The notes: generated by a model from the sequence alone, not told the origin. Counted from the stretch's first letter, positions 1 through 64,000 are shown. The stretch is DNA of 64,000 nt from an uncultured virus (IMG/VR IMGVR_UViG_3300008117_000258) (IMGVR_UViG_3300008117_000258), one strand, 5' to 3'. Made by a program: numbers and translations.

Positions 1-128
1 CTTTGGGAACATCTGGGGCAACGCTTGGAGATACATCTGGACCAAATGCTGTAAATCCATCTGGAACACCAAATGGAATTCGTTTACCACTACAAAATAA
101 TTTTGGTAAAGGAAGAAGACGGCGCTAA
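1..128 (+). CDS. 3' end of an upstream phage gene (partial, ...NNFGKGRRRR*)
   Basis: Open frame from position 3 to TAA at 126-128; truncated by the window edge. Confidence 0.6.
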   Translation, partial: LGTSGATLGDTSGPNAVNPSGTPNGIRLPLQNNFGKGRRRR

Positions 129-131
129 TTC

Positions 132-140
132 TGGTATAAT
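132..140 (+). promoter_or_regulatory. Extended -10 promoter (TGGTATAAT)
   Basis: TGnTATAAT followed by AGGAGG RBS and ATG at 157. Confidence 0.7.
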
Positions 141-156
141 GACATAGGAGGAACTA

Positions 157-498
157 ATGTCTATTATTGAAGATTTGTCTAAAAAGACTGTTATGGAAAT
201 AAAGTCTTATGCAAAGAAGAACAATATTGACCTATTCGGGGTAAGCACAAAGGCTCACATGCTTGAAGTTATTGCTAGTTGGACACCAAAAGAAGAAACA
301 GAAAAACTAACAAAAATAAAAGAAACAGCACCAGAGAAGGTAGCAATATTTTCAGAAAGAAACGTATTCTGGAATGGTGTTGGAGAAGTCGTAAAAGGCT
401 ATAATATTGTAAGCAAGGAGGTTTCCGAAAAGTGGCTAACTCATAAGTCGGTTCGCATTGCGACCCCACAAGAAGTAGCAAAACACTACGGTAAATAA
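157..498 (+). CDS. Phage protein with N-terminal Rho-N/HeH-like helical motif
   Basis: LSKKTVMEIKSYAKKNNIDL...TKAHMLEVI resembles Rho N-terminal-type motifs; strong RBS. Confidence 0.6.
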   Translation: MSIIEDLSKKTVMEIKSYAKKNNIDLFGVSTKAHMLEVIASWTPKEETEKLTKIKETAPEKVAIFSERNVFWNGVGEVVKGYNIVSKEVSEKWLTHKSVRIATPQEVAKHYGK

Positions 499-500
499 TA

Positions 501-1481
501 ATGATAGTTCTAAGACTCCCACCATTTCCACTAGAAGTAAAGTATGATGTGCCAGAGGCAAATACAGAATATTTTTTATATATTGAAAACGATGATGAAA
601 CAGTGTCTGGATCAAACACGCTAACATCAAATTCAAACTCTCAAATTACTTATACTTTAACTGGAGATTTTGTAAAATATGACAACGATTACAATGTAAC
701 AATATATGAGTCAGTTGATGAAGAGCCAGGAAATCTTGTAGTTGAAGACATATTAACTGTAGTTAGGCCATATGTCAATCCTAATACACTAGGCACAACT
801 GCTACAGAAATTGCAAATGCTTCATATAATGAAAGAATTGCCAGAGCAATTATTGACTCTGTGGTTGGAACTAGATTTACATTTGAGAAAAAAATACTTG
901 AAACTGTAGGACAAGGAACAGACTACATGCCACTATGGAACTCTGCATATAAAATTAATCAAGTATATGAAAATGGAAAATTAGTTTTTGATATATCTGA
1001 AAATATTCCAGCACTTGATGGCTATAATTATTTAATAACAAAAGATACCACAGCAATAGTAAAAGTTGCTACAGACTCTTCATCGTCAGACTCTTTTAAT
1101 CGTGCAGAAAGAAAACCATTAAAATATAGAGATGCAGGCTCAGACTCATTTTATGCATATGCTCCATATGAAAATTTTGACAATCTATGGACGAACACAA
1201 AAAATCCTTCAGTAAGTTTTCCAGAAGGATATGATTATATTTTTGTATATGAGGCAGGGTATAAAGTAATTCCTAATGATATACGTGAAGCAACATTAAT
1301 GTTAATTGATGATATTGCTTGTGGCAAAATGGATCACTATAAGGCTTACGTTTCAGACTATAAAACAGATCAGTTTAGTTTAAAATATAATTCTTCAAAG
1401 TTTTCAGGTACTGGAAATATTTTAGTTGACACCATTTTAGATAAATATATAACAGATCTTCGTACGCCAGGGATATTGTAA
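501..1481 (+). CDS. Putative head-to-tail adaptor
   Basis: Position before neck/tail genes; ERIARAIIDS and YEAGYKVIPNDIREATLMLI...TGNILVDTILDKY motifs typical of adaptors. Confidence 0.7.
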   Translation: MIVLRLPPFPLEVKYDVPEANTEYFLYIENDDETVSGSNTLTSNSNSQITYTLTGDFVKYDNDYNVTIYESVDEEPGNLVVEDILTVVRPYVNPNTLGTTATEIANASYNERIARAIIDSVVGTRFTFEKKILETVGQGTDYMPLWNSAYKINQVYENGKLVFDISENIPALDGYNYLITKDTTAIVKVATDSSSSDSFNRAERKPLKYRDAGSDSFYAYAPYENFDNLWTNTKNPSVSFPEGYDYIFVYEAGYKVIPNDIREATLMLIDDIACGKMDHYKAYVSDYKTDQFSLKYNSSKFSGTGNILVDTILDKYITDLRTPGIL

Positions 1482-1936
1482 TGAGTAAGGTATGTGAAAA
1501 TACCGACTTCATGTTTCCCATGCTTGCGGATGTTTATTACCCAATAGTTGACCAAGGCGCATATGGAAATGTAAAAAAGCAATGGATTCTTGATAGACAA
1601 TTTGCATGTAATTTTGTTATAAAAGGAACCGCATCTTCTGATGAAGAAGTTAAGCCAAATGTAAATATAACAAAAGAAAGTATTCTAATAGGAAGATCAA
1701 AAACGGACATTAGAGTTTCTAGTCAAAAACAAATGAACTCATTAACTAATATAGTTGTAACAAACATTAAGACACATGATGAGCCTACTATATATTTAGA
1801 AACTTCAGGACCAAGATCAGGACATTCAACAATATATGAAATAGCATCCATAGAGCCAATTATAGGATTTTTAAATAAAATAGAATACTACAAGGTAATT
1901 TTAAGACGTTCCGAAAATCAGGCAACAGATATATGA
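1481..1936 (+). CDS. Putative head-to-tail stopper
   Basis: Size, beta-rich composition, synteny, TAATG coupling to adaptor. Confidence 0.6.
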   Translation: MSKVCENTDFMFPMLADVYYPIVDQGAYGNVKKQWILDRQFACNFVIKGTASSDEEVKPNVNITKESILIGRSKTDIRVSSQKQMNSLTNIVVTNIKTHDEPTIYLETSGPRSGHSTIYEIASIEPIIGFLNKIEYYKVILRRSENQATDI

Positions 1937-2613
1937 CAAAACTAATAATAAACACTAAACAATTAACTAAAGATATTAAAAATATTATTGATTATTCAGA
2001 AGGTTTTTTAGAAGGTGTGCAAAAGGGTAAAAAAAGATTTTTTGGAAATCTTGGAAAAATGCTTGTAGAGTCAGCAAAACAATTTGTTGATTCTAGCGCA
2101 AGACTTAACCCTTCAATGCTTCACCATGTTTATGAGTGGCAGCAAACTGGAAGCCCAAATGCAAGATTATTTAATCTTAATTATTTTGTTAATGACTATG
2201 GACTATCTTTTAATTATACATTCTCTCAATCATCAACAATTAAGGATGGATCAAACCAACCATTCTATGACAAGGCAAGAATTATGGAACAAGGAATCCC
2301 AGTTACTATTGCTCCCATAAGATCAGACGTTCTTGCGTTTGATTATAACGGAGAAGAAGTATTTACTAGAAATGAAGTTACAGTTAATAATCCTGGAGGA
2401 GATTTAGTTAAAGGATCATTTGAAAAAGTATATTCTGAATTTTTTACAAAATATTTTAGCCAAGCATTTTTAAAGACAAGCGGTATAATTGATTATTTAG
2501 AAAATCCAGTTTTGTACAAAACAAATTTTTCAAAAGGAAAAAATCGTGGAAGACAACTTGGATTACAGGTTGGATATAGTTGGATAGGAAATGCGGGAAC
2601 ACTAAATGGCTAA
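1933..2613 (+). CDS. Putative neck/tail-completion protein
   Basis: Synteny; ARIMEQG...VLAF motif like HK97 gp10-type neck proteins. Confidence 0.5.
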   Translation: MTKLIINTKQLTKDIKNIIDYSEGFLEGVQKGKKRFFGNLGKMLVESAKQFVDSSARLNPSMLHHVYEWQQTGSPNARLFNLNYFVNDYGLSFNYTFSQSSTIKDGSNQPFYDKARIMEQGIPVTIAPIRSDVLAFDYNGEEVFTRNEVTVNNPGGDLVKGSFEKVYSEFFTKYFSQAFLKTSGIIDYLENPVLYKTNFSKGKNRGRQLGLQVGYSWIGNAGTLNG

Positions 2614-3214
2614 TAACTCTTTATTAAATACACCAACACTATGGGTAAATAAATATCTTCAATCTAAATTAACTAATTTAATAGGCATTGGCGTACCATT
2701 TTTCCCTACAACTCCAAGTACAATTGATGATCTTACAGAGCAGTGGATTGTTGTTGATGACCAAAGATATGGATACTCTGGGGTTATGGCAACCTGGGAT
2801 AGATTATTTAGAATGAATAAAAAAGGTTTTCCCCATATTAAGTGTGAGCAATTAATGTATTATTTTTATGGAACAACAGATGGAGTAACCGAAAAAATGG
2901 TGCAGGTACAGGAAGCCGTTTTACGACTTTTAGACAGAATGGATGAATCAGCACAGGAGGTCAATGATTGGTGCTCTAATCGCCAGGTAAACCTTGGTAC
3001 AGCCACTGTGGAGGATCTTATAGACTGCCAGTTCTACTTCCATAATTTTAAGGTATACCAACTTGAAGAAGTAAGGGATATTATTGATTTTGGAACTGCT
3101 CGTACTTATGGCGGAAATAAAATTATTATTGAATTTGACTACCATAGCATAGGTGATATTTCTAACCCTGGCTGGAAGCCAGAAACTCCACCAGCACAAA
3201 AAATAACAATTTAA
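2606..3214 (+). CDS. Putative tail terminator
   Basis: Immediately upstream of the major tail gene; size. Confidence 0.5.
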   Translation: MANNSLLNTPTLWVNKYLQSKLTNLIGIGVPFFPTTPSTIDDLTEQWIVVDDQRYGYSGVMATWDRLFRMNKKGFPHIKCEQLMYYFYGTTDGVTEKMVQVQEAVLRLLDRMDESAQEVNDWCSNRQVNLGTATVEDLIDCQFYFHNFKVYQLEEVRDIIDFGTARTYGGNKIIIEFDYHSIGDISNPGWKPETPPAQKITI

Positions 3215-3219
3215 AAGGC

Positions 3220-3228
3220 TGTTATAAT
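3220..3228 (+). promoter_or_regulatory. Extended -10 promoter (TGTTATAAT) for major tail gene
   Basis: Intergenic TGnTATAAT; GAGGTG RBS before ATG 3291. Confidence 0.7.
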
Positions 3229-3290
3229 TAAACTTGAGGAAACAGCGCCAAACAACTTAATAACCCTATTTAGGAAAAAGAGGTGAAAAT

Positions 3291-3929
3291 ATGGCTAACT
3301 ATAGTCGTGGTACATCAACTAACATTATCGTTGGTGCAGCAGCAGTATTTATTGCTGACACAACACTAACACCAGCAGACGTAACTGCTTTTGAGTCTTC
3401 AAAGACTTACAGAGATACACTTACAAATGATGCTGATTACACCAATGTTGGTTACACAATGAATGGTCTTGAACTGCAGTTCCAACCTGACTTCGGTGAA
3501 GTTAGAGTTGACCAGATTCTTGACGTTGCTAAACTTTACAAGCAGGGTATGCAGGTAAACCTTGCTACTGCTTTTGCTGAAGCAACACTAGAAAACCTTC
3601 TTCTTTCTTTGGCTTATAACGATGACGAACTTTCAGGAACAAAGTCAACTTCAAACGGAAGAGCATTGAATCTTTCCGCAGGAGATATCGGCGAATGTCC
3701 AGTTGAACGTGCTATCGTTGCAGTAGGCCCAGGAACAGGAGACTGCGTAGATTCTTCTTACGTAGAGCGTGTTTACACAGCATACCGTGCACTTTCTATT
3801 GAAAATGTTACAGTATCAGCAAAGCGTGACGAAGCATCTATGTTTGAGGTTTCATTCCGTCTTCTTCCAGAAGACACATCAGGTTCATATGGTAAGATCG
3901 TAGATCGTACCTGGACACCTGCTTCATAA
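3291..3929 (+). CDS. Major tail (tube) protein
   Basis: NIIVGAA..., VGYTMNGLELQFQPDF.EVRVDQ, AEATLENL, FEVSFRLLP motifs; own promoter and terminator; upstream of chaperones and tape measure. Confidence 0.85.
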   Translation: MANYSRGTSTNIIVGAAAVFIADTTLTPADVTAFESSKTYRDTLTNDADYTNVGYTMNGLELQFQPDFGEVRVDQILDVAKLYKQGMQVNLATAFAEATLENLLLSLAYNDDELSGTKSTSNGRALNLSAGDIGECPVERAIVAVGPGTGDCVDSSYVERVYTAYRALSIENVTVSAKRDEASMFEVSFRLLPEDTSGSYGKIVDRTWTPAS

Positions 3930-3948
3930 TTTAATAGATTATACGACA

Positions 3949-3980
3949 GGCCCATCTCTTCGGAGGTGGGCTTTGTTGTT
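3949..3980 (+). terminator. Rho-independent terminator
   Basis: GGCCCATCTC-TTCG-GAGGTGGGCT stem-loop with T-rich tail. Confidence 0.85.
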
Positions 3981-3989
3981 TGGTATAAT
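3981..3989 (+). promoter_or_regulatory. Extended -10 promoter, leaderless transcript
   Basis: TGGTATAAT, 6 nt, then ATG 3996 with no RBS. Confidence 0.7.
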
Positions 3990-3995
3990 GAAATA

Positions 3996-4712
3996 ATGGC
4001 TACTAGAATATATAATGTACAAAAAATAAAGTTAATTAATGGCAGAGAACTTGAACTTGGTCCATTAAAAATAAAATACCTAAGAGATTTTATGGATTGT
4101 TTCCATAAAGTTAATGAGTCAAGTACAGAAGATGAAGCCATATCTATTTTGGTTGAATGCGTAAGAATAGCAATGGAGCAGTATTGCCCAGAAATATCAA
4201 CATCAACAGAACTTATTGAAGACAACATGGACCTTCCAACTGTATATAAAGTTTTAGATATTGCTGGTGGAATAGAAGTAAGTAGTAATTCAGAAGAAAA
4301 TGTAAAAGATCAGGCAATAAAGTCAGATGAAAAAACATCATGGAAAGACCTAGATCTTGCTAAACTTGAGTCTGAAATTTTTACGTTGGGAATTTGGAAA
4401 GATTATGACCAATTAGAAAGAAATTTATCAATGCCTGAACTAGTAGCAACAATGTCTGCAATTAGAGAATTAAGTTATCAAGAAAAAAAGTTTATGGCAG
4501 CAATTCAAGGAGTAGATATTGATTCCCAGGCTGGAGAAACAAAGGGACAAAAAGAATGGGATGACCTAAAAGCAAGAGTATTTTCTAAAGGTGCTACAGA
4601 TGATTCCAATGATGTTTTGGCACTGCAGGGAGTTAATGCACAAAAGGCTGGATTTGGTATTGGCTTAGGCTTAGATTATGAAGACCTAAAAGACCCTTCT
4701 GTTATGCTATAA
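3996..4712 (+). CDS. Tail assembly chaperone, long (GT-like) form
   Basis: Between major tail and tape measure; N-terminal ~95 aa paralogous to the next gene; start moved from 3966 to ATG 3996 because 3966 lies in the terminator. Confidence 0.75.
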   Translation: MATRIYNVQKIKLINGRELELGPLKIKYLRDFMDCFHKVNESSTEDEAISILVECVRIAMEQYCPEISTSTELIEDNMDLPTVYKVLDIAGGIEVSSNSEENVKDQAIKSDEKTSWKDLDLAKLESEIFTLGIWKDYDQLERNLSMPELVATMSAIRELSYQEKKFMAAIQGVDIDSQAGETKGQKEWDDLKARVFSKGATDDSNDVLALQGVNAQKAGFGIGLGLDYEDLKDPSVML

Positions 4713-4713
4713 T
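4705..4713 (+). promoter_or_regulatory. Extended -10 promoter (TGCTATAAT)
   Basis: Overlaps stop of the long chaperone; AGGAGG RBS precedes ATG 4744. Confidence 0.65.
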
Positions 4714-4743
4714 TAACTTAACCTTATAGGAGGGGTAAAATAG

Positions 4744-5076
4744 ATGAGCACTACCGTAAATGAAGAAAAAACAATCGTTTTGATTGACGGTACTAAGGTT
4801 AATATCAGACCACTAAAAATTTCTCTTCTTCGTGAATTTATGAAGAAGTTTGAAGGTCTGGCAAAGGTACAAGATAACAATGATAAGTCAATGACACTTC
4901 TTATTGAGTGTGTACAAATTGCTATGAAGCAGTATGCACCAGAGGTGGCGGGGGACATTGCAAAACTTGAGGACATTATTGATCTTCCAACCGTATATCA
5001 AATCATTGAAGCAGCATCAGGAATTAATCTAACTGAGTCTGCACTAATTGCACTTTCATCAGCGCAAAACGAATAA
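4744..5076 (+). CDS. Tail assembly chaperone, short (G-like) form
   Basis: Directly before tape measure; shares PLKI, LRxFM, ECVxIAMxQYxPE, DLPTVY with the upstream gene. Confidence 0.75.
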   Translation: MSTTVNEEKTIVLIDGTKVNIRPLKISLLREFMKKFEGLAKVQDNNDKSMTLLIECVQIAMKQYAPEVAGDIAKLEDIIDLPTVYQIIEAASGINLTESALIALSSAQNE

Positions 5077-5098
5077 TTAAATAGGAGGCTTACGGTTA

Positions 5099-8000
5099 AT
5101 GGCAGGAGATACTAATACCAATATTTTTATAGGTATTGATACAACTCAAGCCATGGCACAACTTCGTGCCTTAGAAAAAGAGTTAACTGCCCTTAACCGT
5201 GCCATGATTACTGGCACCTCAACTGCTGCTCGTGAGCAAGGCAGATATGCCCAGTCATTAATGCACAACGTTAATGCAACTGGACTCTGGACTGCATCAA
5301 CAATGAAGATGAGCAGTGCTACAGAACAGTTTGCTAATAGTCTTGATAAGGGAAAGTTATCTCTTAAAGAATATTACAGATATGGAATGGCTTCTACAAA
5401 AACTTTCGGTAAGTTTTTTGGTAGCGAATTTAGCACTGTAAGTAAGTTAATAGATAATCGTGTAAAAACACTTCAGCAGCAATATGTTCAGTTGGGTCGT
5501 GACGCTCAGGGCGCAATGAACTCAATGAGGTTTAGGCCAAAAACATTAAATTATAATGATTTAACTACTAGTTTAATGTTGGCTACTCAACGTCACCAAG
5601 TACTAAATAAACTTATTGATGATGGTTCAACAAAACTATTAAACTTTGGTAAGAATACCCAGTGGGCTGGTCGTCAGTTGATGGTTGGTTTTACAATACC
5701 ATTAGCCATGTTTGCTGGATCAGCAATAAAAACATTTAAAGAACTTGAAACACAGGTTATTAGATTTAAAAAGGTATATGGAGATATATACACAGAAAGT
5801 GGTGAGTCTGCAAAAGCACTAAAAGACATTCGTGCACTTGCAAATGAATATACTGCTTATGGAGTTAAAGTTTCAGATACAATTAAAATGGCTGCTGATG
5901 CAGCAGCAATGGGTAACACTGGAGAAAATCTTAAAAACATTGTAAGGCAGACTACAGACCTAGCAGTTCTTGGTGGTATTACACAAGAGCAAGCACTTAA
6001 TACAACAATATCTTTGCAAAATGCTTTTGATATTAGAGGGTCAGAACTTAAAAAAACAATTGACTTCTTGAATGCTACAGAAAACCAAACTGTATTAAGT
6101 TTGGAAGATGTTTCAGAGGCAATCCCAAGAGTTGCTCCAATCGTAAAAGCACTTGGTGGAGATGTTAAAGACTTAACATATTTTATGACTGCAATGAAAG
6201 AAGGTGGAATTTCTGCAGAACAAGGTGCTAACGCACTTAAGTCAGGTCTTGCATCTTTAATTAACCCAACAAAAGCAGCGACTAAAGCAGCAGGACAATA
6301 TGGAATAAGTATTAAGGGTATAGTTGAAGCAAATCAAGGTAACTTAAGAAATACTGTAGTTGGTTTTGCAAATGCATTAAAGCCACTGACAGACTTGCAG
6401 AGAGCGCAAGTAGTTGAAAAGGTTTTTGGTAAGTATCAATTTGCAAGAATGAGTACACTTCTTAATAACCTTACAAAAGAAGGATCTCAGGCAGCCAGAG
6501 TTTTGCAACTAACAACAGCCAGCGCAGAAGAACTTGCAATACTTACAGAACGTGAAAAGAAAACCCAAGCAGATTCTGCAATGAATAAACTTGCACAGGC
6601 TGCTGAAAGACTTAAGGTTGCCATGGCTCCAATAGGAGAAATGTTTGCAAAAATGGTAATTCCTATTGCAGAGTTTTTCCAAAAAATTCTTGATAGATTT
6701 TCTACTTTGCCAGAAGGTGTTAAAAAGTTTGCAGGGCTAATGATCACTGCAATAGGTGGCATTGGCCCAGTTCTCTTGATGACCGTAGGTCTTGTTGCCA
6801 ACGGTATTGCAAATATGCTAAAACTGTTTAACTTAATGCGTAAGGGTTATCAGCAACTTGCATATGGATCACAGGATGTTGCACTAAAAACACAATACTT
6901 ATCACAAGAAGAACTAGAAAATGCATCTATAACCAATGCACTTTATACAAAGCATGAAGCACTATCTGCAGCATATAGATTAGAGGCACAGTCACTTGGT
7001 GCATTGATGTCAGTATATCGTCAAGCAAATACATCAATGAGTTCATTTGCAGCAAACAACAGTGGGCTATTTGTTCCAAGAGGAATTGCTCCAAAACGAT
7101 TTGCAAAAGGAACAGAAAGTGTTCCAGGACCAAGAGGAGCAGGAGATATTGTTCCAGCGATGTTGTCACCTGGAGAATCAGTCATTCCAGCAAAACAAAC
7201 CGCTAAGTATGGTGGTTTTATTTCTCAAATTATTAGTGATAATGTTCCAGGATTTGCAAGTGGACCAGGATTCTGGACACCACCAAAGGTAACTGGTTCT
7301 GCAATATTTGGTCCTGCAGCAAAAGTTTTTGAACCAAAAATAGATTTAACTTCTCCAGGTTCTGTTAGGGCATTAGGAGTTACTAGGTTTAAACCTCTTC
7401 CTGGTGGAGATATTGCACAGGTTATGCCAAGATCAAATGTTTCGTCAATGACACCGTTTTTCTTTAGACCAAATGCAAAAGATCCAAAGTTAACTGATGT
7501 TTTCTTTAATGGAGATTTGTTGTTTACCAGAAAGTTTAATTCTGTAAAAGACCAAGCAAAATATAATGAAAACTATGGTAAGTTCAAAGCAAAGAACACA
7601 AATAATAGTGATGAAATTTTGCTAAGAAATGTAACAGACTTACTTTCAAGAAAAAATGCACAAGATCTAACAGCAAGTAAAATTTTTAGTTCAACTCTTG
7701 GTGGAAAAAGAACTAGTGCTGTTTCTTCAGCAGCAAAATCACGCAGAACACGATATATTCAAAAGAAAGAATTCTTAGCATTACAGAAATACTTTAAGGA
7801 AGAAGAAGAGTATATTAGAAATAATCCATCAATGACTATGGATGATTTAGTTAAACTTACTGCTCCTGCTGCAAAAATTGAAGGAAGAAGACTTAAAGAT
7901 ATTCTTGCAGAAAAACAAGATAGAGGAATGTTTAGACTTTCTCCAGCACTAAGCCATGGAGAAGCAGCAAAAACTAATAAAAGAAGTGCAGATCAAGATG

Positions 8001-11000
8001 TAGCATCTAATCTTTTTGAAGATACAAACCAAATGAATCTTGTGTATCTTTATAATGGAAATAGAACACACATCTCTACTAGAAGAGAAGCAGAGTCATT
8101 TCTTCAAGAATTAAGATCAAAAAAGAATCCAAATTCTTTTGATAAGTATGGAATGCTTGCTTTAGAAAAAAGAATTAGAGATGGTTTTTATGAAAAGTAT
8201 AAGACAAGGCAAGATGAATTGCTTATGCTTTCTAATGGAATTTTGTCAGTTCCTGGTCCAAAGGGAGCGGGAGACATTCAGCCTGCAATGCTTGCTCCTG
8301 GTGAAGCGGTAATTCCTGCAAAGCAAAGTAAAAAATATAGCGGTCTTATATCTGGAATTATGTCAAACCAAATACCTGGTTTTGAAAATGGTCCTGGGTT
8401 TGGTGTTCCAGCATCATTAAGGCCAGGCGGTAAATATACTGACGATTGGGGAGACCCAATAAGCCCAACATCTTCTTCAAATGATAGAGTTGGAAGAGCA
8501 ATTGACAAATTCTTTGATAAACCAAGAGTTAAAAAACTTGGGGATAGAATTGATAGATTTGCTTCACAGTTAAACAAAACAACACCAAAAGTTGCTCAAC
8601 TTGGACAAACAGCAACACAAACAACAAAAGATTTTGGAACTGACAAGACAAGAGGTTTTAGAGGATTTATGACTGGGTATTCCAGGGTACCTCAAGTAGA
8701 TGAAACTGGAGCCAGATTAACTGCAGCACAAAGAACAAATGCAAGACAGGCAATGCGTATGGAGCGAAGTCAAAGAATGATGGGTGTCGGTATGGCAGCC
8801 ATGATGGTTCCTATGGTAGCAGGAGCATATGCAGCAAAGAATCCAGATAGTGGTGTTGCACAAAACATGGATAAGATAATGATGCTTTCTATGCTTCCTA
8901 TGCTTCTTCCATTAATTAATAGCCCTATTAAAATTTTAGCAACATCGTTGATTGGTCTTTCAGCAGTATTTAAAATGCAATCAAGTCAAATTAAACAGTC
9001 GTTAGTTGATGGTGAAAAACAAGCAAAAGCAATGGTAATGACTACAGAAAATCTTGAGGCTTTAGGACGATATACTCAAAAGGTTTCTGTGGGACAAGTA
9101 GCAGCAGCACAAAGAGAAGGAAGAACAAAGGAAATTACCCCAGTCTCAATGGACTATGGAACTAATTTCTTAAACTCTGAAGCAGGAAAACAATTTAAGG
9201 CAAATTTTGATAGCACAATAAAAACTCTTGGAGAATCTGGAACTGCTCAAGCAGCAAGCATAGTAGCCTCACAATTAGCAACGGCAGTACAACAGGGTGT
9301 AATAACCCCAGAACAGGCTCAATCAATTGCAATTAAACTAACAAGAGATCTAAAAGATGCAAGACTAGAGATGAATGTGCGTGGCAAATTAACAGAAATT
9401 CTAGGACCTAATGGAGAAAACCTAGTAACAGATCCATTGTCTGTTCAGGTAAAACTTATTTCAGAAGGAAAAACTTTACAAGAAGCAATATTCTTAAATT
9501 ATCAAAAAGCAATTACAGATGTAAATAAGGGAATTGGCCCAGACATTAAACTGAATCCGTTAAAGGGTGTTGGAGGAAATCGTGCTAATGAACAACCAGG
9601 CGGTGCAATACTTGGTAATCCAATAAACTGGAGCGAAACTGCACAAATGCAAGGTTTGGCAGCAACTGTTGGAAGTGCAAGTTTTATAAAGATTTTAAAT
9701 ACAGTTAGAACTGCAAGAGCAGCAACTGCTGCAGCAACTGCTGGAACAGCAGCAGCAACCGCAGGAACAGCAGGAGCAGCATCACCTGCACTGATCGCAG
9801 CAGCAGGATCACTTGCCATAACAAGCACAGCAGAGTGGCTATTAAGAAAGTGGCAACAGGGAGAAGAAAAGAAGTTTATTACAAAGTATGCAGGAACTCT
9901 TGCTGGAATAGTAACCCCAAATATATTGGCTGGACAGGGAGCATTTAAGCAGCAACTATTGAATAAGTTTAAGGATGATCCATACCAAAAGGCTCAAGCA
10001 GAATCACTCACAAAACAACTAGAAGGAACAACTGCAAAAGCACAAATTGAAATAATGACTTTAGTTAATTCTGATCAAATGACAGTGACTCAGGCAAAAG
10101 CATTAACAACAACACTTCTTGCTACAGGCGAAAAGAATATTGATAGAACAATTAATACAATACTAAATGTTCAAGGAACAGAAGGCTTAGGAAGACTTGC
10201 AACTATTTTGGAATTTATTCCAAATGTAAATAATCAAAAAAATATTCTTTTTGCAATTAAGAATTTAGATGAAGCATCTGCCAACGATATATATTCTGGA
10301 CTTGAAGAACTTATAAAGATTCCAGATTACATAGGAATTGAAATAGATCTTGAAACACAGAAAGATGATATTCCTACATTAAAGAGACTTGGAAAAGAAG
10401 TTGGTTCTTTAAAGAAGGCTTTTCCTAATGGAAAAATTGACCTTAAGGCTTTAGTAGATTTACAACAAAAGTCTGGTGGACCAGGAAATAATCTAACTCT
10501 TGATAAAGCAATTGAAAGTTGGACAACTCTTTCTAAACTTCCTAAAGAGTTACAATTCCAAGCAATGATAACTTTAGGAGCATTGAATAAGTCAGACTCT
10601 TTTGATACTGTCGTAAATAGAGAAGTTCTTGCTGCATATAGAAAAGCAAATCCAAAAGCAAGAAAAATTACTAAGTCTGCACTTGACTCTTTTGCAAAAA
10701 ATAATCCACAGATAAGAACAAAAGCAGAAGAAATTGCAATGATTGAAATATTTGGAACCTCTATACCAAGCACATCTAAGTCAGGTGGGGGAGCAGCAGG
10801 TGGTGAAGGAACCAAGAAAGATAACTCCTGGCTAGTTGACCTTGCACAAAAACTTAAACTTGTAAAAGATTCATCAATAGATGCTTTAAATCCATTAAAG
10901 TCAATCCAAAAATTCCTTAGCGGAGATATTTCTGGACAAGGCGGGGGAAGCGTAAAAAGCAATAAGTCTCTTGACAAACAACTAGGTGCAATTAAGCAAA

Positions 11001-13207
11001 TTGATCAACTTGCTCTTGCTGGCAATGTTGGTGGCTTATCTGATGACTTCCGTGAAATTTTGATGAACATGGACCCAGAACAATTTAATATTTGGGCAAA
11101 AACATTATTTAAGGTTGGCAAAGAAGGAAGAATAACTGGACTAAAGCAAGACTTTATTGATATCAATAGTGCATTTAAAACTAATACTATTGGACAATAT
11201 ATTGAAGATGAAAAGAAATCAAATGATGAAATCAGAGATCGTGTTAATGCATATTGGAGATTAACTGATGTTGCTAAGCAGTATAAGTTTACTGCAGCAG
11301 AAACACTTGATTTATTAAAGAATCAATCTTTAGTAGGAGATATTGCTAATGGAGTTATTTATTCAAAAGAAGAACTTGAATCTCTTGTTTCAATAAATAA
11401 AGAAAGAAGAGATTTACTAAATAGAGAAACTACCGCAAAACAATTCCAAGAAAACTCTCAAATTAAAATGCAAATAGATGCATTTAAAAAGTTAAAAGAT
11501 TCTGGAATTGAATTTGAAACAATTTTGCAGATTATTGGAAAGTCAGACTGGGCAGCAAATGTACTAGACGCAACTGGAAAGATACAAGATGAATTCCCTA
11601 ATATGATTAAGTCTGCAAAAGAATATAAGGACTTACTATTTGAATTACAGCAGTTGCAAGAATCTGAATCAGATAAAATGGGACAAAAGTTTGCTGCTGA
11701 AAATGCAAAAATTATTGCTAAGGGAATGGCTAGTTTTAGAAAAGCAAATGGAATGTCGGTTGAGCAATATCAAGTTATTACTCAAGAAAGAGAAAATGCA
11801 AAGCAGGCATTGCAAGAACAGGTTGACGTATTAAATAATGGATTTACTGTGTTGGACAAACTTGAAAGTTCAATCAATGATTCTTATACACAAAAGAATA
11901 CTCTTATTGATGAGCAAATATCTGCATTACAAAAGGTTTCTCAAATCAATGAAGAAATTGCAAATCAGCAAAGAGATCAACTTGATTTGGCAGGAGCAAT
12001 TACCTCTGGAGACATTGCAGCAGCAGCCCAGGCAGCACAACAGTATCGTTCAAACAGAGCAAGAGCATCTGAATCATCGGCTATTGATGCTTTAAATACA
12101 AGAAAAGATATTCTTGAAAAACAAAAACTTAAAGATATTGCAGCACTTACAACTACAATTAACGGCATTACATATACAAGGCAGCAACTAGTTGACAAAA
12201 TTGCATCAATTGAAGAAAATCAAATAAAAGCATTGACTGATGAAATTAATGCAAGAAATAAAATTGTTGAAGCGCATGATCAACAAATTGCAAAAGCACA
12301 AGCATTGCTTGAGATTAATGGATATACTCAGGCAGAATATGAAGCAATTAAAACTGCTGTTGATACTGTTAATAATGCACTTGACCAACAAGTTTTAGAC
12401 ATTAATGAAATAATTTCTGCTGTAGGTGGAATTGAAGCAGCATGGGTCAAAGTTGCAGCAGCAGCAAGTGCAGCAACTGGAAAATCCAAAACATCTGATA
12501 AAGGTACGGCGACTAATAATGCTTCAAATCAAAGTACTGGAGGAAATCCAGGAAACATTGACGATGTACGTAAAACTGTAACAGAAGATACTGATAAATT
12601 AATAAATTCAATAAAAACAGGAGCAGATCCTGGCATTCTTACTGCTGGAGTTATTGCAAATAAAATGGCAGAAGCACTATTGAATAATGCAGAAGCAAAA
12701 GAAGCCCTTGGTGGAGCAGCAGGAGTTTTATCATCTGCACGATATACTGGACAGGCAATAGCATTTGCAGCAGAAAAAGCAGCAGCAGAAAGAGCAGCAG
12801 CATATGCAAAAGCAGCAAATACTGAGTCATATTATAATAGAAGAACTGGCGGAAGTAGCAGCATGGCATTCCTGGCATCTGGAGGAATGGTACCTAAGTA
12901 TTTTGCTAACGGAGGATATTCTCGTGGAACTGACACAGTGCCATCTATGCTTACCCCAGGAGAATTTGTTGTCAAGCGCTTTGCCGTAAAGAAGTTTGGT
13001 GTTGATAATCTCAGGGCAATTAATGATGGAACCTATCAGTCTGGAAAGTCAACAGTGGCATCAGTAAATAACAACTCCAACTCAGTGTATAATTATGGTA
13101 TAAACGTTAACGTTTCTAATACTAATGCAAGTACAGATGATATTGCAAGGGCAGTTATTACTCAGATTAGAAACATTGATAACCAAAGAATTAGAGGACA
13201 AAGGTAA
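5099..13207 (+). CDS. Tape measure protein (2702 aa)
   Basis: Length, Ala-rich helical composition, TP901-type core region, hydrophobic segments, position after chaperones. Confidence 0.93.
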   Translation: MAGDTNTNIFIGIDTTQAMAQLRALEKELTALNRAMITGTSTAAREQGRYAQSLMHNVNATGLWTASTMKMSSATEQFANSLDKGKLSLKEYYRYGMASTKTFGKFFGSEFSTVSKLIDNRVKTLQQQYVQLGRDAQGAMNSMRFRPKTLNYNDLTTSLMLATQRHQVLNKLIDDGSTKLLNFGKNTQWAGRQLMVGFTIPLAMFAGSAIKTFKELETQVIRFKKVYGDIYTESGESAKALKDIRALANEYTAYGVKVSDTIKMAADAAAMGNTGENLKNIVRQTTDLAVLGGITQEQALNTTISLQNAFDIRGSELKKTIDFLNATENQTVLSLEDVSEAIPRVAPIVKALGGDVKDLTYFMTAMKEGGISAEQGANALKSGLASLINPTKAATKAAGQYGISIKGIVEANQGNLRNTVVGFANALKPLTDLQRAQVVEKVFGKYQFARMSTLLNNLTKEGSQAARVLQLTTASAEELAILTEREKKTQADSAMNKLAQAAERLKVAMAPIGEMFAKMVIPIAEFFQKILDRFSTLPEGVKKFAGLMITAIGGIGPVLLMTVGLVANGIANMLKLFNLMRKGYQQLAYGSQDVALKTQYLSQEELENASITNALYTKHEALSAAYRLEAQSLGALMSVYRQANTSMSSFAANNSGLFVPRGIAPKRFAKGTESVPGPRGAGDIVPAMLSPGESVIPAKQTAKYGGFISQIISDNVPGFASGPGFWTPPKVTGSAIFGPAAKVFEPKIDLTSPGSVRALGVTRFKPLPGGDIAQVMPRSNVSSMTPFFFRPNAKDPKLTDVFFNGDLLFTRKFNSVKDQAKYNENYGKFKAKNTNNSDEILLRNVTDLLSRKNAQDLTASKIFSSTLGGKRTSAVSSAAKSRRTRYIQKKEFLALQKYFKEEEEYIRNNPSMTMDDLVKLTAPAAKIEGRRLKDILAEKQDRGMFRLSPALSHGEAAKTNKRSADQDVASNLFEDTNQMNLVYLYNGNRTHISTRREAESFLQELRSKKNPNSFDKYGMLALEKRIRDGFYEKYKTRQDELLMLSNGILSVPGPKGAGDIQPAMLAPGEAVIPAKQSKKYSGLISGIMSNQIPGFENGPGFGVPASLRPGGKYTDDWGDPISPTSSSNDRVGRAIDKFFDKPRVKKLGDRIDRFASQLNKTTPKVAQLGQTATQTTKDFGTDKTRGFRGFMTGYSRVPQVDETGARLTAAQRTNARQAMRMERSQRMMGVGMAAMMVPMVAGAYAAKNPDSGVAQNMDKIMMLSMLPMLLPLINSPIKILATSLIGLSAVFKMQSSQIKQSLVDGEKQAKAMVMTTENLEALGRYTQKVSVGQVAAAQREGRTKEITPVSMDYGTNFLNSEAGKQFKANFDSTIKTLGESGTAQAASIVASQLATAVQQGVITPEQAQSIAIKLTRDLKDARLEMNVRGKLTEILGPNGENLVTDPLSVQVKLISEGKTLQEAIFLNYQKAITDVNKGIGPDIKLNPLKGVGGNRANEQPGGAILGNPINWSETAQMQGLAATVGSASFIKILNTVRTARAATAAATAGTAAATAGTAGAASPALIAAAGSLAITSTAEWLLRKWQQGEEKKFITKYAGTLAGIVTPNILAGQGAFKQQLLNKFKDDPYQKAQAESLTKQLEGTTAKAQIEIMTLVNSDQMTVTQAKALTTTLLATGEKNIDRTINTILNVQGTEGLGRLATILEFIPNVNNQKNILFAIKNLDEASANDIYSGLEELIKIPDYIGIEIDLETQKDDIPTLKRLGKEVGSLKKAFPNGKIDLKALVDLQQKSGGPGNNLTLDKAIESWTTLSKLPKELQFQAMITLGALNKSDSFDTVVNREVLAAYRKANPKARKITKSALDSFAKNNPQIRTKAEEIAMIEIFGTSIPSTSKSGGGAAGGEGTKKDNSWLVDLAQKLKLVKDSSIDALNPLKSIQKFLSGDISGQGGGSVKSNKSLDKQLGAIKQIDQLALAGNVGGLSDDFREILMNMDPEQFNIWAKTLFKVGKEGRITGLKQDFIDINSAFKTNTIGQYIEDEKKSNDEIRDRVNAYWRLTDVAKQYKFTAAETLDLLKNQSLVGDIANGVIYSKEELESLVSINKERRDLLNRETTAKQFQENSQIKMQIDAFKKLKDSGIEFETILQIIGKSDWAANVLDATGKIQDEFPNMIKSAKEYKDLLFELQQLQESESDKMGQKFAAENAKIIAKGMASFRKANGMSVEQYQVITQERENAKQALQEQVDVLNNGFTVLDKLESSINDSYTQKNTLIDEQISALQKVSQINEEIANQQRDQLDLAGAITSGDIAAAAQAAQQYRSNRARASESSAIDALNTRKDILEKQKLKDIAALTTTINGITYTRQQLVDKIASIEENQIKALTDEINARNKIVEAHDQQIAKAQALLEINGYTQAEYEAIKTAVDTVNNALDQQVLDINEIISAVGGIEAAWVKVAAAASAATGKSKTSDKGTATNNASNQSTGGNPGNIDDVRKTVTEDTDKLINSIKTGADPGILTAGVIANKMAEALLNNAEAKEALGGAAGVLSSARYTGQAIAFAAEKAAAERAAAYAKAANTESYYNRRTGGSSSMAFLASGGMVPKYFANGGYSRGTDTVPSMLTPGEFVVKRFAVKKFGVDNLRAINDGTYQSGKSTVASVNNNSNSVYNYGINVNVSNTNASTDDIARAVITQIRNIDNQRIRGQR
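7100..7273 (+). repeat. Tape-measure internal peptide repeat, copy 1 (58 aa)
   Basis: FAKGTESVPGPRGAGDIVPAMLSPGESVIPAKQ...VPGFASGPGF; 38/58 aa identical to copy 2 by manual alignment. Confidence 0.9.
8228..8401 (+). repeat. Tape-measure internal peptide repeat, copy 2 (58 aa)
   Basis: LSNGILSVPGPKGAGDIQPAMLAPGEAVIPAKQ...IPGFENGPGF. Confidence 0.9.
12902..13030 (+). repeat. Tape-measure peptide repeat, diverged C-terminal copy
   Basis: FANGGYSRGTDTVPSMLTPGEFVV shares the DxxPxMLxPGExV core. Confidence 0.75.
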
Positions 13208-13833
13208 TGGCAACAGTAGCATACATGACTCAAAGAAGGAAATATCAAAGACCTCAAGGTATTTTGTGGTCTGAGAATCCTGGAACACTGGTTGACGGTT
13301 TGTATGTTCCAACTGGGTATGAGGTTGGTGGAAACTACCCAGAAGATGCTAACCCAAATCTAATTGATCAGTTCTTAGTTTTATCTGACCATAATCGTAA
13401 TGAAATGGATTTTACTTCACAAAGAATTGAACAACGTCAAAGAACAATTAATGGAAGAATGAGATCATATCACATTGCAGATAAACTACAAATGTCTGTT
13501 TCATGGACTAACTTGCCATCAAGATCACATGACTCTGACCCTAATTTTTCTTTTCAAAATTCAATAACTGATGCAGCCCCGTATACCGCTGACGGAGGAG
13601 CAGGCGGATCAGAACTTCTTGATTGGTATGAAAACCACAAAGGATCATTTTGGATGTTTTTAGCATATGACAAATATAAAAATTTTGAAAACACTGATAA
13701 CCCATATTTACATTTAAATCAATATAACCAGGTTATTGAAGTTTATTTTTCAAGTTTTAATTACTCTGTTGTTCGCCGAGGTGGAAGCAATCATGATCTT
13801 TGGAATGTAACACTTAGTTTAGAAGAGGCATAA
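13207..13833 (+). CDS. Minor tail protein (distal tail-like)
   Basis: First gene after tape measure; QRQRTINGRMRSYHIADK...SVSW motif, ends SLEEA. Confidence 0.7.
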   Translation: MATVAYMTQRRKYQRPQGILWSENPGTLVDGLYVPTGYEVGGNYPEDANPNLIDQFLVLSDHNRNEMDFTSQRIEQRQRTINGRMRSYHIADKLQMSVSWTNLPSRSHDSDPNFSFQNSITDAAPYTADGGAGGSELLDWYENHKGSFWMFLAYDKYKNFENTDNPYLHLNQYNQVIEVYFSSFNYSVVRRGGSNHDLWNVTLSLEEA

Positions 13834-13834
13834 A

Positions 13835-16800
13835 ATGTTTGTTGATGAAACATTAAAAAATCATTTTGAAACTTCTTCAACAATAAGTTTAAACTCTCTT
13901 GTTCTTGTAGAGTGGAACATGAATATGCCAGATAACATATTTAAGGTTGGTAATTATAGGTATCGCCCACAAGAATTAGGTAGCGAATATTTTACATTAA
14001 TTCAAAGTTTTGATGCAACTGATTCTGGAAACTATTATACTGGAGCAACTGAGTCTAACATTATAGTTGAAAATGGATATACAGATGAAGATATTCCTCA
14101 AATGTTTTTATCAGTAAAAGAAAAAGAAAAACTTTTTTACTCGTTACAGGATTGTCTGGCTCCATTTAGACCACGATCTGGAATTAACAAACCACTTTAT
14201 TTTTCTGGAAGGTATTTGGCAAACTCTGGAGCAAATATGGCAGAAAGACCAAGATACTACATGCCGTCTAGATATGATCAGTTTAAGTATTGGACTTCTT
14301 ACAGAACAGAATCAAATAAAGAATATGGAATATCAAATACTAGAGTAGAAGACGAATATTATATTTCTGATGCTGTACCATTTGTTGTTTATAAGGAAGA
14401 GGTTCCAACCAACCGAATTGTTGTAAAAATGCAAACAAATGTTGGTGATATTGATTTAGGTCCATTTCAAACATCAACCGAAAGCATTGATGATCCTCTG
14501 TATGGAGATCAAAACAAAACAGTACCAGTAAAATGGAAAATACAATATTTAAAAAACAACAACTGGGTTGATGCTTATTCTTTTGATCAAAATACATTAA
14601 GAGATGATGGAACACCTGCAATTAAATCAGATGGATATATTGAATTAGAGTTTGGCGCAATTATTCCAGAAGAATACCAAGGTATATTTTTTCATGCACA
14701 AACTATTTCAAGTGTTACACTTTTGCCATCAGAGTCTATTATTGGCTATACTTATCATGTTATTGAAAATGAAGGAGATGCTGGAACATTTTATATATGG
14801 AACGGCTCTGAGTATAAAAATTTTCCAGTAGTATACGGATGGAAACTTGGATCTGAAGCAATAAACAATAATACAGATTTTGTAACAGACTTTACTTCTC
14901 CATCAACTTATGTTGATTATGAAAATAATTCAACCCTTTATAGAGAATTTATATATATAAAAGGATTAAGAATTGTTGCTGAAACAATGAACAAGTTTGA
15001 CTGCACCTTTGATCTTATTGAGATGTCCCCAAGACTTGTGGCAAATATATCAAATAAAGTAATTGACTATAGAATTACAAAAGTTTTATCTGACATAGGA
15101 AATACATCTTTACCAGTTGGACAACTTTTGGCATCAACTGGCGAAGTTAATATTTTTGACGAAGACCAATCCTTTAATTATGAAAACACTTCAAGCATTA
15201 TCAATAAGTACATAAGAAAAAATATTAAGTTTAACTTTTATGAAAATATTCTAAATGTTGAAGGTTTTAACTATTATGTTCCAATTAAGACTTTGTATTC
15301 TGATGGAATGCCACAGGCAGATGTAACTGCATCAACTTTAAATCTTAGTTTACGTGATTTTTATTTTTACTTTGAATCAATGACAGCGCCAAGAATTCTT
15401 TTAACCAATGTATCTTTAAGTTATGCAGTAAGCGTTTTGCTTGATTCTATTGGATTCACTAACTATTCTTTTAAAAGAACAGAGTCAGATAATGACCCAA
15501 TAATTCCATATTTTTTTATAGCACCAGACCAAAATGTTGCTGAAGTTCTTAATCAACTTGCAATATCAACACAAAGCGCAATGTTTTTTGACGAATATAA
15601 TAATTTTATAGTTATGAGTAAAAATTATATAATGCCTTCAGAAACAGACAGAAGTACTGACTTTGTTTTAATTGGTAATAATAATCAGTCTGATGAAGGA
15701 GTCATTGAGAATCAATCCTCTGGAAATTTACCAAACATTTTACAGATTTCTTCTAAGGATAAAAAAATCTATAATGATGGAAAAATTAACTATACTACAA
15801 GATATATTCAAAGATCATATGGTTCAGTAAGACAATCTAGTTTAATTGATAAAGAAAAAACATGGATATATAAGCCAGTTCTTTTGTGGGAAGTTGCAGG
15901 AACAGAAAACACTAAAACTATTAATGAGTTAGCGTCTAGACAGGGTAACTATGTATTAGGCGCAATGCCAATTAATTCAGATATACCAAATGTAGCGCCA
16001 ACAGTTGTAAATAATATTTTAACTAATAACGTTATAGATCTTGGAGAAAACGTTTATTGGCTTACAAGATATCAAGGATATTTTTATTCTAACGGAGAAA
16101 TAATTAAATATGATGCAGCAGAATTTAATATTACTGGTATAGGAAATGTTTGGATCTCTAGTAATCAAGAGTATCAAAAATATTTTTCTTCACTTGCATT
16201 TAATGGAAAGATCTACCCTACGGGACTTGTTAGAATTTATTCAAAGCCTTATTATGAAACAGCAAACGGGACAACAAGATTAAAAAATGGTGAAGTTGAA
16301 TCCCACGGAAGAGCACAGTTTGGAACAACAATAAGTAATCATTCATCTGGATTACCGTCGTACTGGTCAAATAATGACTATGTAAGAGCATGCGAAATGA
16401 GTTCAAATTATTTATTTACAACAGAGATTGATCCAACCTTACCATCAACAGAAGTAGGATCTGCTGGAGTAAATAACACTATATCAAAACAAACAACCAG
16501 AAATGGTGTTATTAAAAATTTTATGGCAGTTTCTAATAAAACAGAAACAACCGTTAACTCCTTTCAGTCAACTCAGTCTGGAACAATACAGTCTTCTGCT
16601 TTAGTAATGAATGGCCCTTCTTTTAAAACTACAGAGGTTCCATTAAATTATGTTTCTTATGTTTACAAAAATCTTGATAATGCCTATAGACATTTTGGAA
16701 CAAGAATGCGTATTGTTGGAAAAGTTGAAAATAATTTACAACGTTTTCAAACTCCTTTTGGTTCAACCTCATACTATCAAGTTAATGGATCAAATCCAAG

Positions 16801-18187
16801 CCAAAGCGTAACAATTGGAGGCGGATCTGGTGGATTAGCAGTAATGATTAATCCAGAAACAAACAACGGGTATTATTTTGAAATAGTTGCATTAACTGAA
16901 AATAACGTTGAATCTTATTTAAATATTAATTCTCAGGGACAAAGTGAAATACAAATTCATAATATTATATTCTATAAGATTAAGAAAGAGTCTGGAAGTT
17001 CTAAGGCAATACCAGTTAAACTTTGGGGTGGCCTATCAAGTATTTTAGTAGATGATGGAAACTTCACTGGACAGTATAGAATGACTGGCGAAGAGAATCC
17101 AACAGTTTATGACCTATCAATAGAATATGAAAATATCGGAACTAAAAGAAGATTTTATTTATATGTTAACAATAAACTAATTAAGGTAGTTGATGATAAT
17201 GATCCACTTCCAGTATACAACAACATGGCTTTATTTGTTCGTGGTTCATCAAGATGTATGTTTGAAAATATTTATGCGATATCAAAAAATTATTCTCAAA
17301 ATACAATATCAACCATATCTCCAGCAATACAAAGAGTTTTTGGTCAAACAGAAAATTCTTCTGCATACGTTAAAGAAACTGGATTATTTGGCGATAACGA
17401 AATAAACCTTAATGAGTCATTTAGGAAATATGCAATGAGTGGAGTTGTTCAATCCACTTATTTATCTGGCATAAGTGCCCAACAACCTCCAAAGTATAAT
17501 ATGTACTTTGAAGAATTTGGATCAATCATGAGAGAGTGTTCATACTTTAATATTAAATATGATCGTGCATATCCAGCACTTTATGCAAAACTTTCTCCAA
17601 CTTTTAACAGAATTAAGGGCTACGTTGTTTCTGGTTTTTACGCAGATTCATATGGGGCAGAATTTTTAATATTTAATTCAACTGATAAATCACTTGTTCT
17701 TGATGAAACAAGTGGAAACTATTTAAGAATTCAAGGCATTACATTTACTCAAGATACTACACATACATTAAGCGTTGACGAATATTATAGTAAACGAAGT
17801 AACTTGTCTGATCCAGAACTAAAAGGAACATCAGTTGTATATTCTCCATTAATTGAGCAACAAAAATATGACAATATTAAGTTGAGCAGGCTTACTTATG
17901 GTAAAAATGATTTTAGCATTGATACCCCGTATATACAAACAGAAGATGATGCTAACGCATTAATGGGTTGGATCACTGAAAAATTGATGACTCCTAAAAA
18001 AAATATTGGATTAAATGTTTTTGCAAATCCAACTTTACAACTTGGAGATATTGTTACAGTTGATTATAAAGATAATAATAATGTAAATATGATTTCTTCA
18101 ACATCTTCAAGGTTTATAATATATAATATTGAGTATTCAAGAAGTTCAGAAGGTCCTTCTATGGCTTTGTATTTGAGTGAGGTGTAA
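13835..18187 (+). CDS. Large minor tail / tail tip protein (1450 aa)
   Basis: Synteny; AMFFDEYNNF hub-like motif, lectin-like beta region, C-terminal NPTLQLGDIV motif. Confidence 0.75.
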   Translation: MFVDETLKNHFETSSTISLNSLVLVEWNMNMPDNIFKVGNYRYRPQELGSEYFTLIQSFDATDSGNYYTGATESNIIVENGYTDEDIPQMFLSVKEKEKLFYSLQDCLAPFRPRSGINKPLYFSGRYLANSGANMAERPRYYMPSRYDQFKYWTSYRTESNKEYGISNTRVEDEYYISDAVPFVVYKEEVPTNRIVVKMQTNVGDIDLGPFQTSTESIDDPLYGDQNKTVPVKWKIQYLKNNNWVDAYSFDQNTLRDDGTPAIKSDGYIELEFGAIIPEEYQGIFFHAQTISSVTLLPSESIIGYTYHVIENEGDAGTFYIWNGSEYKNFPVVYGWKLGSEAINNNTDFVTDFTSPSTYVDYENNSTLYREFIYIKGLRIVAETMNKFDCTFDLIEMSPRLVANISNKVIDYRITKVLSDIGNTSLPVGQLLASTGEVNIFDEDQSFNYENTSSIINKYIRKNIKFNFYENILNVEGFNYYVPIKTLYSDGMPQADVTASTLNLSLRDFYFYFESMTAPRILLTNVSLSYAVSVLLDSIGFTNYSFKRTESDNDPIIPYFFIAPDQNVAEVLNQLAISTQSAMFFDEYNNFIVMSKNYIMPSETDRSTDFVLIGNNNQSDEGVIENQSSGNLPNILQISSKDKKIYNDGKINYTTRYIQRSYGSVRQSSLIDKEKTWIYKPVLLWEVAGTENTKTINELASRQGNYVLGAMPINSDIPNVAPTVVNNILTNNVIDLGENVYWLTRYQGYFYSNGEIIKYDAAEFNITGIGNVWISSNQEYQKYFSSLAFNGKIYPTGLVRIYSKPYYETANGTTRLKNGEVESHGRAQFGTTISNHSSGLPSYWSNNDYVRACEMSSNYLFTTEIDPTLPSTEVGSAGVNNTISKQTTRNGVIKNFMAVSNKTETTVNSFQSTQSGTIQSSALVMNGPSFKTTEVPLNYVSYVYKNLDNAYRHFGTRMRIVGKVENNLQRFQTPFGSTSYYQVNGSNPSQSVTIGGGSGGLAVMINPETNNGYYFEIVALTENNVESYLNINSQGQSEIQIHNIIFYKIKKESGSSKAIPVKLWGGLSSILVDDGNFTGQYRMTGEENPTVYDLSIEYENIGTKRRFYLYVNNKLIKVVDDNDPLPVYNNMALFVRGSSRCMFENIYAISKNYSQNTISTISPAIQRVFGQTENSSAYVKETGLFGDNEINLNESFRKYAMSGVVQSTYLSGISAQQPPKYNMYFEEFGSIMRECSYFNIKYDRAYPALYAKLSPTFNRIKGYVVSGFYADSYGAEFLIFNSTDKSLVLDETSGNYLRIQGITFTQDTTHTLSVDEYYSKRSNLSDPELKGTSVVYSPLIEQQKYDNIKLSRLTYGKNDFSIDTPYIQTEDDANALMGWITEKLMTPKKNIGLNVFANPTLQLGDIVTVDYKDNNNVNMISSTSSRFIIYNIEYSRSSEGPSMALYLSEV

Positions 18188-18188
18188 T

Positions 18189-18959
18189 GTGAGATATTAT
18201 GGACCCATGCATGATGGCGGGGGATATGATGAATCTGATACAAGAATGCTTAGAAGGGCTGGTTTAATATCTAAAGAAGAACAAGATGTTAGAAATGCTC
18301 TTGCTGCAGTTCAAGCAGATACTGGGGTAGAGCAAGCACTAGAAATAATTAAACAAGCACAGGGATCAAGTTCAGCCGTTATTCCACAAAGTTATTCTGA
18401 GTCTCCCACTTATTATGAGTCTCCTGCACCAGTGCAAAATATTGTTCCACAAAATCAACCAGCACCTGCTCCAGTTGCTGCAACTCCTCCAACCCCAACG
18501 ATAACTGCTACATCTTCTGTTATAAAAACAATAACAAACCCAATAAAAACTGCAACTCCAGATATTGTTTTATTTGATGATTCCTCAATACCAATAGAAA
18601 TTATGGCAGATTTAATATTTGAAAATATTGGCGGACAAGAATTAATTAGCATTGCAAGAACAGATACAATTAATGGACAAAAAATATCATACCAGCCAAT
18701 TAAAAACTTGGTGTCAATTAATCAAGAATATAACCCAAATAACATTGTTGGGCTACAAAAGACATCCGATAAATTTTTTTCTGGCTTTGCAATTAAACTT
18801 GAAAATAGAACTCCAACAGAAAGCACTTCTTCCGACAACAATCCCGTGTATATTAGCCCTGAAGGAAATTTAGTCATTGAAAGTGTTAATTTAAACAGTG
18901 ATGAACAAATTGAAATTGAAATAGCGTTAAGTGGTACAATATATGAGACGGAGATATAA
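18189..18959 (+). CDS. Putative minor tail protein with Pro/Thr-rich linker
   Basis: Tail operon; likely GTG start at 18189 after GAGGTG (ORF track opens at 18177). Confidence 0.55.
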   Translation: MRYYGPMHDGGGYDESDTRMLRRAGLISKEEQDVRNALAAVQADTGVEQALEIIKQAQGSSSAVIPQSYSESPTYYESPAPVQNIVPQNQPAPAPVAATPPTPTITATSSVIKTITNPIKTATPDIVLFDDSSIPIEIMADLIFENIGGQELISIARTDTINGQKISYQPIKNLVSINQEYNPNNIVGLQKTSDKFFSGFAIKLENRTPTESTSSDNNPVYISPEGNLVIESVNLNSDEQIEIEIALSGTIYETEI

Positions 18960-20299
18960 TGATAACTAATACTGGTAAAAATATTATAGGAAAATATTTG
19001 CTTGGACAGGCACCCGCTTTTGCGTCCTATATAGCCCTTGGATGCGGTTCTAAGCCACTTTTAACTGGTAACCCATATGGAGACTACTCAAACAAAACAA
19101 GCCTGGATTTTGAGATGTTAAGAGTGCCAATTTCTTCTAGAGGGTTTGTTAATGAGGATGGGGTTTCAAAGTTAGTTTTAACAGCAGAACTTCCAAGCGA
19201 AGAAAGATATGAGATTTCGGAGATTGGTATTTTTTCTGCGGGATCAAATTCGGCAGCAGGCGCATATGATAGCAAGACAGTCCTTGCCTTTACACAGACA
19301 GAGAATTGGCAACATCATACAAATTTAGCAACAACCGCTATAGATACGATAACTGAAGCATTAGACTCACCAAATGATGACAACATTATTGCAACAGAAA
19401 ATATTGTTTTTCAAACCAATGCAGACAATAGTATTTTTTATAAAACCACTCGTGCTGAAAGATATGAAAGATGTAGATTTTTAAATAATATTATTCTCAT
19501 TAATGGCTCAGATGCAAACCTAACAAAAAGCGTTTCACTAACAAATGTTTCTGGCAATGGAACATTAATTACTTATACAACATCAAAAGATCACAATCTT
19601 TCAGTTGGGGATACTGTAACAGTAACTGGAGTAAATCCAGTAAACTATAATATATCTGGTTCTGTTTCAACTGTTCCGTCACCAACAACTTTTACTCTTT
19701 TAAGCGACCAAATAGGAAGTTATGTTTCTGGTGGATCAACCACAGTTAAACATTTTTATATTGAAAATGGATCAAACCATATTCACCTCGCTGGCACATT
19801 ACTTGATTTTGATAAAAACTCTCCAATTGATGAATTAAAGTTAGTATTTTCTATTATCAATAAAGATGGTACTTCTAGTGCATCTCCAGATAATGCAAGA
19901 GTTCTTGTTGAGTTTGCATCTTCAGACCAGGTAGATGGTGAGTATGCTAGGTTTGAAGCAGACATAGTAAAGGGAACTGGAGAAGGGCAGTATGACTTAA
20001 ATAATAATCGTTATTGTTTAGTTACAAAACAATTACAAGAATTATACACAAGCCCCAACTTTACTTGGAACTCTGTTTCTGTAATTAAGGTTTATGCTTC
20101 TACTTTTGTTAGCAATACTATTTCAGATGATTTTTATATTGCACTTGATGCCATGAGATTAGAAAATGTTGCTACAACTAATCCTTTATATGGACTAACA
20201 GGGTATTCAGTGATAAAAAATACAGACTCAACAACCATTATAAAGTCACCAAACACAACAAGTTTTGTTGAGTTTAGATTTTCAATAGGTGTTTCATAA
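18959..20299 (+). CDS. Minor tail/baseplate protein
   Basis: MITNTGK...YIALGCG...ISEIGIF motifs typical of tail-fibre attachment proteins; internal HNLSVGDTVTVTG beta-barrel module. Confidence 0.65.
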   Translation: MITNTGKNIIGKYLLGQAPAFASYIALGCGSKPLLTGNPYGDYSNKTSLDFEMLRVPISSRGFVNEDGVSKLVLTAELPSEERYEISEIGIFSAGSNSAAGAYDSKTVLAFTQTENWQHHTNLATTAIDTITEALDSPNDDNIIATENIVFQTNADNSIFYKTTRAERYERCRFLNNIILINGSDANLTKSVSLTNVSGNGTLITYTTSKDHNLSVGDTVTVTGVNPVNYNISGSVSTVPSPTTFTLLSDQIGSYVSGGSTTVKHFYIENGSNHIHLAGTLLDFDKNSPIDELKLVFSIINKDGTSSASPDNARVLVEFASSDQVDGEYARFEADIVKGTGEGQYDLNNNRYCLVTKQLQELYTSPNFTWNSVSVIKVYASTFVSNTISDDFYIALDAMRLENVATTNPLYGLTGYSVIKNTDSTTIIKSPNTTSFVEFRFSIGVS

Positions 20300-20799
20300 T
20301 GGCAGACTCTGGTATTAAAAAAGCAATTATTTTAAACAATGAATTGCCAGCAATTAATCCAGAAACTAATGGATATGAGGTAAGATATAGGGTTGTTTCT
20401 GAAGATAAAAACAGAGCATCTCATTGGTCACCATCTTTCGTTGTAGATTCTGGGTTTACTTATGAGCCAGGGTTAATTAGTTTTAATAAGAATGGATCAA
20501 TTGCAGTATTTTCATGGGACGTTGTGACAATTAATAAAAATTCTAAATATATAAGACAAGCCCATGAATATGATGTTTGGGTAAAATGGGACAGAGGTGA
20601 TGGAGGGGACTGGATATATAAGCAAAGAATAGATGGAACAGGCATATCTTTTCCAATTCCATCAACCTATTCAATTAACGGAATTGAACAACCAAGCCAA
20701 CCTAATAAGGTGTCACTAGAAGTATACTTAAAAGGAAATAAAATAACAAGAGATTTTGATACATTGCTGGTTTATGAAGATGGACCACACACGATTTAG
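20299..20799 (+). CDS. Putative minor tail protein (FN3-like)
   Basis: YEVRYRVVSEDKNRASHWS motif; translationally coupled in tail operon. Confidence 0.55.
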   Translation: MADSGIKKAIILNNELPAINPETNGYEVRYRVVSEDKNRASHWSPSFVVDSGFTYEPGLISFNKNGSIAVFSWDVVTINKNSKYIRQAHEYDVWVKWDRGDGGDWIYKQRIDGTGISFPIPSTYSINGIEQPSQPNKVSLEVYLKGNKITRDFDTLLVYEDGPHTI

Positions 20800-20817
20800 T
20801 GATATAATGGAGAGATA

Positions 20818-21258
20818 ATGGCTAAAGTACCGCTACCCGAAAGAGGGCAACCACTAGATGTAACATACATCTATCAACTTGCTGAAACAGTAAATGAACT
20901 TGCAACGCAAGTTTCTTCAGCAACCTATAACTATACAACAATAAACAATGGAGTTTCTGGAGCACAAAGCATTAAAACTTCAGAAACAAAAATGATTGGT
21001 GGATATGTTCAGGTTGCAAATAATGCTACAGTAACAGCGGCATCTGAAGTTTCTTTTTCTTATACTTTTGATGATTTTAAATATTCTCCAATTGTGTCAG
21101 CAACACCATACAACATTGGAAATACACCTGCTGGTCAAAATGTTTCCGTAATTTTAAAAACAATTACAACAAGCAAGGTTGAGGGTGTTGTTAGATTTGG
21201 TGCTTCTGGAGATTTATCTTTGGCAGTTCACCTAATTATTATTGGTATACCAAACTAA
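20818..21258 (+). CDS. Putative tail tip/fibre protein
   Basis: End of tail operon; own TGATATAAT promoter at 20800-20808; C-terminal beta domain. Confidence 0.5.
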   Translation: MAKVPLPERGQPLDVTYIYQLAETVNELATQVSSATYNYTTINNGVSGAQSIKTSETKMIGGYVQVANNATVTAASEVSFSYTFDDFKYSPIVSATPYNIGNTPAGQNVSVILKTITTSKVEGVVRFGASGDLSLAVHLIIIGIPN

Positions 21259-21276
21259 GAAAAACAAAGGGTAGAG

Positions 21277-21468
21277 ATGATTTTTTGCAAAAAATGCAAT
21301 GGAAGAACTTTTATTGATAGACAGTATACTTCTCAAATGCATGTTGAAACTTATTGTGTTCGCTGTGGTGAAAGAAAGTTTTATCATCCCCCACAGGACA
21401 GCAAGGAGGGCAGATGGCTACTGCTAAACGAAAAATACAGAGCGAAGAGTACAATAAGTCCACTGTAA
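21277..21468 (+). CDS. Zinc-ribbon protein
   Basis: CKKC...CVRC. Confidence 0.65.
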   Translation: MIFCKKCNGRTFIDRQYTSQMHVETYCVRCGERKFYHPPQDSKEGRWLLLNEKYRAKSTISPL

Positions 21469-21956
21469 TCAAGGGAAACCAAAAAATTTGGTTTTTGAAT
21501 AATGACTTAGTTAGAATTCATCATAGTTCTAGATCAACTGGAATGGTTTCTTTTTACAATATTACAAAAGATAGAATTGAAACTTGTTTGCGTACTGACT
21601 TTAGAAGAAATAGAGAAAGAGCGTATACTATATCAGAAACTGCTATTCTTGTCAATAGGCATAGAAAATATTTACCAAGATTAATTAAATCAGGAACAAT
21701 ACCTCCTCCAACTGGATCAAGAGTTGGCGGTAAAACTGGTTGGCAAGTAAGAGCATATTACTCTGAATCTCAAGTAAAAGAGATCCGTGCTATACTTGCA
21801 AGTATACATATTGGACAACCAAGAAAAGATGGATTGATAACAAATAATATGACTCCTACAACACAAGAGTTGACAAGACGCATGGGAGACGGTATACTTA
21901 CATATACAAAGACAGAAGACGGCAGATTTATTCCAGTATGGTCGGAAAGTATTTAA
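21414..21956 (+). CDS. MerR-like helix-turn-helix DNA-binding protein
   Basis: YTISETAILVNRHRKYLPRLIKSGTIPPP...RAYYSESQV pattern; GGAGG RBS. Confidence 0.65.
   Translation: MATAKRKIQSEEYNKSTVIKGNQKIWFLNNDLVRIHHSSRSTGMVSFYNITKDRIETCLRTDFRRNRERAYTISETAILVNRHRKYLPRLIKSGTIPPPTGSRVGGKTGWQVRAYYSESQVKEIRAILASIHIGQPRKDGLITNNMTPTTQELTRRMGDGILTYTKTEDGRFIPVWSESI
21870..21898 (+). promoter_or_regulatory. Sigma70-type promoter for the replication operon
   Basis: TTGACA-17 bp-TATACT inside the 3' end of the HTH gene. Confidence 0.75.
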
Positions 21957-21975
21957 CAATGAAAATAGGTGGGTA

Positions 21976-22182
21976 ATGGAAAACGATTCAACAAAAGTAA
22001 ACGTAACACTAGGCTATACACTTAATCTAGGTAACTTTCAATCGCTTAGACTTGATCTTGGCGTAGTTGATAGTAAGCGTGATGGTGAAACAACAAATGA
22101 GGCTTTTGAAAGAGTCTACAAGTTTGTTGAAGATAAACTAACCGAAAAAATTAATGAGGCTAAGGTAGAACTAGAAGAGTAA
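21976..22182 (+). CDS. Conserved small phage protein
   Basis: GYTLNLGNFQSLRLDLG motif; RBS; first gene of replication operon. Confidence 0.7.
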   Translation: MENDSTKVNVTLGYTLNLGNFQSLRLDLGVVDSKRDGETTNEAFERVYKFVEDKLTEKINEAKVELEE

Positions 22183-22490
22183 TGGCTGAGCGCAAAGACA
22201 GAATGGCTTTGCTCAGTCGCTACAATAAGTTTTATACGCAACGGTATGAGCGTAAGTCTAACATTAACCTAAACGTTGAACAATGGGCTGCAGATGCATT
22301 GGTTGAGTCTTATGGAATTTCTCAATGCTATGATCTTTTAGAATATTATTTTTCTATTGCCCAAGAACCTTCGTGGAATTATTTTGCTTACAATGCAGAA
22401 AAAATTCTTAATGGTAAACTAGAAGTAGAAGAAGATATTAAACAAAGAGCAGAACTAAGAAGGAAAGCAAAGGAGTGGCTGAGTGAATAA
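22182..22490 (+). CDS. Hypothetical protein (possible helicase partner)
   Basis: Coupled between previous gene and helicase. Confidence 0.6.
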   Translation: MAERKDRMALLSRYNKFYTQRYERKSNINLNVEQWAADALVESYGISQCYDLLEYYFSIAQEPSWNYFAYNAEKILNGKLEVEEDIKQRAELRRKAKEWLSE

Positions 22491-23706
22491 TACAGAAGCA
22501 AAAGTAATCTCCGCAGTCCTAGCAGACAAACAACTTCATGTTTTGCTTCAGGCAAATGTAGAAACATTACTTCGTACACATAATGATGTGTGGAATTTTA
22601 TTAGACTTTATGCAGAAAACAATGGGACAGTTCCTCCAACATCATTGGTTGTAGAAAAGTTTAGAGACTTTCAGCCAGTACAAGGAATTGGTGCAACAAA
22701 GCATCATCTTGAAGAACTACAGACAGAGTATCTTAATGACAGCCTAAAAGATATACTTAGATCAGCAGCAGGTGAAGTTCAAAATGGTCAAGGTACAACA
22801 GCACTAGAAGAACTAATTACAAAAACATCACAACTAAAAAAGAATACTTCTGCAATTCGTGATATTGATGCAACAGATATTGATTCTGCTATTGCATACT
22901 TTGAGCAAGTAAAAGAGCAGCAAGCATTAGGCAATAGAGGAATTAAAACAGGCTTGCCAGGTTTTGACAATTATCTTCCTTCTGGAATTATGCCAGGACA
23001 ACTTGGAGTCTTCCTTGCATATCCAGGTATTGGAAAGTCATGGATGGCTTTATACTTTGCTGTACAGGCTTGGAAACAAGGTAAGACACCTCTAATTATT
23101 TCTCTTGAGATGAGTGAGACAGAAGTTCGTAATCGTGTATTTACAATTATGGGTGAAGGTCTTTGGTCACACCGTAAACTATCAAATGGTGAAGTTGAAC
23201 TTGATATGATGAAGAAGTGGCATACCGATAGAATTGATGGTCGTCCACAGTTTCATATTATTTCTAATGATTCTGGCGGTGAAGTAAATCCATCAGTTAT
23301 TCGTGGAAAGATTGATCAGTATAAGCCAGACTTTGTTGTAGTTGATTATTTGCAATTGATGAGTCCAAACCAAAAGGCTGATAATGAAACGGTAAAGATG
23401 AAGAATCTTTCTCGTGAACTTAAACTAATGGCTATTAGTGAAGAAGTTCCTATTATTGCTATCTCATCTGCTACACCAGACGATGTAAAAGATTTATCTA
23501 CAGTTCCAACACTTGCACAAACAGCATGGTCAAGACAAATTGCTTATGATGCTGATTGGGTTTTAGCATTGGGTCGTGCAACCAATAGCGACATTATTGA
23601 ATGTGCATTTAGAAAAAATCGTAATGGTTTTATGGGAGATTTTTTAGTGCAGTGTGATTTTGATAAAGGATATTACCGATATAAGGATTTTGAAGATGGC
23701 AAATAA
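22483..23706 (+). CDS. dnaB: DnaB-like replicative helicase
   Basis: Walker A AYPGIGKS, SLEM, VVVDYLQLM, IAYDAD, KNRNG. Confidence 0.93.
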   Translation: MNNTEAKVISAVLADKQLHVLLQANVETLLRTHNDVWNFIRLYAENNGTVPPTSLVVEKFRDFQPVQGIGATKHHLEELQTEYLNDSLKDILRSAAGEVQNGQGTTALEELITKTSQLKKNTSAIRDIDATDIDSAIAYFEQVKEQQALGNRGIKTGLPGFDNYLPSGIMPGQLGVFLAYPGIGKSWMALYFAVQAWKQGKTPLIISLEMSETEVRNRVFTIMGEGLWSHRKLSNGEVELDMMKKWHTDRIDGRPQFHIISNDSGGEVNPSVIRGKIDQYKPDFVVVDYLQLMSPNQKADNETVKMKNLSRELKLMAISEEVPIIAISSATPDDVKDLSTVPTLAQTAWSRQIAYDADWVLALGRATNSDIIECAFRKNRNGFMGDFLVQCDFDKGYYRYKDFEDGK

Positions 23707-24622
23707 AGAACTTTATACAGAAGAACAAATTCGTCGTGTACTTAACGGTGCTGGTATTGATATTGAAGCAGAGTTTGGATCTGATTTTATTATTTTTTGC
23801 CCATACCACAATAACAATAGAACACCTGCTGGAGAAGTTTCTAAAGACCACGGATTGTTCTTTTGTTTTGGCTGTCAAACTACAAAAAATTTAACTGAGT
23901 TAATAATGTTTACTTCTAATAGAACATATTTTGAGGCAGTTCGTTACATTAAAAGTAAAGAACAAGAGTCTGACATAACATCAGTTATAAATAAAACTCT
24001 TTATACTCCAGCAGATTTTGTTCAGTATGATGAATTACTTATAAAAAGATTAAATAATCAAGCATTAGAATCACCAAGGGCAATGAGGTATTTTGAGGGT
24101 CGCAGCATAACAAAAGATTCTGTGGTAAAATTTAATCTTGGGTATTCAGAAAAACAAGACTCTGTGACAATACCAGTTGCTACTCCAGATGGAATGTGCA
24201 TAGGTTTTGTTGCTAGAACAATTGAAGGAAAAGACTTTAAGAATACTCCAGGATTACCTAAAAGCAAGATTTTGTTTAACTTGCACAAAGTTAAAACATC
24301 AACAACAGTCTATGTGGTTGAATCTTCATTTGATGCTATTAGACTTGATCAAGTAGGTTTCCCAGCAGTTGCAACACTGGGTGCTAACGTATCTGTTTCA
24401 CAGATCAAACTGTTAGAAAAGTACTTCAATAATGTTGTGCTTGTTGCGGACAACGATGAGGCTGGATCTATAATGAAAGATAAACTAGTTGAAAAACTAG
24501 GAAGCCTTGTCACAGTAATACAACTAGATAAAAAATATAAAGATATAGGCGATATGAGTAATGAAGAAATTAAAAAGTTGGAGTTTCAATTTGACAATTC
24601 AATCATTGCTATGCTAAAATAA
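23696..24622 (+). CDS. dnaG: DNA primase (CHC2 zinc finger + TOPRIM)
   Basis: CPYH...CFGC, VVESSFDA, ADNDEAG, KDIGD; start taken at ATG 23696. Confidence 0.9.
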   Translation: MANKELYTEEQIRRVLNGAGIDIEAEFGSDFIIFCPYHNNNRTPAGEVSKDHGLFFCFGCQTTKNLTELIMFTSNRTYFEAVRYIKSKEQESDITSVINKTLYTPADFVQYDELLIKRLNNQALESPRAMRYFEGRSITKDSVVKFNLGYSEKQDSVTIPVATPDGMCIGFVARTIEGKDFKNTPGLPKSKILFNLHKVKTSTTVYVVESSFDAIRLDQVGFPAVATLGANVSVSQIKLLEKYFNNVVLVADNDEAGSIMKDKLVEKLGSLVTVIQLDKKYKDIGDMSNEEIKKLEFQFDNSIIAMLK

Positions 24623-24653
24623 AACATAAACAAAACATATAGGAGAAAATATA

Positions 24654-25307
24654 ATGGCTATTGTAAAGGGACTAAAAAATATCAATGCATTGGTAGATAA
24701 GCCCAAGTACGAAAGTAATGGAACAAAGGTTCGTTGGCTAAAGTTAGCAGATGGACAATCAGTCAAGATTCGTTTTATTGAAGAACTTGACGAAGACTCA
24801 GCAAATTATAATGAGACCCGTGGTCTCGCACTTGTTGTTTCAGAACACACAAATCCAAAGGACTATAAGCGTAAGGCTGTAGACACAATGGACACAGAAG
24901 GTCGTGACTGGGCAGAAGAAATGCACCGCAAGGATCCAAAGGCTGGCTGGAGAGCACGTCTTCGTTTCTATTGCAATGTACTTGTAGATGATGGCATTGA
25001 AGCACCATATGTTGCTATTTGGTCAATGGGTGTTAGCAAGCAGTCTGCATTTAATACTATTCGTGAATACGCACTTGAGACAGGCAGTATTTCAAATCTT
25101 ACTTGGAAGGTAAAGCGTAATGGTCAGGGAACTGAAACATCGTACACACTTATTCCAGGTACGCCAGATAAGGAACCATTTGACTGGAGCACAGTTGAAC
25201 CGTTTCCTTTGGAAAGAGCACTAAATAAAATTCCTTATGCTGAGCAAGAGGCATTTTATCTAGGCTTTGATACACCTAATGCCAATTCAGCAAGCATTGA
25301 TTGGTAA
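24654..25307 (+). CDS. Single-stranded DNA-binding protein (gp32-like)
   Basis: LADGQSVKIRF, KRNGQGTETSY, acidic/aromatic C-terminus IDW; between primase and polymerase. Confidence 0.7.
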   Translation: MAIVKGLKNINALVDKPKYESNGTKVRWLKLADGQSVKIRFIEELDEDSANYNETRGLALVVSEHTNPKDYKRKAVDTMDTEGRDWAEEMHRKDPKAGWRARLRFYCNVLVDDGIEAPYVAIWSMGVSKQSAFNTIREYALETGSISNLTWKVKRNGQGTETSYTLIPGTPDKEPFDWSTVEPFPLERALNKIPYAEQEAFYLGFDTPNANSASIDW

Positions 25308-25314
25308 TTAGTAG

Positions 25315-28300
25315 GTGAATTACGTAGGTTTGCATGTCCATACACACTACTCCTTGATGGATGGTGTTGCTACTCCAGAAGAATACGTGAACCGTGCAGT
25401 TGAGTTAGGAATGACAGCAATTGCCATTACTGACCACGGTACTTTATCTGGGCATAGGGAACTGCACCGTATTGCAAAAGCAAATGGAATCAAACCTATT
25501 CTTGGCATAGAAGGCTATTTGGCACTAGATAGACATGATAAAAGGGATAAGTCCGAAAGGGTAGGTCCACTTGATGTTAACTACTTCCATATAGTTCTTC
25601 TTGCCAAGAACCAACAAGGTTTAGAAAACCTTAATAAGTTAAATGAAATTTCATGGACAGATGGTTTTTATCGTAAACCACGTATTGATTTTGAAGTGCT
25701 TGATAAGTATGGCGATGGATTAATTGTTTTATCTGCTTGTCAAGGTGGATTAATTGCAAAGGCTATTGAGAATGAAGAATATGCTTTTGCAAAAGAAAAA
25801 GTTCAATGGTTTAAGAATCGTTTTAAAGATGATTTTTATATTGAGTTAATGCCACACAATCCAAAAAACATTAATGATGAACTTGTGGCATTAGCAAAAG
25901 CATTTAATGTAAAGGTAGTCGTAACGCCAGACTGTCACCATTCTGATACAAGTCAAAAAGAAATTCAGGAGATGATGCTCCTATTAAATACACACGGTAA
26001 AGTATTAAAAGATTCAACCTTTGAAAAATCAAAAAAGGTTGATAACATGATGGAAAGATTAGATTATCTTTATGGTGCAGATCGCCAAATGTCTTTCCGT
26101 ACTTTTGACATTCACCTTCTTTCATATGAAGAAATGAAGTCTGCAATGGCAGAACAGGGTCATACAGATGAAGAAATGTTTATCAGTTCTATTGAAATTG
26201 CAGACAAAGTTGAAGACTATGACATTAAGTCTGGGCTTGACCTACTTCCAGTTCAATACAAGAAGCCAATGGAAGAGTTAAAAAACCTTGCGATTGAAGG
26301 TTTAACTGAGCGTGGACTAGAAAATAACCAAGAATATCTTGACCGTCTTGAAGAAGAACTAACCATTATTGGTGAAAAGAATTTTGGACCTTACTTCCTT
26401 GTTGTTCGTAACATGCTTAACTGGGCAAAGAAGGAAGGAATTATGGTAGGGCCTGGTCGTGGGTCTGCAGCAGGTTCACTACTTTGTTATGCTCTTGGCA
26501 TTACAGACATTGATCCCATTAAGCATGGGCTTTTGTTCTTCCGATTTATTAATCCAGAAAGAAATGACTTTCCAGATATTGACTCCGATATCCAAGATAA
26601 CCGTCGTGACGAAGTAAAAGATTATTTAGTTAGACAGTATCGCCATGTTGCTTCAATTGCAACATTTATGCAGTTTAAAGATAAAAATATTGTAAAGGAT
26701 GTTTCTCGTGTATTAAATATTCCTCTTGCAGATGCAAACAAGGTTAATAAGCAAATTGATACTTGGGATGAATACTGCACGTCAAAAAGCGCACAGTGGT
26801 TTCGTGAAAAATATCCAGAAGTAGAAATATACGGAGAACAACTTCGTGGTCGCATCAAGGGAACAGGAATTCATGCTGCAGGAGTTGTAACGTCTAAAGA
26901 TCCAATTTTTAGATACGCACCAATGGAAACACGTTCTGTTGCTGGACAAGATGATCGCATTCCTGTTGTTGCCGTTGATATGGGAGAAGCAGAAAATATT
27001 GGACTTATCAAGATTGATGCTTTGGGCCTTAAAACTTTAACGGTACTTAAGGACTGCATTGATATCATTAAAGAGCGTGAAGGAACAAAGATTGACCTAT
27101 TAAAGATAAACATGGATGATGCCAATGTATATAATATGCTTTCAGATGGCTATACAAAGGGTGTGTTTCAATGTGAAGCAGCACCATACACAAATCTTCT
27201 TGTTAAGATGCGTGTAAAAAATCTTGAAGAACTTGCTGCATCTAATGCTCTTGTTCGTCCTGGTGCTATGAATACAATTGGAAAAGATTATATTGCAATT
27301 AAGCATGGTCGTCAAAATCCAGATTATAAGCATCAGATTCTTAAAACATTTACGGAGGAAACTTATGGTTGTATTCTTTACCAGGAACAAGTTATGCAAG
27401 CATGCGTACACCTTGGCGGTATGTCCATGTCGGAAGCAGATAAAGTTAGAAAGATCATTGGAAAGAAAAAAGATGCTAAGGAATTTGATGTTTTCAAAGA
27501 TCAATTTATTAAAGGTGCTTCGCAATATGTTTCGCCAAACCAAGCCCTAGATTTATGGCATGACTTTGAGGCTCACGCAGGGTACTCATTTAACAAGTCT
27601 CACGCAGTAGCATATTCAACACTGTCATACTGGACAGCATGGTTAAAATACCATTATCCATTAGAGTTTATGTATTCACTATTAAAGAATGAAAAGGATA
27701 AAGATGCACGTACTGAGTACCTTATTGAAGCAAAAAGAATGGGAATCAGCATTAAGTTACCTCACATTAACGAGTCAGATATTGACTTTAAGATTGAAGG
27801 TAAAGGTATACGCTTTGGTTTGTCAAGTATTAAGTTTATTTCCGATAAAATTGCTCAAAGATACATTGATGCTAGACCTTTTAAGTCATACGCTCAACTT
27901 GAGGAGTTTACTTTTACTAAAGGAAACGGAGTTAACAGCCGTGCTCTTCAAGCATTACGAATTATTGGTGCAGCAACATTTGAAGACAGCCCACGTAATG
28001 ATCAAGAGATTAAAGAAAATCTATACGAGTATTTAAATCTTCCTGAGTTTAATATGCCAGTACCTCAGCACTATTATGCTTATATCCAAGAAGCAGAAGA
28101 TTATGAAGAAACTGGATCATTTGTTATGCTTGGAATGATTAAATCAATTAAACGTGGTAAGGGTTGGTCAAGAGTTGAATTTCTTGACAAAACTGGTAGT
28201 GTTGGAATATTTGATGATGAAAATACAACCATTGAAACTGGTAAAACTTATTTAATTCTTGTTAGTGATAACAGAATTGTTAACTCAGTTCCAGCAGATC

Positions 28301-28752
28301 AGATTAAAGAATCTAAAGATCCTTTGGTTAAATTTTTAAATTACAAACAATTGCCATACAAAGGTGAAGAGCAGTTTGTGGTGTCTTTTAAGCCTAGAGT
28401 TACCAAGGCTGGAAAGAAAATGGCAAACCTTGTAGTAGCAGATGCTGGAAGAGAACTTCATTCAGTTCTTTTTTGGGGAAGCCCAGAAGATAATGATGCA
28501 GTTAATGATATCTTTATTGCAAAGCAGTGCATGATGATTGTCTCAGAAGTAACTGAGGTTATGGAGGCTGTTCGTAAAGATAAAGGTGGAGAAGAGATTG
28601 CTAAAGAGTTTGCAGATATTATTATTCGCACACTAGACCTTTATGCAGGAATGGTTGAGGCAGGGTATACTAGAGAATCACTTGATTATATTCTAAAACA
28701 AAAAACAGAATTTAATAAGACTAGACCAGAGAAACATGGGGTACGATTTTAA
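25315..28752 (+). CDS. dnaE: DNA polymerase III alpha subunit with C-terminal in-frame MazG-like segment
   Basis: PHP motifs HVHTHYS, TDHG; GRGSAAGS; PDIDSD; YSFNKSH; last ~93 aa are MazG-like. Confidence 0.93.
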   Translation: MNYVGLHVHTHYSLMDGVATPEEYVNRAVELGMTAIAITDHGTLSGHRELHRIAKANGIKPILGIEGYLALDRHDKRDKSERVGPLDVNYFHIVLLAKNQQGLENLNKLNEISWTDGFYRKPRIDFEVLDKYGDGLIVLSACQGGLIAKAIENEEYAFAKEKVQWFKNRFKDDFYIELMPHNPKNINDELVALAKAFNVKVVVTPDCHHSDTSQKEIQEMMLLLNTHGKVLKDSTFEKSKKVDNMMERLDYLYGADRQMSFRTFDIHLLSYEEMKSAMAEQGHTDEEMFISSIEIADKVEDYDIKSGLDLLPVQYKKPMEELKNLAIEGLTERGLENNQEYLDRLEEELTIIGEKNFGPYFLVVRNMLNWAKKEGIMVGPGRGSAAGSLLCYALGITDIDPIKHGLLFFRFINPERNDFPDIDSDIQDNRRDEVKDYLVRQYRHVASIATFMQFKDKNIVKDVSRVLNIPLADANKVNKQIDTWDEYCTSKSAQWFREKYPEVEIYGEQLRGRIKGTGIHAAGVVTSKDPIFRYAPMETRSVAGQDDRIPVVAVDMGEAENIGLIKIDALGLKTLTVLKDCIDIIKEREGTKIDLLKINMDDANVYNMLSDGYTKGVFQCEAAPYTNLLVKMRVKNLEELAASNALVRPGAMNTIGKDYIAIKHGRQNPDYKHQILKTFTEETYGCILYQEQVMQACVHLGGMSMSEADKVRKIIGKKKDAKEFDVFKDQFIKGASQYVSPNQALDLWHDFEAHAGYSFNKSHAVAYSTLSYWTAWLKYHYPLEFMYSLLKNEKDKDARTEYLIEAKRMGISIKLPHINESDIDFKIEGKGIRFGLSSIKFISDKIAQRYIDARPFKSYAQLEEFTFTKGNGVNSRALQALRIIGAATFEDSPRNDQEIKENLYEYLNLPEFNMPVPQHYYAYIQEAEDYEETGSFVMLGMIKSIKRGKGWSRVEFLDKTGSVGIFDDENTTIETGKTYLILVSDNRIVNSVPADQIKESKDPLVKFLNYKQLPYKGEEQFVVSFKPRVTKAGKKMANLVVADAGRELHSVLFWGSPEDNDAVNDIFIAKQCMMIVSEVTEVMEAVRKDKGGEEIAKEFADIIIRTLDLYAGMVEAGYTRESLDYILKQKTEFNKTRPEKHGVRF
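28471..28752 (+). other. MazG-like NTP pyrophosphohydrolase domain, in frame with DnaE and lacking its own start
   Basis: SEVTEVMEAVRK...EEIAKEFADIIIRTLDL...KTEFNKTRPEKHG (ExxE...ExxD). Confidence 0.8.
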
Positions 28753-29765
28753 TGTCAGTAACAATGGAAGAGGTATTAGCACAGTTAGATCCAAGAATTC
28801 GTAAACGTCTTGGTGATGCAACAAATCAAAAGGTTGAATGTGCATCAACGCCTAGTTTTGGTCTTAATAGGGCATTAAAGGGTGGACTTCCATATGGTCG
28901 TCAAGTACTTATTTGGGGTTCAAAATCATCAGCCAAGTCCTCTTTGTGTCTTCAAATGATTGGTGAAGCACAAAAAGAAGGAAAGATTTGTGCATGGATT
29001 GATGCAGAAATGTCATATGATTCAGAATGGGCTGAAAAACTTGGAGTAGATTCAACAAAACTTATTTATTCACAAGCAAGAACTATTAATGAAATGGTGG
29101 ATGTAGGTACAAGCCTTATGAATGCTGGAGTTGATATAATTGTAGTAGACAGCATTACATCCCTGCTACCTGCTATTTATTTTGAGAAGGATACAGATGA
29201 ACTCAAGCAACTTGAAAACACAAAACAAATTGGTGCGGAATCAAGAGACTTTAGTAATGCTTGGAAAATGCTTAATTACGCTAACAATAAAGTCAAGCCT
29301 ACTTTGCTTGTTCTTATTTCTCAGTCTCGCAATAACATTAGTGCTATGTATACTAGCCAGCAGCCTTCTGGTGGTCAGGCTACTAAGTTTTATTCCTCTA
29401 CAGTTATTAAACTATTTTCTTCAGAGTCAGACAATCAAGCAATTAAAGGAAAGATTCAGGTAGGAGATAAACTAATTGAAGAGAAAATTGGTCGCAAAAT
29501 TAAATGGGAACTACAATTTTCTAAAACATCTGCTGGTTTCCAAAGCGGTGAATACGATTTTTATTTCAGGGGTGACAACATTGGTATTGATGGTATTGGT
29601 GATCTTGTTGATACTGCTGAACTTGCTGGAATCGTAGAACGCACAGGCGCTTGGTATAAACTTGAAGATGGCACAAAGGTACAAGGAAGAGAAGGCTTCA
29701 TTAATCGTGTCAAGGAAGACCTTGATTTGCAAGAATCTCTTAGAAGTAAGTTGATTAATGTCTAA
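28752..29765 (+). CDS. recA: RecA/UvsX-like recombinase
   Basis: GGLPYGR, variant Walker A GSKSSAKS, WIDAE, IVVDS, GAWY. Confidence 0.9.
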   Translation: MSVTMEEVLAQLDPRIRKRLGDATNQKVECASTPSFGLNRALKGGLPYGRQVLIWGSKSSAKSSLCLQMIGEAQKEGKICAWIDAEMSYDSEWAEKLGVDSTKLIYSQARTINEMVDVGTSLMNAGVDIIVVDSITSLLPAIYFEKDTDELKQLENTKQIGAESRDFSNAWKMLNYANNKVKPTLLVLISQSRNNISAMYTSQQPSGGQATKFYSSTVIKLFSSESDNQAIKGKIQVGDKLIEEKIGRKIKWELQFSKTSAGFQSGEYDFYFRGDNIGIDGIGDLVDTAELAGIVERTGAWYKLEDGTKVQGREGFINRVKEDLDLQESLRSKLINV

Positions 29766-29940
29766 AGATTTTTCTGTTTATTCAGGCAAATGGCCTTGCA
29801 AAACCTGCTCTGAGGTTGTACTAACCTTAAGGCTATGGCCTGAGTCTGGAGACGCTACTTGGATGTGTTCTAAAAAACACTTATCTAAAGTAAATTTAAT
29901 ACCTACAAAAAAGAAAAAGAAAGACTTTAAAAGTGAGTGA
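29758..29940 (+). CDS. Small zinc-binding protein
   Basis: CKTC...CSKKH; overlaps neighbours in operon. Confidence 0.6.
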   Translation: MSKDFSVYSGKWPCKTCSEVVLTLRLWPESGDATWMCSKKHLSKVNLIPTKKKKKDFKSE

Positions 29941-30217
29941 GAGATCAGAGTCAAAAAGAATTAATGCCAAACAGCATAAAAATTCTGGACGTAATATGAA
30001 AAAGGGTGATGCTACTTGGAAAAATTTTACTGTTGATTTTAAAGAATATCCAAAAGGTATAACTATAAACAAAGACATTTGGGCAAAGGCTGTAACAGAT
30101 GCAATAAAAAATCATAACGATCCAGCAATTTTTATTGTGCTAGGTGAGGCAGACTCAAAGGTTCGTCTTGCTGTAATAGAGTTAGAAATATTAGAACAGT
30201 TGTTGGAGGAAAAATGA
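29933..30217 (+). CDS. PD-(D/E)XK Holliday-junction-resolvase-like nuclease
   Basis: NSGR...KGDA...VDFKE motif. Confidence 0.65.
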   Translation: MSERSESKRINAKQHKNSGRNMKKGDATWKNFTVDFKEYPKGITINKDIWAKAVTDAIKNHNDPAIFIVLGEADSKVRLAVIELEILEQLLEEK

Positions 30218-31113
30218 AATCATTAGTAACTGGTGGTGCAGGTTTTATTGGATCAAACATTGTAAACAAATTAATTGAACTTGGTCATGATGTTGTCGTG
30301 ATTGATAATGAATCATCAGATGCACATGAAAGACCCTACTGGAACATAAAAGCAAAAAATTATAAAAAAGATATTTGTGATTATTTAAGCACAAGAGAAC
30401 TATACGATGGTGTTGATTATGTGTTTCATTTGGCAGCAGAAGCAAGAATACAACCAACAATAAACAATCCAGTAAAAGCGACAATGACTAATACACTTGG
30501 AACAAATGTTGTACTTCAATGTTCTCGTGAGGCAGGAGTAAAAAGAGTTATGTATTCTTCAACATCCGCAGCCTACGGCAGAAATAATATTCCAAACATA
30601 GAGTCACAAAATGACGACTGTTTAAATCCATACTCTGTATCAAAGGTTAATGGAGAAAAACTTTGTAAAATGTATACAGACCTTTTTGGATTACAAACTA
30701 TTATTTTTAGATATTTTAATGTTTATGGAAATAATCAACCAGTGCGTGGTCAATATGCTCCAGTTATGGGAATTTTTGGAAGGCAAAAATCTGAAGGAGA
30801 CTTACTAACAATTGTTGGGGATGGTGAACAGCGTAGGGATTTTGTCAATGTGTTAGATATAGTTAATGCTAATATATTGGCATCAACTGCAAACATAGAC
30901 AAAGAATACATGGGAACAGTTTTTAATATAGGTTCTGGAGTTAGTTACTCTGTAAATGAAATTGCTAAAATGTATAATCATCCATTTGTAAATGTGCCAC
31001 AAAGAACTGGGGAGATGCGTGAAACATTAGCAAACACCGAAAAAGCAAAAAAAATTCTTGGTTGGAGTGCTACAATAAATATAGAAAAATGGTTAGGGGA
31101 ACAAAATGTCTGA
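30214..31113 (+). CDS. NAD-dependent sugar-nucleotide epimerase/dehydratase
   Basis: TGGAGFIGS, HLAA, YSVSK, RYFNVYG, GDGEQRRDF. Confidence 0.92.
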   Translation: MKSLVTGGAGFIGSNIVNKLIELGHDVVVIDNESSDAHERPYWNIKAKNYKKDICDYLSTRELYDGVDYVFHLAAEARIQPTINNPVKATMTNTLGTNVVLQCSREAGVKRVMYSSTSAAYGRNNIPNIESQNDDCLNPYSVSKVNGEKLCKMYTDLFGLQTIIFRYFNVYGNNQPVRGQYAPVMGIFGRQKSEGDLLTIVGDGEQRRDFVNVLDIVNANILASTANIDKEYMGTVFNIGSGVSYSVNEIAKMYNHPFVNVPQRTGEMRETLANTEKAKKILGWSATINIEKWLGEQNV

Positions 31114-31423
31114 ACAAATAGAACCAGCAAAAACAACATTGGAGATGGTAAATGGCTTAACAGAAATTGCAGATTACATGCAAGATGAAGAACTTACTAC
31201 CGCACTGACTTTTATTGCAAAGGTAATTATTAAACCTGATATTCCTACTCAAGTTGCCAGTATTGAAATAGTAAGGCTACAGGCTATTGCAGCAAAAATG
31301 GCTTTTAAGGCTACTTGGATGGCCAATGTAGACAAGAATGATCGTGCAAAGAAAAATATTTACTACACAGCAGCGGAATCTATAAATAACTTGGTATCAG
31401 CACTCAAGTATATAATGCGCTAA
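31106..31423 (+). CDS. Hypothetical helical protein
   Basis: ORF in operon with RBS. Confidence 0.65.
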   Translation: MSEQIEPAKTTLEMVNGLTEIADYMQDEELTTALTFIAKVIIKPDIPTQVASIEIVRLQAIAAKMAFKATWMANVDKNDRAKKNIYYTAAESINNLVSALKYIMR

Positions 31424-31456
31424 CCTGCTATACTTATATAAACAAAGGGAATAAAA

Positions 31457-32290
31457 ATGACAAAAAGTTTACTACAGCAGGTTATGTTAAAAGAGTCAGA
31501 AAAGAAAAATGCCATGACTAAGCAAAATATTATATTTAATGCAGAAGATATGGTTGAAAAAATTAAGTCTGGGTACACGGTTAATCGTGGTCCAAAGATG
31601 ACGGTAAAGAAAACATTTGCTCCATCTACAATTGCTTACCAGCATGGTCAATGTCCACGGTATTGGTATTTAGCATTTAATGGAAATATATTTGATGACT
31701 ACACAGATTCATACGGTGTTGCCAATATGAGTTCTGGAACAATGAGTCACGATAGAATACAAAGCGCAATGTTAGATTCTGGAATTGCTGTTCCTTATAT
31801 AAATGATAAGGGAGAAAAAACAACAGAGTTTAAGGTTATTGCTAATGATCCACCAATTTTTGGTTATGGAGACGTAATGCTTAATTGGGAAGGCGAAGAA
31901 ATTGTTGGCGAAATTAAAACAATGATGAGTGAAGCCTTTGAGTATAGAAAGAAAACAAACAAGCCAAAGGGTGCACACCTAATTCAATTGCTTATTTACA
32001 TGAAAATTTTGGGAAAGCAAAAGGGTGCACTTATATATGAAAATAAAAATAATCACGATTTACTAATTATCCCAGTAGAGGTTAATGATGGTTATCGTCA
32101 ATGGATTGATTATGCATTTAATTGGATGCGTGAAGTTCGTAAGGCTTGGGTAGATCAAACAATACCAACAAAAAATTATCGTGGAAACTCTAAGATCTGT
32201 AAAACATGTCCAGTAAAAGCAGCATGTGCTGATGCTGGAGATGGAAGTATTAAGATTGCTTCTCTGGAGGAATTGAGTGAAACTTTGTAG
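31457..32290 (+). CDS. Cas4-like PD-(D/E)XK exonuclease
   Basis: CPRYWY, GYGD...EIKT, QLLIY, CKTCPVKAAC; TGCTATACT promoter at 31426-31434. Confidence 0.85.
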   Translation: MTKSLLQQVMLKESEKKNAMTKQNIIFNAEDMVEKIKSGYTVNRGPKMTVKKTFAPSTIAYQHGQCPRYWYLAFNGNIFDDYTDSYGVANMSSGTMSHDRIQSAMLDSGIAVPYINDKGEKTTEFKVIANDPPIFGYGDVMLNWEGEEIVGEIKTMMSEAFEYRKKTNKPKGAHLIQLLIYMKILGKQKGALIYENKNNHDLLIIPVEVNDGYRQWIDYAFNWMREVRKAWVDQTIPTKNYRGNSKICKTCPVKAACADAGDGSIKIASLEELSETL

Positions 32291-32567
32291 TCGGTGTGAT
32301 AATAATTTTACACCAAAAGTATCTTATCAAATTTATTGCAGCGAAAGTTGCAGAGATGAGGCTACAAAAGAAAAAATTGCAGAGCGTTATCAAATAACTC
32401 GTAGACAAAAAAGAATAGGTAAAGTTAGAAAATGTTTAGGTGGTTGTGGAGTTGACCTATCAATCTATAACGATTCTGGATTTTGTTCAAATTGCAATGT
32501 AAGTAAAAAAGCAGTAGATAAAATGTTAAAAGAGTTAAAGGGGTTTATAGACTATGAACAAGACTAA
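32277..32567 (+). CDS. Cys-rich zinc-finger protein
   Basis: CSRC...YCSESC...CLGGC...CSNC. Confidence 0.7.
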   Translation: MKLCSRCDNNFTPKVSYQIYCSESCRDEATKEKIAERYQITRRQKRIGKVRKCLGGCGVDLSIYNDSGFCSNCNVSKKAVDKMLKELKGFIDYEQD

Positions 32568-33135
32568 GTGGGGTGGCTCAGTGCAACCAAACAATATTTG
32601 TGCAATTGATGCAAGCACAAATAGCCTTGCTTTTGCCTTTTATTCTTTTAAAAATCTTGGCACTGTTGGAAAAATTAATTTTCAGGGAAATGATATTTAT
32701 CAAAAAGTAATAGATGCTTGTAAGAAAACTAAAGGTTTGTTTGATCAATTTAACATGATTGATGCTATTGTAATTGAGCATACGGTGTTTATGAACAGCC
32801 CTAAGACTGCTGCTGATCTTGCTTTAGTTCAGGGCGCATTACTTGGCGCTGCTGGTCTTGCTGGAATAGACACAGTTGGAAAGGTTTCTCCTATTACTTG
32901 GCAAAACTATATTGGAAATAAGAAAATTTCTAAAGATGAACAACTTTATATTCGTGCACAACATCCTGGAAAATCTGTTTCTTGGTATAAATCGTATGAA
33001 AGAAATTTGCGAAAAGAAAGAACTGTTAAGTTTATAAATACTATATATGATAAAACTATTACAGATAATGACGTTGCAGATGCCTGCGGTATTGGTCATT
33101 GGGCAATTAGCAACTGGGATAAGGCTATATCGTGA
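32554..33135 (+). CDS. ruvC: RuvC-like resolvase
   Basis: AIDAS, IVIE, DVADACGI acidic motifs. Confidence 0.8.
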   Translation: MNKTKWGGSVQPNNICAIDASTNSLAFAFYSFKNLGTVGKINFQGNDIYQKVIDACKKTKGLFDQFNMIDAIVIEHTVFMNSPKTAADLALVQGALLGAAGLAGIDTVGKVSPITWQNYIGNKKISKDEQLYIRAQHPGKSVSWYKSYERNLRKERTVKFINTIYDKTITDNDVADACGIGHWAISNWDKAIS

Positions 33136-33368
33136 GTCATTCTTTTAATTTGAAGTCAGAAGTTATGCTTGAGCACTTGATTTTGCAAGGGGCAGTAGAA
33201 GTCAGCGGGATTGACAAAAATACTGGAGAAATGATATACTCTATAACAGATAAACTTAAAGAGGTTAACCCTGAAATGTATCATTACATGGAGCAAGACT
33301 TTAGAGAACGAATGTTTGAGATGATTGACCAAGGTCCTACGGTCATGCAATGGAAGTTGGTAATATAA
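33132..33368 (+). CDS. Hypothetical protein, paralog of 46588-46914
   Basis: LILQGAVEVSGIDKNTGEMIYSITDKLKEVNP. Confidence 0.65.
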   Translation: MSHSFNLKSEVMLEHLILQGAVEVSGIDKNTGEMIYSITDKLKEVNPEMYHYMEQDFRERMFEMIDQGPTVMQWKLVI

Positions 33369-33523
33369 TGTCAAATAAACTTTATACAAATGAGGTTTGG
33401 CTCAAGAAAAGGTTTGTTCTTGATAAGAAAACACCTCAAGAAATTGCTTCTGAGTGTGGAGCAAGTGTAGAAACAATTTATGTTTATCTTGCTAAATTTG
33501 GATTAAGGAAGTCACGACGATGA
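33368..33523 (+). CDS. Small HTH DNA-binding protein (51 aa; below ORF-track cutoff)
   Basis: Manual translation MSNKLYTNEVWLKKRFVLDKKTPQEIASECGASVETIYVYLAKFGLRKSRR; TAATG coupling. Confidence 0.75.
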   Translation: MSNKLYTNEVWLKKRFVLDKKTPQEIASECGASVETIYVYLAKFGLRKSRR

Positions 33524-33645
33524 ATAAAGCACAAAAAGTTTTAATTGGTTTAGGCGTTGCAGGTGCCGTTGGTATAACTTATGTACTTACAGCATTAAGA
33601 GGTTTACCAGAGGCTTTTGATTGGGAGAATGATGAAGATGAGTAA
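33520..33645 (+). CDS. Small membrane protein (41 aa)
   Basis: MNKAQKVLIGLGVAGAVGITYVLTAL...; ATGA overlap. Confidence 0.55.
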   Translation: MNKAQKVLIGLGVAGAVGITYVLTALRGLPEAFDWENDEDE

Positions 33646-33883
33646 AGGATTAAACATTACGGTTGACCAAGTTAACCATCCACTTCACTATACAACAGAT
33701 CCTTCTGGAGTTGAGTGTATTCAGATTACTCGCCATAGAAATTTTAATATTGGAAATGCATTTAAGTATCTTTGGAGAGCGGGACTTAAAGATGAGGAAA
33801 AAACTATTCAAGATTTAGAGAAGGCAATTTTTTATATTAAAGATGAAATCAATAGACTAGAGGGAAAATACATTGTCAACTGA
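33638..33883 (+). CDS. DUF3310-like protein
   Basis: DQVNHPLHY...ECI...GNAFKYLWRAGLK...QDLEKA. Confidence 0.85.
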   Translation: MSKGLNITVDQVNHPLHYTTDPSGVECIQITRHRNFNIGNAFKYLWRAGLKDEEKTIQDLEKAIFYIKDEINRLEGKYIVN

Positions 33884-34409
33884 AGAAGATTTAGTTAAAC
33901 ATCTTGATCAGGTAAATCAAGTCGTTGCAGAGTACCTCAAAGGTTCAGACCCAACTAAAATTTCTAAAGAATTAACTATTCCAAGAACTCGTGTTGTTGA
34001 ACTTATCAATGAGTGGAAAGTTATGGCATCTGCCAATGATGCTATTCGTGCTCGTGCAAAAGAAGCACTAGCAGCAATGGACGCACACTATGGAAAATTA
34101 ATCACAAAATCATATGAGGTTATTGATGAAGCATCAATGACAAATAATCTTAGCGCAAAGACTCAAGCAATTAAACTTGTTGTTGACATTGAAAAAGCAA
34201 GAATTGATATGCTTCAAAAAGCAGGCCTTCTTGAGAATAAAGAACTTGCAGAAGAGATGGTTGAGATTGAAAAACGTCAAGAAACCTTAGTGGCAATTCT
34301 TAGGGATATTGCTTCAGAACATCCAGAAATTCGTGACTTAATTATGCACAGGCTTTCGTCTGTTGCAAAAGATGGAGAAGTGATTACAATTGTCCACAAT
34401 GTTCAATGA
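33873..34409 (+). CDS. Putative terminase small subunit (HTH + coiled coil)
   Basis: N-terminal HTH-like region; overlaps start of the large terminase. Confidence 0.6.
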   Translation: MSTEEDLVKHLDQVNQVVAEYLKGSDPTKISKELTIPRTRVVELINEWKVMASANDAIRARAKEALAAMDAHYGKLITKSYEVIDEASMTNNLSAKTQAIKLVVDIEKARIDMLQKAGLLENKELAEEMVEIEKRQETLVAILRDIASEHPEIRDLIMHRLSSVAKDGEVITIVHNVQ

Positions 34410-36090
34410 TTTTTTTGAGGCACTTAAAAATAATAACTTTGAAGAAATGCCTGTAGATGCAAAGACATTTGTTGAAGGTGAAGCATATTTAAATCAACCA
34501 CCACTATCCGATGTTCAATATGACATTGTTGAAGCAATGAGTCAAATTTATAGAGAAGAAGATCTTGTAGATATTTTGGGGGCAGAAGAAGGCCATCGTT
34601 ACTACAAAAAGTATACAAAGAATGAAGTTATTCTTCAACTCGGCAAGGGATCTGGAAAAGACTTTACATCTACTGTGGCATGTGCATACATAGTCTACAA
34701 ATTGTTATGCTTAAAAGACCCTGCTAGATATTTTGGTAAGCCTGCTGGAGATGCCATTGATATTATTAACGTTGCTATTAACGCTCAACAAGCCAAGAAC
34801 GTTTTCTTTAAAGGGTTTAAGACTAAGATTGAAAAGTCTGAATGGTTTGCAGGAAAGTATAATGCTAAGGCAGAATCTATTGAGTTTGACAAAGCCATAA
34901 CAGTTTATTCTGGTCACTCAGAAAGAGAATCACACGAAGGTTTGAACTTGATTCTTGCAGTTCTTGATGAAATTTCTGGTTTTGCAACTGAGGTAGGAAC
35001 TGGAAATGATCAAGGAAAGACTGCAGATAACATATATAAAGCCTTCCGTGCTTCGGTAGACTCTCGTTTTCCTGATCTTGGCAAGGTAGCATTGCTTTCA
35101 TTTCCTCGTTTTCCAGGTGACTTTATTTCACAAAAATATGAAGATTCAATAATGGAAAAAGAAACAATTACAAAAACTCATCGTTTTATTATGAACCCAG
35201 ATTTTCCAGATGAACTTGAAGGCAATTACTTAGACATTGGCTGGGACGAAGATCAAATCATATTTTTTACAGACATGGGAGATGCCATGCAGCGTTTTGC
35301 TTGTGTGCCAACATTTGCTTCTGATGCATTCTTTAAACAAAAAGATAAACTTGAAAAATGTATGACACTTAGAAATCCAATTGATAGCAATAAAAGATTT
35401 GATGAGTCTTTTGTGCCAGACCCAGATAAAATTTATTATGTACATGCTGACCTTGCACAAAAACACGATAAGTGTGCAGTAGCAATTGCACATGTTGACA
35501 AGTGGGTAAATCTTCAAGTTGTAAAAGATTATGAACAGGTTGCTCCAATAATTATTGTTGATGCTGTGGTTTGGTGGGAGCCAAAGGTTGAAGGTCCAGT
35601 AAATCTTTCGGATGTCAAGCAATGGATTCAAAACCTTCGTAGACAAGGATTTAATCTTGGAATGGTTACGTTTGACCGTTGGCAATCATTTGACATTCAA
35701 CAAGAACTGCAGGCGGTAGGAATAAGAACTGATACTGTTTCTGTTGGCAAAAAACACTATGAAGATCTTGCAATGATGATATATGAAGAGCGTGTCGCTA
35801 TGCCACATATTCCATTATTGCTTGATGAAATGTCTGAACTTAAAATTATTAACGATAAGAAAGTAGATCACCCACGTAAAAAATCTAAAGACTTATCAGA
35901 TGCCGTTACAGGCGCAGTATTTGGGGCTTTATCTCATACCCCAAAGAATACTAATATAGAGATTGATGTTCATACTTGGTCTAGATCTGCTCAAAGACTT
36001 GCGGAGCATGAGCAACGTATGGTAGAATTGGATAACAAGAAAATGCCTGAAGAAATTCGGGACTATCTTGGTAATTTCAATTTATTATAA
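34390..36090 (+). CDS. terL: Terminase large subunit
   Basis: GKGSGKD Walker A, LAVLDE Walker B, HADLA...D, TFDRWQS, KDLSDA nuclease motifs. Confidence 0.9.
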   Translation: MSTMFNDFFEALKNNNFEEMPVDAKTFVEGEAYLNQPPLSDVQYDIVEAMSQIYREEDLVDILGAEEGHRYYKKYTKNEVILQLGKGSGKDFTSTVACAYIVYKLLCLKDPARYFGKPAGDAIDIINVAINAQQAKNVFFKGFKTKIEKSEWFAGKYNAKAESIEFDKAITVYSGHSERESHEGLNLILAVLDEISGFATEVGTGNDQGKTADNIYKAFRASVDSRFPDLGKVALLSFPRFPGDFISQKYEDSIMEKETITKTHRFIMNPDFPDELEGNYLDIGWDEDQIIFFTDMGDAMQRFACVPTFASDAFFKQKDKLEKCMTLRNPIDSNKRFDESFVPDPDKIYYVHADLAQKHDKCAVAIAHVDKWVNLQVVKDYEQVAPIIIVDAVVWWEPKVEGPVNLSDVKQWIQNLRRQGFNLGMVTFDRWQSFDIQQELQAVGIRTDTVSVGKKHYEDLAMMIYEERVAMPHIPLLLDEMSELKIINDKKVDHPRKKSKDLSDAVTGAVFGALSHTPKNTNIEIDVHTWSRSAQRLAEHEQRMVELDNKKMPEEIRDYLGNFNLL

Positions 36091-36108
36091 AAACTAACAA
36101 GGAGAAAA

Positions 36109-37806
36109 ATGAATTCATTTAAGAAAATTGCCCTAGGACTCGCTGCAGCAATGTCCTTTGGCGTTATGTCAGCACTTCCGACAAGTGCTGCTGTAATTGC
36201 ACCAACCTTGACAATTGACTCTGCTACAGACTCAATTATCGTAGGTGAAACTGCAACAGCAGTAGTTTCATTGTCATATATTTCAGAAACATCAGCAGAT
36301 ACAGCAACAGTCCTTTCTGCAATGTTCTCACAGCCATCAACGGCTAATAAGTCTGCAACACTTACATTGCTTGAAACAAATACAGCAACTGTAGCAATTG
36401 CAGGAGATAGTTTGACTGCAAATGTTAACTCAACAGTTAATACAGCAGGATATGTAACAGCAAAGTTTACAGTTACTTTGGCTGCCCCAACAGTTGCTGG
36501 TACTTATGTTGCAACAATTCTTACAACACGTCCATCTAATGGTCCTTCAGTATCTTGGACAGTAACAGTTGGTGCAGGAGACACAGTTCCTTCAGCATCA
36601 ACAACAACTTCAATTCTTAATAGAGGAGAAGTAATTACTGCTACATCAGATGATTCAGTGTTTGCACCAAAGGTTGCAGCAACAGATGCAGCAGCAGTTA
36701 TTGTTGTTGCACAAAAGAATGCAGCAGGCAGAGCAACTTCAGAGTCGCTTCTTGCCACAGTAACTGGATCAGGAGCAATTGGTTATGGCACAAATGCTAC
36801 AACAATGTCACTTCTTGGTCGTTCAGTTGTTATCCCTTCAGGAAATTACATTGGTGTATTTGCTGACGGTACAGCAGGAGTTGGAACAATTACAATTACA
36901 ACCCTTACAGGAACAGTTCTTGCAACAGAGAAGGTAACATTCTATGGAGATATTGCTACAATTGAAGCAACTCCAGTTAAGTCTGTTATTGCAGTTGGTG
37001 CAAACACAACTACAATTAAGGCAGTTGCAAAGGATGCTTCTGGTGTAACAGTAGGAGCAGGAACACTTAATGCTTTCTCAAGCAATGTTGCAACAGTATC
37101 TGATTCAGGTACAGCAGCAACAATTGTTAATGGTGAGGCAGTATTTACTATTACTGGTGTTAAGGCTGGTGGAGTAGCAATTACAGTTAAGTCTGGAACA
37201 ATTTCATCCGCTCCAGTTTCTATTCGTGTAGAGTCAGCAGCAGCAACTGTTAAGTTGGCTTTTGACAAGGACACATATTTGCCAGGAGAAGCAGCAACAA
37301 TCAAGGTAACAGTTCTTGATGCTGCAGGTCTTCCAGTATCTGGAAAGACACATTCTGCTCTATTTGCTACAGGTGGAATTACTTCAACCTACGCATTTGG
37401 TTCAGGTTCAGATGTTCTTACAGCAACATCAGTTACAACTGATACAGATACAGTTAAGTCATACAAGGTATTTATGCCATTGACAGAAAACACTGTAACA
37501 ATCTCAGCAACTGGTGGAACTTCACTTCCTTTGGCTGGACAGGTAGCAGTATCTGCAACAGCAAAGGTATCAAATTCTTCTTCTAGCACAAATGCTACTC
37601 TTGCAGCACTAGTTGCACAGATTACAGCAATGCAGGGAATCTTTGATAGCCTTAAGGCAGAAGTTACAACACTTAAGGCTGACAAGGCAGCAGCAGATGC
37701 TAAGGCAATTGCTGATCGTGCTGCTTTTGTAAAGCAGTATAATGCTCTTGCAACTAAGTGGAATAAGAAGAATCCAAAGTCTAAGGTTGCACTTCTAAAG
37801 AAGTAA
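36109..37806 (+). CDS. Secreted Ig-like repeat / S-layer-like surface protein
   Basis: Sec signal MNSFKKIALGLAAAMSFGVMSALPTSA; Ala/Thr/Val-rich beta repeats; C-terminal coiled coil and basic tail; promoter TGGTAGAAT near 36020 and terminator. Confidence 0.75.
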   Translation: MNSFKKIALGLAAAMSFGVMSALPTSAAVIAPTLTIDSATDSIIVGETATAVVSLSYISETSADTATVLSAMFSQPSTANKSATLTLLETNTATVAIAGDSLTANVNSTVNTAGYVTAKFTVTLAAPTVAGTYVATILTTRPSNGPSVSWTVTVGAGDTVPSASTTTSILNRGEVITATSDDSVFAPKVAATDAAAVIVVAQKNAAGRATSESLLATVTGSGAIGYGTNATTMSLLGRSVVIPSGNYIGVFADGTAGVGTITITTLTGTVLATEKVTFYGDIATIEATPVKSVIAVGANTTTIKAVAKDASGVTVGAGTLNAFSSNVATVSDSGTAATIVNGEAVFTITGVKAGGVAITVKSGTISSAPVSIRVESAAATVKLAFDKDTYLPGEAATIKVTVLDAAGLPVSGKTHSALFATGGITSTYAFGSGSDVLTATSVTTDTDTVKSYKVFMPLTENTVTISATGGTSLPLAGQVAVSATAKVSNSSSSTNATLAALVAQITAMQGIFDSLKAEVTTLKADKAAADAKAIADRAAFVKQYNALATKWNKKNPKSKVALLKK

Positions 37807-37819
37807 AACTTTATAAATT

Positions 37820-37851
37820 AGGGGGTTAGCCAAGCGCTAACCCTCTTTTTT
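37820..37851 (+). terminator. Rho-independent terminator
   Basis: AGGGGGTTAGC/GCTAACCCTCT stem then T run. Confidence 0.85.
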
Positions 37852-37895
37852 ATTGCAACAAAATGATATAATAAGACTATTATACATAGAAAAGG

Positions 37896-39881
37896 ATGTG
37901 GCCTCCTATCAAAAATCTCCTACTAAAAAGTGGGTTGGTGGCATTTTTAGTGGGTATTTGGCTAATTTTTAGTTCTGCGGAAATTGCTCATGCTGATGAG
38001 TTAACAGTACAGGTATCTAACTCAGACACATCTACAGTAGTGATCAGTGCTGGTTCTACAGTAACAATTGAAAGTGCAACAGCCACTATTGATGCAGCCC
38101 AGACTGCTATAAATCAGGCTGAAACTGCAACGGCAGTCATACAAACCCAAGCAACAGCCATTACAGGCCCTACAGAGACCATTACAGCCACTATCACACA
38201 GGCTCAGACCTCTATAGTACAGGCTCAAATAGTAGTAGATAGTGCTACTGTGGCTGTGGCTCAAGTTGATTCCGCTACCGTTTTAGTTGCTGAGGCTGAA
38301 GAAAATGTTGAAATTGCTCAGATTGCAGTGGACTCACAAACAGCAGTAGTTGGAACAAATATAAGTTTAGTAGACTCTGCTACTGCAGTAGTAAATGCAA
38401 ACACTAGCCCTGGATTAACAATGACTGTCTATCATAACCCAGGCACTAATGCATCTCCTGCACAAGGTGGTAACTTGGTTTACACTGGAACAGATACAAA
38501 TGGAATTAACGAGCAATGGAATAGTAGTGGTCCAACAGTAAATGGTCCAACTATTACCACAACCACAACAGAAACATTTGCTGGAAATCAGTTAAATACA
38601 AATATTGGAATTACAGTAAATGGTATACCAGTTTCTACTACAAATAGAAATGGAGTGTATATTGGATCAATTGGATTCCCTGGCCCTGGACAAGACCCAT
38701 CTTTAAGTTTATATACACCAACAGCACAGACTTTAATTACTTTACCAGTAAATTCAACTTCAGCAAGTTTTCAAGTATTTGCCAAGAATGGTACAACTAC
38801 TGGTTTAATAACATATAGTGATGGAACTACAGAAACTTATCAACTTCAACACAATGTTAGTTCAGAATATACAAACTATGTACATACAGAAACATTTACA
38901 GCCCCTGCAGGAAAAACCATATCAACAATTACAGTTCCAACAGACTATGATTATTTTGCAATTGATAATGTTTCTGCTACAAGCACAACTACCACACAAA
39001 CAACTGTTACAGAAGATTTTCAAGTAAGATGGCAAGGTCTGTGGACACCTCAGTATACTGGAACACAGTACATCACAGCATCAGCAGATGATGGTACTAG
39101 ACTATATCTTGATGGAGAACTAGTTATTAATGACTGGTTTGATAAAGGTGGGGGAGGTTCTACCGCTGATGTGCAGACCGTTGCTGGAGTTTCTAAGACT
39201 TTAGATTTTTGGTTTTATGAAAATGGTGGTGGAGCAGGGGTAAGCCTTCTTAGATATACTGATAATCTGGGATGGGCAGTTATACCTGGTTCTGAGTTTT
39301 CAACATCTACAGCAACACCACAACAAATTCAGGCTCTTAATACAGCACAAACAAACCTTCAGGTTGCACAAGCCACACTAGATATTTTAGAATCAGATCT
39401 TGAGACAGCAGAAGAAGATCTTATTGAAGCAGAAGAAAATTTAGAAGATGCTCAAGATGAATTAAACTCAGCAATAATTGCAGTAACAAATGCGGTATCT
39501 TCAATGAACACAAATGTAACAGCAGCACAAACTTTAGTAGTAGAAACTCTTGCTGCAGAAGAAGCAGAGAGAGCACGAATCGCTGAAGAGGCAAGATTAG
39601 CAGAGATTGCTAGACAGGCAGCAGAGGCTGCAGAAGCAGCCAGAATTGCTGCAGAACAAGCATATGCTGCAGAACAAGCAAGGGTAGCAGCAGAGCAAGC
39701 AAGAATTGCAGCAGAGGCTGCAGCGGCTAAGGCTGAAGCAGATCGTATAGCAGCAGAACAGGCTGCAGCACAAGCAGAAGCGGAAGCACAAAAGGCTGAA
39801 GCAGATAGAATTGCTGCAGAAGAAGCAGCAGCACAAGCACAAGCCGAAGCAGAAGCCAAGGCAGAGGCAGAGGCTAGCTGA
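37896..39881 (+). CDS. Exported PA14-domain coiled-coil protein, N-terminal part (frameshifted)
   Basis: Signal peptide ending AHA; heptad stalks; EDFQVRWQG, ADDGTRLYLDG, FYENGGGA PA14 motifs; E/A/R-rich helix. Confidence 0.8.
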   Translation: MWPPIKNLLLKSGLVAFLVGIWLIFSSAEIAHADELTVQVSNSDTSTVVISAGSTVTIESATATIDAAQTAINQAETATAVIQTQATAITGPTETITATITQAQTSIVQAQIVVDSATVAVAQVDSATVLVAEAEENVEIAQIAVDSQTAVVGTNISLVDSATAVVNANTSPGLTMTVYHNPGTNASPAQGGNLVYTGTDTNGINEQWNSSGPTVNGPTITTTTTETFAGNQLNTNIGITVNGIPVSTTNRNGVYIGSIGFPGPGQDPSLSLYTPTAQTLITLPVNSTSASFQVFAKNGTTTGLITYSDGTTETYQLQHNVSSEYTNYVHTETFTAPAGKTISTITVPTDYDYFAIDNVSATSTTTTQTTVTEDFQVRWQGLWTPQYTGTQYITASADDGTRLYLDGELVINDWFDKGGGGSTADVQTVAGVSKTLDFWFYENGGGAGVSLLRYTDNLGWAVIPGSEFSTSTATPQQIQALNTAQTNLQVAQATLDILESDLETAEEDLIEAEENLEDAQDELNSAIIAVTNAVSSMNTNVTAAQTLVVETLAAEEAERARIAEEARLAEIARQAAEAAEAARIAAEQAYAAEQARVAAEQARIAAEAAAAKAEADRIAAEQAAAQAEAEAQKAEADRIAAEEAAAQAQAEAEAKAEAEAS

Positions 39882-40428
39882 AGAAGAGGCAGCACAAGAA
39901 AAAGAAGAAGAGTTAAAAGAAATACTTGAAGATGCAAAAGATGGAAAAGAATTAACAGAAGAACAAAAAGAAGTTGTCGTTGAAGCATTATTAGAAGACC
40001 TTAAGCCTGGAGAATCAATTTCAGCAGCAGAAATTAAAGCATCTGGAGTCTCATATGCAGACCTTCCACCAGAAACACCAGTTGAACTTCGCACTGATGA
40101 AAATGGTAATGCTCTTGTAATTACCGCTGCAGTTGCAGCAAACATTGAATTAGTTCAAGACCCAGGGGCATTGCTGGAAGCAGCATTTACAGATCCAGGG
40201 GCAGCACTAGCAGCACTTGGAAGTATTGGTGCAGATATGACTGAAGAAGAAAGAGAAGAAGCAACAGAAATGGTTGTTGCAACAGTTGTAGCAGCAGGAG
40301 CAGCAATTAATGCAGCAGCAGTTGCAGCAGGTGGAGCAACTGGGGGAAGCACGGGTGGAGGAAGTTCTGGTGGAGGTGGTGCTTCAGGTGCTAATTCACC
40401 AGGTTCAAGAGGAGGAAGAAAATGGTAA
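39871..40428 (+). CDS. C-terminal part of the PA14 protein in the +1 frame (putative membrane anchor)
   Basis: Resumes the same repeat (RLAEEEAAQ); no credible own start; ends in hydrophobic, Gly-rich and basic segments. Confidence 0.7.
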   Translation, partial: RLAEEEAAQEKEEELKEILEDAKDGKELTEEQKEVVVEALLEDLKPGESISAAEIKASGVSYADLPPETPVELRTDENGNALVITAAVAANIELVQDPGALLEAAFTDPGAALAALGSIGADMTEEEREEATEMVVATVVAAGAAINAAAVAAGGATGGSTGGGSSGGGGASGANSPGSRGGRKW

Positions 40429-40604
40429 GAGTAATAAAAAATATAATAAAAGATCTAATTGATCAGGCATGGACTCTTCTTGGAATGTTTATTGCCTGGG
40501 TTGTATTAGATGGTAGTGCAAAAACGGTAGTTGGATATGGAATCGTAGCAACTACCGCACTTTGGATTTTAACTAGTCCAATTAGAAATAAGGAGGAAGA
40601 ATAA
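40422..40604 (+). CDS. Small two-helix membrane protein
   Basis: Two hydrophobic segments; GGAGG RBS. Confidence 0.7.
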   Translation: MVRVIKNIIKDLIDQAWTLLGMFIAWVVLDGSAKTVVGYGIVATTALWILTSPIRNKEEE

Positions 40605-40915
40605 TGGCAAGAAAAAAAGAAGTAGACCTAACAGTTGTTGATCCTACCACAGGAGAAGAAGTTCTTGGTTCATCAGCAGTAACAAATCTTTGGAATATTT
40701 TTCTGAGAATTGTTGCAGTATTTGCAGCATCAGGACTATCAGTCATTGGTGCAGGTGCAGTGGTTGGTATTTCTACAGTTACAGCAGTAACAATGGCGGG
40801 ATTGCTAGGAGTAGCAACTGTCGTTGAAAGACTAGCAAGATCATTCCTAGATGATGGAAAATTAAGTGCTGCAGAAATCAATGCTGCATTTTCTAAAGTA
40901 GATAAGCAGTCATAA
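40604..40915 (+). CDS. Membrane protein (holin-like topology)
   Basis: Two hydrophobic helices, C-terminal DDGKLSAAEI; AGGAGG RBS. Confidence 0.65.
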   Translation: MARKKEVDLTVVDPTTGEEVLGSSAVTNLWNIFLRIVAVFAASGLSVIGAGAVVGISTVTAVTMAGLLGVATVVERLARSFLDDGKLSAAEINAAFSKVDKQS

Positions 40916-40925
40916 TATAAACTCT

Positions 40926-40981
40926 TTGACAACCCCTTTTAAAACTGATATACTTTAAATATAAAAGTTTTAAGAGGGGTT
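40926..40981 (+). promoter_or_regulatory. Promoter embedded in a 16-bp inverted repeat that covers the RBS
   Basis: TTGACA-17-TATACT (40926-40954); arms 40931-40946 and 40966-40981 match 15/16. Confidence 0.75.
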
Positions 40982-40982
40982 T

Positions 40983-41732
40983 ATGAGTAAAAAAAACACA
41001 ATTACTGTTTACTGGGCACCAGTCTTTGAGCCTGAACTAATAAATGAAGAAGACATTAAGTCCTTTTACTTAAAGCCAGAAACCTTAATGTATGAATTAG
41101 CAAAAGATAAAAGTAAAGATATGGGTCAAAATGGTCATTTTTTTACCTGCCCTGCTTCAAGTAATTATTTTAAAAATACCCATGTGTTTAAAAGTCCAGT
41201 TAGCATAAATTATTTTTATGATTTTACTGATGAAAAAAATCCAATTATTAATTCAGTTTTAGACAAACAGCCACAACTTCAGTTAATGAGACCTCCAACA
41301 CTAAAGAATAAGCCAGTTCTTTTTCTTAAAATGGGGTTTATATTTTTTTCTGAAGAAACAATAGATTTAACTTTTACTCCTCCATTTTTAACAGAACCCA
41401 AATACACAAAATTTGGAACTGTTATTTCAGGATCCTTTGATGTTTCAAAATGGTTTAGGCCTTATACCCTTGAGGTACAAATGTGGAAGCCAAAAGGAAA
41501 CTTAGTTATTGAAAAAAATGAACCACTGTTTTATCTTACAACAGAAACAAACAAAAGTATTGATTTAATTGGATTTAAATTAAATGATAGATTATTTAAA
41601 TATATGGCAGACTGTGTTTCCGCACCAGAATGGCAAGGAAAAAATCTTCCTTTGTCGGATCGCTATGAGGTTTTTAAAAAATTAAAGATGGATAAGTTAA
41701 TATTATCTGAAATAAAAAATAATTTGATATAG
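40983..41732 (+). CDS. Phage accessory protein, DUF6065-like/dUTPase-fold family (diverged)
   Basis: FFTCPA, ISGSFDVSKWFRP, IEKNEPLFY motifs; distant similarity to 51566 and 58957 genes. Confidence 0.55.
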   Translation: MSKKNTITVYWAPVFEPELINEEDIKSFYLKPETLMYELAKDKSKDMGQNGHFFTCPASSNYFKNTHVFKSPVSINYFYDFTDEKNPIINSVLDKQPQLQLMRPPTLKNKPVLFLKMGFIFFSEETIDLTFTPPFLTEPKYTKFGTVISGSFDVSKWFRPYTLEVQMWKPKGNLVIEKNEPLFYLTTETNKSIDLIGFKLNDRLFKYMADCVSAPEWQGKNLPLSDRYEVFKKLKMDKLILSEIKNNLI

Positions 41733-41782
41733 TTGAATTTGTCAGTTCAATGATGTATAATTGATGTAAGAGGGGTGGAGCA

Positions 41783-42313
41783 ATGACTTGTATTGCAGTT
41801 GTTCGTGATGAAATAAATAATAAGGTTTACATGGCTGGTGATCGTGGTGCATCTGACGATGGAACAATTTTAGCATTGTCTAGTCCAAAAGTTTGGAAAC
41901 TAGGACCTTATTTAATTGGTTATGCAGGCGCTATGGATGGTGAGCGTATTCGTTATAATTTTAATCCTTATGTTCCAGACATTAAAGACACTGACAAATT
42001 TATGCAAACTAAATTTATAAAACAACTTAAAAATTTTTATAATGATTTTTGGGTAGATACATCTAAAGATGGAGACCTTGGTTTAATTATTGCAGTTCGT
42101 GGAAATATATATGAGCATAGTTCTGCAGATATGTCTTTATCTAAATATACCTTGCCGTATTTGGCTATGGGTTCAGGTGCAGAATATGCCTATGGATATT
42201 TAAATGCTACAGAAAAAACAAAAGATGCAAGAAAACGAGTAGTGGGCGCTGTAAATTCAGCAATTAAATTTAGCCCATCATGCATGGGTCCAGTTGACGT
42301 TGTGAGTGTTTAG
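41783..42313 (+). CDS. HslV/proteasome-beta-like Ntn protease
   Basis: N-terminal Thr (M-TCI), AGD, PKV, GSG motifs. Confidence 0.8.
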   Translation: MTCIAVVRDEINNKVYMAGDRGASDDGTILALSSPKVWKLGPYLIGYAGAMDGERIRYNFNPYVPDIKDTDKFMQTKFIKQLKNFYNDFWVDTSKDGDLGLIIAVRGNIYEHSSADMSLSKYTLPYLAMGSGAEYAYGYLNATEKTKDARKRVVGAVNSAIKFSPSCMGPVDVVSV

Positions 42314-42322
42314 GGGTATACT
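42294..42322 (+). promoter_or_regulatory. Leaderless promoter
   Basis: TTGACG-17-TATACT, 6 nt, ATG 42329. Confidence 0.75.
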
Positions 42323-42328
42323 TATAAT

Positions 42329-42535
42329 ATGAATCATTCACACGAAGAAGATTTATCTCCAGAAGAACAAGAGTTTGGTATCTGGCTTGAAAACGGTATT
42401 GAAAGAGGTTGGGTAACACCGCCATACTGCAATACTCATGATGGTGGATACGAATACATGGGGGAAGAAGAGCAAGAGGAATGGGAAGCAGGTGGCGACC
42501 CATGCCAACATGTCGTCAGATTGATGATATCGTAA
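42329..42535 (+). CDS. Acidic hypothetical protein
   Basis: CNTHDG...GGDPCQH; leaderless start. Confidence 0.7.
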   Translation: MNHSHEEDLSPEEQEFGIWLENGIERGWVTPPYCNTHDGGYEYMGEEEQEEWEAGGDPCQHVVRLMIS

Positions 42536-42553
42536 AAACAGAAAAGGAATAAA

Positions 42554-43423
42554 ATGAAAAAGGTAGTGGGACTATTAGCAGTAATGCTTGGCTTTGTTGT
42601 AATTCAACCAGTTCAGGCAGCACCAACAGATACAATTGCAATTATTGATACAGCGATTGATTCTTCAAAAAATGCAAATGTAGTTTATGAAGTTTGCTTT
42701 ACACTAAAGACATGTCCAAATGGAACTTCTTTTCAAGAAGGAAAAGGTTCTGCTATGGTTAATGACTGGAAGGTAAAGGGCATTGATCACGGCTTCAATG
42801 TTTCACAGGCAGCAGTATTGGCAAATCCTTCTGTAAAGATTGTATTTATCCGTATTTCTGACATTAACGTTTATCCTACATTTAGTGCTATGCACAATGA
42901 TGGAAGATCTTTGTCACGTGCAATTGAGTGGGTATCAAATAATGCTGCAAAGTTTAACATTAAGGCAGTTTCAATTAGCCAGTCAAGAGTTAACTTCACT
43001 GCTGGAACTTGTCCAAAAGATTTAGTTTTTGAGTCAGCAGTAAAGAATCTTAATGCTCAAAACGTTGCAACATTTGTTGCTACAGGAAATGATTCAAGAA
43101 AGAATCAAGTAGGTTTTCCTGCATGTGTTGATGGAGTTGTAGGTGTTGGAGCACTTCGTCCAACTGTATCAACTAGACCTTACCCTGAGTCATCCTATAC
43201 AGCATTGGCAAACTATACAAATGTTGGTCCTGGACTAGACTTGGTTGCTAGAGGAGATGCAGATGTAAAGGCATATGGTGGATGGGATATTACAGTCACA
43301 GGAACATCAATTGCTACTCCAATTGCAGCATCCCTTGCTGTTGCAAAAAATGATTCAACAAATTGGAATGTGTTTATTTCTAGTTTGCCAAAGTCAGCGA
43401 ATTACCAGTACATTTCAAAGTAG
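42554..43423 (+). CDS. Secreted subtilisin-family (S8) serine protease
   Basis: Signal peptide ending VQA; IIDTA, DHG, ATGN, GTSIATP. Confidence 0.85.
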   Translation: MKKVVGLLAVMLGFVVIQPVQAAPTDTIAIIDTAIDSSKNANVVYEVCFTLKTCPNGTSFQEGKGSAMVNDWKVKGIDHGFNVSQAAVLANPSVKIVFIRISDINVYPTFSAMHNDGRSLSRAIEWVSNNAAKFNIKAVSISQSRVNFTAGTCPKDLVFESAVKNLNAQNVATFVATGNDSRKNQVGFPACVDGVVGVGALRPTVSTRPYPESSYTALANYTNVGPGLDLVARGDADVKAYGGWDITVTGTSIATPIAASLAVAKNDSTNWNVFISSLPKSANYQYISK

Positions 43424-43436
43424 TGTATAATAGGTA

Positions 43437-43490
43437 GTGCACCTGCCAAATGGGGGTGCACTAACTTATTCGCTTGAAAGGGGAATAAAA
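43437..43490 (+). promoter_or_regulatory. Structured hsp20 5' leader, ROSE-like RNA thermometer candidate
   Basis: Hairpin 43437-43461, then TTATTCGCTT/AGGGGAATAA hairpin 43466-43488 covering the SD; -10 TATAAT at 43426-43431. Confidence 0.6.
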
Positions 43491-43919
43491 ATGGTAACAC
43501 AATTCGCAATGGATCTATTTAATGATCCTTTTTTTATTGGCTTTAACAGAGAGTTAGGCCGTCTTAACAATGCACATAAGATCAATTCACAGTCATACCC
43601 TCCATATGATCTTCTAAAACTAGATGAAGATACATACAGGCTATCTATTGCGGTAGCAGGGTTTGGCAAAGATAATATTGATGTGTCAGTGGACAATGGA
43701 ACACTTATTATTAAGGGTGAAATTGTTGAAGTAACAGATGCTGAGATTGTTCACAAGGGAATTGCTGGTCGTAAGTTCACACGATCTTTTGCTCTTGGTG
43801 AATATATGGAAGTAACTGGGGCAGAAATGAAGGATGGTATGCTACATATTAATGTAGATCGTATTGTTCCTGAAGAAAAGAAGCCAAAAACTATTGATAT
43901 CAAAGTTGCTAAAAAGTAA
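43491..43919 (+). CDS. Small heat-shock protein (Hsp20/IbpA family)
   Basis: SYPPYDL, AVAGF, HKGIAGRKFTRSF, DGML, PEEKKPKTIDI; ATG 43491 after SD. Confidence 0.92.
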   Translation: MVTQFAMDLFNDPFFIGFNRELGRLNNAHKINSQSYPPYDLLKLDEDTYRLSIAVAGFGKDNIDVSVDNGTLIIKGEIVEVTDAEIVHKGIAGRKFTRSFALGEYMEVTGAEMKDGMLHINVDRIVPEEKKPKTIDIKVAKK

Positions 43920-43994
43920 TCTTTAGGATATAATAGTAATACAGAATCAATAAATTTTATTGATACAGCCTGGGTACGCTGATAAAACTGCCCA
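43906..43994 (+). promoter_or_regulatory. Endolysin promoter with perfect palindrome and H-type pseudoknot leader
   Basis: TTGCTA-17-TATAAT; ATCAATAAA-T-TTTATTGAT 43946-43964; CAGC/GCTG and TGGGTA/TGCCCA crossed stems 43966-43994. Confidence 0.55.
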
Positions 43995-44013
43995 TTTACT
44001 TGATGGAGGAATA

Positions 44014-44796
44014 ATGGCAGTAAAAGGTTCGGTAGAGGCAATCATTGAGGTTGCAAAGAAAGAAATTGGAACTATTGAAGGTCCAAAAGATAACGAAACA
44101 AAGTATGGCGCATGGATGAAAGTAAACTTCCAACCTTGGTGTCAGTCATTTGTTTCTTGGTGTGCAATGACAGCAGGGGTTGCAAAGTTCCCTAAGTCAG
44201 CATCAACAGTTGCAGCATCAGATCAGTTTAAGAAAGAAGGTCGTTGGGCAGATGCTCGTAATGACGATCCAACTCCAGGAGACTGGATTTATTTTGATTT
44301 TCCAGAAGATGGCGTAAATCGTATTTCACACGTAGGTCTTTGCATTAAGAACAATGGCGATGGAACTATCCAAGTTATTGAGGGAAACACTTCAGGAACT
44401 GCTAAGGGAGACCAACGCAATGGAGGAATGTGTGTTGAAAAGACTCGTGGTTATGTAAAGGATAATAAGAAGAAGTTGATGAATGCAGTTGTTGGTTGGG
44501 GTCGTCCAGTTTATGCTGGTGAAGAAAATGCACCATTGCTTTCAAAGCGTGATGCAGCACCTGCAGCAGCAACAACTTCTCCCGCAAAAAAGGCAGCACC
44601 TGCAGCATTTAAAACATTAAAGGTGGGATCAAAGGGGCAAGCAGTTAAGAATGTTCAAACACTTCTTGGTCTTAAGGCAGATGGTGATTTTGGTCCAGGT
44701 ACCGAAAAGGCTGTCAAAGCATTTCAAGCATCTAATAAGTTAAAGGTTGATGGCATTGTAGATGTTATTACTTTTAAGGCATTAAAGGCTAAGTAA
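44014..44796 (+). CDS. Endolysin: CHAP amidase + peptidoglycan-binding domain
   Basis: PWCQSFV, SHVG, IEGNT; LKVGSKG...ADGDFGPGTEKAVKAFQ...VDGIV; GGAGG RBS before ATG 44014. Confidence 0.9.
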   Translation: MAVKGSVEAIIEVAKKEIGTIEGPKDNETKYGAWMKVNFQPWCQSFVSWCAMTAGVAKFPKSASTVAASDQFKKEGRWADARNDDPTPGDWIYFDFPEDGVNRISHVGLCIKNNGDGTIQVIEGNTSGTAKGDQRNGGMCVEKTRGYVKDNKKKLMNAVVGWGRPVYAGEENAPLLSKRDAAPAAATTSPAKKAAPAAFKTLKVGSKGQAVKNVQTLLGLKADGDFGPGTEKAVKAFQASNKLKVDGIVDVITFKALKAK

Positions 44797-44798
44797 GT

Positions 44799-45374
44799 AT
44801 GGTTAACTCAAAAAATGAATTTTTATTGCCAAAAGATTTAGAAGGACCTGGCATATCTTCTTATCAAGGAATTTGGGCTGATTCAGAAGAAACTATTTTT
44901 CAATTAGAAAATTATTACAATCTGGATTCTTTTGCGTCTTTAAATGAAATGTCTAAAGATAGTGATTCAATAAACCAAATACTAAAAAGATATACAAAAA
45001 TACTTGAAATAACTGTTTTTGGGTATAATTTTCATTTTGGAGTTAATGAAGGATTTTATATAAACGAAGATTCTTTTGTTTTAAAGTTTGAAGATGGTGA
45101 AGAACGTCAACTTAGTTATGGTGGAGGCACACAAACTGGCAGATCAATGTGTGCAATTCTTTATTTAAATGATGATTATGATGGTGGAGAGATTGAATTT
45201 GTTAACCTTAATTTAAAAATTAATCCAAAAGCGGGAACACTTTTACTATTTCCAGCAAATTTTTTATATTCATATAAAGAAAATAAAGTAACAAATGGAA
45301 CTAAATATTCAATTGTTAACTTTATTCACGATAGACCAATTGACGAAATATCTAAGCAAGTTTTGGAACAATAA
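44799..45374 (+). CDS. 2OG-Fe(II) oxygenase-fold protein with degenerate metal ligands
   Basis: LYLNDDYDGGEIEF...PKAGTLLLFP...VTNGTKYSIV, but no HxD or distal His. Confidence 0.75.
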   Translation: MVNSKNEFLLPKDLEGPGISSYQGIWADSEETIFQLENYYNLDSFASLNEMSKDSDSINQILKRYTKILEITVFGYNFHFGVNEGFYINEDSFVLKFEDGEERQLSYGGGTQTGRSMCAILYLNDDYDGGEIEFVNLNLKINPKAGTLLLFPANFLYSYKENKVTNGTKYSIVNFIHDRPIDEISKQVLEQ

Positions 45375-45550
45375 TGCCTATATATGATTACAAATGCACA
45401 CAGTGCTCTAGTACTGTTGAATACAAAAGAGATTTTAGTGACAGCACTGAGCCTGTGTGTTGTAATCAAACAATGCAACGCCAATGGCAATCGCCAGGGG
45501 TACTTTTTAATGGTTCGGGATTTTATTCCACAGACAACAGAAAGAAGTAG
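45374..45550 (+). CDS. FmdB-like zinc-ribbon protein (58 aa; below ORF-track cutoff)
   Basis: Manual translation MPIYDYKCTQC...VLFNGSGFYSTDNRKK. Confidence 0.85.
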   Translation: MPIYDYKCTQCSSTVEYKRDFSDSTEPVCCNQTMQRQWQSPGVLFNGSGFYSTDNRKK

Positions 45551-45556
45551 TACAAT

Positions 45557-45787
45557 ATGAATACAATGATTGAACAAGAAGAGCAAGTATGGCTTTTAGA
45601 CGCAACAGATCGTTGTGATAGATGTTCTGCTCAAGCATACGTAAAGGTAATTGGAAACTCTGGCGAACTGCTATTTTGTAGTCATCATTACAACAAGGTA
45701 GTAGATAATGCTGTGGGATATGACAAAATCATGAAGTTTATGGTTGAAATAATTGATGAAAGAAAGAGACTAGAAAATGGGCAATAA
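45557..45787 (+). CDS. Small zinc-binding protein of actinobacterial type
   Basis: DRCDRCSAQAY...LLFCSHH. Confidence 0.75.
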   Translation: MNTMIEQEEQVWLLDATDRCDRCSAQAYVKVIGNSGELLFCSHHYNKVVDNAVGYDKIMKFMVEIIDERKRLENGQ

Positions 45788-45920
45788 TAAGCATCCATTT
45801 AATGCTACGCAAATTAAAGATGGCAGAATTGTTAAGTTAAGAAAAGATGGTCGCATTAAGGCTGACCTAGGTCCATATTATGCTAATCATAATAAGGTAA
45901 AACCAAAGAGAGTTGGCTAA
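45777..45920 (+). CDS. Small basic hypothetical protein (47 aa)
   Basis: Manual translation MGNNKHPFNATQIKDGRIVKLRKDG...; fills the operon gap. Confidence 0.55.
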   Translation: MGNNKHPFNATQIKDGRIVKLRKDGRIKADLGPYYANHNKVKPKRVG

Positions 45921-45924
45921 TCGT

Positions 45925-46332
45925 ATGTATGAATATTATGTTCGTAAAGTAGAGAATGTCGTAGATGGGGATACCATTGACGTTCTTATTGATCTGGGTT
46001 TTGATATCCTATTTGCATCTCGTGTAAGACTGGCTGGTATTGATACCCCTGAGTCTCGCACAAAGGATATTGCTGAGAAAGCACTTGGTCTTGAATCAAA
46101 AGAATATCTTAAGAAGCATTTAAAGGATGCAAAGTCTGTTATTATTAAAACTGAGAAGATGGACTCATCAGAAAAATATGGGCGTATTCTTGGTTGGCTT
46201 TATGTTAATGGAGACACAGAGTCTGTTAATGATAAGATGATTAATGATGGATATGCTTGGGGATATATGGGTGACACGAAAGTTAAAGACTTTGATGCAC
46301 TTGCTAAAGCCAGAAAGAAGTCTGGAAAATAA
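45925..46332 (+). CDS. Thermonuclease (SNase-like)
   Basis: VVDGDT, RVRLAGIDTPE, KYGRILG. Confidence 0.9.
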   Translation: MYEYYVRKVENVVDGDTIDVLIDLGFDILFASRVRLAGIDTPESRTKDIAEKALGLESKEYLKKHLKDAKSVIIKTEKMDSSEKYGRILGWLYVNGDTESVNDKMINDGYAWGYMGDTKVKDFDALAKARKKSGK

Positions 46333-46601
46333 TGAAACATGTAATGTATTTTACTGCTGAATGGTGTAATCCATGCAAAAGAATTAAGCCAATAGCGGAA
46401 GAACTAGAAAGAGAAGGTTTTGTTAATTTTCAAATAATTGATGCTGATGATAATCCAGAACTTTGTAAGAGTTTTGAAGTTCGTGGAGTGCCAACCTTTA
46501 TCGTTATTGAAGACGGAAAAGAAGTAAGAAGAGTTACTGGCGCACCTCCAACAAGAGAAGATTTTATTAACTTTATAGAGGGCAAAAATGGATCCAATTG
46601 A
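46332..46601 (+). CDS. Thioredoxin
   Basis: WCNPC active site, VRGVPTF. Confidence 0.9.
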   Translation: MKHVMYFTAEWCNPCKRIKPIAEELEREGFVNFQIIDADDNPELCKSFEVRGVPTFIVIEDGKEVRRVTGAPPTREDFINFIEGKNGSN

Positions 46602-46914
46602 TCAAACTATTGATGAATTAATCTTAAGTGGTGCAGTAGAGATTGCTGCAATTGACTCTATAACTGGAGAGCCTTTATATTCTTTTAGTCCTAAAATTAA
46701 AGAGGTAATGCCAAAATTATATGAGCAACACATGACAGAGGTAAACAGAGATATTATGGCATTATGGGAAAAGGGTTTTTTGAACATAGAAATGCTCACT
46801 GATAACCCATTGGTTACCCTTACAGATAAGGCTTTTATTAATGATGAGATCGTAAAAATACCAAAAGAACTTCAGTTAAGCCTCTCTGAAATTAAAAGAC
46901 TTTTGGTTAAGTAA
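46588..46914 (+). CDS. Hypothetical protein, paralog of 33132-33368
   Basis: LILSGAVEIAAIDSITGEPLYSFSPKIKEVMP. Confidence 0.7.
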   Translation: MDPIDQTIDELILSGAVEIAAIDSITGEPLYSFSPKIKEVMPKLYEQHMTEVNRDIMALWEKGFLNIEMLTDNPLVTLTDKAFINDEIVKIPKELQLSLSEIKRLLVK

Positions 46915-46948
46915 TCTGCTATAATCAGAGTAGACAATAGGAGGCATC

Positions 46949-47509
46949 ATGCCATATAAAGTAGGAGCAAAGGGTTCATACGGCTGTTCTGGCTACCCTG
47001 CAGTCAAAGATACTGGGGAAGTCATGGGATGCCACAAGACTAGAGCAGAGGCTGCTGGTCAAATTTATGCAATAAACCGTAGTGAGGGTAATATTGGCAA
47101 GGCAATGCCTAATCTTAAAGAAGGCGATTTTGCCATGACTGCACATGGTGGAGATGAAGAGTTTCACGTTGGGCAAGTAGTTCATGTCATGCGTGAAGGA
47201 ATGCTTGGAGTTCCTGGTGGAGAATATACTCTTGAAGCGACACCAGAAAATCCTGCTGTAATGATTCAATTATTTGAGCAAGAAGAAGAAGGATTTTGGG
47301 AAGCAACAAGACTATATACAGCATGCATGATGAGTTTGTATATTCCAATTGATCCACTCCCAATGGAGCCAGAGATGTCAATTGAAGATATGCCTAACAT
47401 GAATGCACAACCAGACTTAATGGATGCATATGATGCGTCAATTGGAAAAAATGTTTACAAAACCGTATGGGGCGGAACAATTTTTGATTTGAGTCAGTTT
47501 ACAAAATAA
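46949..47509 (+). CDS. Two-domain hypothetical protein, possibly virion-associated
   Basis: GCHKTRAEAAGQIYAI domain plus SH3/Tudor-like LKEGDF...; TGCTATAAT promoter and AGGAGG RBS. Confidence 0.6.
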   Translation: MPYKVGAKGSYGCSGYPAVKDTGEVMGCHKTRAEAAGQIYAINRSEGNIGKAMPNLKEGDFAMTAHGGDEEFHVGQVVHVMREGMLGVPGGEYTLEATPENPAVMIQLFEQEEEGFWEATRLYTACMMSLYIPIDPLPMEPEMSIEDMPNMNAQPDLMDAYDASIGKNVYKTVWGGTIFDLSQFTK

Positions 47510-47523
47510 AAAAGGGGTAGAGT

Positions 47524-47682
47524 ATGAATGATTTAACAATTGAAGAACTTAAGCAATTGGTTGTTTTTTATAAGCAAAAAAGTTCGGATCTTGAGTTTGA
47601 ACTTTTGAAAACACAACTAATGATTAATAGGGCAGTTACAACTAAAGTTCAACCAGAACCAAAAAACAAAAAGTCTGAATAA
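47524..47682 (+). CDS. Small coiled-coil protein (52 aa)
   Basis: Manual translation MNDLTIEELKQLVVFYKQK...; RBS. Confidence 0.6.
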   Translation: MNDLTIEELKQLVVFYKQKSSDLEFELLKTQLMINRAVTTKVQPEPKNKKSE

Positions 47683-47693
47683 AAGGTCATGAT

Positions 47694-48113
47694 GTGCAAT
47701 ATTTTTTGCTTGTACTATTGACATTGTGCCTTAGTTCCTATATAATTTATAGAGGAAGAAAAGTAAAAATTTTTCCAGGTATAGTATATAGCCAAAGCAG
47801 TATACATATCATGATAAAAAACTTTCTTCCAAAAAATTTATACGAAAGGCCTATGCAAAAGTCTCAAGCATTAAAACATGCAGAGAAAAACAGTGTAAAG
47901 GTAATTTTCATAGAGGGGAAAGCATATTGGGTAAGCAATAATATATTTTATTGTGCAGAAGCAATTGGTGGAAATGTAAATATAGATACAACAGAACCAG
48001 TTGATACAAACAATATGTCAAAAAGAGATATTGATAAGATGTTGTTTATATTGGACAACTTAAAGAATGGAAATGATGATGATAGTAGTAGTGCAGGGAA
48101 CAAAAGAATTTAA
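47694..48113 (+). CDS. Membrane-anchored hypothetical protein
   Basis: N-terminal hydrophobic helix; contains internal TTGACA-17-TATAAT at 47718-47746. Confidence 0.6.
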   Translation: MQYFLLVLLTLCLSSYIIYRGRKVKIFPGIVYSQSSIHIMIKNFLPKNLYERPMQKSQALKHAEKNSVKVIFIEGKAYWVSNNIFYCAEAIGGNVNIDTTEPVDTNNMSKRDIDKMLFILDNLKNGNDDDSSSAGNKRI

Positions 48114-48429
48114 CGATTACCAGGTTTTTCTTCGTGCAATGGGAGTCGCTATGTCTGCTATGCAAGAAGAAGACAAAGAATTTTTAATATATTCTGTTGG
48201 TCCTGCAAAAATTAACTCAATGGTTTCAGAATTTTCTAATCTTTCTGAAAGAGGAATGAAGTCAAGAGGAAAAAAGATTAAATTTTTTAAGGTTCCTCCT
48301 TCTTATGTTGAAGAAAACATTGATTATGTAAATCATCTAGCATTTTTAAGCAAGCCAAAAGAACCACTTTCAAAGTTAGTCGCATTAGCCGAACTCAAAA
48401 ATATTGAAGTCGGAATTTACAGATACTAA
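48067..48429 (+). CDS. Hypothetical protein, possible SLOG/YspA-like fold
   Basis: IVVVQGTKEFNDY N-terminal motif; exact start among several ATGs uncertain. Confidence 0.5.
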   Translation: MEMMMIVVVQGTKEFNDYQVFLRAMGVAMSAMQEEDKEFLIYSVGPAKINSMVSEFSNLSERGMKSRGKKIKFFKVPPSYVEENIDYVNHLAFLSKPKEPLSKLVALAELKNIEVGIYRY

Positions 48430-48438
48430 GGATATAAA

Positions 48439-48648
48439 ATGATTATAAATAAATTAGAAACAATGGAAGCAATTGTCAAGAAGAATCGTAATCTTCGCTG
48501 GGATGGATGGAACGTAATGGATCTTAAGAAAACAGACATTGCCAGAACATCTCCTCAAGGAATTAGAATTAATGGTGAATGGTACCTAAACAAAGTTTAT
48601 GTATTAAATAGTAATGGCTGGGATATTCCGAATAAATACAAGGAGTAA
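48439..48648 (+). CDS. Hypothetical protein
   Basis: ORF with RBS in operon; LRWDGW motif. Confidence 0.65.
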   Translation: MIINKLETMEAIVKKNRNLRWDGWNVMDLKKTDIARTSPQGIRINGEWYLNKVYVLNSNGWDIPNKYKE

Positions 48649-48651
48649 CTA

Positions 48652-48939
48652 GTGAAGCAGCATTTATGGAAAGATGAAGCCAAGTGTCTTGGTTTAGAGA
48701 CTAATTTATATTTTGATAAATATGAAGATGATATTGATTTAAGATTTAACATAGATAATTTTTGTGAGTCCTGTCCAGTTGCAAAAATATGTTTTGCTAA
48801 TGGTGTATCTGGCAAAGAGTGGGGTGTTTGGGGTGGTGTATACTTAGAAGGTGGAGAAATCTCTAGGGAGTTCAACAAACACAAGACAAAAGAAAAATGG
48901 GGTGAGGTGTGGAAATCTCTGACAACGGAAATGAATTAA
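48652..48939 (+). CDS. whiB: WhiB-family transcription factor
   Basis: Four Cys (C...CESCPV..C) and GVWGG turn. Confidence 0.9.
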   Translation: MKQHLWKDEAKCLGLETNLYFDKYEDDIDLRFNIDNFCESCPVAKICFANGVSGKEWGVWGGVYLEGGEISREFNKHKTKEKWGEVWKSLTTEMN

Positions 48940-49208
48940 CACCGTTTGAAAGTATTTGTGAAATACTTGCCGATTTATGGATTAATCATAAGCATGAAAA
49001 AACATTTCAAGATTTTATATCTTATAATGATTTAGGGTTGCCCCTTGCTTTTTTAATTGATTCAGAATTAGTCATACCAACCGAACTAGCAAAAAGATAT
49101 ATTGAAGAAACTTGGAACATTCTTCTTAACTCTCTTGAAATTGAAAATGATACTGGTTTTGAATCTTTAGAAGATTTGTTTAATTATTCTAAAATGGAAG
49201 AACAATAA
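48909..49208 (+). CDS. Acidic hypothetical protein
   Basis: CEILADLW...YNDLGLPLA; GAGG RBS. Confidence 0.65.
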   Translation: MEISDNGNELTPFESICEILADLWINHKHEKTFQDFISYNDLGLPLAFLIDSELVIPTELAKRYIEETWNILLNSLEIENDTGFESLEDLFNYSKMEEQ

Positions 49209-49438
49209 TGTATACATATGATATGCGTAAGGCTGTACACTCAATCATTCCTCCAAAAAATTTTGGTGTTCAAATTATTGACAATGATAGTTTTTTAACT
49301 ATTAAACTTAATGAAATGGATTTTTTGCCTATGGCTCATGACGAAAAAATAGAGGCTGTTGAGTATGTTGCAAGAGTAAAAAAAGCATTAGAGCAAAATG
49401 GTGCAATTGTTTTGGTTACAAGAGAGGCAGTTAAATGA
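49208..49438 (+). CDS. Hypothetical protein
   Basis: Translationally coupled on both sides. Confidence 0.65.
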   Translation: MYTYDMRKAVHSIIPPKNFGVQIIDNDSFLTIKLNEMDFLPMAHDEKIEAVEYVARVKKALEQNGAIVLVTREAVK

Positions 49439-51003
49439 AAGATATTGTTGTAGTTGGTGGTGGCTCTGCAGGATGGATGACAGCAGCAATACTAATAAAA
49501 TCTTTTCCTGAAAAAAATATTTATGTACTTGAAAGCAATGATATTCCACGAGTTGGGGTTGGAGAAAGTACATACGAAGGCATAAACCATTATCTTGAGT
49601 ATTTAGGAATTGACAGAGAATCATTTTTTGAATATACAAATGCCACGGTAAAACTTGCAATTCAATTTAGAAATTTTTATAAAGAATCTGGTGAACCAGA
49701 TTTCATTTATCCTTTTGGAGCGCCTACCTTTACTAAAGAAGGATCATCTTTAGATGATTGGATGGTAAGAAAAAATTTAGATAAAACTATACCAGTTACA
49801 GATTTTGCAGAGTCATATTTTCCAGCAGCACATCTAGTTAAACATAATAGGCTAACTGATAAAAACCATTATGGTAATTTTACACAAACTCTTAATACTG
49901 CATTACATTTTGACGCAATAAAGTTTGCAGATTGGCTAAAGAATAATTATTGTTTGCCACAAAATGTTAAGCAAATTGTAGGAACTATAGAAAAAATTAC
50001 CACAAACGACAATGGTGTAGATAAGTTATTCTTGTCGGATGGAACAACTGTTTCTGCAGACCTATTTGTTGATTGCACTGGGTTTAAGAGTTTATTACTA
50101 GACAAAACTCTTAATGAAGAATTTATTTCTTATACTGATCTACTTCCTAATACAAACGCATGGGCAACACAAATACAGTATAAGGACCCAGAAATTGAAA
50201 TTGAAAATGTTACAAGATGCACAGCCCTAAAAAATGGCTGGTGTTGGAATATACCTCTTTTTTCTAGATTAGGTTCTGGCTATGTATATTCTGATAAGTA
50301 TACAACACATGAAGATGCACTTGAAGAATTTAAAAAATACTTAATGACAGAGTTAAAAATACCAAGAACAAAAGAAGAAGTTGAAAGCCTAGATTTTAGA
50401 AATATACAGATGAGAGTTGGTATTCATAAACGTACTTGGGTCAAAAATGTAGTTGCAATTGGTCTTGCTGCAGGTTTTATTGAGCCACTAGAAAGCAATG
50501 GGCTTTTTACTGTTCATGAATTTTTGTTCTGTTTAATCAAAACATTACAGCATGATAAAATTTCTCAATGGGATAGAGACGTATACAATAAGGCTACAAA
50601 AAAGATATATGACAACTTTGTAGAGTTTATTAGACTACACTATGCTCTTAGTTTAAGAGATGATTCTGAATATTGGAAAAATAATTTTAATAGAACATTT
50701 TTTAATGATGAAAACAGTTCAAGTGTTTTTAGTCACTTAAATGACATGGCAACAATTAAAATGAACTCAATAAGTTCAATGCCATTAAGAGGTGGAAATG
50801 GTTGGATTGCAACTGGGATGAACTATTTTATTCTTGATAGCGTTGCTTTGGCTTTTTCTGATATACTGTATGGTAATCTGGATAAGGAAAAAATAAAAAT
50901 AGTGTTTGAAAATTTAGATAATAACAAAAAAATATGGGAAAATTTAGCACTTGAATCAGAAACTTCGTATCAATATATAAAGAGGAAATATCATAGTGAA
51001 TAA
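49435..51003 (+). CDS. Flavin-dependent tryptophan-halogenase-family protein
   Basis: GGGSAG, GVGEST, ATVK (catalytic Lys position), DCTGF, WCWNIP, FIEPLES. Confidence 0.9.
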   Translation: MKDIVVVGGGSAGWMTAAILIKSFPEKNIYVLESNDIPRVGVGESTYEGINHYLEYLGIDRESFFEYTNATVKLAIQFRNFYKESGEPDFIYPFGAPTFTKEGSSLDDWMVRKNLDKTIPVTDFAESYFPAAHLVKHNRLTDKNHYGNFTQTLNTALHFDAIKFADWLKNNYCLPQNVKQIVGTIEKITTNDNGVDKLFLSDGTTVSADLFVDCTGFKSLLLDKTLNEEFISYTDLLPNTNAWATQIQYKDPEIEIENVTRCTALKNGWCWNIPLFSRLGSGYVYSDKYTTHEDALEEFKKYLMTELKIPRTKEEVESLDFRNIQMRVGIHKRTWVKNVVAIGLAAGFIEPLESNGLFTVHEFLFCLIKTLQHDKISQWDRDVYNKATKKIYDNFVEFIRLHYALSLRDDSEYWKNNFNRTFFNDENSSSVFSHLNDMATIKMNSISSMPLRGGNGWIATGMNYFILDSVALAFSDILYGNLDKEKIKIVFENLDNNKKIWENLALESETSYQYIKRKYHSE

Positions 51004-51147
51004 TGTAAATGCAATGTCAATGATAAAAATGGCTATTGGATCAATAAGATGTAAAAAAAACGGTCACAATCTTAATGAAAAAGTTTCATGCCCATTTACA
51101 GGAAAATCATATCGTGGATGCATGGTGTGTGGAAAGGTAATAACTAT

Positions 51148-51576
51148 ATGAGTTTAACGGTTATTCTGTCAGTTTGTCTTTTTTCAATGTCTGTTGCTTA
51201 TCTTACATCAGTATATAATTTTAATAAACTTCGTTCTAGACATCAAAAACTTTTTATTGAGATGATGGTTCTTGAAAAAATAGTAAACGAATCTGAAGAG
51301 TTAAAGATTCAAAGCGATGAAAGTGTTCATAAGGAAAATTTTATTAAATTTTTATCTGATTCAAGAGATTGGGCCTATAAATATATTGAGGATGTACAGT
51401 CTGGGCTAAGTAATTTTATTGTTACCATTGAACCAGAGATTAAATATTTTAAAGAATTTGGTGGTGTTCTTGGTGAAAGTGCTCCAAATTATTACTCTAT
51501 GAAAAAAATAACAGAAGAGTATGAAAAGTTAAAAACTTTATTGCCAAAAGAAGAAAACACAAATTATGAAAAATAA
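51148..51576 (+). CDS. Membrane-anchored coiled-coil protein
   Basis: N-terminal hydrophobic helix from ATG 51148; FIKFLSDSRDWA motif. Confidence 0.6.
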   Translation: MSLTVILSVCLFSMSVAYLTSVYNFNKLRSRHQKLFIEMMVLEKIVNESEELKIQSDESVHKENFIKFLSDSRDWAYKYIEDVQSGLSNFIVTIEPEIKYFKEFGGVLGESAPNYYSMKKITEEYEKLKTLLPKEENTNYEK

Positions 51577-52297
51577 AAAAGTATTTTTTGTTCCTAGAAG
51601 TCAGATTGTTTCTGATATAAATAGGTATCCACAACCATCCAAAAAATATATTCCTGAATGGTATAAAAAAATGAGTGGATCTTATAAAGAAAAAAATGGT
51701 TTCTTAGTTCCTGGACCTAAAAGTTGTATGCCATTTTTAGATTCTTTTACAAGTGGCTATACAATGGAATTGGCAACAGATGTTGTTATTCAATATCACG
51801 GAAAAGATCCTAAAACAAACAGAGATGACATTAGTTATACTTGGGCTGGTGGTGGTAATAACCTTACGGAAAGACCTATAACAACAAGACAAGAAGAAAC
51901 TGATGCACCTTTTGCTCTTCCAAAGTTTGACGGATACTATGATACAGAATTTCAATGGTATACCATGTGGGATACAAAAACGCCACTAGGGTATAGCACT
52001 GTATATCATCATCCCAATAATAGGTTTGATTTGCCGTTCCACACTTTTACTGGAGTAATAGATACTGATACCTGGAATGGTGATGGTCCAATTCCATTCT
52101 TATTAAAAGAAGGTTTTGAAGGGGTTATTCCAGCAGGTACACCGATTATACAGTTTACCTTCATTAAAAGAGAAAACTGGAAATCTGAAGCATTAGAGTT
52201 TGATCAAAAGAAAAGAAGAAGAGAAAAACATATGGTCAAAAGACATATTATGAATGGGTACAAAAAAGAACATTGGAAAAAGAAAGAGTTTGATTAA
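51566..52297 (+). CDS. DUF6065-like/dUTPase-fold phage accessory protein
   Basis: IPEWYK, KSCMPFLD..TSGY, HPNNRFDLPF..GVIDTD, GVIPAGTPIIQ. Confidence 0.65.
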   Translation: MKNKKVFFVPRSQIVSDINRYPQPSKKYIPEWYKKMSGSYKEKNGFLVPGPKSCMPFLDSFTSGYTMELATDVVIQYHGKDPKTNRDDISYTWAGGGNNLTERPITTRQEETDAPFALPKFDGYYDTEFQWYTMWDTKTPLGYSTVYHHPNNRFDLPFHTFTGVIDTDTWNGDGPIPFLLKEGFEGVIPAGTPIIQFTFIKRENWKSEALEFDQKKRRREKHMVKRHIMNGYKKEHWKKKEFD

Positions 52298-52298
52298 T

Positions 52299-52457
52299 AT
52301 GAAAGAAATATTTCTATCAACATTAACAGGTTTTGGATGTGGCGTAGTATTTGCTGCATTCAAATTGCCAGTACCAGCACCACCAGTTTTTGCGGGAGTC
52401 GCAGGAATTATTGGTTTATGGATTGGCTTTACAGTTATAACGAATATAATATCCTAG
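52299..52457 (+). CDS. XapX/DUF1427-like small membrane protein
   Basis: KLPVPAPPVFAGVAGIIG motif. Confidence 0.8.
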   Translation: MKEIFLSTLTGFGCGVVFAAFKLPVPAPPVFAGVAGIIGLWIGFTVITNIIS

Positions 52458-52468
52458 GAGGAAAATAT

Positions 52469-52747
52469 ATGAATGAACAAATTAAGGCACTACTAGCATC
52501 ATATGGACGATCAGTCCTTGGTGCAGGCCTTGCACTATACATGTCTGGGGTAACAGACCCTAAGACTCTTGCTTACTCACTATTGGCTGCGCTTGCGCCA
52601 GTTGCATTGAGAGCACTCAACCCTAATGATAAGGCGTTTGGTCGTCTTCCAGATGTAGCAGAAGTTGATGCTGCAGTTAAGAAGGCAACCGTTAAGAAGG
52701 CTCCTGTCAAGAAGGCTGTCAAGAAGGCTGCACCAAAGAAGAAGTAA
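52469..52747 (+). CDS. Holin-like membrane protein with Lys/Ala-rich tail
   Basis: SYGRS..., two hydrophobic helices, LRALNPNDKAFG, KKAPVKKAVKKAAPKKK; AGGAGG RBS. Confidence 0.6.
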   Translation: MNEQIKALLASYGRSVLGAGLALYMSGVTDPKTLAYSLLAALAPVALRALNPNDKAFGRLPDVAEVDAAVKKATVKKAPVKKAVKKAAPKKK

Positions 52748-52753
52748 TTCTTT

Positions 52754-52793
52754 AGGGAGGGATATGCATATCTAGCCTATCCCTCTCTTTTTT
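52754..52793 (+). terminator. Probable Rho-independent terminator
   Basis: GGGAGGGATA/TATCCCTCT stem then T run. Confidence 0.65.
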
Positions 52794-52803
52794 GGATACC
52801 ATT

Positions 52804-53514
52804 ATGTATATATTTCAAAATCAAATTAAACCTAAATCTAAGACTGCATTAATAATGTGCACCTATCTTAGATACAAGAACTTGCCCAAAACATATAGCG
52901 ACCTTAATAGTCAAACTAATTTAGACTTTGATTTTTATATATCTGATAACTCAAATGGTGACCCACACATATTAAATACAACTAATAAATTTTTAGAATC
53001 TTTTCAGTATAATCTTTTTATTAAAGAACATCATAATAAATATAGTATTTTTAGTAGATTTATACTAGCAAAAGAACTTGCAAAAAGTGGATATGAAAAA
53101 ATTATTATCATTGATGATGATGAAAGAATTCCAGCAAACTTTATTCAGGATTGTTATGATCAGTATGAAGATAATACAGTTAAGTCTTTTTACGCACATA
53201 AAATAATTGATAACTATTGGGAAAAGGTTATGTTGAAGCCAGGAGAGTTAGGAAACTACGCTGGTGGCGGTGGACTGATGTGTAATGCAAAACTTTTTTT
53301 GCATAAAGACTTTTTTAATTGTCCAAAAAAATATTATGTACTTGATGATTTGTGGATTTCATATTTTTCTAAAGAAATTGCAGGATATAACATTAAATTA
53401 CTTAAGACAGATATTAGGTTTATACACGATAATCATGCAACAGCAAAAGGACTAATAAAAGAAAAACAATATTTTACAGATAAATACATACTGAAAAAAG
53501 AGTTAAATAAATGA
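52804..53514 (+). CDS. GT-A fold glycosyltransferase (GT2-like)
   Basis: MCTYLR, SDNS, IIIDDD, DDLWIS. Confidence 0.75.
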   Translation: MYIFQNQIKPKSKTALIMCTYLRYKNLPKTYSDLNSQTNLDFDFYISDNSNGDPHILNTTNKFLESFQYNLFIKEHHNKYSIFSRFILAKELAKSGYEKIIIIDDDERIPANFIQDCYDQYEDNTVKSFYAHKIIDNYWEKVMLKPGELGNYAGGGGLMCNAKLFLHKDFFNCPKKYYVLDDLWISYFSKEIAGYNIKLLKTDIRFIHDNHATAKGLIKEKQYFTDKYILKKELNK

Positions 53515-54110
53515 AAATTGATCTAAGAAAATTCCCAACTTTTTACATTAACATGGATAAACATCAAGATAGAAACACTGACATGATAAAACTTGGCAAA
53601 GATGTTGGGTTTAATCAATACTCAAGGTTTTCAGGTATTGCTATGCCAAAACAACCAATGGCGGGATGTGCAAAGTCTCATTACGGAATTTTAGAAAACA
53701 TGAGCAGTCCAACAATAATACTTGAAGATGATTGTGTTATTAAAAATGATTCATATGTTTTTGAAATACCAGACGATACTGATGCTTTATATCTTGGTTT
53801 GTCTGGATGGGGTTTTCTTAATAGCGAATCTAAACTAAACAATTTTTCTTATCAAAAACATACAGATTTTTCAGGTATTTATAAAATAAATGGAATGCTT
53901 GCTACTCATGCTATATTATACATATCGCCAGAATACATAGAGTTATCAAAGAAAATTGCTAAATGGTCTGGAGATAATAATCAGCATATTGACCAAGGTT
54001 TTGCACTTGTTCAAAAATATTTTAATGTTTATGCTTTAAAGAAACCAGTTTTTTATCAGCACAGTAATACAGCATCAACTAATATTATATTAAGAGGAAT
54101 GAATGGCTAA
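53511..54110 (+). CDS. GT25-like glycosyltransferase
   Basis: YINMDKHQDR, GCAKSH, ILEDD, ATHA. Confidence 0.8.
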   Translation: MKIDLRKFPTFYINMDKHQDRNTDMIKLGKDVGFNQYSRFSGIAMPKQPMAGCAKSHYGILENMSSPTIILEDDCVIKNDSYVFEIPDDTDALYLGLSGWGFLNSESKLNNFSYQKHTDFSGIYKINGMLATHAILYISPEYIELSKKIAKWSGDNNQHIDQGFALVQKYFNVYALKKPVFYQHSNTASTNIILRGMNG

Positions 54111-54816
54111 ATTTGGATCTTTATGGGTAGGAAACCCAATGACAAAAATACAAGAAGTATCTTTATCTTCTTTCATATATCATGGCCACAACCTTACCCT
54201 TTATGTATACGACATGGATATGAAGGTCCCAGAGGGCGTTCAGAAGGCTTTTGCGGGGGATATTATGGATGAGTCTGAGATGTTCCTAGTACAGAATACA
54301 TATGCAGCATTCTCTGATTTATTTAGATATAGGATGATTAAAAAGACTGGTTTGACATGGGTAGATGCTGATACTATTTGTTTATCACCTGACTGGGACG
54401 GGCTTGGATATACCTATGCTTGCCTGGAAAATGATACAGTGGTTGGTGGTGTTCTTGCTTTACCGCAAGATTCTCCAGCATTAAATTATTTAATTAAGAA
54501 GTCAACTCAATTTGATAAAACAAAGATTAAGTGGACTGATGTTGGTCCAGCCCTTGTAGACAAAGCATTTAGATCTTTTGAATTAATGGAACATGTTCAG
54601 CCAATGGAAGTTTTTTGTGGAGTTCACTGGTCTCAATGGGAAAAATTATGGAATCCAAAACATACAAAAGAAATTAAATTATTAGAGAAAACTTCAAAAA
54701 GTATTTCTGTTTATCACTCAATGACAACTCGTGGAGGAATAGACAAAAACTATTTTCCACCAAAGTCTGCAATGGAATATTTTTATGATAAATTCGTAAT
54801 GAAGAAGTGGGGATAA
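54103..54816 (+). CDS. DXD-motif glycosyltransferase (GT32-like)
   Basis: SLWVG, FSDLFRY, WVDAD, VGP motifs. Confidence 0.8.
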   Translation: MAKFGSLWVGNPMTKIQEVSLSSFIYHGHNLTLYVYDMDMKVPEGVQKAFAGDIMDESEMFLVQNTYAAFSDLFRYRMIKKTGLTWVDADTICLSPDWDGLGYTYACLENDTVVGGVLALPQDSPALNYLIKKSTQFDKTKIKWTDVGPALVDKAFRSFELMEHVQPMEVFCGVHWSQWEKLWNPKHTKEIKLLEKTSKSISVYHSMTTRGGIDKNYFPPKSAMEYFYDKFVMKKWG

Positions 54817-54817
54817 T

Positions 54818-55465
54818 ATGAATAAGATAAGTATTGAATATGACAAAGGGGCAAACTTCCTGTCATCATTAATGAAGAATTATGGAAGCGACAAGGGTTC
54901 TCCTCATGAGGTAGATATAACACCTTCTGGTTGGATAGCGAATAGATACACAGACATATACCATATATTGTTTGCAACAATTCGTGATGATGCTAAGAAG
55001 ATATTTGAATGTGGAATTGGCACAAACAATGAAGATATACAGTCTAATATGACTGCTAATGGTGTCCCAGGGGCTTCACTAAGAGGCTGGAGAGATTATT
55101 TCTGGAATGCTCAGATATATGGTGCAGATATAGATGACCGTATTCTTTTTGAAGAAGATAGAATTAAAACCTATCAAGTTGATCAAACAGATCCAGAATC
55201 TATTAATAATATGTGGGAGCAGATAGGTGAATCAGATTTTGATGTTATTCTTGATGACGGCCTTCATGAGGCTCATGCCAATATAACACTGCTTGAAAAT
55301 TCGTGGGACAGGCTAAAGCATAATGGCATATATATTATTGAGGATACATACTATACACATGAACCAATAAAGAAATACCTAAAGGAAAAGGGGTATAACT
55401 TTATCTTGGTAACCTTTGACAATACTGCCAGTTATTGCTTTGTAATATTTAAAACTACAGTCTAA
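54818..55465 (+). CDS. Class I SAM-dependent methyltransferase (sugar O-methyltransferase-like)
   Basis: YGSDKG, FECGIG, GADID, VDQT, ILDDGLH, YIIED. Confidence 0.8.
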   Translation: MNKISIEYDKGANFLSSLMKNYGSDKGSPHEVDITPSGWIANRYTDIYHILFATIRDDAKKIFECGIGTNNEDIQSNMTANGVPGASLRGWRDYFWNAQIYGADIDDRILFEEDRIKTYQVDQTDPESINNMWEQIGESDFDVILDDGLHEAHANITLLENSWDRLKHNGIYIIEDTYYTHEPIKKYLKEKGYNFILVTFDNTASYCFVIFKTTV

Positions 55466-55493
55466 GTCTGATTAAATAGGGTATAATGGTAGG

Positions 55494-56060
55494 ATGGCTG
55501 ATACATATACTCCAAATGCTGGCATGAAGGCTGCTGCTAGACGTGCTTTGAAGTGGAAAGAAGATGGCAAAGCAACTGGTGCTGGAACCCCTGTAGGCTG
55601 GGGAAGAGCAAGTGATATTGTTGCAGGTAGATCAATGTCTCTTGATACAGTTAAAAGAATGTATTCTTTTTTCTCCCGTCACGAAGTAGACAAAAAAGGT
55701 AAAGATTTTTATAATACATCTAATCCATCCAATGGCCGTATCATGTGGGACGCATGGGGCGGAGATGCTGGTTTCTCATGGTCAAGAGCAATTGTAAACA
55801 GAAATAAAGAAGCATCTGATCTATTTATTAATTTTGGTAAGTTTATTCCTGGAGCAGAAAGATTAACAGAAGTTTTTGATTTATCTAAAAAAGAAAATTA
55901 CGGTGGTGTAATTGGAAACAGAAAGGGTGAACCAGCAGACAAAGAACTGTATGCAAGAGTAATTGCAGCAGCGAAGAAAAAGTTTAAGGTTTACCCATCA
56001 GCATACGCTAACGGCTGGGTAGTGCAAGAATACAAGCGCCGTGGCGGAACATATAAATAA
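55494..56060 (+). CDS. Two-domain basic phage protein, leaderless
   Basis: TVKRMYSFFSRH...AWGGDAG domain plus YPSAYANGWVVQEYKRRGG domain; TATAAT 6 nt before ATG. Confidence 0.65.
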   Translation: MADTYTPNAGMKAAARRALKWKEDGKATGAGTPVGWGRASDIVAGRSMSLDTVKRMYSFFSRHEVDKKGKDFYNTSNPSNGRIMWDAWGGDAGFSWSRAIVNRNKEASDLFINFGKFIPGAERLTEVFDLSKKENYGGVIGNRKGEPADKELYARVIAAAKKKFKVYPSAYANGWVVQEYKRRGGTYK

Positions 56061-56063
56061 AAG

Positions 56064-56135
56064 TACCCCTGGCAGGATTTGAACCTGCGACCTACACCTT
56101 AGAAGGGTGTCACTCTTCCACTGAGTTACAGAGGT
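56064..56135 (-). tRNA. tRNA-Arg(TCT)
   Basis: Cloverleaf; anticodon arm ACACC-CTTCTAA-GGTGT; GGTTCAAATCC T arm; no encoded CCA. Confidence 0.92.
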
Positions 56136-56136
56136 T

Positions 56137-56211
56137 TGGAGCCTTCTGTCAGGATTGAACTGACGACATCTCGCTTACAAGGCGAGTACTCTACCACTGA
56201 GTTAAGAAGGC
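56137..56211 (-). tRNA. tRNA-Thr(TGT)
   Basis: CTCGC-CTTGTAA-GCGAG; encoded CCA. Confidence 0.93.
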
Positions 56212-56212
56212 G

Positions 56213-56284
56213 CATCTCCAGAGAGAATTGAACTCTCGTTTACACCGTGAAAGGGTGTTGTCCTAACCACTAGACGATGGAGAC
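56213..56284 (-). tRNA. tRNA-Glu(TTC)
   Basis: ACACC-CTTTCAC-GGTGT; no encoded CCA. Confidence 0.92.
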
Positions 56285-56285
56285 T

Positions 56286-56361
56286 TGGCTGGTCTGGCAG
56301 GCTACGATCCTGCGACTTCCGAATTAACAGTTCGGCACTCTACCAACTGAGTTACAGACCA
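56286..56361 (-). tRNA. tRNA-Asn(GTT)
   Basis: CCGAA-CTGTTAA-TTCGG; encoded CCA; atypical T loop ATCGTAG. Confidence 0.9.
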
Positions 56362-56365
56362 ATAG

Positions 56366-56439
56366 TACAACAGGTAGGACTTGAACCTACGATAACCGAA
56401 TTATGAGTTCGGGGCCTTGACCAACTTGGCTACTGTTGC
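56366..56439 (-). tRNA. tRNA with CAT anticodon (elongator Met or Ile2)
   Basis: CCGAA-CTCATAA-TTCGG; lacks the three G-C pairs of initiator tRNA; no encoded CCA. Confidence 0.88.
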
Positions 56440-56603
56440 TTGTTAATTATATTATATCCTGCATTATCTAGGTTGTCAACTATTGCATTAACAATAACTT
56501 CATAATCTATTTCCATAATAAAATGATTTTCTATCTTGTGCATGTTTATTGCAATTGGTGCATGATGTTGCAATGATTTAGATATTATTTCTTTGTAATC
56601 CAT
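56430..56603 (-). CDS. Small hypothetical protein (57 aa) overlapping the tRNA promoter
   Basis: Manual translation MDYKEIISKSLQHHAP...NKQQ; TAATG-coupled to the upstream gene. Confidence 0.45.
   Translation of the reverse strand: MDYKEIISKSLQHHAPIAINMHKIENHFIMEIDYEVIVNAIVDNLDNAGYNIINKQQ
56451..56479 (-). promoter_or_regulatory. Consensus promoter of the tRNA operon
   Basis: TTGACA-17-TATAAT, 11 nt upstream of the first tRNA. Confidence 0.85.
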
Positions 56604-56866
56604 TATTTACTCTTTGGCTTAGGGTTTCTGCTTTCAATAAGTTCAATTATTCTATCAAGACCTTCAGAGTAAGTCATTGCATCATCTTTAGCCCAAAATA
56701 AAGTACCATCTTCATTAAACGAACTGCCCCTGTATTCAAGATATTCTTTTTGTATTTGTTTTATTATGGTAACTAATTGTTTTCTTTCCCATTTAACTGC
56801 TTTTTGACAGCCACTACATGGACAGGCCCAATCTCCACGGTCAGGTGTTTGATTTGGATCAGCCAT
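56603..56866 (-). CDS. Hypothetical protein
   Basis: CPCSGC motif; operon position. Confidence 0.6.
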   Translation of the reverse strand: MADPNQTPDRGDWACPCSGCQKAVKWERKQLVTIIKQIQKEYLEYRGSSFNEDGTLFWAKDDAMTYSEGLDRIIELIESRNPKPKSK

Positions 56867-56929
56867 TATCTATCATGCTTTCCATGAACATAACCAACAA
56901 TTATTCCACAAATAAAACCTATTACAAGG

Positions 56930-58489
56930 TCAATTACTTCCACTGTTTTCCTCCTCATATTTTTTAAAAATTGTATTACCAATTATCATGTAATCTATTG
57001 GAGAACTATAAAATAAATCAATTGCATTTTCAGGATATCCAGCAATTGGTTTTTTATTAACATTTAAACTAGTATTTAAAATTATTGCACATCCCGTAAT
57101 ATTGTAGAACTCTTCTATTAGTTTTCTAAAATAGCCATCATCTTTTTCAACTGTTTGTACTCTGCAAGTATTATCAACATGTGTAATTGCAGGAAAATCT
57201 TTTACAATAAAATTATTTGTAAATAACATATAAGGATCTTTATTTTCAAACTCAAAATAATCTTTTATATTTTCAGACAAAACTGAAGCACCAAATGGTC
57301 TATAAAACTCTCTGTTTTTTACGGTGTTTATTATTTTTTTCCCATCTTTTATTCTGGGATCCATTAGTATAGAGCGGTTCCCCAATGCTCTTGGCCCAAC
57401 TTCTCCATGTTCTTGATACCAACCAACTATTTTACCTTCAGATAGTAACTGTGCAACCATTTTAATTGTTTCATCAGTTGGTTTGTCTTTTGGTGCAATA
57501 TCATTTTGGCAGTAAGGAAAGTTTTCTAGTTTAAACTTTGGTAAATTATTTAACTGTCTTAAAAGTTCAATTGCTCCTAGGCTTGTTCCTTCATCACTTG
57601 AATGTGGAGCAACAATAAGGTTCTTAAACTTATTTAAAATTTTTGTGTTCCATACAACGTTTTGAGCCACACCACCAGAATATGAAACAACATCATCGGT
57701 ATCTGCGTATTCTAAAAATAAATTAACTATTAAATCTCCAACTGCTTCATGAACCGTTCTAATCCAATCAAGTTTATTGTGTGCAGCAAGTAGCAGATCG
57801 CCTTTATGTTCAATCCATCTTTCAAAATTAAAAATCTGATTTACTTCATCAATTGAATATTCTTTTGTTTTGTTTAAAAAATCATTATCTACTTTTCCAT
57901 AAGACTGCAGCCCCATAATTTTTCCAGCGTTATCATGAATATTATTAGAATTAACTCCAAGCATCGGTCCAATTTCACCCATAGTAAGACCAATAGATCC
58001 GTTTTCTATTCTTCCATACCGAACAATTTTGTTGTTTTTAAATACAGTATAGGTTCTTCCTTGACCAACTCCATCAATAACTATTTTTGTTGATGGCAAA
58101 TTATTTTCATCTTCTAGCATCCAAGTTGACATAGCATGAGCATAGTGATGATTTAAATGCCATAACTCTTTTACTCCATGAACCGCAAACATATTTGCAT
58201 GGTCTGGAACTTTATAATAGTTTTTGTTATAATCTCTTAAGGCCTCAAACCCATCAGGCTCTTTACCACCATTAAACTTTGTGGCATCATAATCAATTGC
58301 TACTTGATCAATTTCTTTAATTTCAAAGTTAAATAATTTTTCAGCATCTTTTATGATTTCCCAAATTGTTTCATACCAAAAATGTTTTTCTTGTTTTGTT
58401 CTTTCAAATTTATGATAATATAGTTTTTCTCCATCAAAATAAGAAACATTGTTATCGTGATACATCAAACTAATACCCAATAACTTCAT
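56930..58489 (-). CDS. O-carbamoyltransferase (NodU/CmcH/TobZ family)
   Basis: HD, HHYAHA, IDG.G, GKIMGL, SGGVAQN, GPRALGNRS, VKNRE.YRPF, LNTSLN. Confidence 0.92.
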   Translation of the reverse strand: MKLLGISLMYHDNNVSYFDGEKLYYHKFERTKQEKHFWYETIWEIIKDAEKLFNFEIKEIDQVAIDYDATKFNGGKEPDGFEALRDYNKNYYKVPDHANMFAVHGVKELWHLNHHYAHAMSTWMLEDENNLPSTKIVIDGVGQGRTYTVFKNNKIVRYGRIENGSIGLTMGEIGPMLGVNSNNIHDNAGKIMGLQSYGKVDNDFLNKTKEYSIDEVNQIFNFERWIEHKGDLLLAAHNKLDWIRTVHEAVGDLIVNLFLEYADTDDVVSYSGGVAQNVVWNTKILNKFKNLIVAPHSSDEGTSLGAIELLRQLNNLPKFKLENFPYCQNDIAPKDKPTDETIKMVAQLLSEGKIVGWYQEHGEVGPRALGNRSILMDPRIKDGKKIINTVKNREFYRPFGASVLSENIKDYFEFENKDPYMLFTNNFIVKDFPAITHVDNTCRVQTVEKDDGYFRKLIEEFYNITGCAIILNTSLNVNKKPIAGYPENAIDLFYSSPIDYMIIGNTIFKKYEEENSGSN

Positions 58490-58516
58490 GATTCCCCCAA
58501 TTAAATGTTTTTGTTT

Positions 58517-58723
58517 TTATGAATTGGTTTGTTCTAAAACCATTCCATCATATTCTATGGTATGGGTGTTATCTTCATTGTGTATAATTGAATCAACTTC
58601 ATGAGAGAAGTACCACATTTCTTTACAATCAGACGAAGCGCATCTGGTTAGAAACCAAACCTGCTTTCCATCTTTTTGTACTCCGTCTGTAAAAACTATA
58701 TCGTCTGGTAAATTATTATTCAT
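58517..58723 (-). CDS. Hypothetical protein, leaderless
   Basis: TGGTATACT 6 nt before ATG. Confidence 0.65.
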   Translation of the reverse strand: MNNNLPDDIVFTDGVQKDGKQVWFLTRCASSDCKEMWYFSHEVDSIIHNEDNTHTIEYDGMVLEQTNS

Positions 58724-58738
58724 ATATACAGTATACCA

Positions 58739-58963
58739 TCATTCTTCCTTGAATACTTCATTTTTTCCTTGAACAATAGAACGGCATGCCTCAAACGCTT
58801 TGCGTGTTCTGCGACTTTTCAAGAATCCTTTGCGTTCCCAGATTTGCTGGGTAAATAAAATATCTTGATCTATTTGGTATCTTATTTCTTTTACCGTAGT
58901 AACAATAAGATCCATTATTTTTGTTTTTTGTTCTTCTGTTAGTTCTTCTGTCCAGTCTACCAT
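58739..58963 (-). CDS. Hypothetical protein
   Basis: ORF coupled to upstream gene. Confidence 0.6.
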   Translation of the reverse strand: MVDWTEELTEEQKTKIMDLIVTTVKEIRYQIDQDILFTQQIWERKGFLKSRRTRKAFEACRSIVQGKNEVFKEE

Positions 58964-59652
58964 TGCTTCTTCTTCCAGTGTGTGTTTTTATACCATCCCA
59001 AAAAAACTGTATTTGCTTTTTCTGTGTTTTTAAAACCTTCTTCCAATATCTTATTGTTTTCTTTTAATTCCCATTTTTCATTTTTAAATGGTATTAGTTG
59101 TGCAATTGGGGTTCCTTGATGTATTACTCCCTCAAAGTTTTCTTTTAAAAAAAACGGAATACTTCCATGAGGTGCTAAAACATAACCACCCTCAAGAACT
59201 CCACTTAGTGTATAAAAAGGAAGATCGTTTCTGTTTAATGGGTGTGTAAACAAAATACTGTAGTCTTTAGGAACAGTAAAGGATCCAAAAGTTTTCCACA
59301 CCCAATGTTCGTTAGAGTATCCATGAGGCACTGGCAAAAAGGGATTACTTTGTGGATTTCTTTGATCTACTAACTGATCTCTATTTCTCCAAAAAAATGC
59401 CTGCTTGCCATTTTTAATAGAAACCATTATGTCTGCAGGTAAAAGTAAATGATATCCAGTTGTTATTGCTTCTAAAAATGGTGTACAGGCCTTAAATGTT
59501 CTGTCATCAACTTCTGAAAACTTTCCACTTAAAAATTTTGGAGTTTTCTTGTACCAGTCTGGCACAGTTGCAGATGCCTGCTTTACTGTTGGAAAATCAT
59601 TTTGAACTATAGAAGCATGCTCAAATGTTGGTTTATCTTTTTTAAATATCAT
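58957..59652 (-). CDS. DUF6065-like/dUTPase-fold phage accessory protein
   Basis: VPDWYK, KACTPFLEA.TTGY, HPLNRNDLPF, GVIHQGTPIAQ; paralog of 51566-52297. Confidence 0.65.
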   Translation of the reverse strand: MIFKKDKPTFEHASIVQNDFPTVKQASATVPDWYKKTPKFLSGKFSEVDDRTFKACTPFLEAITTGYHLLLPADIMVSIKNGKQAFFWRNRDQLVDQRNPQSNPFLPVPHGYSNEHWVWKTFGSFTVPKDYSILFTHPLNRNDLPFYTLSGVLEGGYVLAPHGSIPFFLKENFEGVIHQGTPIAQLIPFKNEKWELKENNKILEEGFKNTEKANTVFLGWYKNTHWKKKQW

Positions 59653-59654
59653 TA

Positions 59655-60356
59655 TTATCCAAACTCATACATTCCTATGTGTTTTGCTACTGCGTATGGA
59701 GCCAAATAAACTTTGCCCCCAGTTTTTATCCAGGACTTACAAAAATAATAATCTTCTGATAAAAGAGTGTTTGTTTCTTCATCAATTTCTAAACTAAAAA
59801 AGTTTTTTGTAGTTTTATTTTCACTGTTTTTAAACATTAAAGAATTATTTGTATAAGTTTCTGCATCTATTATATCAAATACTTCTCTCTTTATCAGCAT
59901 GTATCCCGTTCCAATTCCAGAAACTTCCTGTACTTCATTGTTGTCAAAAAAATCATTATTATTTTTTTGTGTAAAGACATAATTAAATCCATTTTTATGA
60001 AAATTAGAGTCTCCATTAAGCACGGAAGACCTAATCTTAATCCAATCAATCTTTTTTAAAGGATATAAACCACCAATAATATCTCTATCTTCTTTTACTA
60101 ATCTTATAACGTCTTTTGCATTAAAATAAATATCTGCATCAATAAAAAGTAAATGAGTTGAATCTGATTCTAAAAATAATTTTGTAAGGTCATTTCTTGC
60201 ACGATTAATTAGTGATTCATTATATATAAAAGCAGTTGAAAGACCCCATCCTTCTTTTTCAATCTCTTGCTTTAGTGCTAATATTGCTTTTGTGTATTCT
60301 CCACTGCACATGCCTCCATACATGGGGGTTGCTAAGAATATGCTTGGTGTTTTCAC
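59655..60356 (-). CDS. GT-A fold glycosyltransferase
   Basis: ATPMYGG, ESLINRARN, LFIDAD, GTGYMLIKR, LSEDYYFC. Confidence 0.8.
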   Translation of the reverse strand: MKTPSIFLATPMYGGMCSGEYTKAILALKQEIEKEGWGLSTAFIYNESLINRARNDLTKLFLESDSTHLLFIDADIYFNAKDVIRLVKEDRDIIGGLYPLKKIDWIKIRSSVLNGDSNFHKNGFNYVFTQKNNNDFFDNNEVQEVSGIGTGYMLIKREVFDIIDAETYTNNSLMFKNSENKTTKNFFSLEIDEETNTLLSEDYYFCKSWIKTGGKVYLAPYAVAKHIGMYEFG

Positions 60357-60454
60357 TTGTGTCCTTTCATATGTCTTACAAGTGTATCACTAGCCATCCT
60401 TGATCTTGACTCAATTTCTTTTTTGCATACTGGACATATAACTATTTTAGCCAT
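60353..60454 (-). CDS. 33-aa single C2H2-type zinc-finger peptide
   Basis: Manual translation MAKIVICPVCKKEIESRSRMASDTLVRHMKGHK; GGGAG RBS; GTGA overlap with next gene. Confidence 0.65.
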   Translation of the reverse strand: MAKIVICPVCKKEIESRSRMASDTLVRHMKGHK

Positions 60455-60506
60455 AACTACTCCCACTCTATGTTGTTGATACTAAGCCAATCAAGATAGT
60501 TAATGA

Positions 60507-60869
60507 TCATATTCCGTTTTCTTCCATATACTTTAATCTTTCTTCATATTTTTCCCAGTACGGAATATTATTTTCATCATAATCTGATCCAAGCATTTTT
60601 ACAACTGGATCATTTTTTAACTTTTCTGTGTAATATGTATCTAATTCATAAACTGTTCCCCACTTATAGTATGGTTTGTAAAATAGTTCTGACATAAAAG
60701 AATGATATTTATTTGTAAAACCCCAATCGCCTGCCTCATCTAAACGTATAGCCTTAATTAAATGGTAGTGACCAAAAATTTCACAAGAGTTAGCAAACCA
60801 TCTAAGCGGAAGTATCTTCGTCCTGTGTTGCTTGGTAAACCTCTCCAGGAACCCATCGTACTCTTCCAT
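60507..60869 (-). CDS. Hypothetical protein
   Basis: LPLRWFAN...KPYYKWGT; start uncertain (frame open to 60947). Confidence 0.55.
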   Translation of the reverse strand: MEEYDGFLERFTKQHRTKILPLRWFANSCEIFGHYHLIKAIRLDEAGDWGFTNKYHSFMSELFYKPYYKWGTVYELDTYYTEKLKNDPVVKMLGSDYDENNIPYWEKYEERLKYMEENGI

Positions 60870-61043
60870 ATTTATACTCTCTTTCATATCCAAGTGACTT
60901 CCAGTCCATCTTAATAATCTTAGGCTCTTTTGGCATTTACACACCAAATGTTTTCATCTTGCATTGTTTGATGGGCTTCCCAAAAGTATTCAGACTCTTT
61001 TGACATGTAACACTTATCACAAATATTTTTATTTTCCATTTTA

Positions 61044-61211
61044 TTATTCAAATGATTCCTGTGTTTTGTAAAAATCATCACTGCCAAACATAATATCTAT
61101 CATTTTGTTTTCAACTTTATCTAAGCATTTAGGGCATTGTTTAGTAGGTCTTGGAGTATCGTAATCAACCTCAAAGGCATAACCACAATCAAAGCATAAC
61201 ACTTCTGGCAT
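61044..61211 (-). CDS. Small zinc-ribbon protein (55 aa)
   Basis: Manual translation MPEVLCFDCG...CPKC; GGAGG RBS. Confidence 0.65.
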   Translation of the reverse strand: MPEVLCFDCGYAFEVDYDTPRPTKQCPKCLDKVENKMIDIMFGSDDFYKTQESFE

Positions 61212-61309
61212 TATAGATCCTCCATAATATAATCAAACACTTTTTCTACTACTCTATCAATTTCGTCAGGGTACTGAGACTCCAACTGACACACCCTACA
61301 ATCACACAT
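61211..61309 (-). CDS. 32-aa leaderless peptide
   Basis: MCDCRVCQLESQYPDEIDRVVEKVFDYIMEDL; TGCTATACT 6 nt upstream; TAATG coupling. Confidence 0.55.
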   Translation of the reverse strand: MCDCRVCQLESQYPDEIDRVVEKVFDYIMEDL

Positions 61310-61335
61310 ATACTAAGTATAGCAAGTAATAGAAC

Positions 61336-61680
61336 TTATTGCAAGTAATCTATTAATTCTTGTATTTTTTCTTTTGGCTCTGCGACCCACTCTAAAGCAT
61401 CTTCGCTTTGTAAAATATCTTTTAGATGAACAACTGCTTCATGTATTTCTCTTTTTAACTTATCACGCAAAAGAGTAGAGGCCATTTCAGCCGTGCCACA
61501 TCTAGGGCTAGTCCAATGGTCCAGTATATATCCGCTATGATGTGCCTCATAGTATGGTTCCTTTCCATATGAATAAGTCTTCGTAATGTACCAGTGACAA
61601 TCACGGTCTTTGTGATGATCTAAACTAACATATTTTTGCCACTTTGCCGTAAGTTCAATTAATTCATCTTCAAGTTTCAT
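61336..61680 (-). CDS. Hypothetical protein, leaderless
   Basis: DHHKDRDCHW motif; TTGACT-17-TATACT promoter at 61687-61715. Confidence 0.7.
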   Translation of the reverse strand: MKLEDELIELTAKWQKYVSLDHHKDRDCHWYITKTYSYGKEPYYEAHHSGYILDHWTSPRCGTAEMASTLLRDKLKREIHEAVVHLKDILQSEDALEWVAEPKEKIQELIDYLQ

Positions 61681-61765
61681 ATATCCAGTATATTCTTTTT
61701 GGGCTATAAAGTCAAGCCGTCAATAGGTTTTTAAGTTCGGCGACTTATAGAGGTTTTAAACCTTA

Positions 61766-62023
61766 CTAAGCCCTAAAAGGGCTATATCGGTTAATAGCCT
61801 TGTTTGCTGCCAATTCTGCATCTTCTTCTGTGTGGGTATATCCAAAAGTTATAACCTTAAACCCATTATATAGAGTCCATTTCCAAGGAATCGGGGGAAG
61901 AAAAAACTTATCCTGATTCTTAACAGGCTTACCATTAGATTTAACAGGAGGTTTATACTCCTCAATAACTATCTTAAGTGTCAAACCAATATCCCAACAT
62001 GAGTAGGCCAATAGTATAAACAC
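61766..62023 (-). CDS. Hypothetical protein (start uncertain)
   Basis: WKWTLY...GYTHTEEDA; true start probably nearer 61985. Confidence 0.45.
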   Translation of the reverse strand: MFILLAYSCWDIGLTLKIVIEEYKPPVKSNGKPVKNQDKFFLPPIPWKWTLYNGFKVITFGYTHTEEDAELAANKAINRYSPFRA

Positions 62024-62454
62024 CTATCGCAACAAGGTTTGGCAACACTATTTCTATACTCTGCATAGTAAAGAGGATCTTTGCGATATAGGTTAGCCTT
62101 ATGGCTATCAAGAACTCTCTTCAACTGTTCTTGGTTTTGCATCCAAAAAGGAGTAGCCTTACCCCAGTTTAATGAAAATCTAATTTCTAAGTCTTTTAGG
62201 TTTGCAACATTCTTGTCAGTCTTGATGCCACGAAACTCTGCTTCGTAAACCATATGGTCAATATAACTCTTTAGTTCATACTCACAGCCTTTCCACATAA
62301 GAACTGCTGGATGGTTTCGCCAAGCACCAGACTCAGATGCGCCAGATAGAATCTTAAGTATTTGATAGCCTTCTAGAATCTGCTTGTTAAGGCGCTTATT
62401 GTCTAGGGTTTGGGCAGTGTATTCGTAATCTGCTGAAGGTAGAAAGGTTTGCAT
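61981..62454 (-). CDS. Pyrimidine-dimer DNA glycosylase-like protein (MSMEG_6728/DenV-related)
   Basis: MQTFLP, LDNKRLNKQILE, WRNHPAVLMW, SHKANLYRKDP..Y, YYWP. Confidence 0.85.
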   Translation of the reverse strand: MQTFLPSADYEYTAQTLDNKRLNKQILEGYQILKILSGASESGAWRNHPAVLMWKGCEYELKSYIDHMVYEAEFRGIKTDKNVANLKDLEIRFSLNWGKATPFWMQNQEQLKRVLDSHKANLYRKDPLYYAEYRNSVAKPCCDRCLYYWPTHVGILV

Positions 62455-62494
62455 ATATCTATTATCTCAAGGTTTGCAGATAAAGTCAAGTCTT

Positions 62495-62725
62495 TTATAA
62501 ATGTATTTTATTGACAGGTTCTTTAGACCAATGTATATAAGATTTAATATACACTGCTGCATAGGCAATTGCTGCAAAGATAAAGCCATATTGCTTAGTG
62601 GTTACAGCATAGATAATCCATAGGAACTCGTTGAACAATAGCAATAGCCATCCCCAAATGGTCTTACGACCAACAAAGAATATGCCTGTTACACCGATTG
62701 CTGCTAATATATATGACCACCACAT
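62495..62725 (-). CDS. Small PnuC-like three-helix membrane protein
   Basis: Three hydrophobic helices, GW...LWIIYA...QYGF; leaderless promoter at 62732-62760. Confidence 0.65.
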   Translation of the reverse strand: MWWSYILAAIGVTGIFFVGRKTIWGWLLLLFNEFLWIIYAVTTKQYGFIFAAIAYAAVYIKSYIHWSKEPVNKIHL

Positions 62726-62773
62726 ATATCCATGATACCAGGTTTTGGCGGGGAAGTCAAGTATAATGAATCT

Positions 62774-63094
62774 ATGGCAATCCTATATCTAATATATAAC
62801 CCTATATTTAAAGCCTTCAAGATAGGTGTAGGAGATTTGTCTGGAAGTAGATACTCAGAGCATAGGCGTAAGGGATGGGTTCTGGTCAAGTATTGGTATT
62901 TCTCAGATAGATCAAAAGCCTTCAAGGTGGAGAAGATGGTTTTACAAACCCTAAAGAAGAGGTTTATATCTGGTTTTGTATCCAAAGAAAATATGCCACA
63001 GGGAGGGTTTAGCGAAACCTTTGATGCTTCTCAAACCTCATCTACTAAGATTATTAGAACAATAAACAGGGCGATCAAAAATTCGGGGAACTAA
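62774..63094 (+). CDS. GIY-YIG/T5orf172-like nuclease domain protein
   Basis: LYLI...KIGV...R..H...A..VE...GFSETF; leaderless start at 62774. Confidence 0.75.
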   Translation: MAILYLIYNPIFKAFKIGVGDLSGSRYSEHRRKGWVLVKYWYFSDRSKAFKVEKMVLQTLKKRFISGFVSKENMPQGGFSETFDASQTSSTKIIRTINRAIKNSGN

Positions 63095-63118
63095 AAGGAT
63101 GCTTCGTAATCCCTATAG

Positions 63119-63286
63119 TCATGAACCCATCTCTATAACACCCTTAGTATCCAGACATAGTTTGCATATCTCAAAGAACATAGTTCCAGAAGAATCTATC
63201 CTATAGTCATAATCACAGACATGTGGGGTTTTTCTCATATCGTTGAAACGCTTCCAAGGGTCTTGCATGAAGTCATCTATGTCCAT
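63119..63286 (-). CDS. Small hypothetical protein, leaderless
   Basis: TATACT 6 nt before ATG 63286; HVC...CKLC. Confidence 0.6.
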   Translation of the reverse strand: MDIDDFMQDPWKRFNDMRKTPHVCDYDYRIDSSGTMFFEICKLCLDTKGVIEMGS

Positions 63287-63521
63287 GTATCCAGTATATC
63301 GTATGGACAAAGGTTTGATATACCCCCCAAATATAGTACCAAATGTCTGGTTTGATACTAGATATGGTGGTTTGATAGCAAATTAAATGTTACTGATATT
63401 TTTATGATTTATCCTAAAGTGGAGGAAAGTGGAGCATAGTGGGTTATTGAGCATTTCTAAGAAGGGCGTTCGTAATGTCTTGGGGGCCCCAAACCTCATA
63501 TCCCCAAACCTTCCTAGCGGG

Positions 63522-63550
63522 ATTATACTCCAAACCTTCCTATTTGTCAA
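63522..63550 (-). promoter_or_regulatory. Consensus promoter
   Basis: TTGACA-17-TATAAT on minus strand. Confidence 0.85.
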
Positions 63551-63572
63551 ACCTCATATGCATGGTTTGGGC

Positions 63573-63601
63573 ATTATATACCAAACCTTTATAGTTGTCA
63601 A
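63573..63601 (-). promoter_or_regulatory. Consensus promoter (tandem with previous)
   Basis: TTGACA-17-TATAAT on minus strand. Confidence 0.85.
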
Positions 63602-63758
63602 GCCCATTTTATGCATAAAAAAATCCTACAAAAATGCAGAAAAATGTAGGAAAATCCAGCAAAAAGGTTTGAAAGGTTTGGAAAATATCCAGAAAACCAG
63701 GAAAAAAGGTTTGTTATTCTAATGGGGTTTATTACTATAGGGATTGGGATCTATTCTA

Positions 63759-63889
63759 AAAGTCCCGTGATTTTTTCTGAAGGGTTCGTAAAGGGTTATT
63801 GACAGAAATGGTTTGATGTGGTAGAATCCCCGTGAATTTTTGCGAGGGGTTCGTAAAGTCCCGTGATTTTTTTTAGAGGGTTCGTAAAG
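63759..63889 (+). repeat. Three ~31-bp direct repeats CCCGTGA-T-tract-GGGTTCGTAAAG
   Basis: Units at about 63763-63793, 63828-63858 and 63859-63889. Confidence 0.9.
63799..63827 (+). promoter_or_regulatory. Rightward promoter between repeat units 1 and 2
   Basis: TTGACA-17-TAGAAT with TG extension. Confidence 0.8.
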
Positions 63890-64000
63890 CGTGTTTCAAG
63901 AATTTTCGACAATTGAAAAAAACGGAAAGCAGCCTAGTCTATGCTAGTGCTGCTAACCATTTGTCCATAGTTTTTGTATCTGGATCTATGTCTAATAGGA

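Follow-up and report, generated by a model that had tools for sequence, protein, structure and literature searches.

Does the region between two internal repeats of a phage tail tape measure protein (TMP) form an exchangeable cargo, and what would such a cargo do during infection? We addressed this question in a 64,000-nt stretch of DNA (the window) from an uncultured virus (IMG/VR IMGVR_UViG_3300008117_000258) that belongs to a group of ~105-kb freshwater actinobacterial siphophages (host group predicted). A previous reading of the sequence alone had proposed that the repeats are processing or folding modules, or recombination anchors, for effector domains delivered at infection. The protein was identified as a TMP by its Pfam domain and by matches to ten PHROG TMP families, and its gene neighbors are ordered as in a Streptomyces siphophage. 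The TMP and the genes relevant to it are as follows:

3291..3929, + strand, probable major tail protein (phrog_2175, E 2e-34; phrog_885 [major tail], E 0.033; gene order)
3966..5076, + strand, two tail-assembly-chaperone-like paralogs immediately 5' of the TMP gene (3966-4712 and 4744-5076; PHROG search)
5099..13207, + strand, TMP, 2702 aa (PF10145 and PHROG matches)
5840..6430, + strand, PhageMin_Tail (PF10145) TMP domain, aa 248-444 (E 1.6e-28)
6740..6796, + strand, hydrophobic segment 1, aa ~548-566 (Kyte-Doolittle peak 2.03, hydropathy only)
8777..8959, + strand, weaker hydrophobic pair, aa ~1227-1287 (peaks 1.52 and 1.54, hydropathy only)
13207..13833, + strand, conserved tail gene 3' of the TMP gene, leaving no space for an adjoining immunity gene
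13835..18187, baseplate hub
28752..29765, + strand, phage RecA (PF00154, E 4e-40)

Other holders of this TMP gene mostly encode 2781 aa, with 237 additional bases at position 9937 relative to the window. The repeats and the insert are arranged within the TMP as follows:

7100..7273, + strand, repeat 1, "hook"-like TMP module, aa 668-725
7274..7744, + strand, N-terminal part of the cargo, a linker and a low-confidence subdomain, aa 726-882 (pLDDT <60 at aa 798-875)
7745..8227, + strand, cargo core, a globular His-Me/HNH-like domain, aa 883-1043 (family assignment unconfirmed)
8228..8401, + strand, repeat 2, aa 1044-1101
12872..13057, + strand, repeat 3, an ordinary near-terminal copy of the module, aa ~2592-2653
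7324..8236, + strand, segment substituted by another allele in the close relative L156 and in protein P0002 (DNA comparison)

We found the two 58-aa repeats, the 318-aa insert between them (7274-8227) and the diverged third copy near the C terminus as the sequence-only reading had described them. Repeats 1 and 2 share 38/58 residues and 111/174 bases, with F/Y-A-x-G at either end and an invariant D and GE. The similarity is not due to chance, since each copy scores 64 to 80 bits on a profile made from related repeats and the repeat is present in all 78 related viral loci that a search with aa 401-725 returned (the query includes repeat 1, which is also one of the six seed patterns). A scan of 117 repeat copies revealed no Pfam family (best E, 0.03). 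Self-splicing of the intein or Hint type was rejected by eye, as the repeat is devoid of the terminal Cys/Ser and His-Asn that are the hallmarks of these elements.

Sequence comparisons show that the repeats are additional copies of a module found in TMPs generally. The repeat matches the TMP of phage JBD30 at residues 1018-1068 (E 1.4e-7), where residues 1022-1066 of gp46 were named "hook" and predicted by the JBD30 authors to bind the opened baseplate hub, with a cut, also predicted, at the C-terminal end (PMC11445458). A weak match to lambda gpH 721-807 (11.7 bits, against 0.4 for the best of 200 shuffles; none with a narrower repeat profile) falls in the region where ~14 kDa (gpHC) is cleaved off, at a site and by a catalyst that are still unknown (PMC12617516). 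T5 pb2 did not match the repeat profile and is tied to the window repeat solely via the analogy drawn by the JBD30 authors; its pb2*/pb2C order is anchor, cut, and enzyme, the enzyme being proposed as periplasmic (bioRxiv 2022.09.20.507954). Unlike the JBD30, T5, and lambda proteins, which have one copy near the C terminus, the window TMP has extra internal copies that fence a cargo. The repeat also occurs two or three times in the TMPs of the cultured actinophages Douge, Hosp, and Bunnybear, and in Gordonia phage Bunnybear an SLT (lytic transglycosylase) domain (1237-1327) adjoins a repeat (1324-1374).

We then compared the insert between relatives. The DNA match between the window and L156 ends at 7323 and restarts at 8237, and two relatives with 83 to 93% identical flanks hold an allele only 25% identical to that of the window. 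The same pattern was seen in four pairs (percent identity in the order flank/repeat 1/core/repeat 2/flank):

window and P0002, 93/89/25/91/83
L041 and P0003, 99/95/27/93/87
L006 and L007, 91/100/32/93/97
L008 and L010, 99/91/43/91/88

The slot opens at a constant position after hydrophobic segment 1 (itself at a constant place across the family, ~120 aa ahead of repeat 1), begins with a copy of the hook module, and contains one to three modules of ~200 to 350 aa. Repeat copy number varies among relatives, as anticipated, and 248 to 1272 aa separate the internal copies. Hydrophobic peaks are absent from the slot in 45/50 two-repeat cargo types, and the hydrophobic segments flanking it are only ~175 aa apart in a cassette-free Streptomyces phage TMP. 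Judged from hydropathy, the pair at aa ~1227-1287 is the close of a loop holding the cassette; alternatively, it could be a hairpin, which would leave the slot outside. It is nearly certain that this TMP contains an exchangeable cassette; full or collapsed copies of the hook module are the points at which its modules are gained, lost, changed in order, or replaced by other alleles. Conserved repeats around unrelated domains, as predicted by the sequence-only reading, are found in more distant phages, where unrelated enzyme-like modules sit beside the family A domain (31/91 nonredundant cargo types) or replace it, but the closest relatives hold very divergent alleles of the same family. Likewise, the repeats could anchor recombination between phages, whose allelic flanks share ~83% DNA identity, but not within the gene, where they are 64% identical to each other. 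The idea of a swappable effector-domain system thus gains from the exchangeable slot, its variable length, and its globular content, but the repeats are copies of a general TMP module and not special to the system.

Sharp allele replacement at a single locus, a His-Me-like motif, and a phage RecA, which is a plausible agent of cassette exchange, would also suit a selfish or competitive endonuclease whose targets would be the genomes of relatives infecting the same cell (the rival allele among them) and whose spread would rely on gene conversion between conserved flanks. Free-standing homing endonucleases spread by a comparable route. However, no empty allele occurs among close relatives, the kinase-, ADP-ribosyltransferase (ART)-, HAD-, and nucleotidyltransferase-like modules described below would be unexplained, and the window allele is intact in contigs from 4/4 independent sequencing runs, making such an element rather unlikely. 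Among the matches listed for these runs, no contig (contigs drop rare forms) links repeat 1 to repeat 2 or carries an alternative allele.

The insert is enriched in Lys and Arg (K+R, 17.6%; Ala, 7.9%) relative to aa 1-540 (K+R, 11.9%; Ala, 12.2%), but this property, previously attributed to the insert, extends to the linker 3' of repeat 2 (aa 1102-1226; K+R, 19.2%). The N-terminal part of the cargo is homologous throughout family A. The core is predicted to be globular (pLDDT, 92.7; pTM, 0.87 in a structure model) and is under purifying selection (dN/dS, 0.13 and 0.18). We therefore have an exchangeable slot with a globular fold instead of a conserved, colinear insert forming an extended helix. 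These data also bear on the view that the insert is neutral filler, tuning only tail length and bearing enzyme-like motifs as relics: TMP length sets tail length and TMPs of the family range from ~1,800 to ~3,800 aa, but the confident fold, the invariant putative catalytic residues, dN/dS values well under 1, and intact HAD and cytidylyltransferase matches make this view very improbable.

The motif LSH-x16-SNL-x7-N, in which a loose resemblance to a nuclease site had been noticed, is present as described (His953 at 7955, Asn971 at 8009, and Asn980 at 8036), and His991 follows at 8069. His953 and Asn980 are invariant in 26/26 alignment rows, most of them 13 to 39% identical, while Asn971 is variable across the family. 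In His-Me nucleases such as the Cas9 HNH domain and colicin E9, an Asn precedes strand 2 and a conserved Asn follows nine residues on, on the helix. The core model resembles this arrangement, with a strand ending at His953, a second strand after Asn971, and a helix bearing Asn980 nine residues later (strands 67-71 and 90-94 and helix 95-103 of the model; secondary structure only). Unlike His-Me nucleases, the core has a variable middle Asn, no significant sequence or fold match, and a surrounding helical bundle that resembles nothing solved. The insert matched no family in Pfam or PHROGs and nothing in the PDB by profile, and the ESM Atlas gave no usable match for the window module or for that of L078. 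Fold searches with two models peaked at Z 4.6, for unrelated helical bundles, and gave no Foldseek match at E ≤0.001; the best viral match was a TMP from another uncultured phage (A0A6J5NFG6; TM 0.52; E 0.34, not significant). HNH, endonuclease VII, and a Cas9 chain were matched only within the noise (E >1; Z 2.1), and these matches were discarded as evidence. The GmrSD_C and Endonuclea_NS_2 profiles each matched 0/5 records. Other H..N-type families, grouped by eye, showed no significant link to family A in profile comparisons (probability ≤0.25%), and profile-profile links among these hand-made families mostly failed, only E-G reaching 47.5%. Homolog searches of the cargo returned family members or nothing; three short matches (P0005, P0008, and P0011) have no known context, so occurrence in TMPs only is not fully established (P0009 and P0010, apparently repetitive false matches, were left out). 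The formerly weak nuclease call is thus raised to a moderate one by the invariant residues and predicted topology, though it lacks a significant database match, and we lean toward a His-Me/HNH-like nuclease.

The H..N-type module is the commonest occupant of the slot (65/91 cargo types, by profiles built in this analysis), as expected of a function close to the core of infection. Together with the basic insert and members that have no His by eye (L066, L068, and L144), this could indicate a genome pilot and not a weapon: where the TMP channel opens into the cytoplasm, a basic His-Me-like domain would bind the incoming phage genome and pull it in, nick it, or protect it, other enzymes being optional passengers. 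A precedent is the TMP-fused RNA polymerase of P23-45, for which coupling to entry is proposed (PMC10770324). But a core entry function should not swap to 25%-identical alleles between near-identical phages, and some cargos are kinase only (L103) or DUF3626 only (L077); we find a pilot unlikely, if the foremost of the alternatives.

Relatives add, drop, or reorder kinase-like, ART-like, HAD-phosphatase, DUF3626-like, and cytidylyltransferase modules, giving 38 architectures among the 91 cargo types (profiles built in this analysis). Observed orders include A alone, A-kinase, kinase-A, and, in P0004, repeat-A-repeat-kinase-repeat, and 21 hand-picked intermodule joints bear short F/Y-x-x-G-G remnants of the repeat. 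External confirmation is confined to the HAD phosphatase (PF03767, above cutoff in 4/48 cargo segments), the cytidylyltransferase (phrog_3041 in L068, E 9.7e-10), and DUF3626 (L094, E 2.9e-6, slightly below cutoff). The kinase and ART assignments are motif based: invariant kinase-type K, E, and D-x-D residues, with a PI3_PI4_kinase match in L015 (E 0.006), and an R..S/T..E-x-E pattern in the ART-like modules, which occur in 7/91 cargo types. HipA_C and PF03496 profiles each matched 0/5 records, and neither module type matched the PDB. No polyvalent marker domain (MuF, MPTase, LPD families, and others) was found by Pfam in scans of the TMP or cargo.

The nature of these modules bears on where the cargo acts. 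Freed outside the membrane, it could work on wall or surface polymers like T5 pb2C and mycobacteriophage TMP motifs, a possibility in keeping with the grammar of cultured actinophages (the Bunnybear SLT domain beside its repeat), the T5 order, and TM4 motif 3. We consider this quite unlikely, because no wall-hydrolase family was detected among the 34 + 48 + 26 cargo segments scanned and the kinase, ART, and nucleotidyltransferase chemistries require ATP, NAD, or NTPs, which are cytoplasmic. ADP-ribosyltransferases of freshwater phages, counted as PF03496, were proposed to be Trojan-horse toxins (PMC6802176), and the same habitat and predicted host group, along with the ART-like modules, could suggest a toxin against grazing protists. 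Such a role is highly improbable here, as the modules lie in a protein ejected into the bacterium, the window cargo is not an ART, and PF03496 failed to match the ART-like records.

As in polymorphic toxins, a conserved carrier bears a variable domain swapped by recombination (here internal, not C-terminal, and of putative toxicity). No immunity gene adjoins the TMP gene, which is bordered by the same tail genes, with a downstream tail homolog within 900 nt in 81/94 loci and an upstream one in 111/122, the misses being mostly other TMP families. We favor, with modest confidence, a polymorphic effector cassette in the TMP of freshwater actinophages that is ejected at infection. Inside the tail lumen the cargo would be carried in an unfolded state and would do no harm to the cell that makes the virions, which would explain the absent immunity gene. 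It would then be ejected with the TMP ahead of the DNA and refold on the cytoplasmic face of the membrane. A functional enzyme is probably ejected, and cytoplasmic delivery is what we infer from TMP ejection in lambda, T5, and Douge; the position of the slot is not enough to place the cargo in the cytoplasm, because the T5 enzyme is proposed to be periplasmic and the Gordonia repeat adjoins a wall hydrolase. The cargo might be cut free beside the hook copies, like T5 pb2C and lambda gpHC, a step that we hold as possible but somewhat doubtful. The window module, most likely a His-Me (beta-beta-alpha-metal) nuclease with His953 as base and Asn980 and possibly His991 as metal ligands, would attack nucleic acid of the host or of a competitor within minutes of infection, and the kinase- and ART-like modules of relatives would modify host proteins. 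Alleles would be exchanged by homologous recombination in conserved flanks between co-infecting relatives.

More tentatively, and with less likelihood, the hook module (57 to 58 aa) could be a general processing and anchoring signal of siphophage TMPs. With internal copies the TMP would become a segmented polyprotein that is cut beside every copy and ejected stepwise. Freshwater actinophages would use it as a tail-borne injection magazine whose load, a large and freely recombining collection of new nucleases, kinases, and ADP-ribosyltransferases, would be directed at host defenses or rival phages and, being unfolded, would require no immunity genes.

If true, a TMP-borne effector cassette would give long-tailed phages a second way, besides head-packaged pilot proteins, to equip themselves for the first minutes of infection, and would do so in phages that infect the dominant Actinobacteria of freshwater, a group with poorly known defenses. 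Very divergent candidate nucleases, kinases, and transferases that current libraries leave unannotated also come to light here. A concrete, family-less module beside the lambda gpH cleavage zone also makes the cleavage question testable in lambda, JBD30, and cultured Gordonia and Mycobacterium phages.

Both TMP-embedded enzymes and polyvalent proteins of virions are already known; a repeat-fenced polymorphic enzyme slot in a TMP was not found in the literature searched. Polyvalent proteins and MuF-fused effectors are virion proteins that concatenate conflict enzymes, and the word "tape" does not occur in the main text describing them (Iyer et al. 2017, PMC5512222). The window family resembles them in concatenating kinase-, ART-, nucleotidyltransferase-, and nuclease-like modules, several distinct enzymatic domains in one protein, mosaic between orthologs, with codelivery with DNA inferred here; it differs in its carrier, a tail TMP instead of a head protein, and in modules fenced by a dedicated repeat. 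TM4 gp17 has a wall hydrolase (motif 3) embedded in an actinophage TMP (PMC1796659). Enzyme domains within the TMP are common to TM4, Bunnybear, Hosp, and Douge, the last three also sharing the repeat, whereas the window family has nuclease-, kinase-, and transferase-like cargo that is swapped between close relatives. Finally, gp96 of Thermus phage P23-45 is a virion RNA polymerase fused to a TMP (PMC10770324). In both cases a giant TMP brings in, or here would bring in, an enzyme that works in the cytoplasm; P23-45 has one conserved N-terminal enzyme, whereas the window TMP has an internal, repeat-fenced, polymorphic slot.

A repeat-fenced slot holding enzyme-like modules is a real feature of the tape measure protein (TMP) that this portion of a tailed-phage genome encodes. 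The two repeats (38/58 aa and 111/174 nt identical), the 318-aa insert between them, a third repeat copy, and a His/Asn motif were all found where the sequence-only reading had placed them; the interpretation given there is supported in part. The features of the window considered here are the following.

5099-13207: TMP, 2702 aa
7100-7273: repeat 1 of the TMP
7274-8227: cargo insert of the TMP
8228-8401: repeat 2 of the TMP
45913-46332: Staphylococcal-nuclease homolog
49435-51003: tryptophan-halogenase-like protein
56930-58489, minus strand: carbamoyltransferase, which could modify DNA or surface glycans
61981-62454, minus strand: pyrimidine-dimer glycosylase

We scanned IMG/VR with aa 401-725 of the window's TMP and obtained 78 loci, all of which carry the repeat (the query itself includes repeat 1). 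The first copy lies at aa ~656-692 wherever the 5' end is complete, and internal copies are spaced by 248 to 1272 aa. A scan with the repeat alignment gave 69 further loci, overlapping in part and selected for the repeat. From 153 proteins, 140 had the family N-terminal domain and the repeat, yielding 138 cargo zones and 91 cargo types at 90% identity. With profiles built on this same 91-type set, we labeled family A, that of the window's insert, in 31 types, and kinase-like, ADP-ribosyltransferase (ART)-like, HAD, and DUF3626-like modules in 37, 7, 4, and 3 types, respectively; some His...Asn-pattern module, grouped by eye, occurs in 65/91. Observed arrangements include A by itself, A-kinase, kinase-A, kinase-A-repeat-ART, a kinase by itself, and kinase-E-HAD, E being another His...Asn family grouped by eye. 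As had been expected, related TMPs keep the repeat and vary in inter-repeat content and copy number; they also vary in inter-repeat length.

None of 34 cargo segments passed the Pfam cut-off in a first scan. HAD phosphatase exceeded it in 4/48 segments, a cytidylyltransferase matched in one locus (L068, E 9.7e-10), and DUF3626 fell slightly under it in another (L094). The kinase and ART labels are based on invariant motifs and one weak Pfam hit; tested directly, the HipA_C and PF03496 profiles each matched 0/5 records. The layout repeat-A-repeat-kinase-repeat of the homolog P0004, together with the short F/Y-x-x-G-G remnants that alone mark module joints in other TMPs, suggests that every module may formerly have been fenced by a full repeat copy. 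In the TMPs of L135/L141, L132, L144, and L123/L148 (aa ~690-1140), the first full repeat comes 300 to 480 aa later than usual and one module precedes it. In L101, L133, and L134, the first module after repeat 1 has its Asn...Asn half leading and its His strand at the end, which by eye resembles a circularly permuted His...Asn pattern (profile link to family E, only 4.7%).

Comparison of alleles showed that relatives have exchanged cargo. Identity between the window and the homolog P0002 is 93% ahead of repeat 1, 89% and 91% across the two repeats, and 83% past repeat 2; in the cargo core it drops to 25%. Three other pairs have the same conserved flanks and divergent core. Between the window and L156, DNA identity is ~83% through 7323 and again past 8236, with noise in between. 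The sequence-only reading had offered recombination anchors for exchangeable domains as one possible role of the repeats; the exchange holds, and as anchors the repeats would act between phages rather than within the gene. Since the internal repeats share only 64% with each other, the exchange is best read as probable between-phage recombination in allelic flanks. The window's allele looks stable within its own population: it is covered, with few differences, by contigs of 4/4 runs, and a repeat 1-to-repeat 2 joint was not found among the matches listed. A second small variable patch (8358-8579), immediately past repeat 2, has been replaced in a single contig from run X14 and diverges in L003 and L004. 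At window position 9937/9938, contigs of 4/4 runs have 237 extra in-frame bases, and the TMPs of L002 and L005 are 79 aa longer; TMPs of this kind are usually 2781 aa long, the window's being either a rare deletion variant or the product of a collapsed assembly.

We then analyzed the insert, whose core (aa 883 to 1043) is confidently predicted to fold (pLDDT 92.7, pTM 0.87, with a concordant longer model). The model is a helical bundle in which one strand ends at His953, another follows Asn971, and a helix bears Asn980. His953 and Asn980 are invariant in the 26 rows of the family-A alignment, and Ser952, His991, Leu1022, Arg1025, and Tyr1031 are conserved in 25/26. In predicted secondary structure, this layout with its His-Asn spacing is that of His-Me finger nucleases. 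The invariant residues and the predicted topology favor the earlier nuclease call. Asn971 varies across family A, which counts against it, and searches of Pfam, PHROGs, PDB profiles, and ESM Atlas, as well as six fold searches, gave either nothing or noise-level matches for a His-Me family. On balance, we lean slightly toward a nuclease; one serving homing or competition seems quite unlikely. The core dN/dS is 0.13 versus L004 and 0.18 versus L155, and we give very little credence to neutral filler. Of the 10 hits from a search of 1.84 billion representatives, five are full TMPs and one is a TMP fragment; two are short proteins of unknown context, and the last two are likely false. The short family-A member P0005 (262 aa), of different composition and without a detected repeat, might come from a gene of its own or be a fragment.

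The repeat, which has no Pfam family, is a general TMP module. It matches 101 cultured-phage records (82 of them Gordonia phages), with two copies in the Douge TMP and one in JBD30 gp46 (1018-1068). The JBD30 authors predict residues 1022-1066 as a hook made up of a beta-hairpin plus two helices; with T5 as analogy, they speculate that cleavage occurs at 1066 and that the hook anchors the chain in the baseplate (PMC11445458). The opened hub of T5 is bound by the C-terminal 42-43 residues of pb2*, and the pb2 cut sets apart a metallopeptidase (bioRxiv 2022.09.20.507954); T5 did not match our repeat profile. Lambda gpH 721-807 scored 11.7 bits with the expanded profile (<=0.4 for 200 shuffles) and did not match the narrower one; ~14 kDa is lost from this region, with cut site and catalyst described as unknown in PMC12617516. 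Because the module recurs in JBD30, weakly in lambda gpH, and in the TMP of Gordonia phage Bunnybear, where an SLT domain adjoins a copy, the "hook copy, then enzyme" grammar is old, and the window's lineage fills it with other chemistry. In the TMP of Mycobacterium phage Hosp (L158, aa ~1010-1615), two copies enclose a segment whose Cys...His pattern is NlpC/P60-like by eye and which is unmatched in Pfam.

Hydrophobic stretches bound the slot, one segment at aa ~548 and a weaker pair at ~1227-1287; a cassette-free Streptomyces phage TMP has the same segments at 539 and 715/743. Since, in addition, hydrophobic peaks are absent from 45/50 two-repeat cargo zones, the cassette is probably an insertion within a single soluble loop. 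Because kinases, ARTs, and nucleotidyltransferases require cytoplasmic cofactors, the loop, or a piece cut out of it, would arrive in the cytoplasm; an envelope enzyme is in our view improbable. There the cargo would refold and target nucleic acids and proteins of the host or of rivals. This picture is inferred throughout, from topology and cleavage to activity and target. TMPs occupy the tail lumen and exit ahead of the DNA (e.g., lambda, PMC12617516; T5, bioRxiv 2022.09.20.507954); that the cargo acts as a DNA pilot we consider unlikely. A subtilase-family protease (42554-43423; PF00082, E 5e-13) is a candidate for TMP processing. Because the TMP has the same tail genes as neighbors (downstream in 81/94 loci, upstream in 111/122), no immunity gene lies beside it in these loci, and transit of the cargo in an unfolded state would account for this.

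Among cultured phages, large Streptomyces siphophages have the nearest TMPs (26-35% identity, N-terminal part only, 48/51 records). WhiB, an actinophage marker in PMC6802176, is encoded in four of five records (the nearest virus record and three near-complete ~105-kb relatives), the fifth being a 62-kb fragment. Runs in which the stretch occurs were labeled freshwater or lake (11/20 rows), fungus metagenome (8), or metagenome (1). Of two tail-chaperone paralogs, one (3966-4712) matches phrog_10504 and phrog_10474, a fused G-T-like form, and the other (4744-5076) phrog_10504 alone; the usual frameshift pair may have given way to gene duplication.

Enzymes within TMPs are already known from TM4 motif 3 (PMC1796659) and the P23-45 virion RNA polymerase (PMC10770324), as are polyvalent proteins of virions in which kinases, ARTs, and nucleases are shuffled (PMC5512222, whose main text has 0 occurrences of "tape"). 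ARTs of 24 freshwater phages were interpreted as anti-protist toxins in PMC6802176, and the tape measure goes unmentioned in the 8 of its supplementary files covered; for the window's cargo, we find an anti-grazer toxin highly improbable. No account of TMPs with a polymorphic enzyme slot fenced by repeats came up in the literature covered, largely from outside subscription journals. Strictly defined, a polymorphic toxin system has an adjacent immunity gene, so the window's system, lacking one, is not of that kind; in its working mode, it resembles a polyvalent or polymorphic effector carrier.
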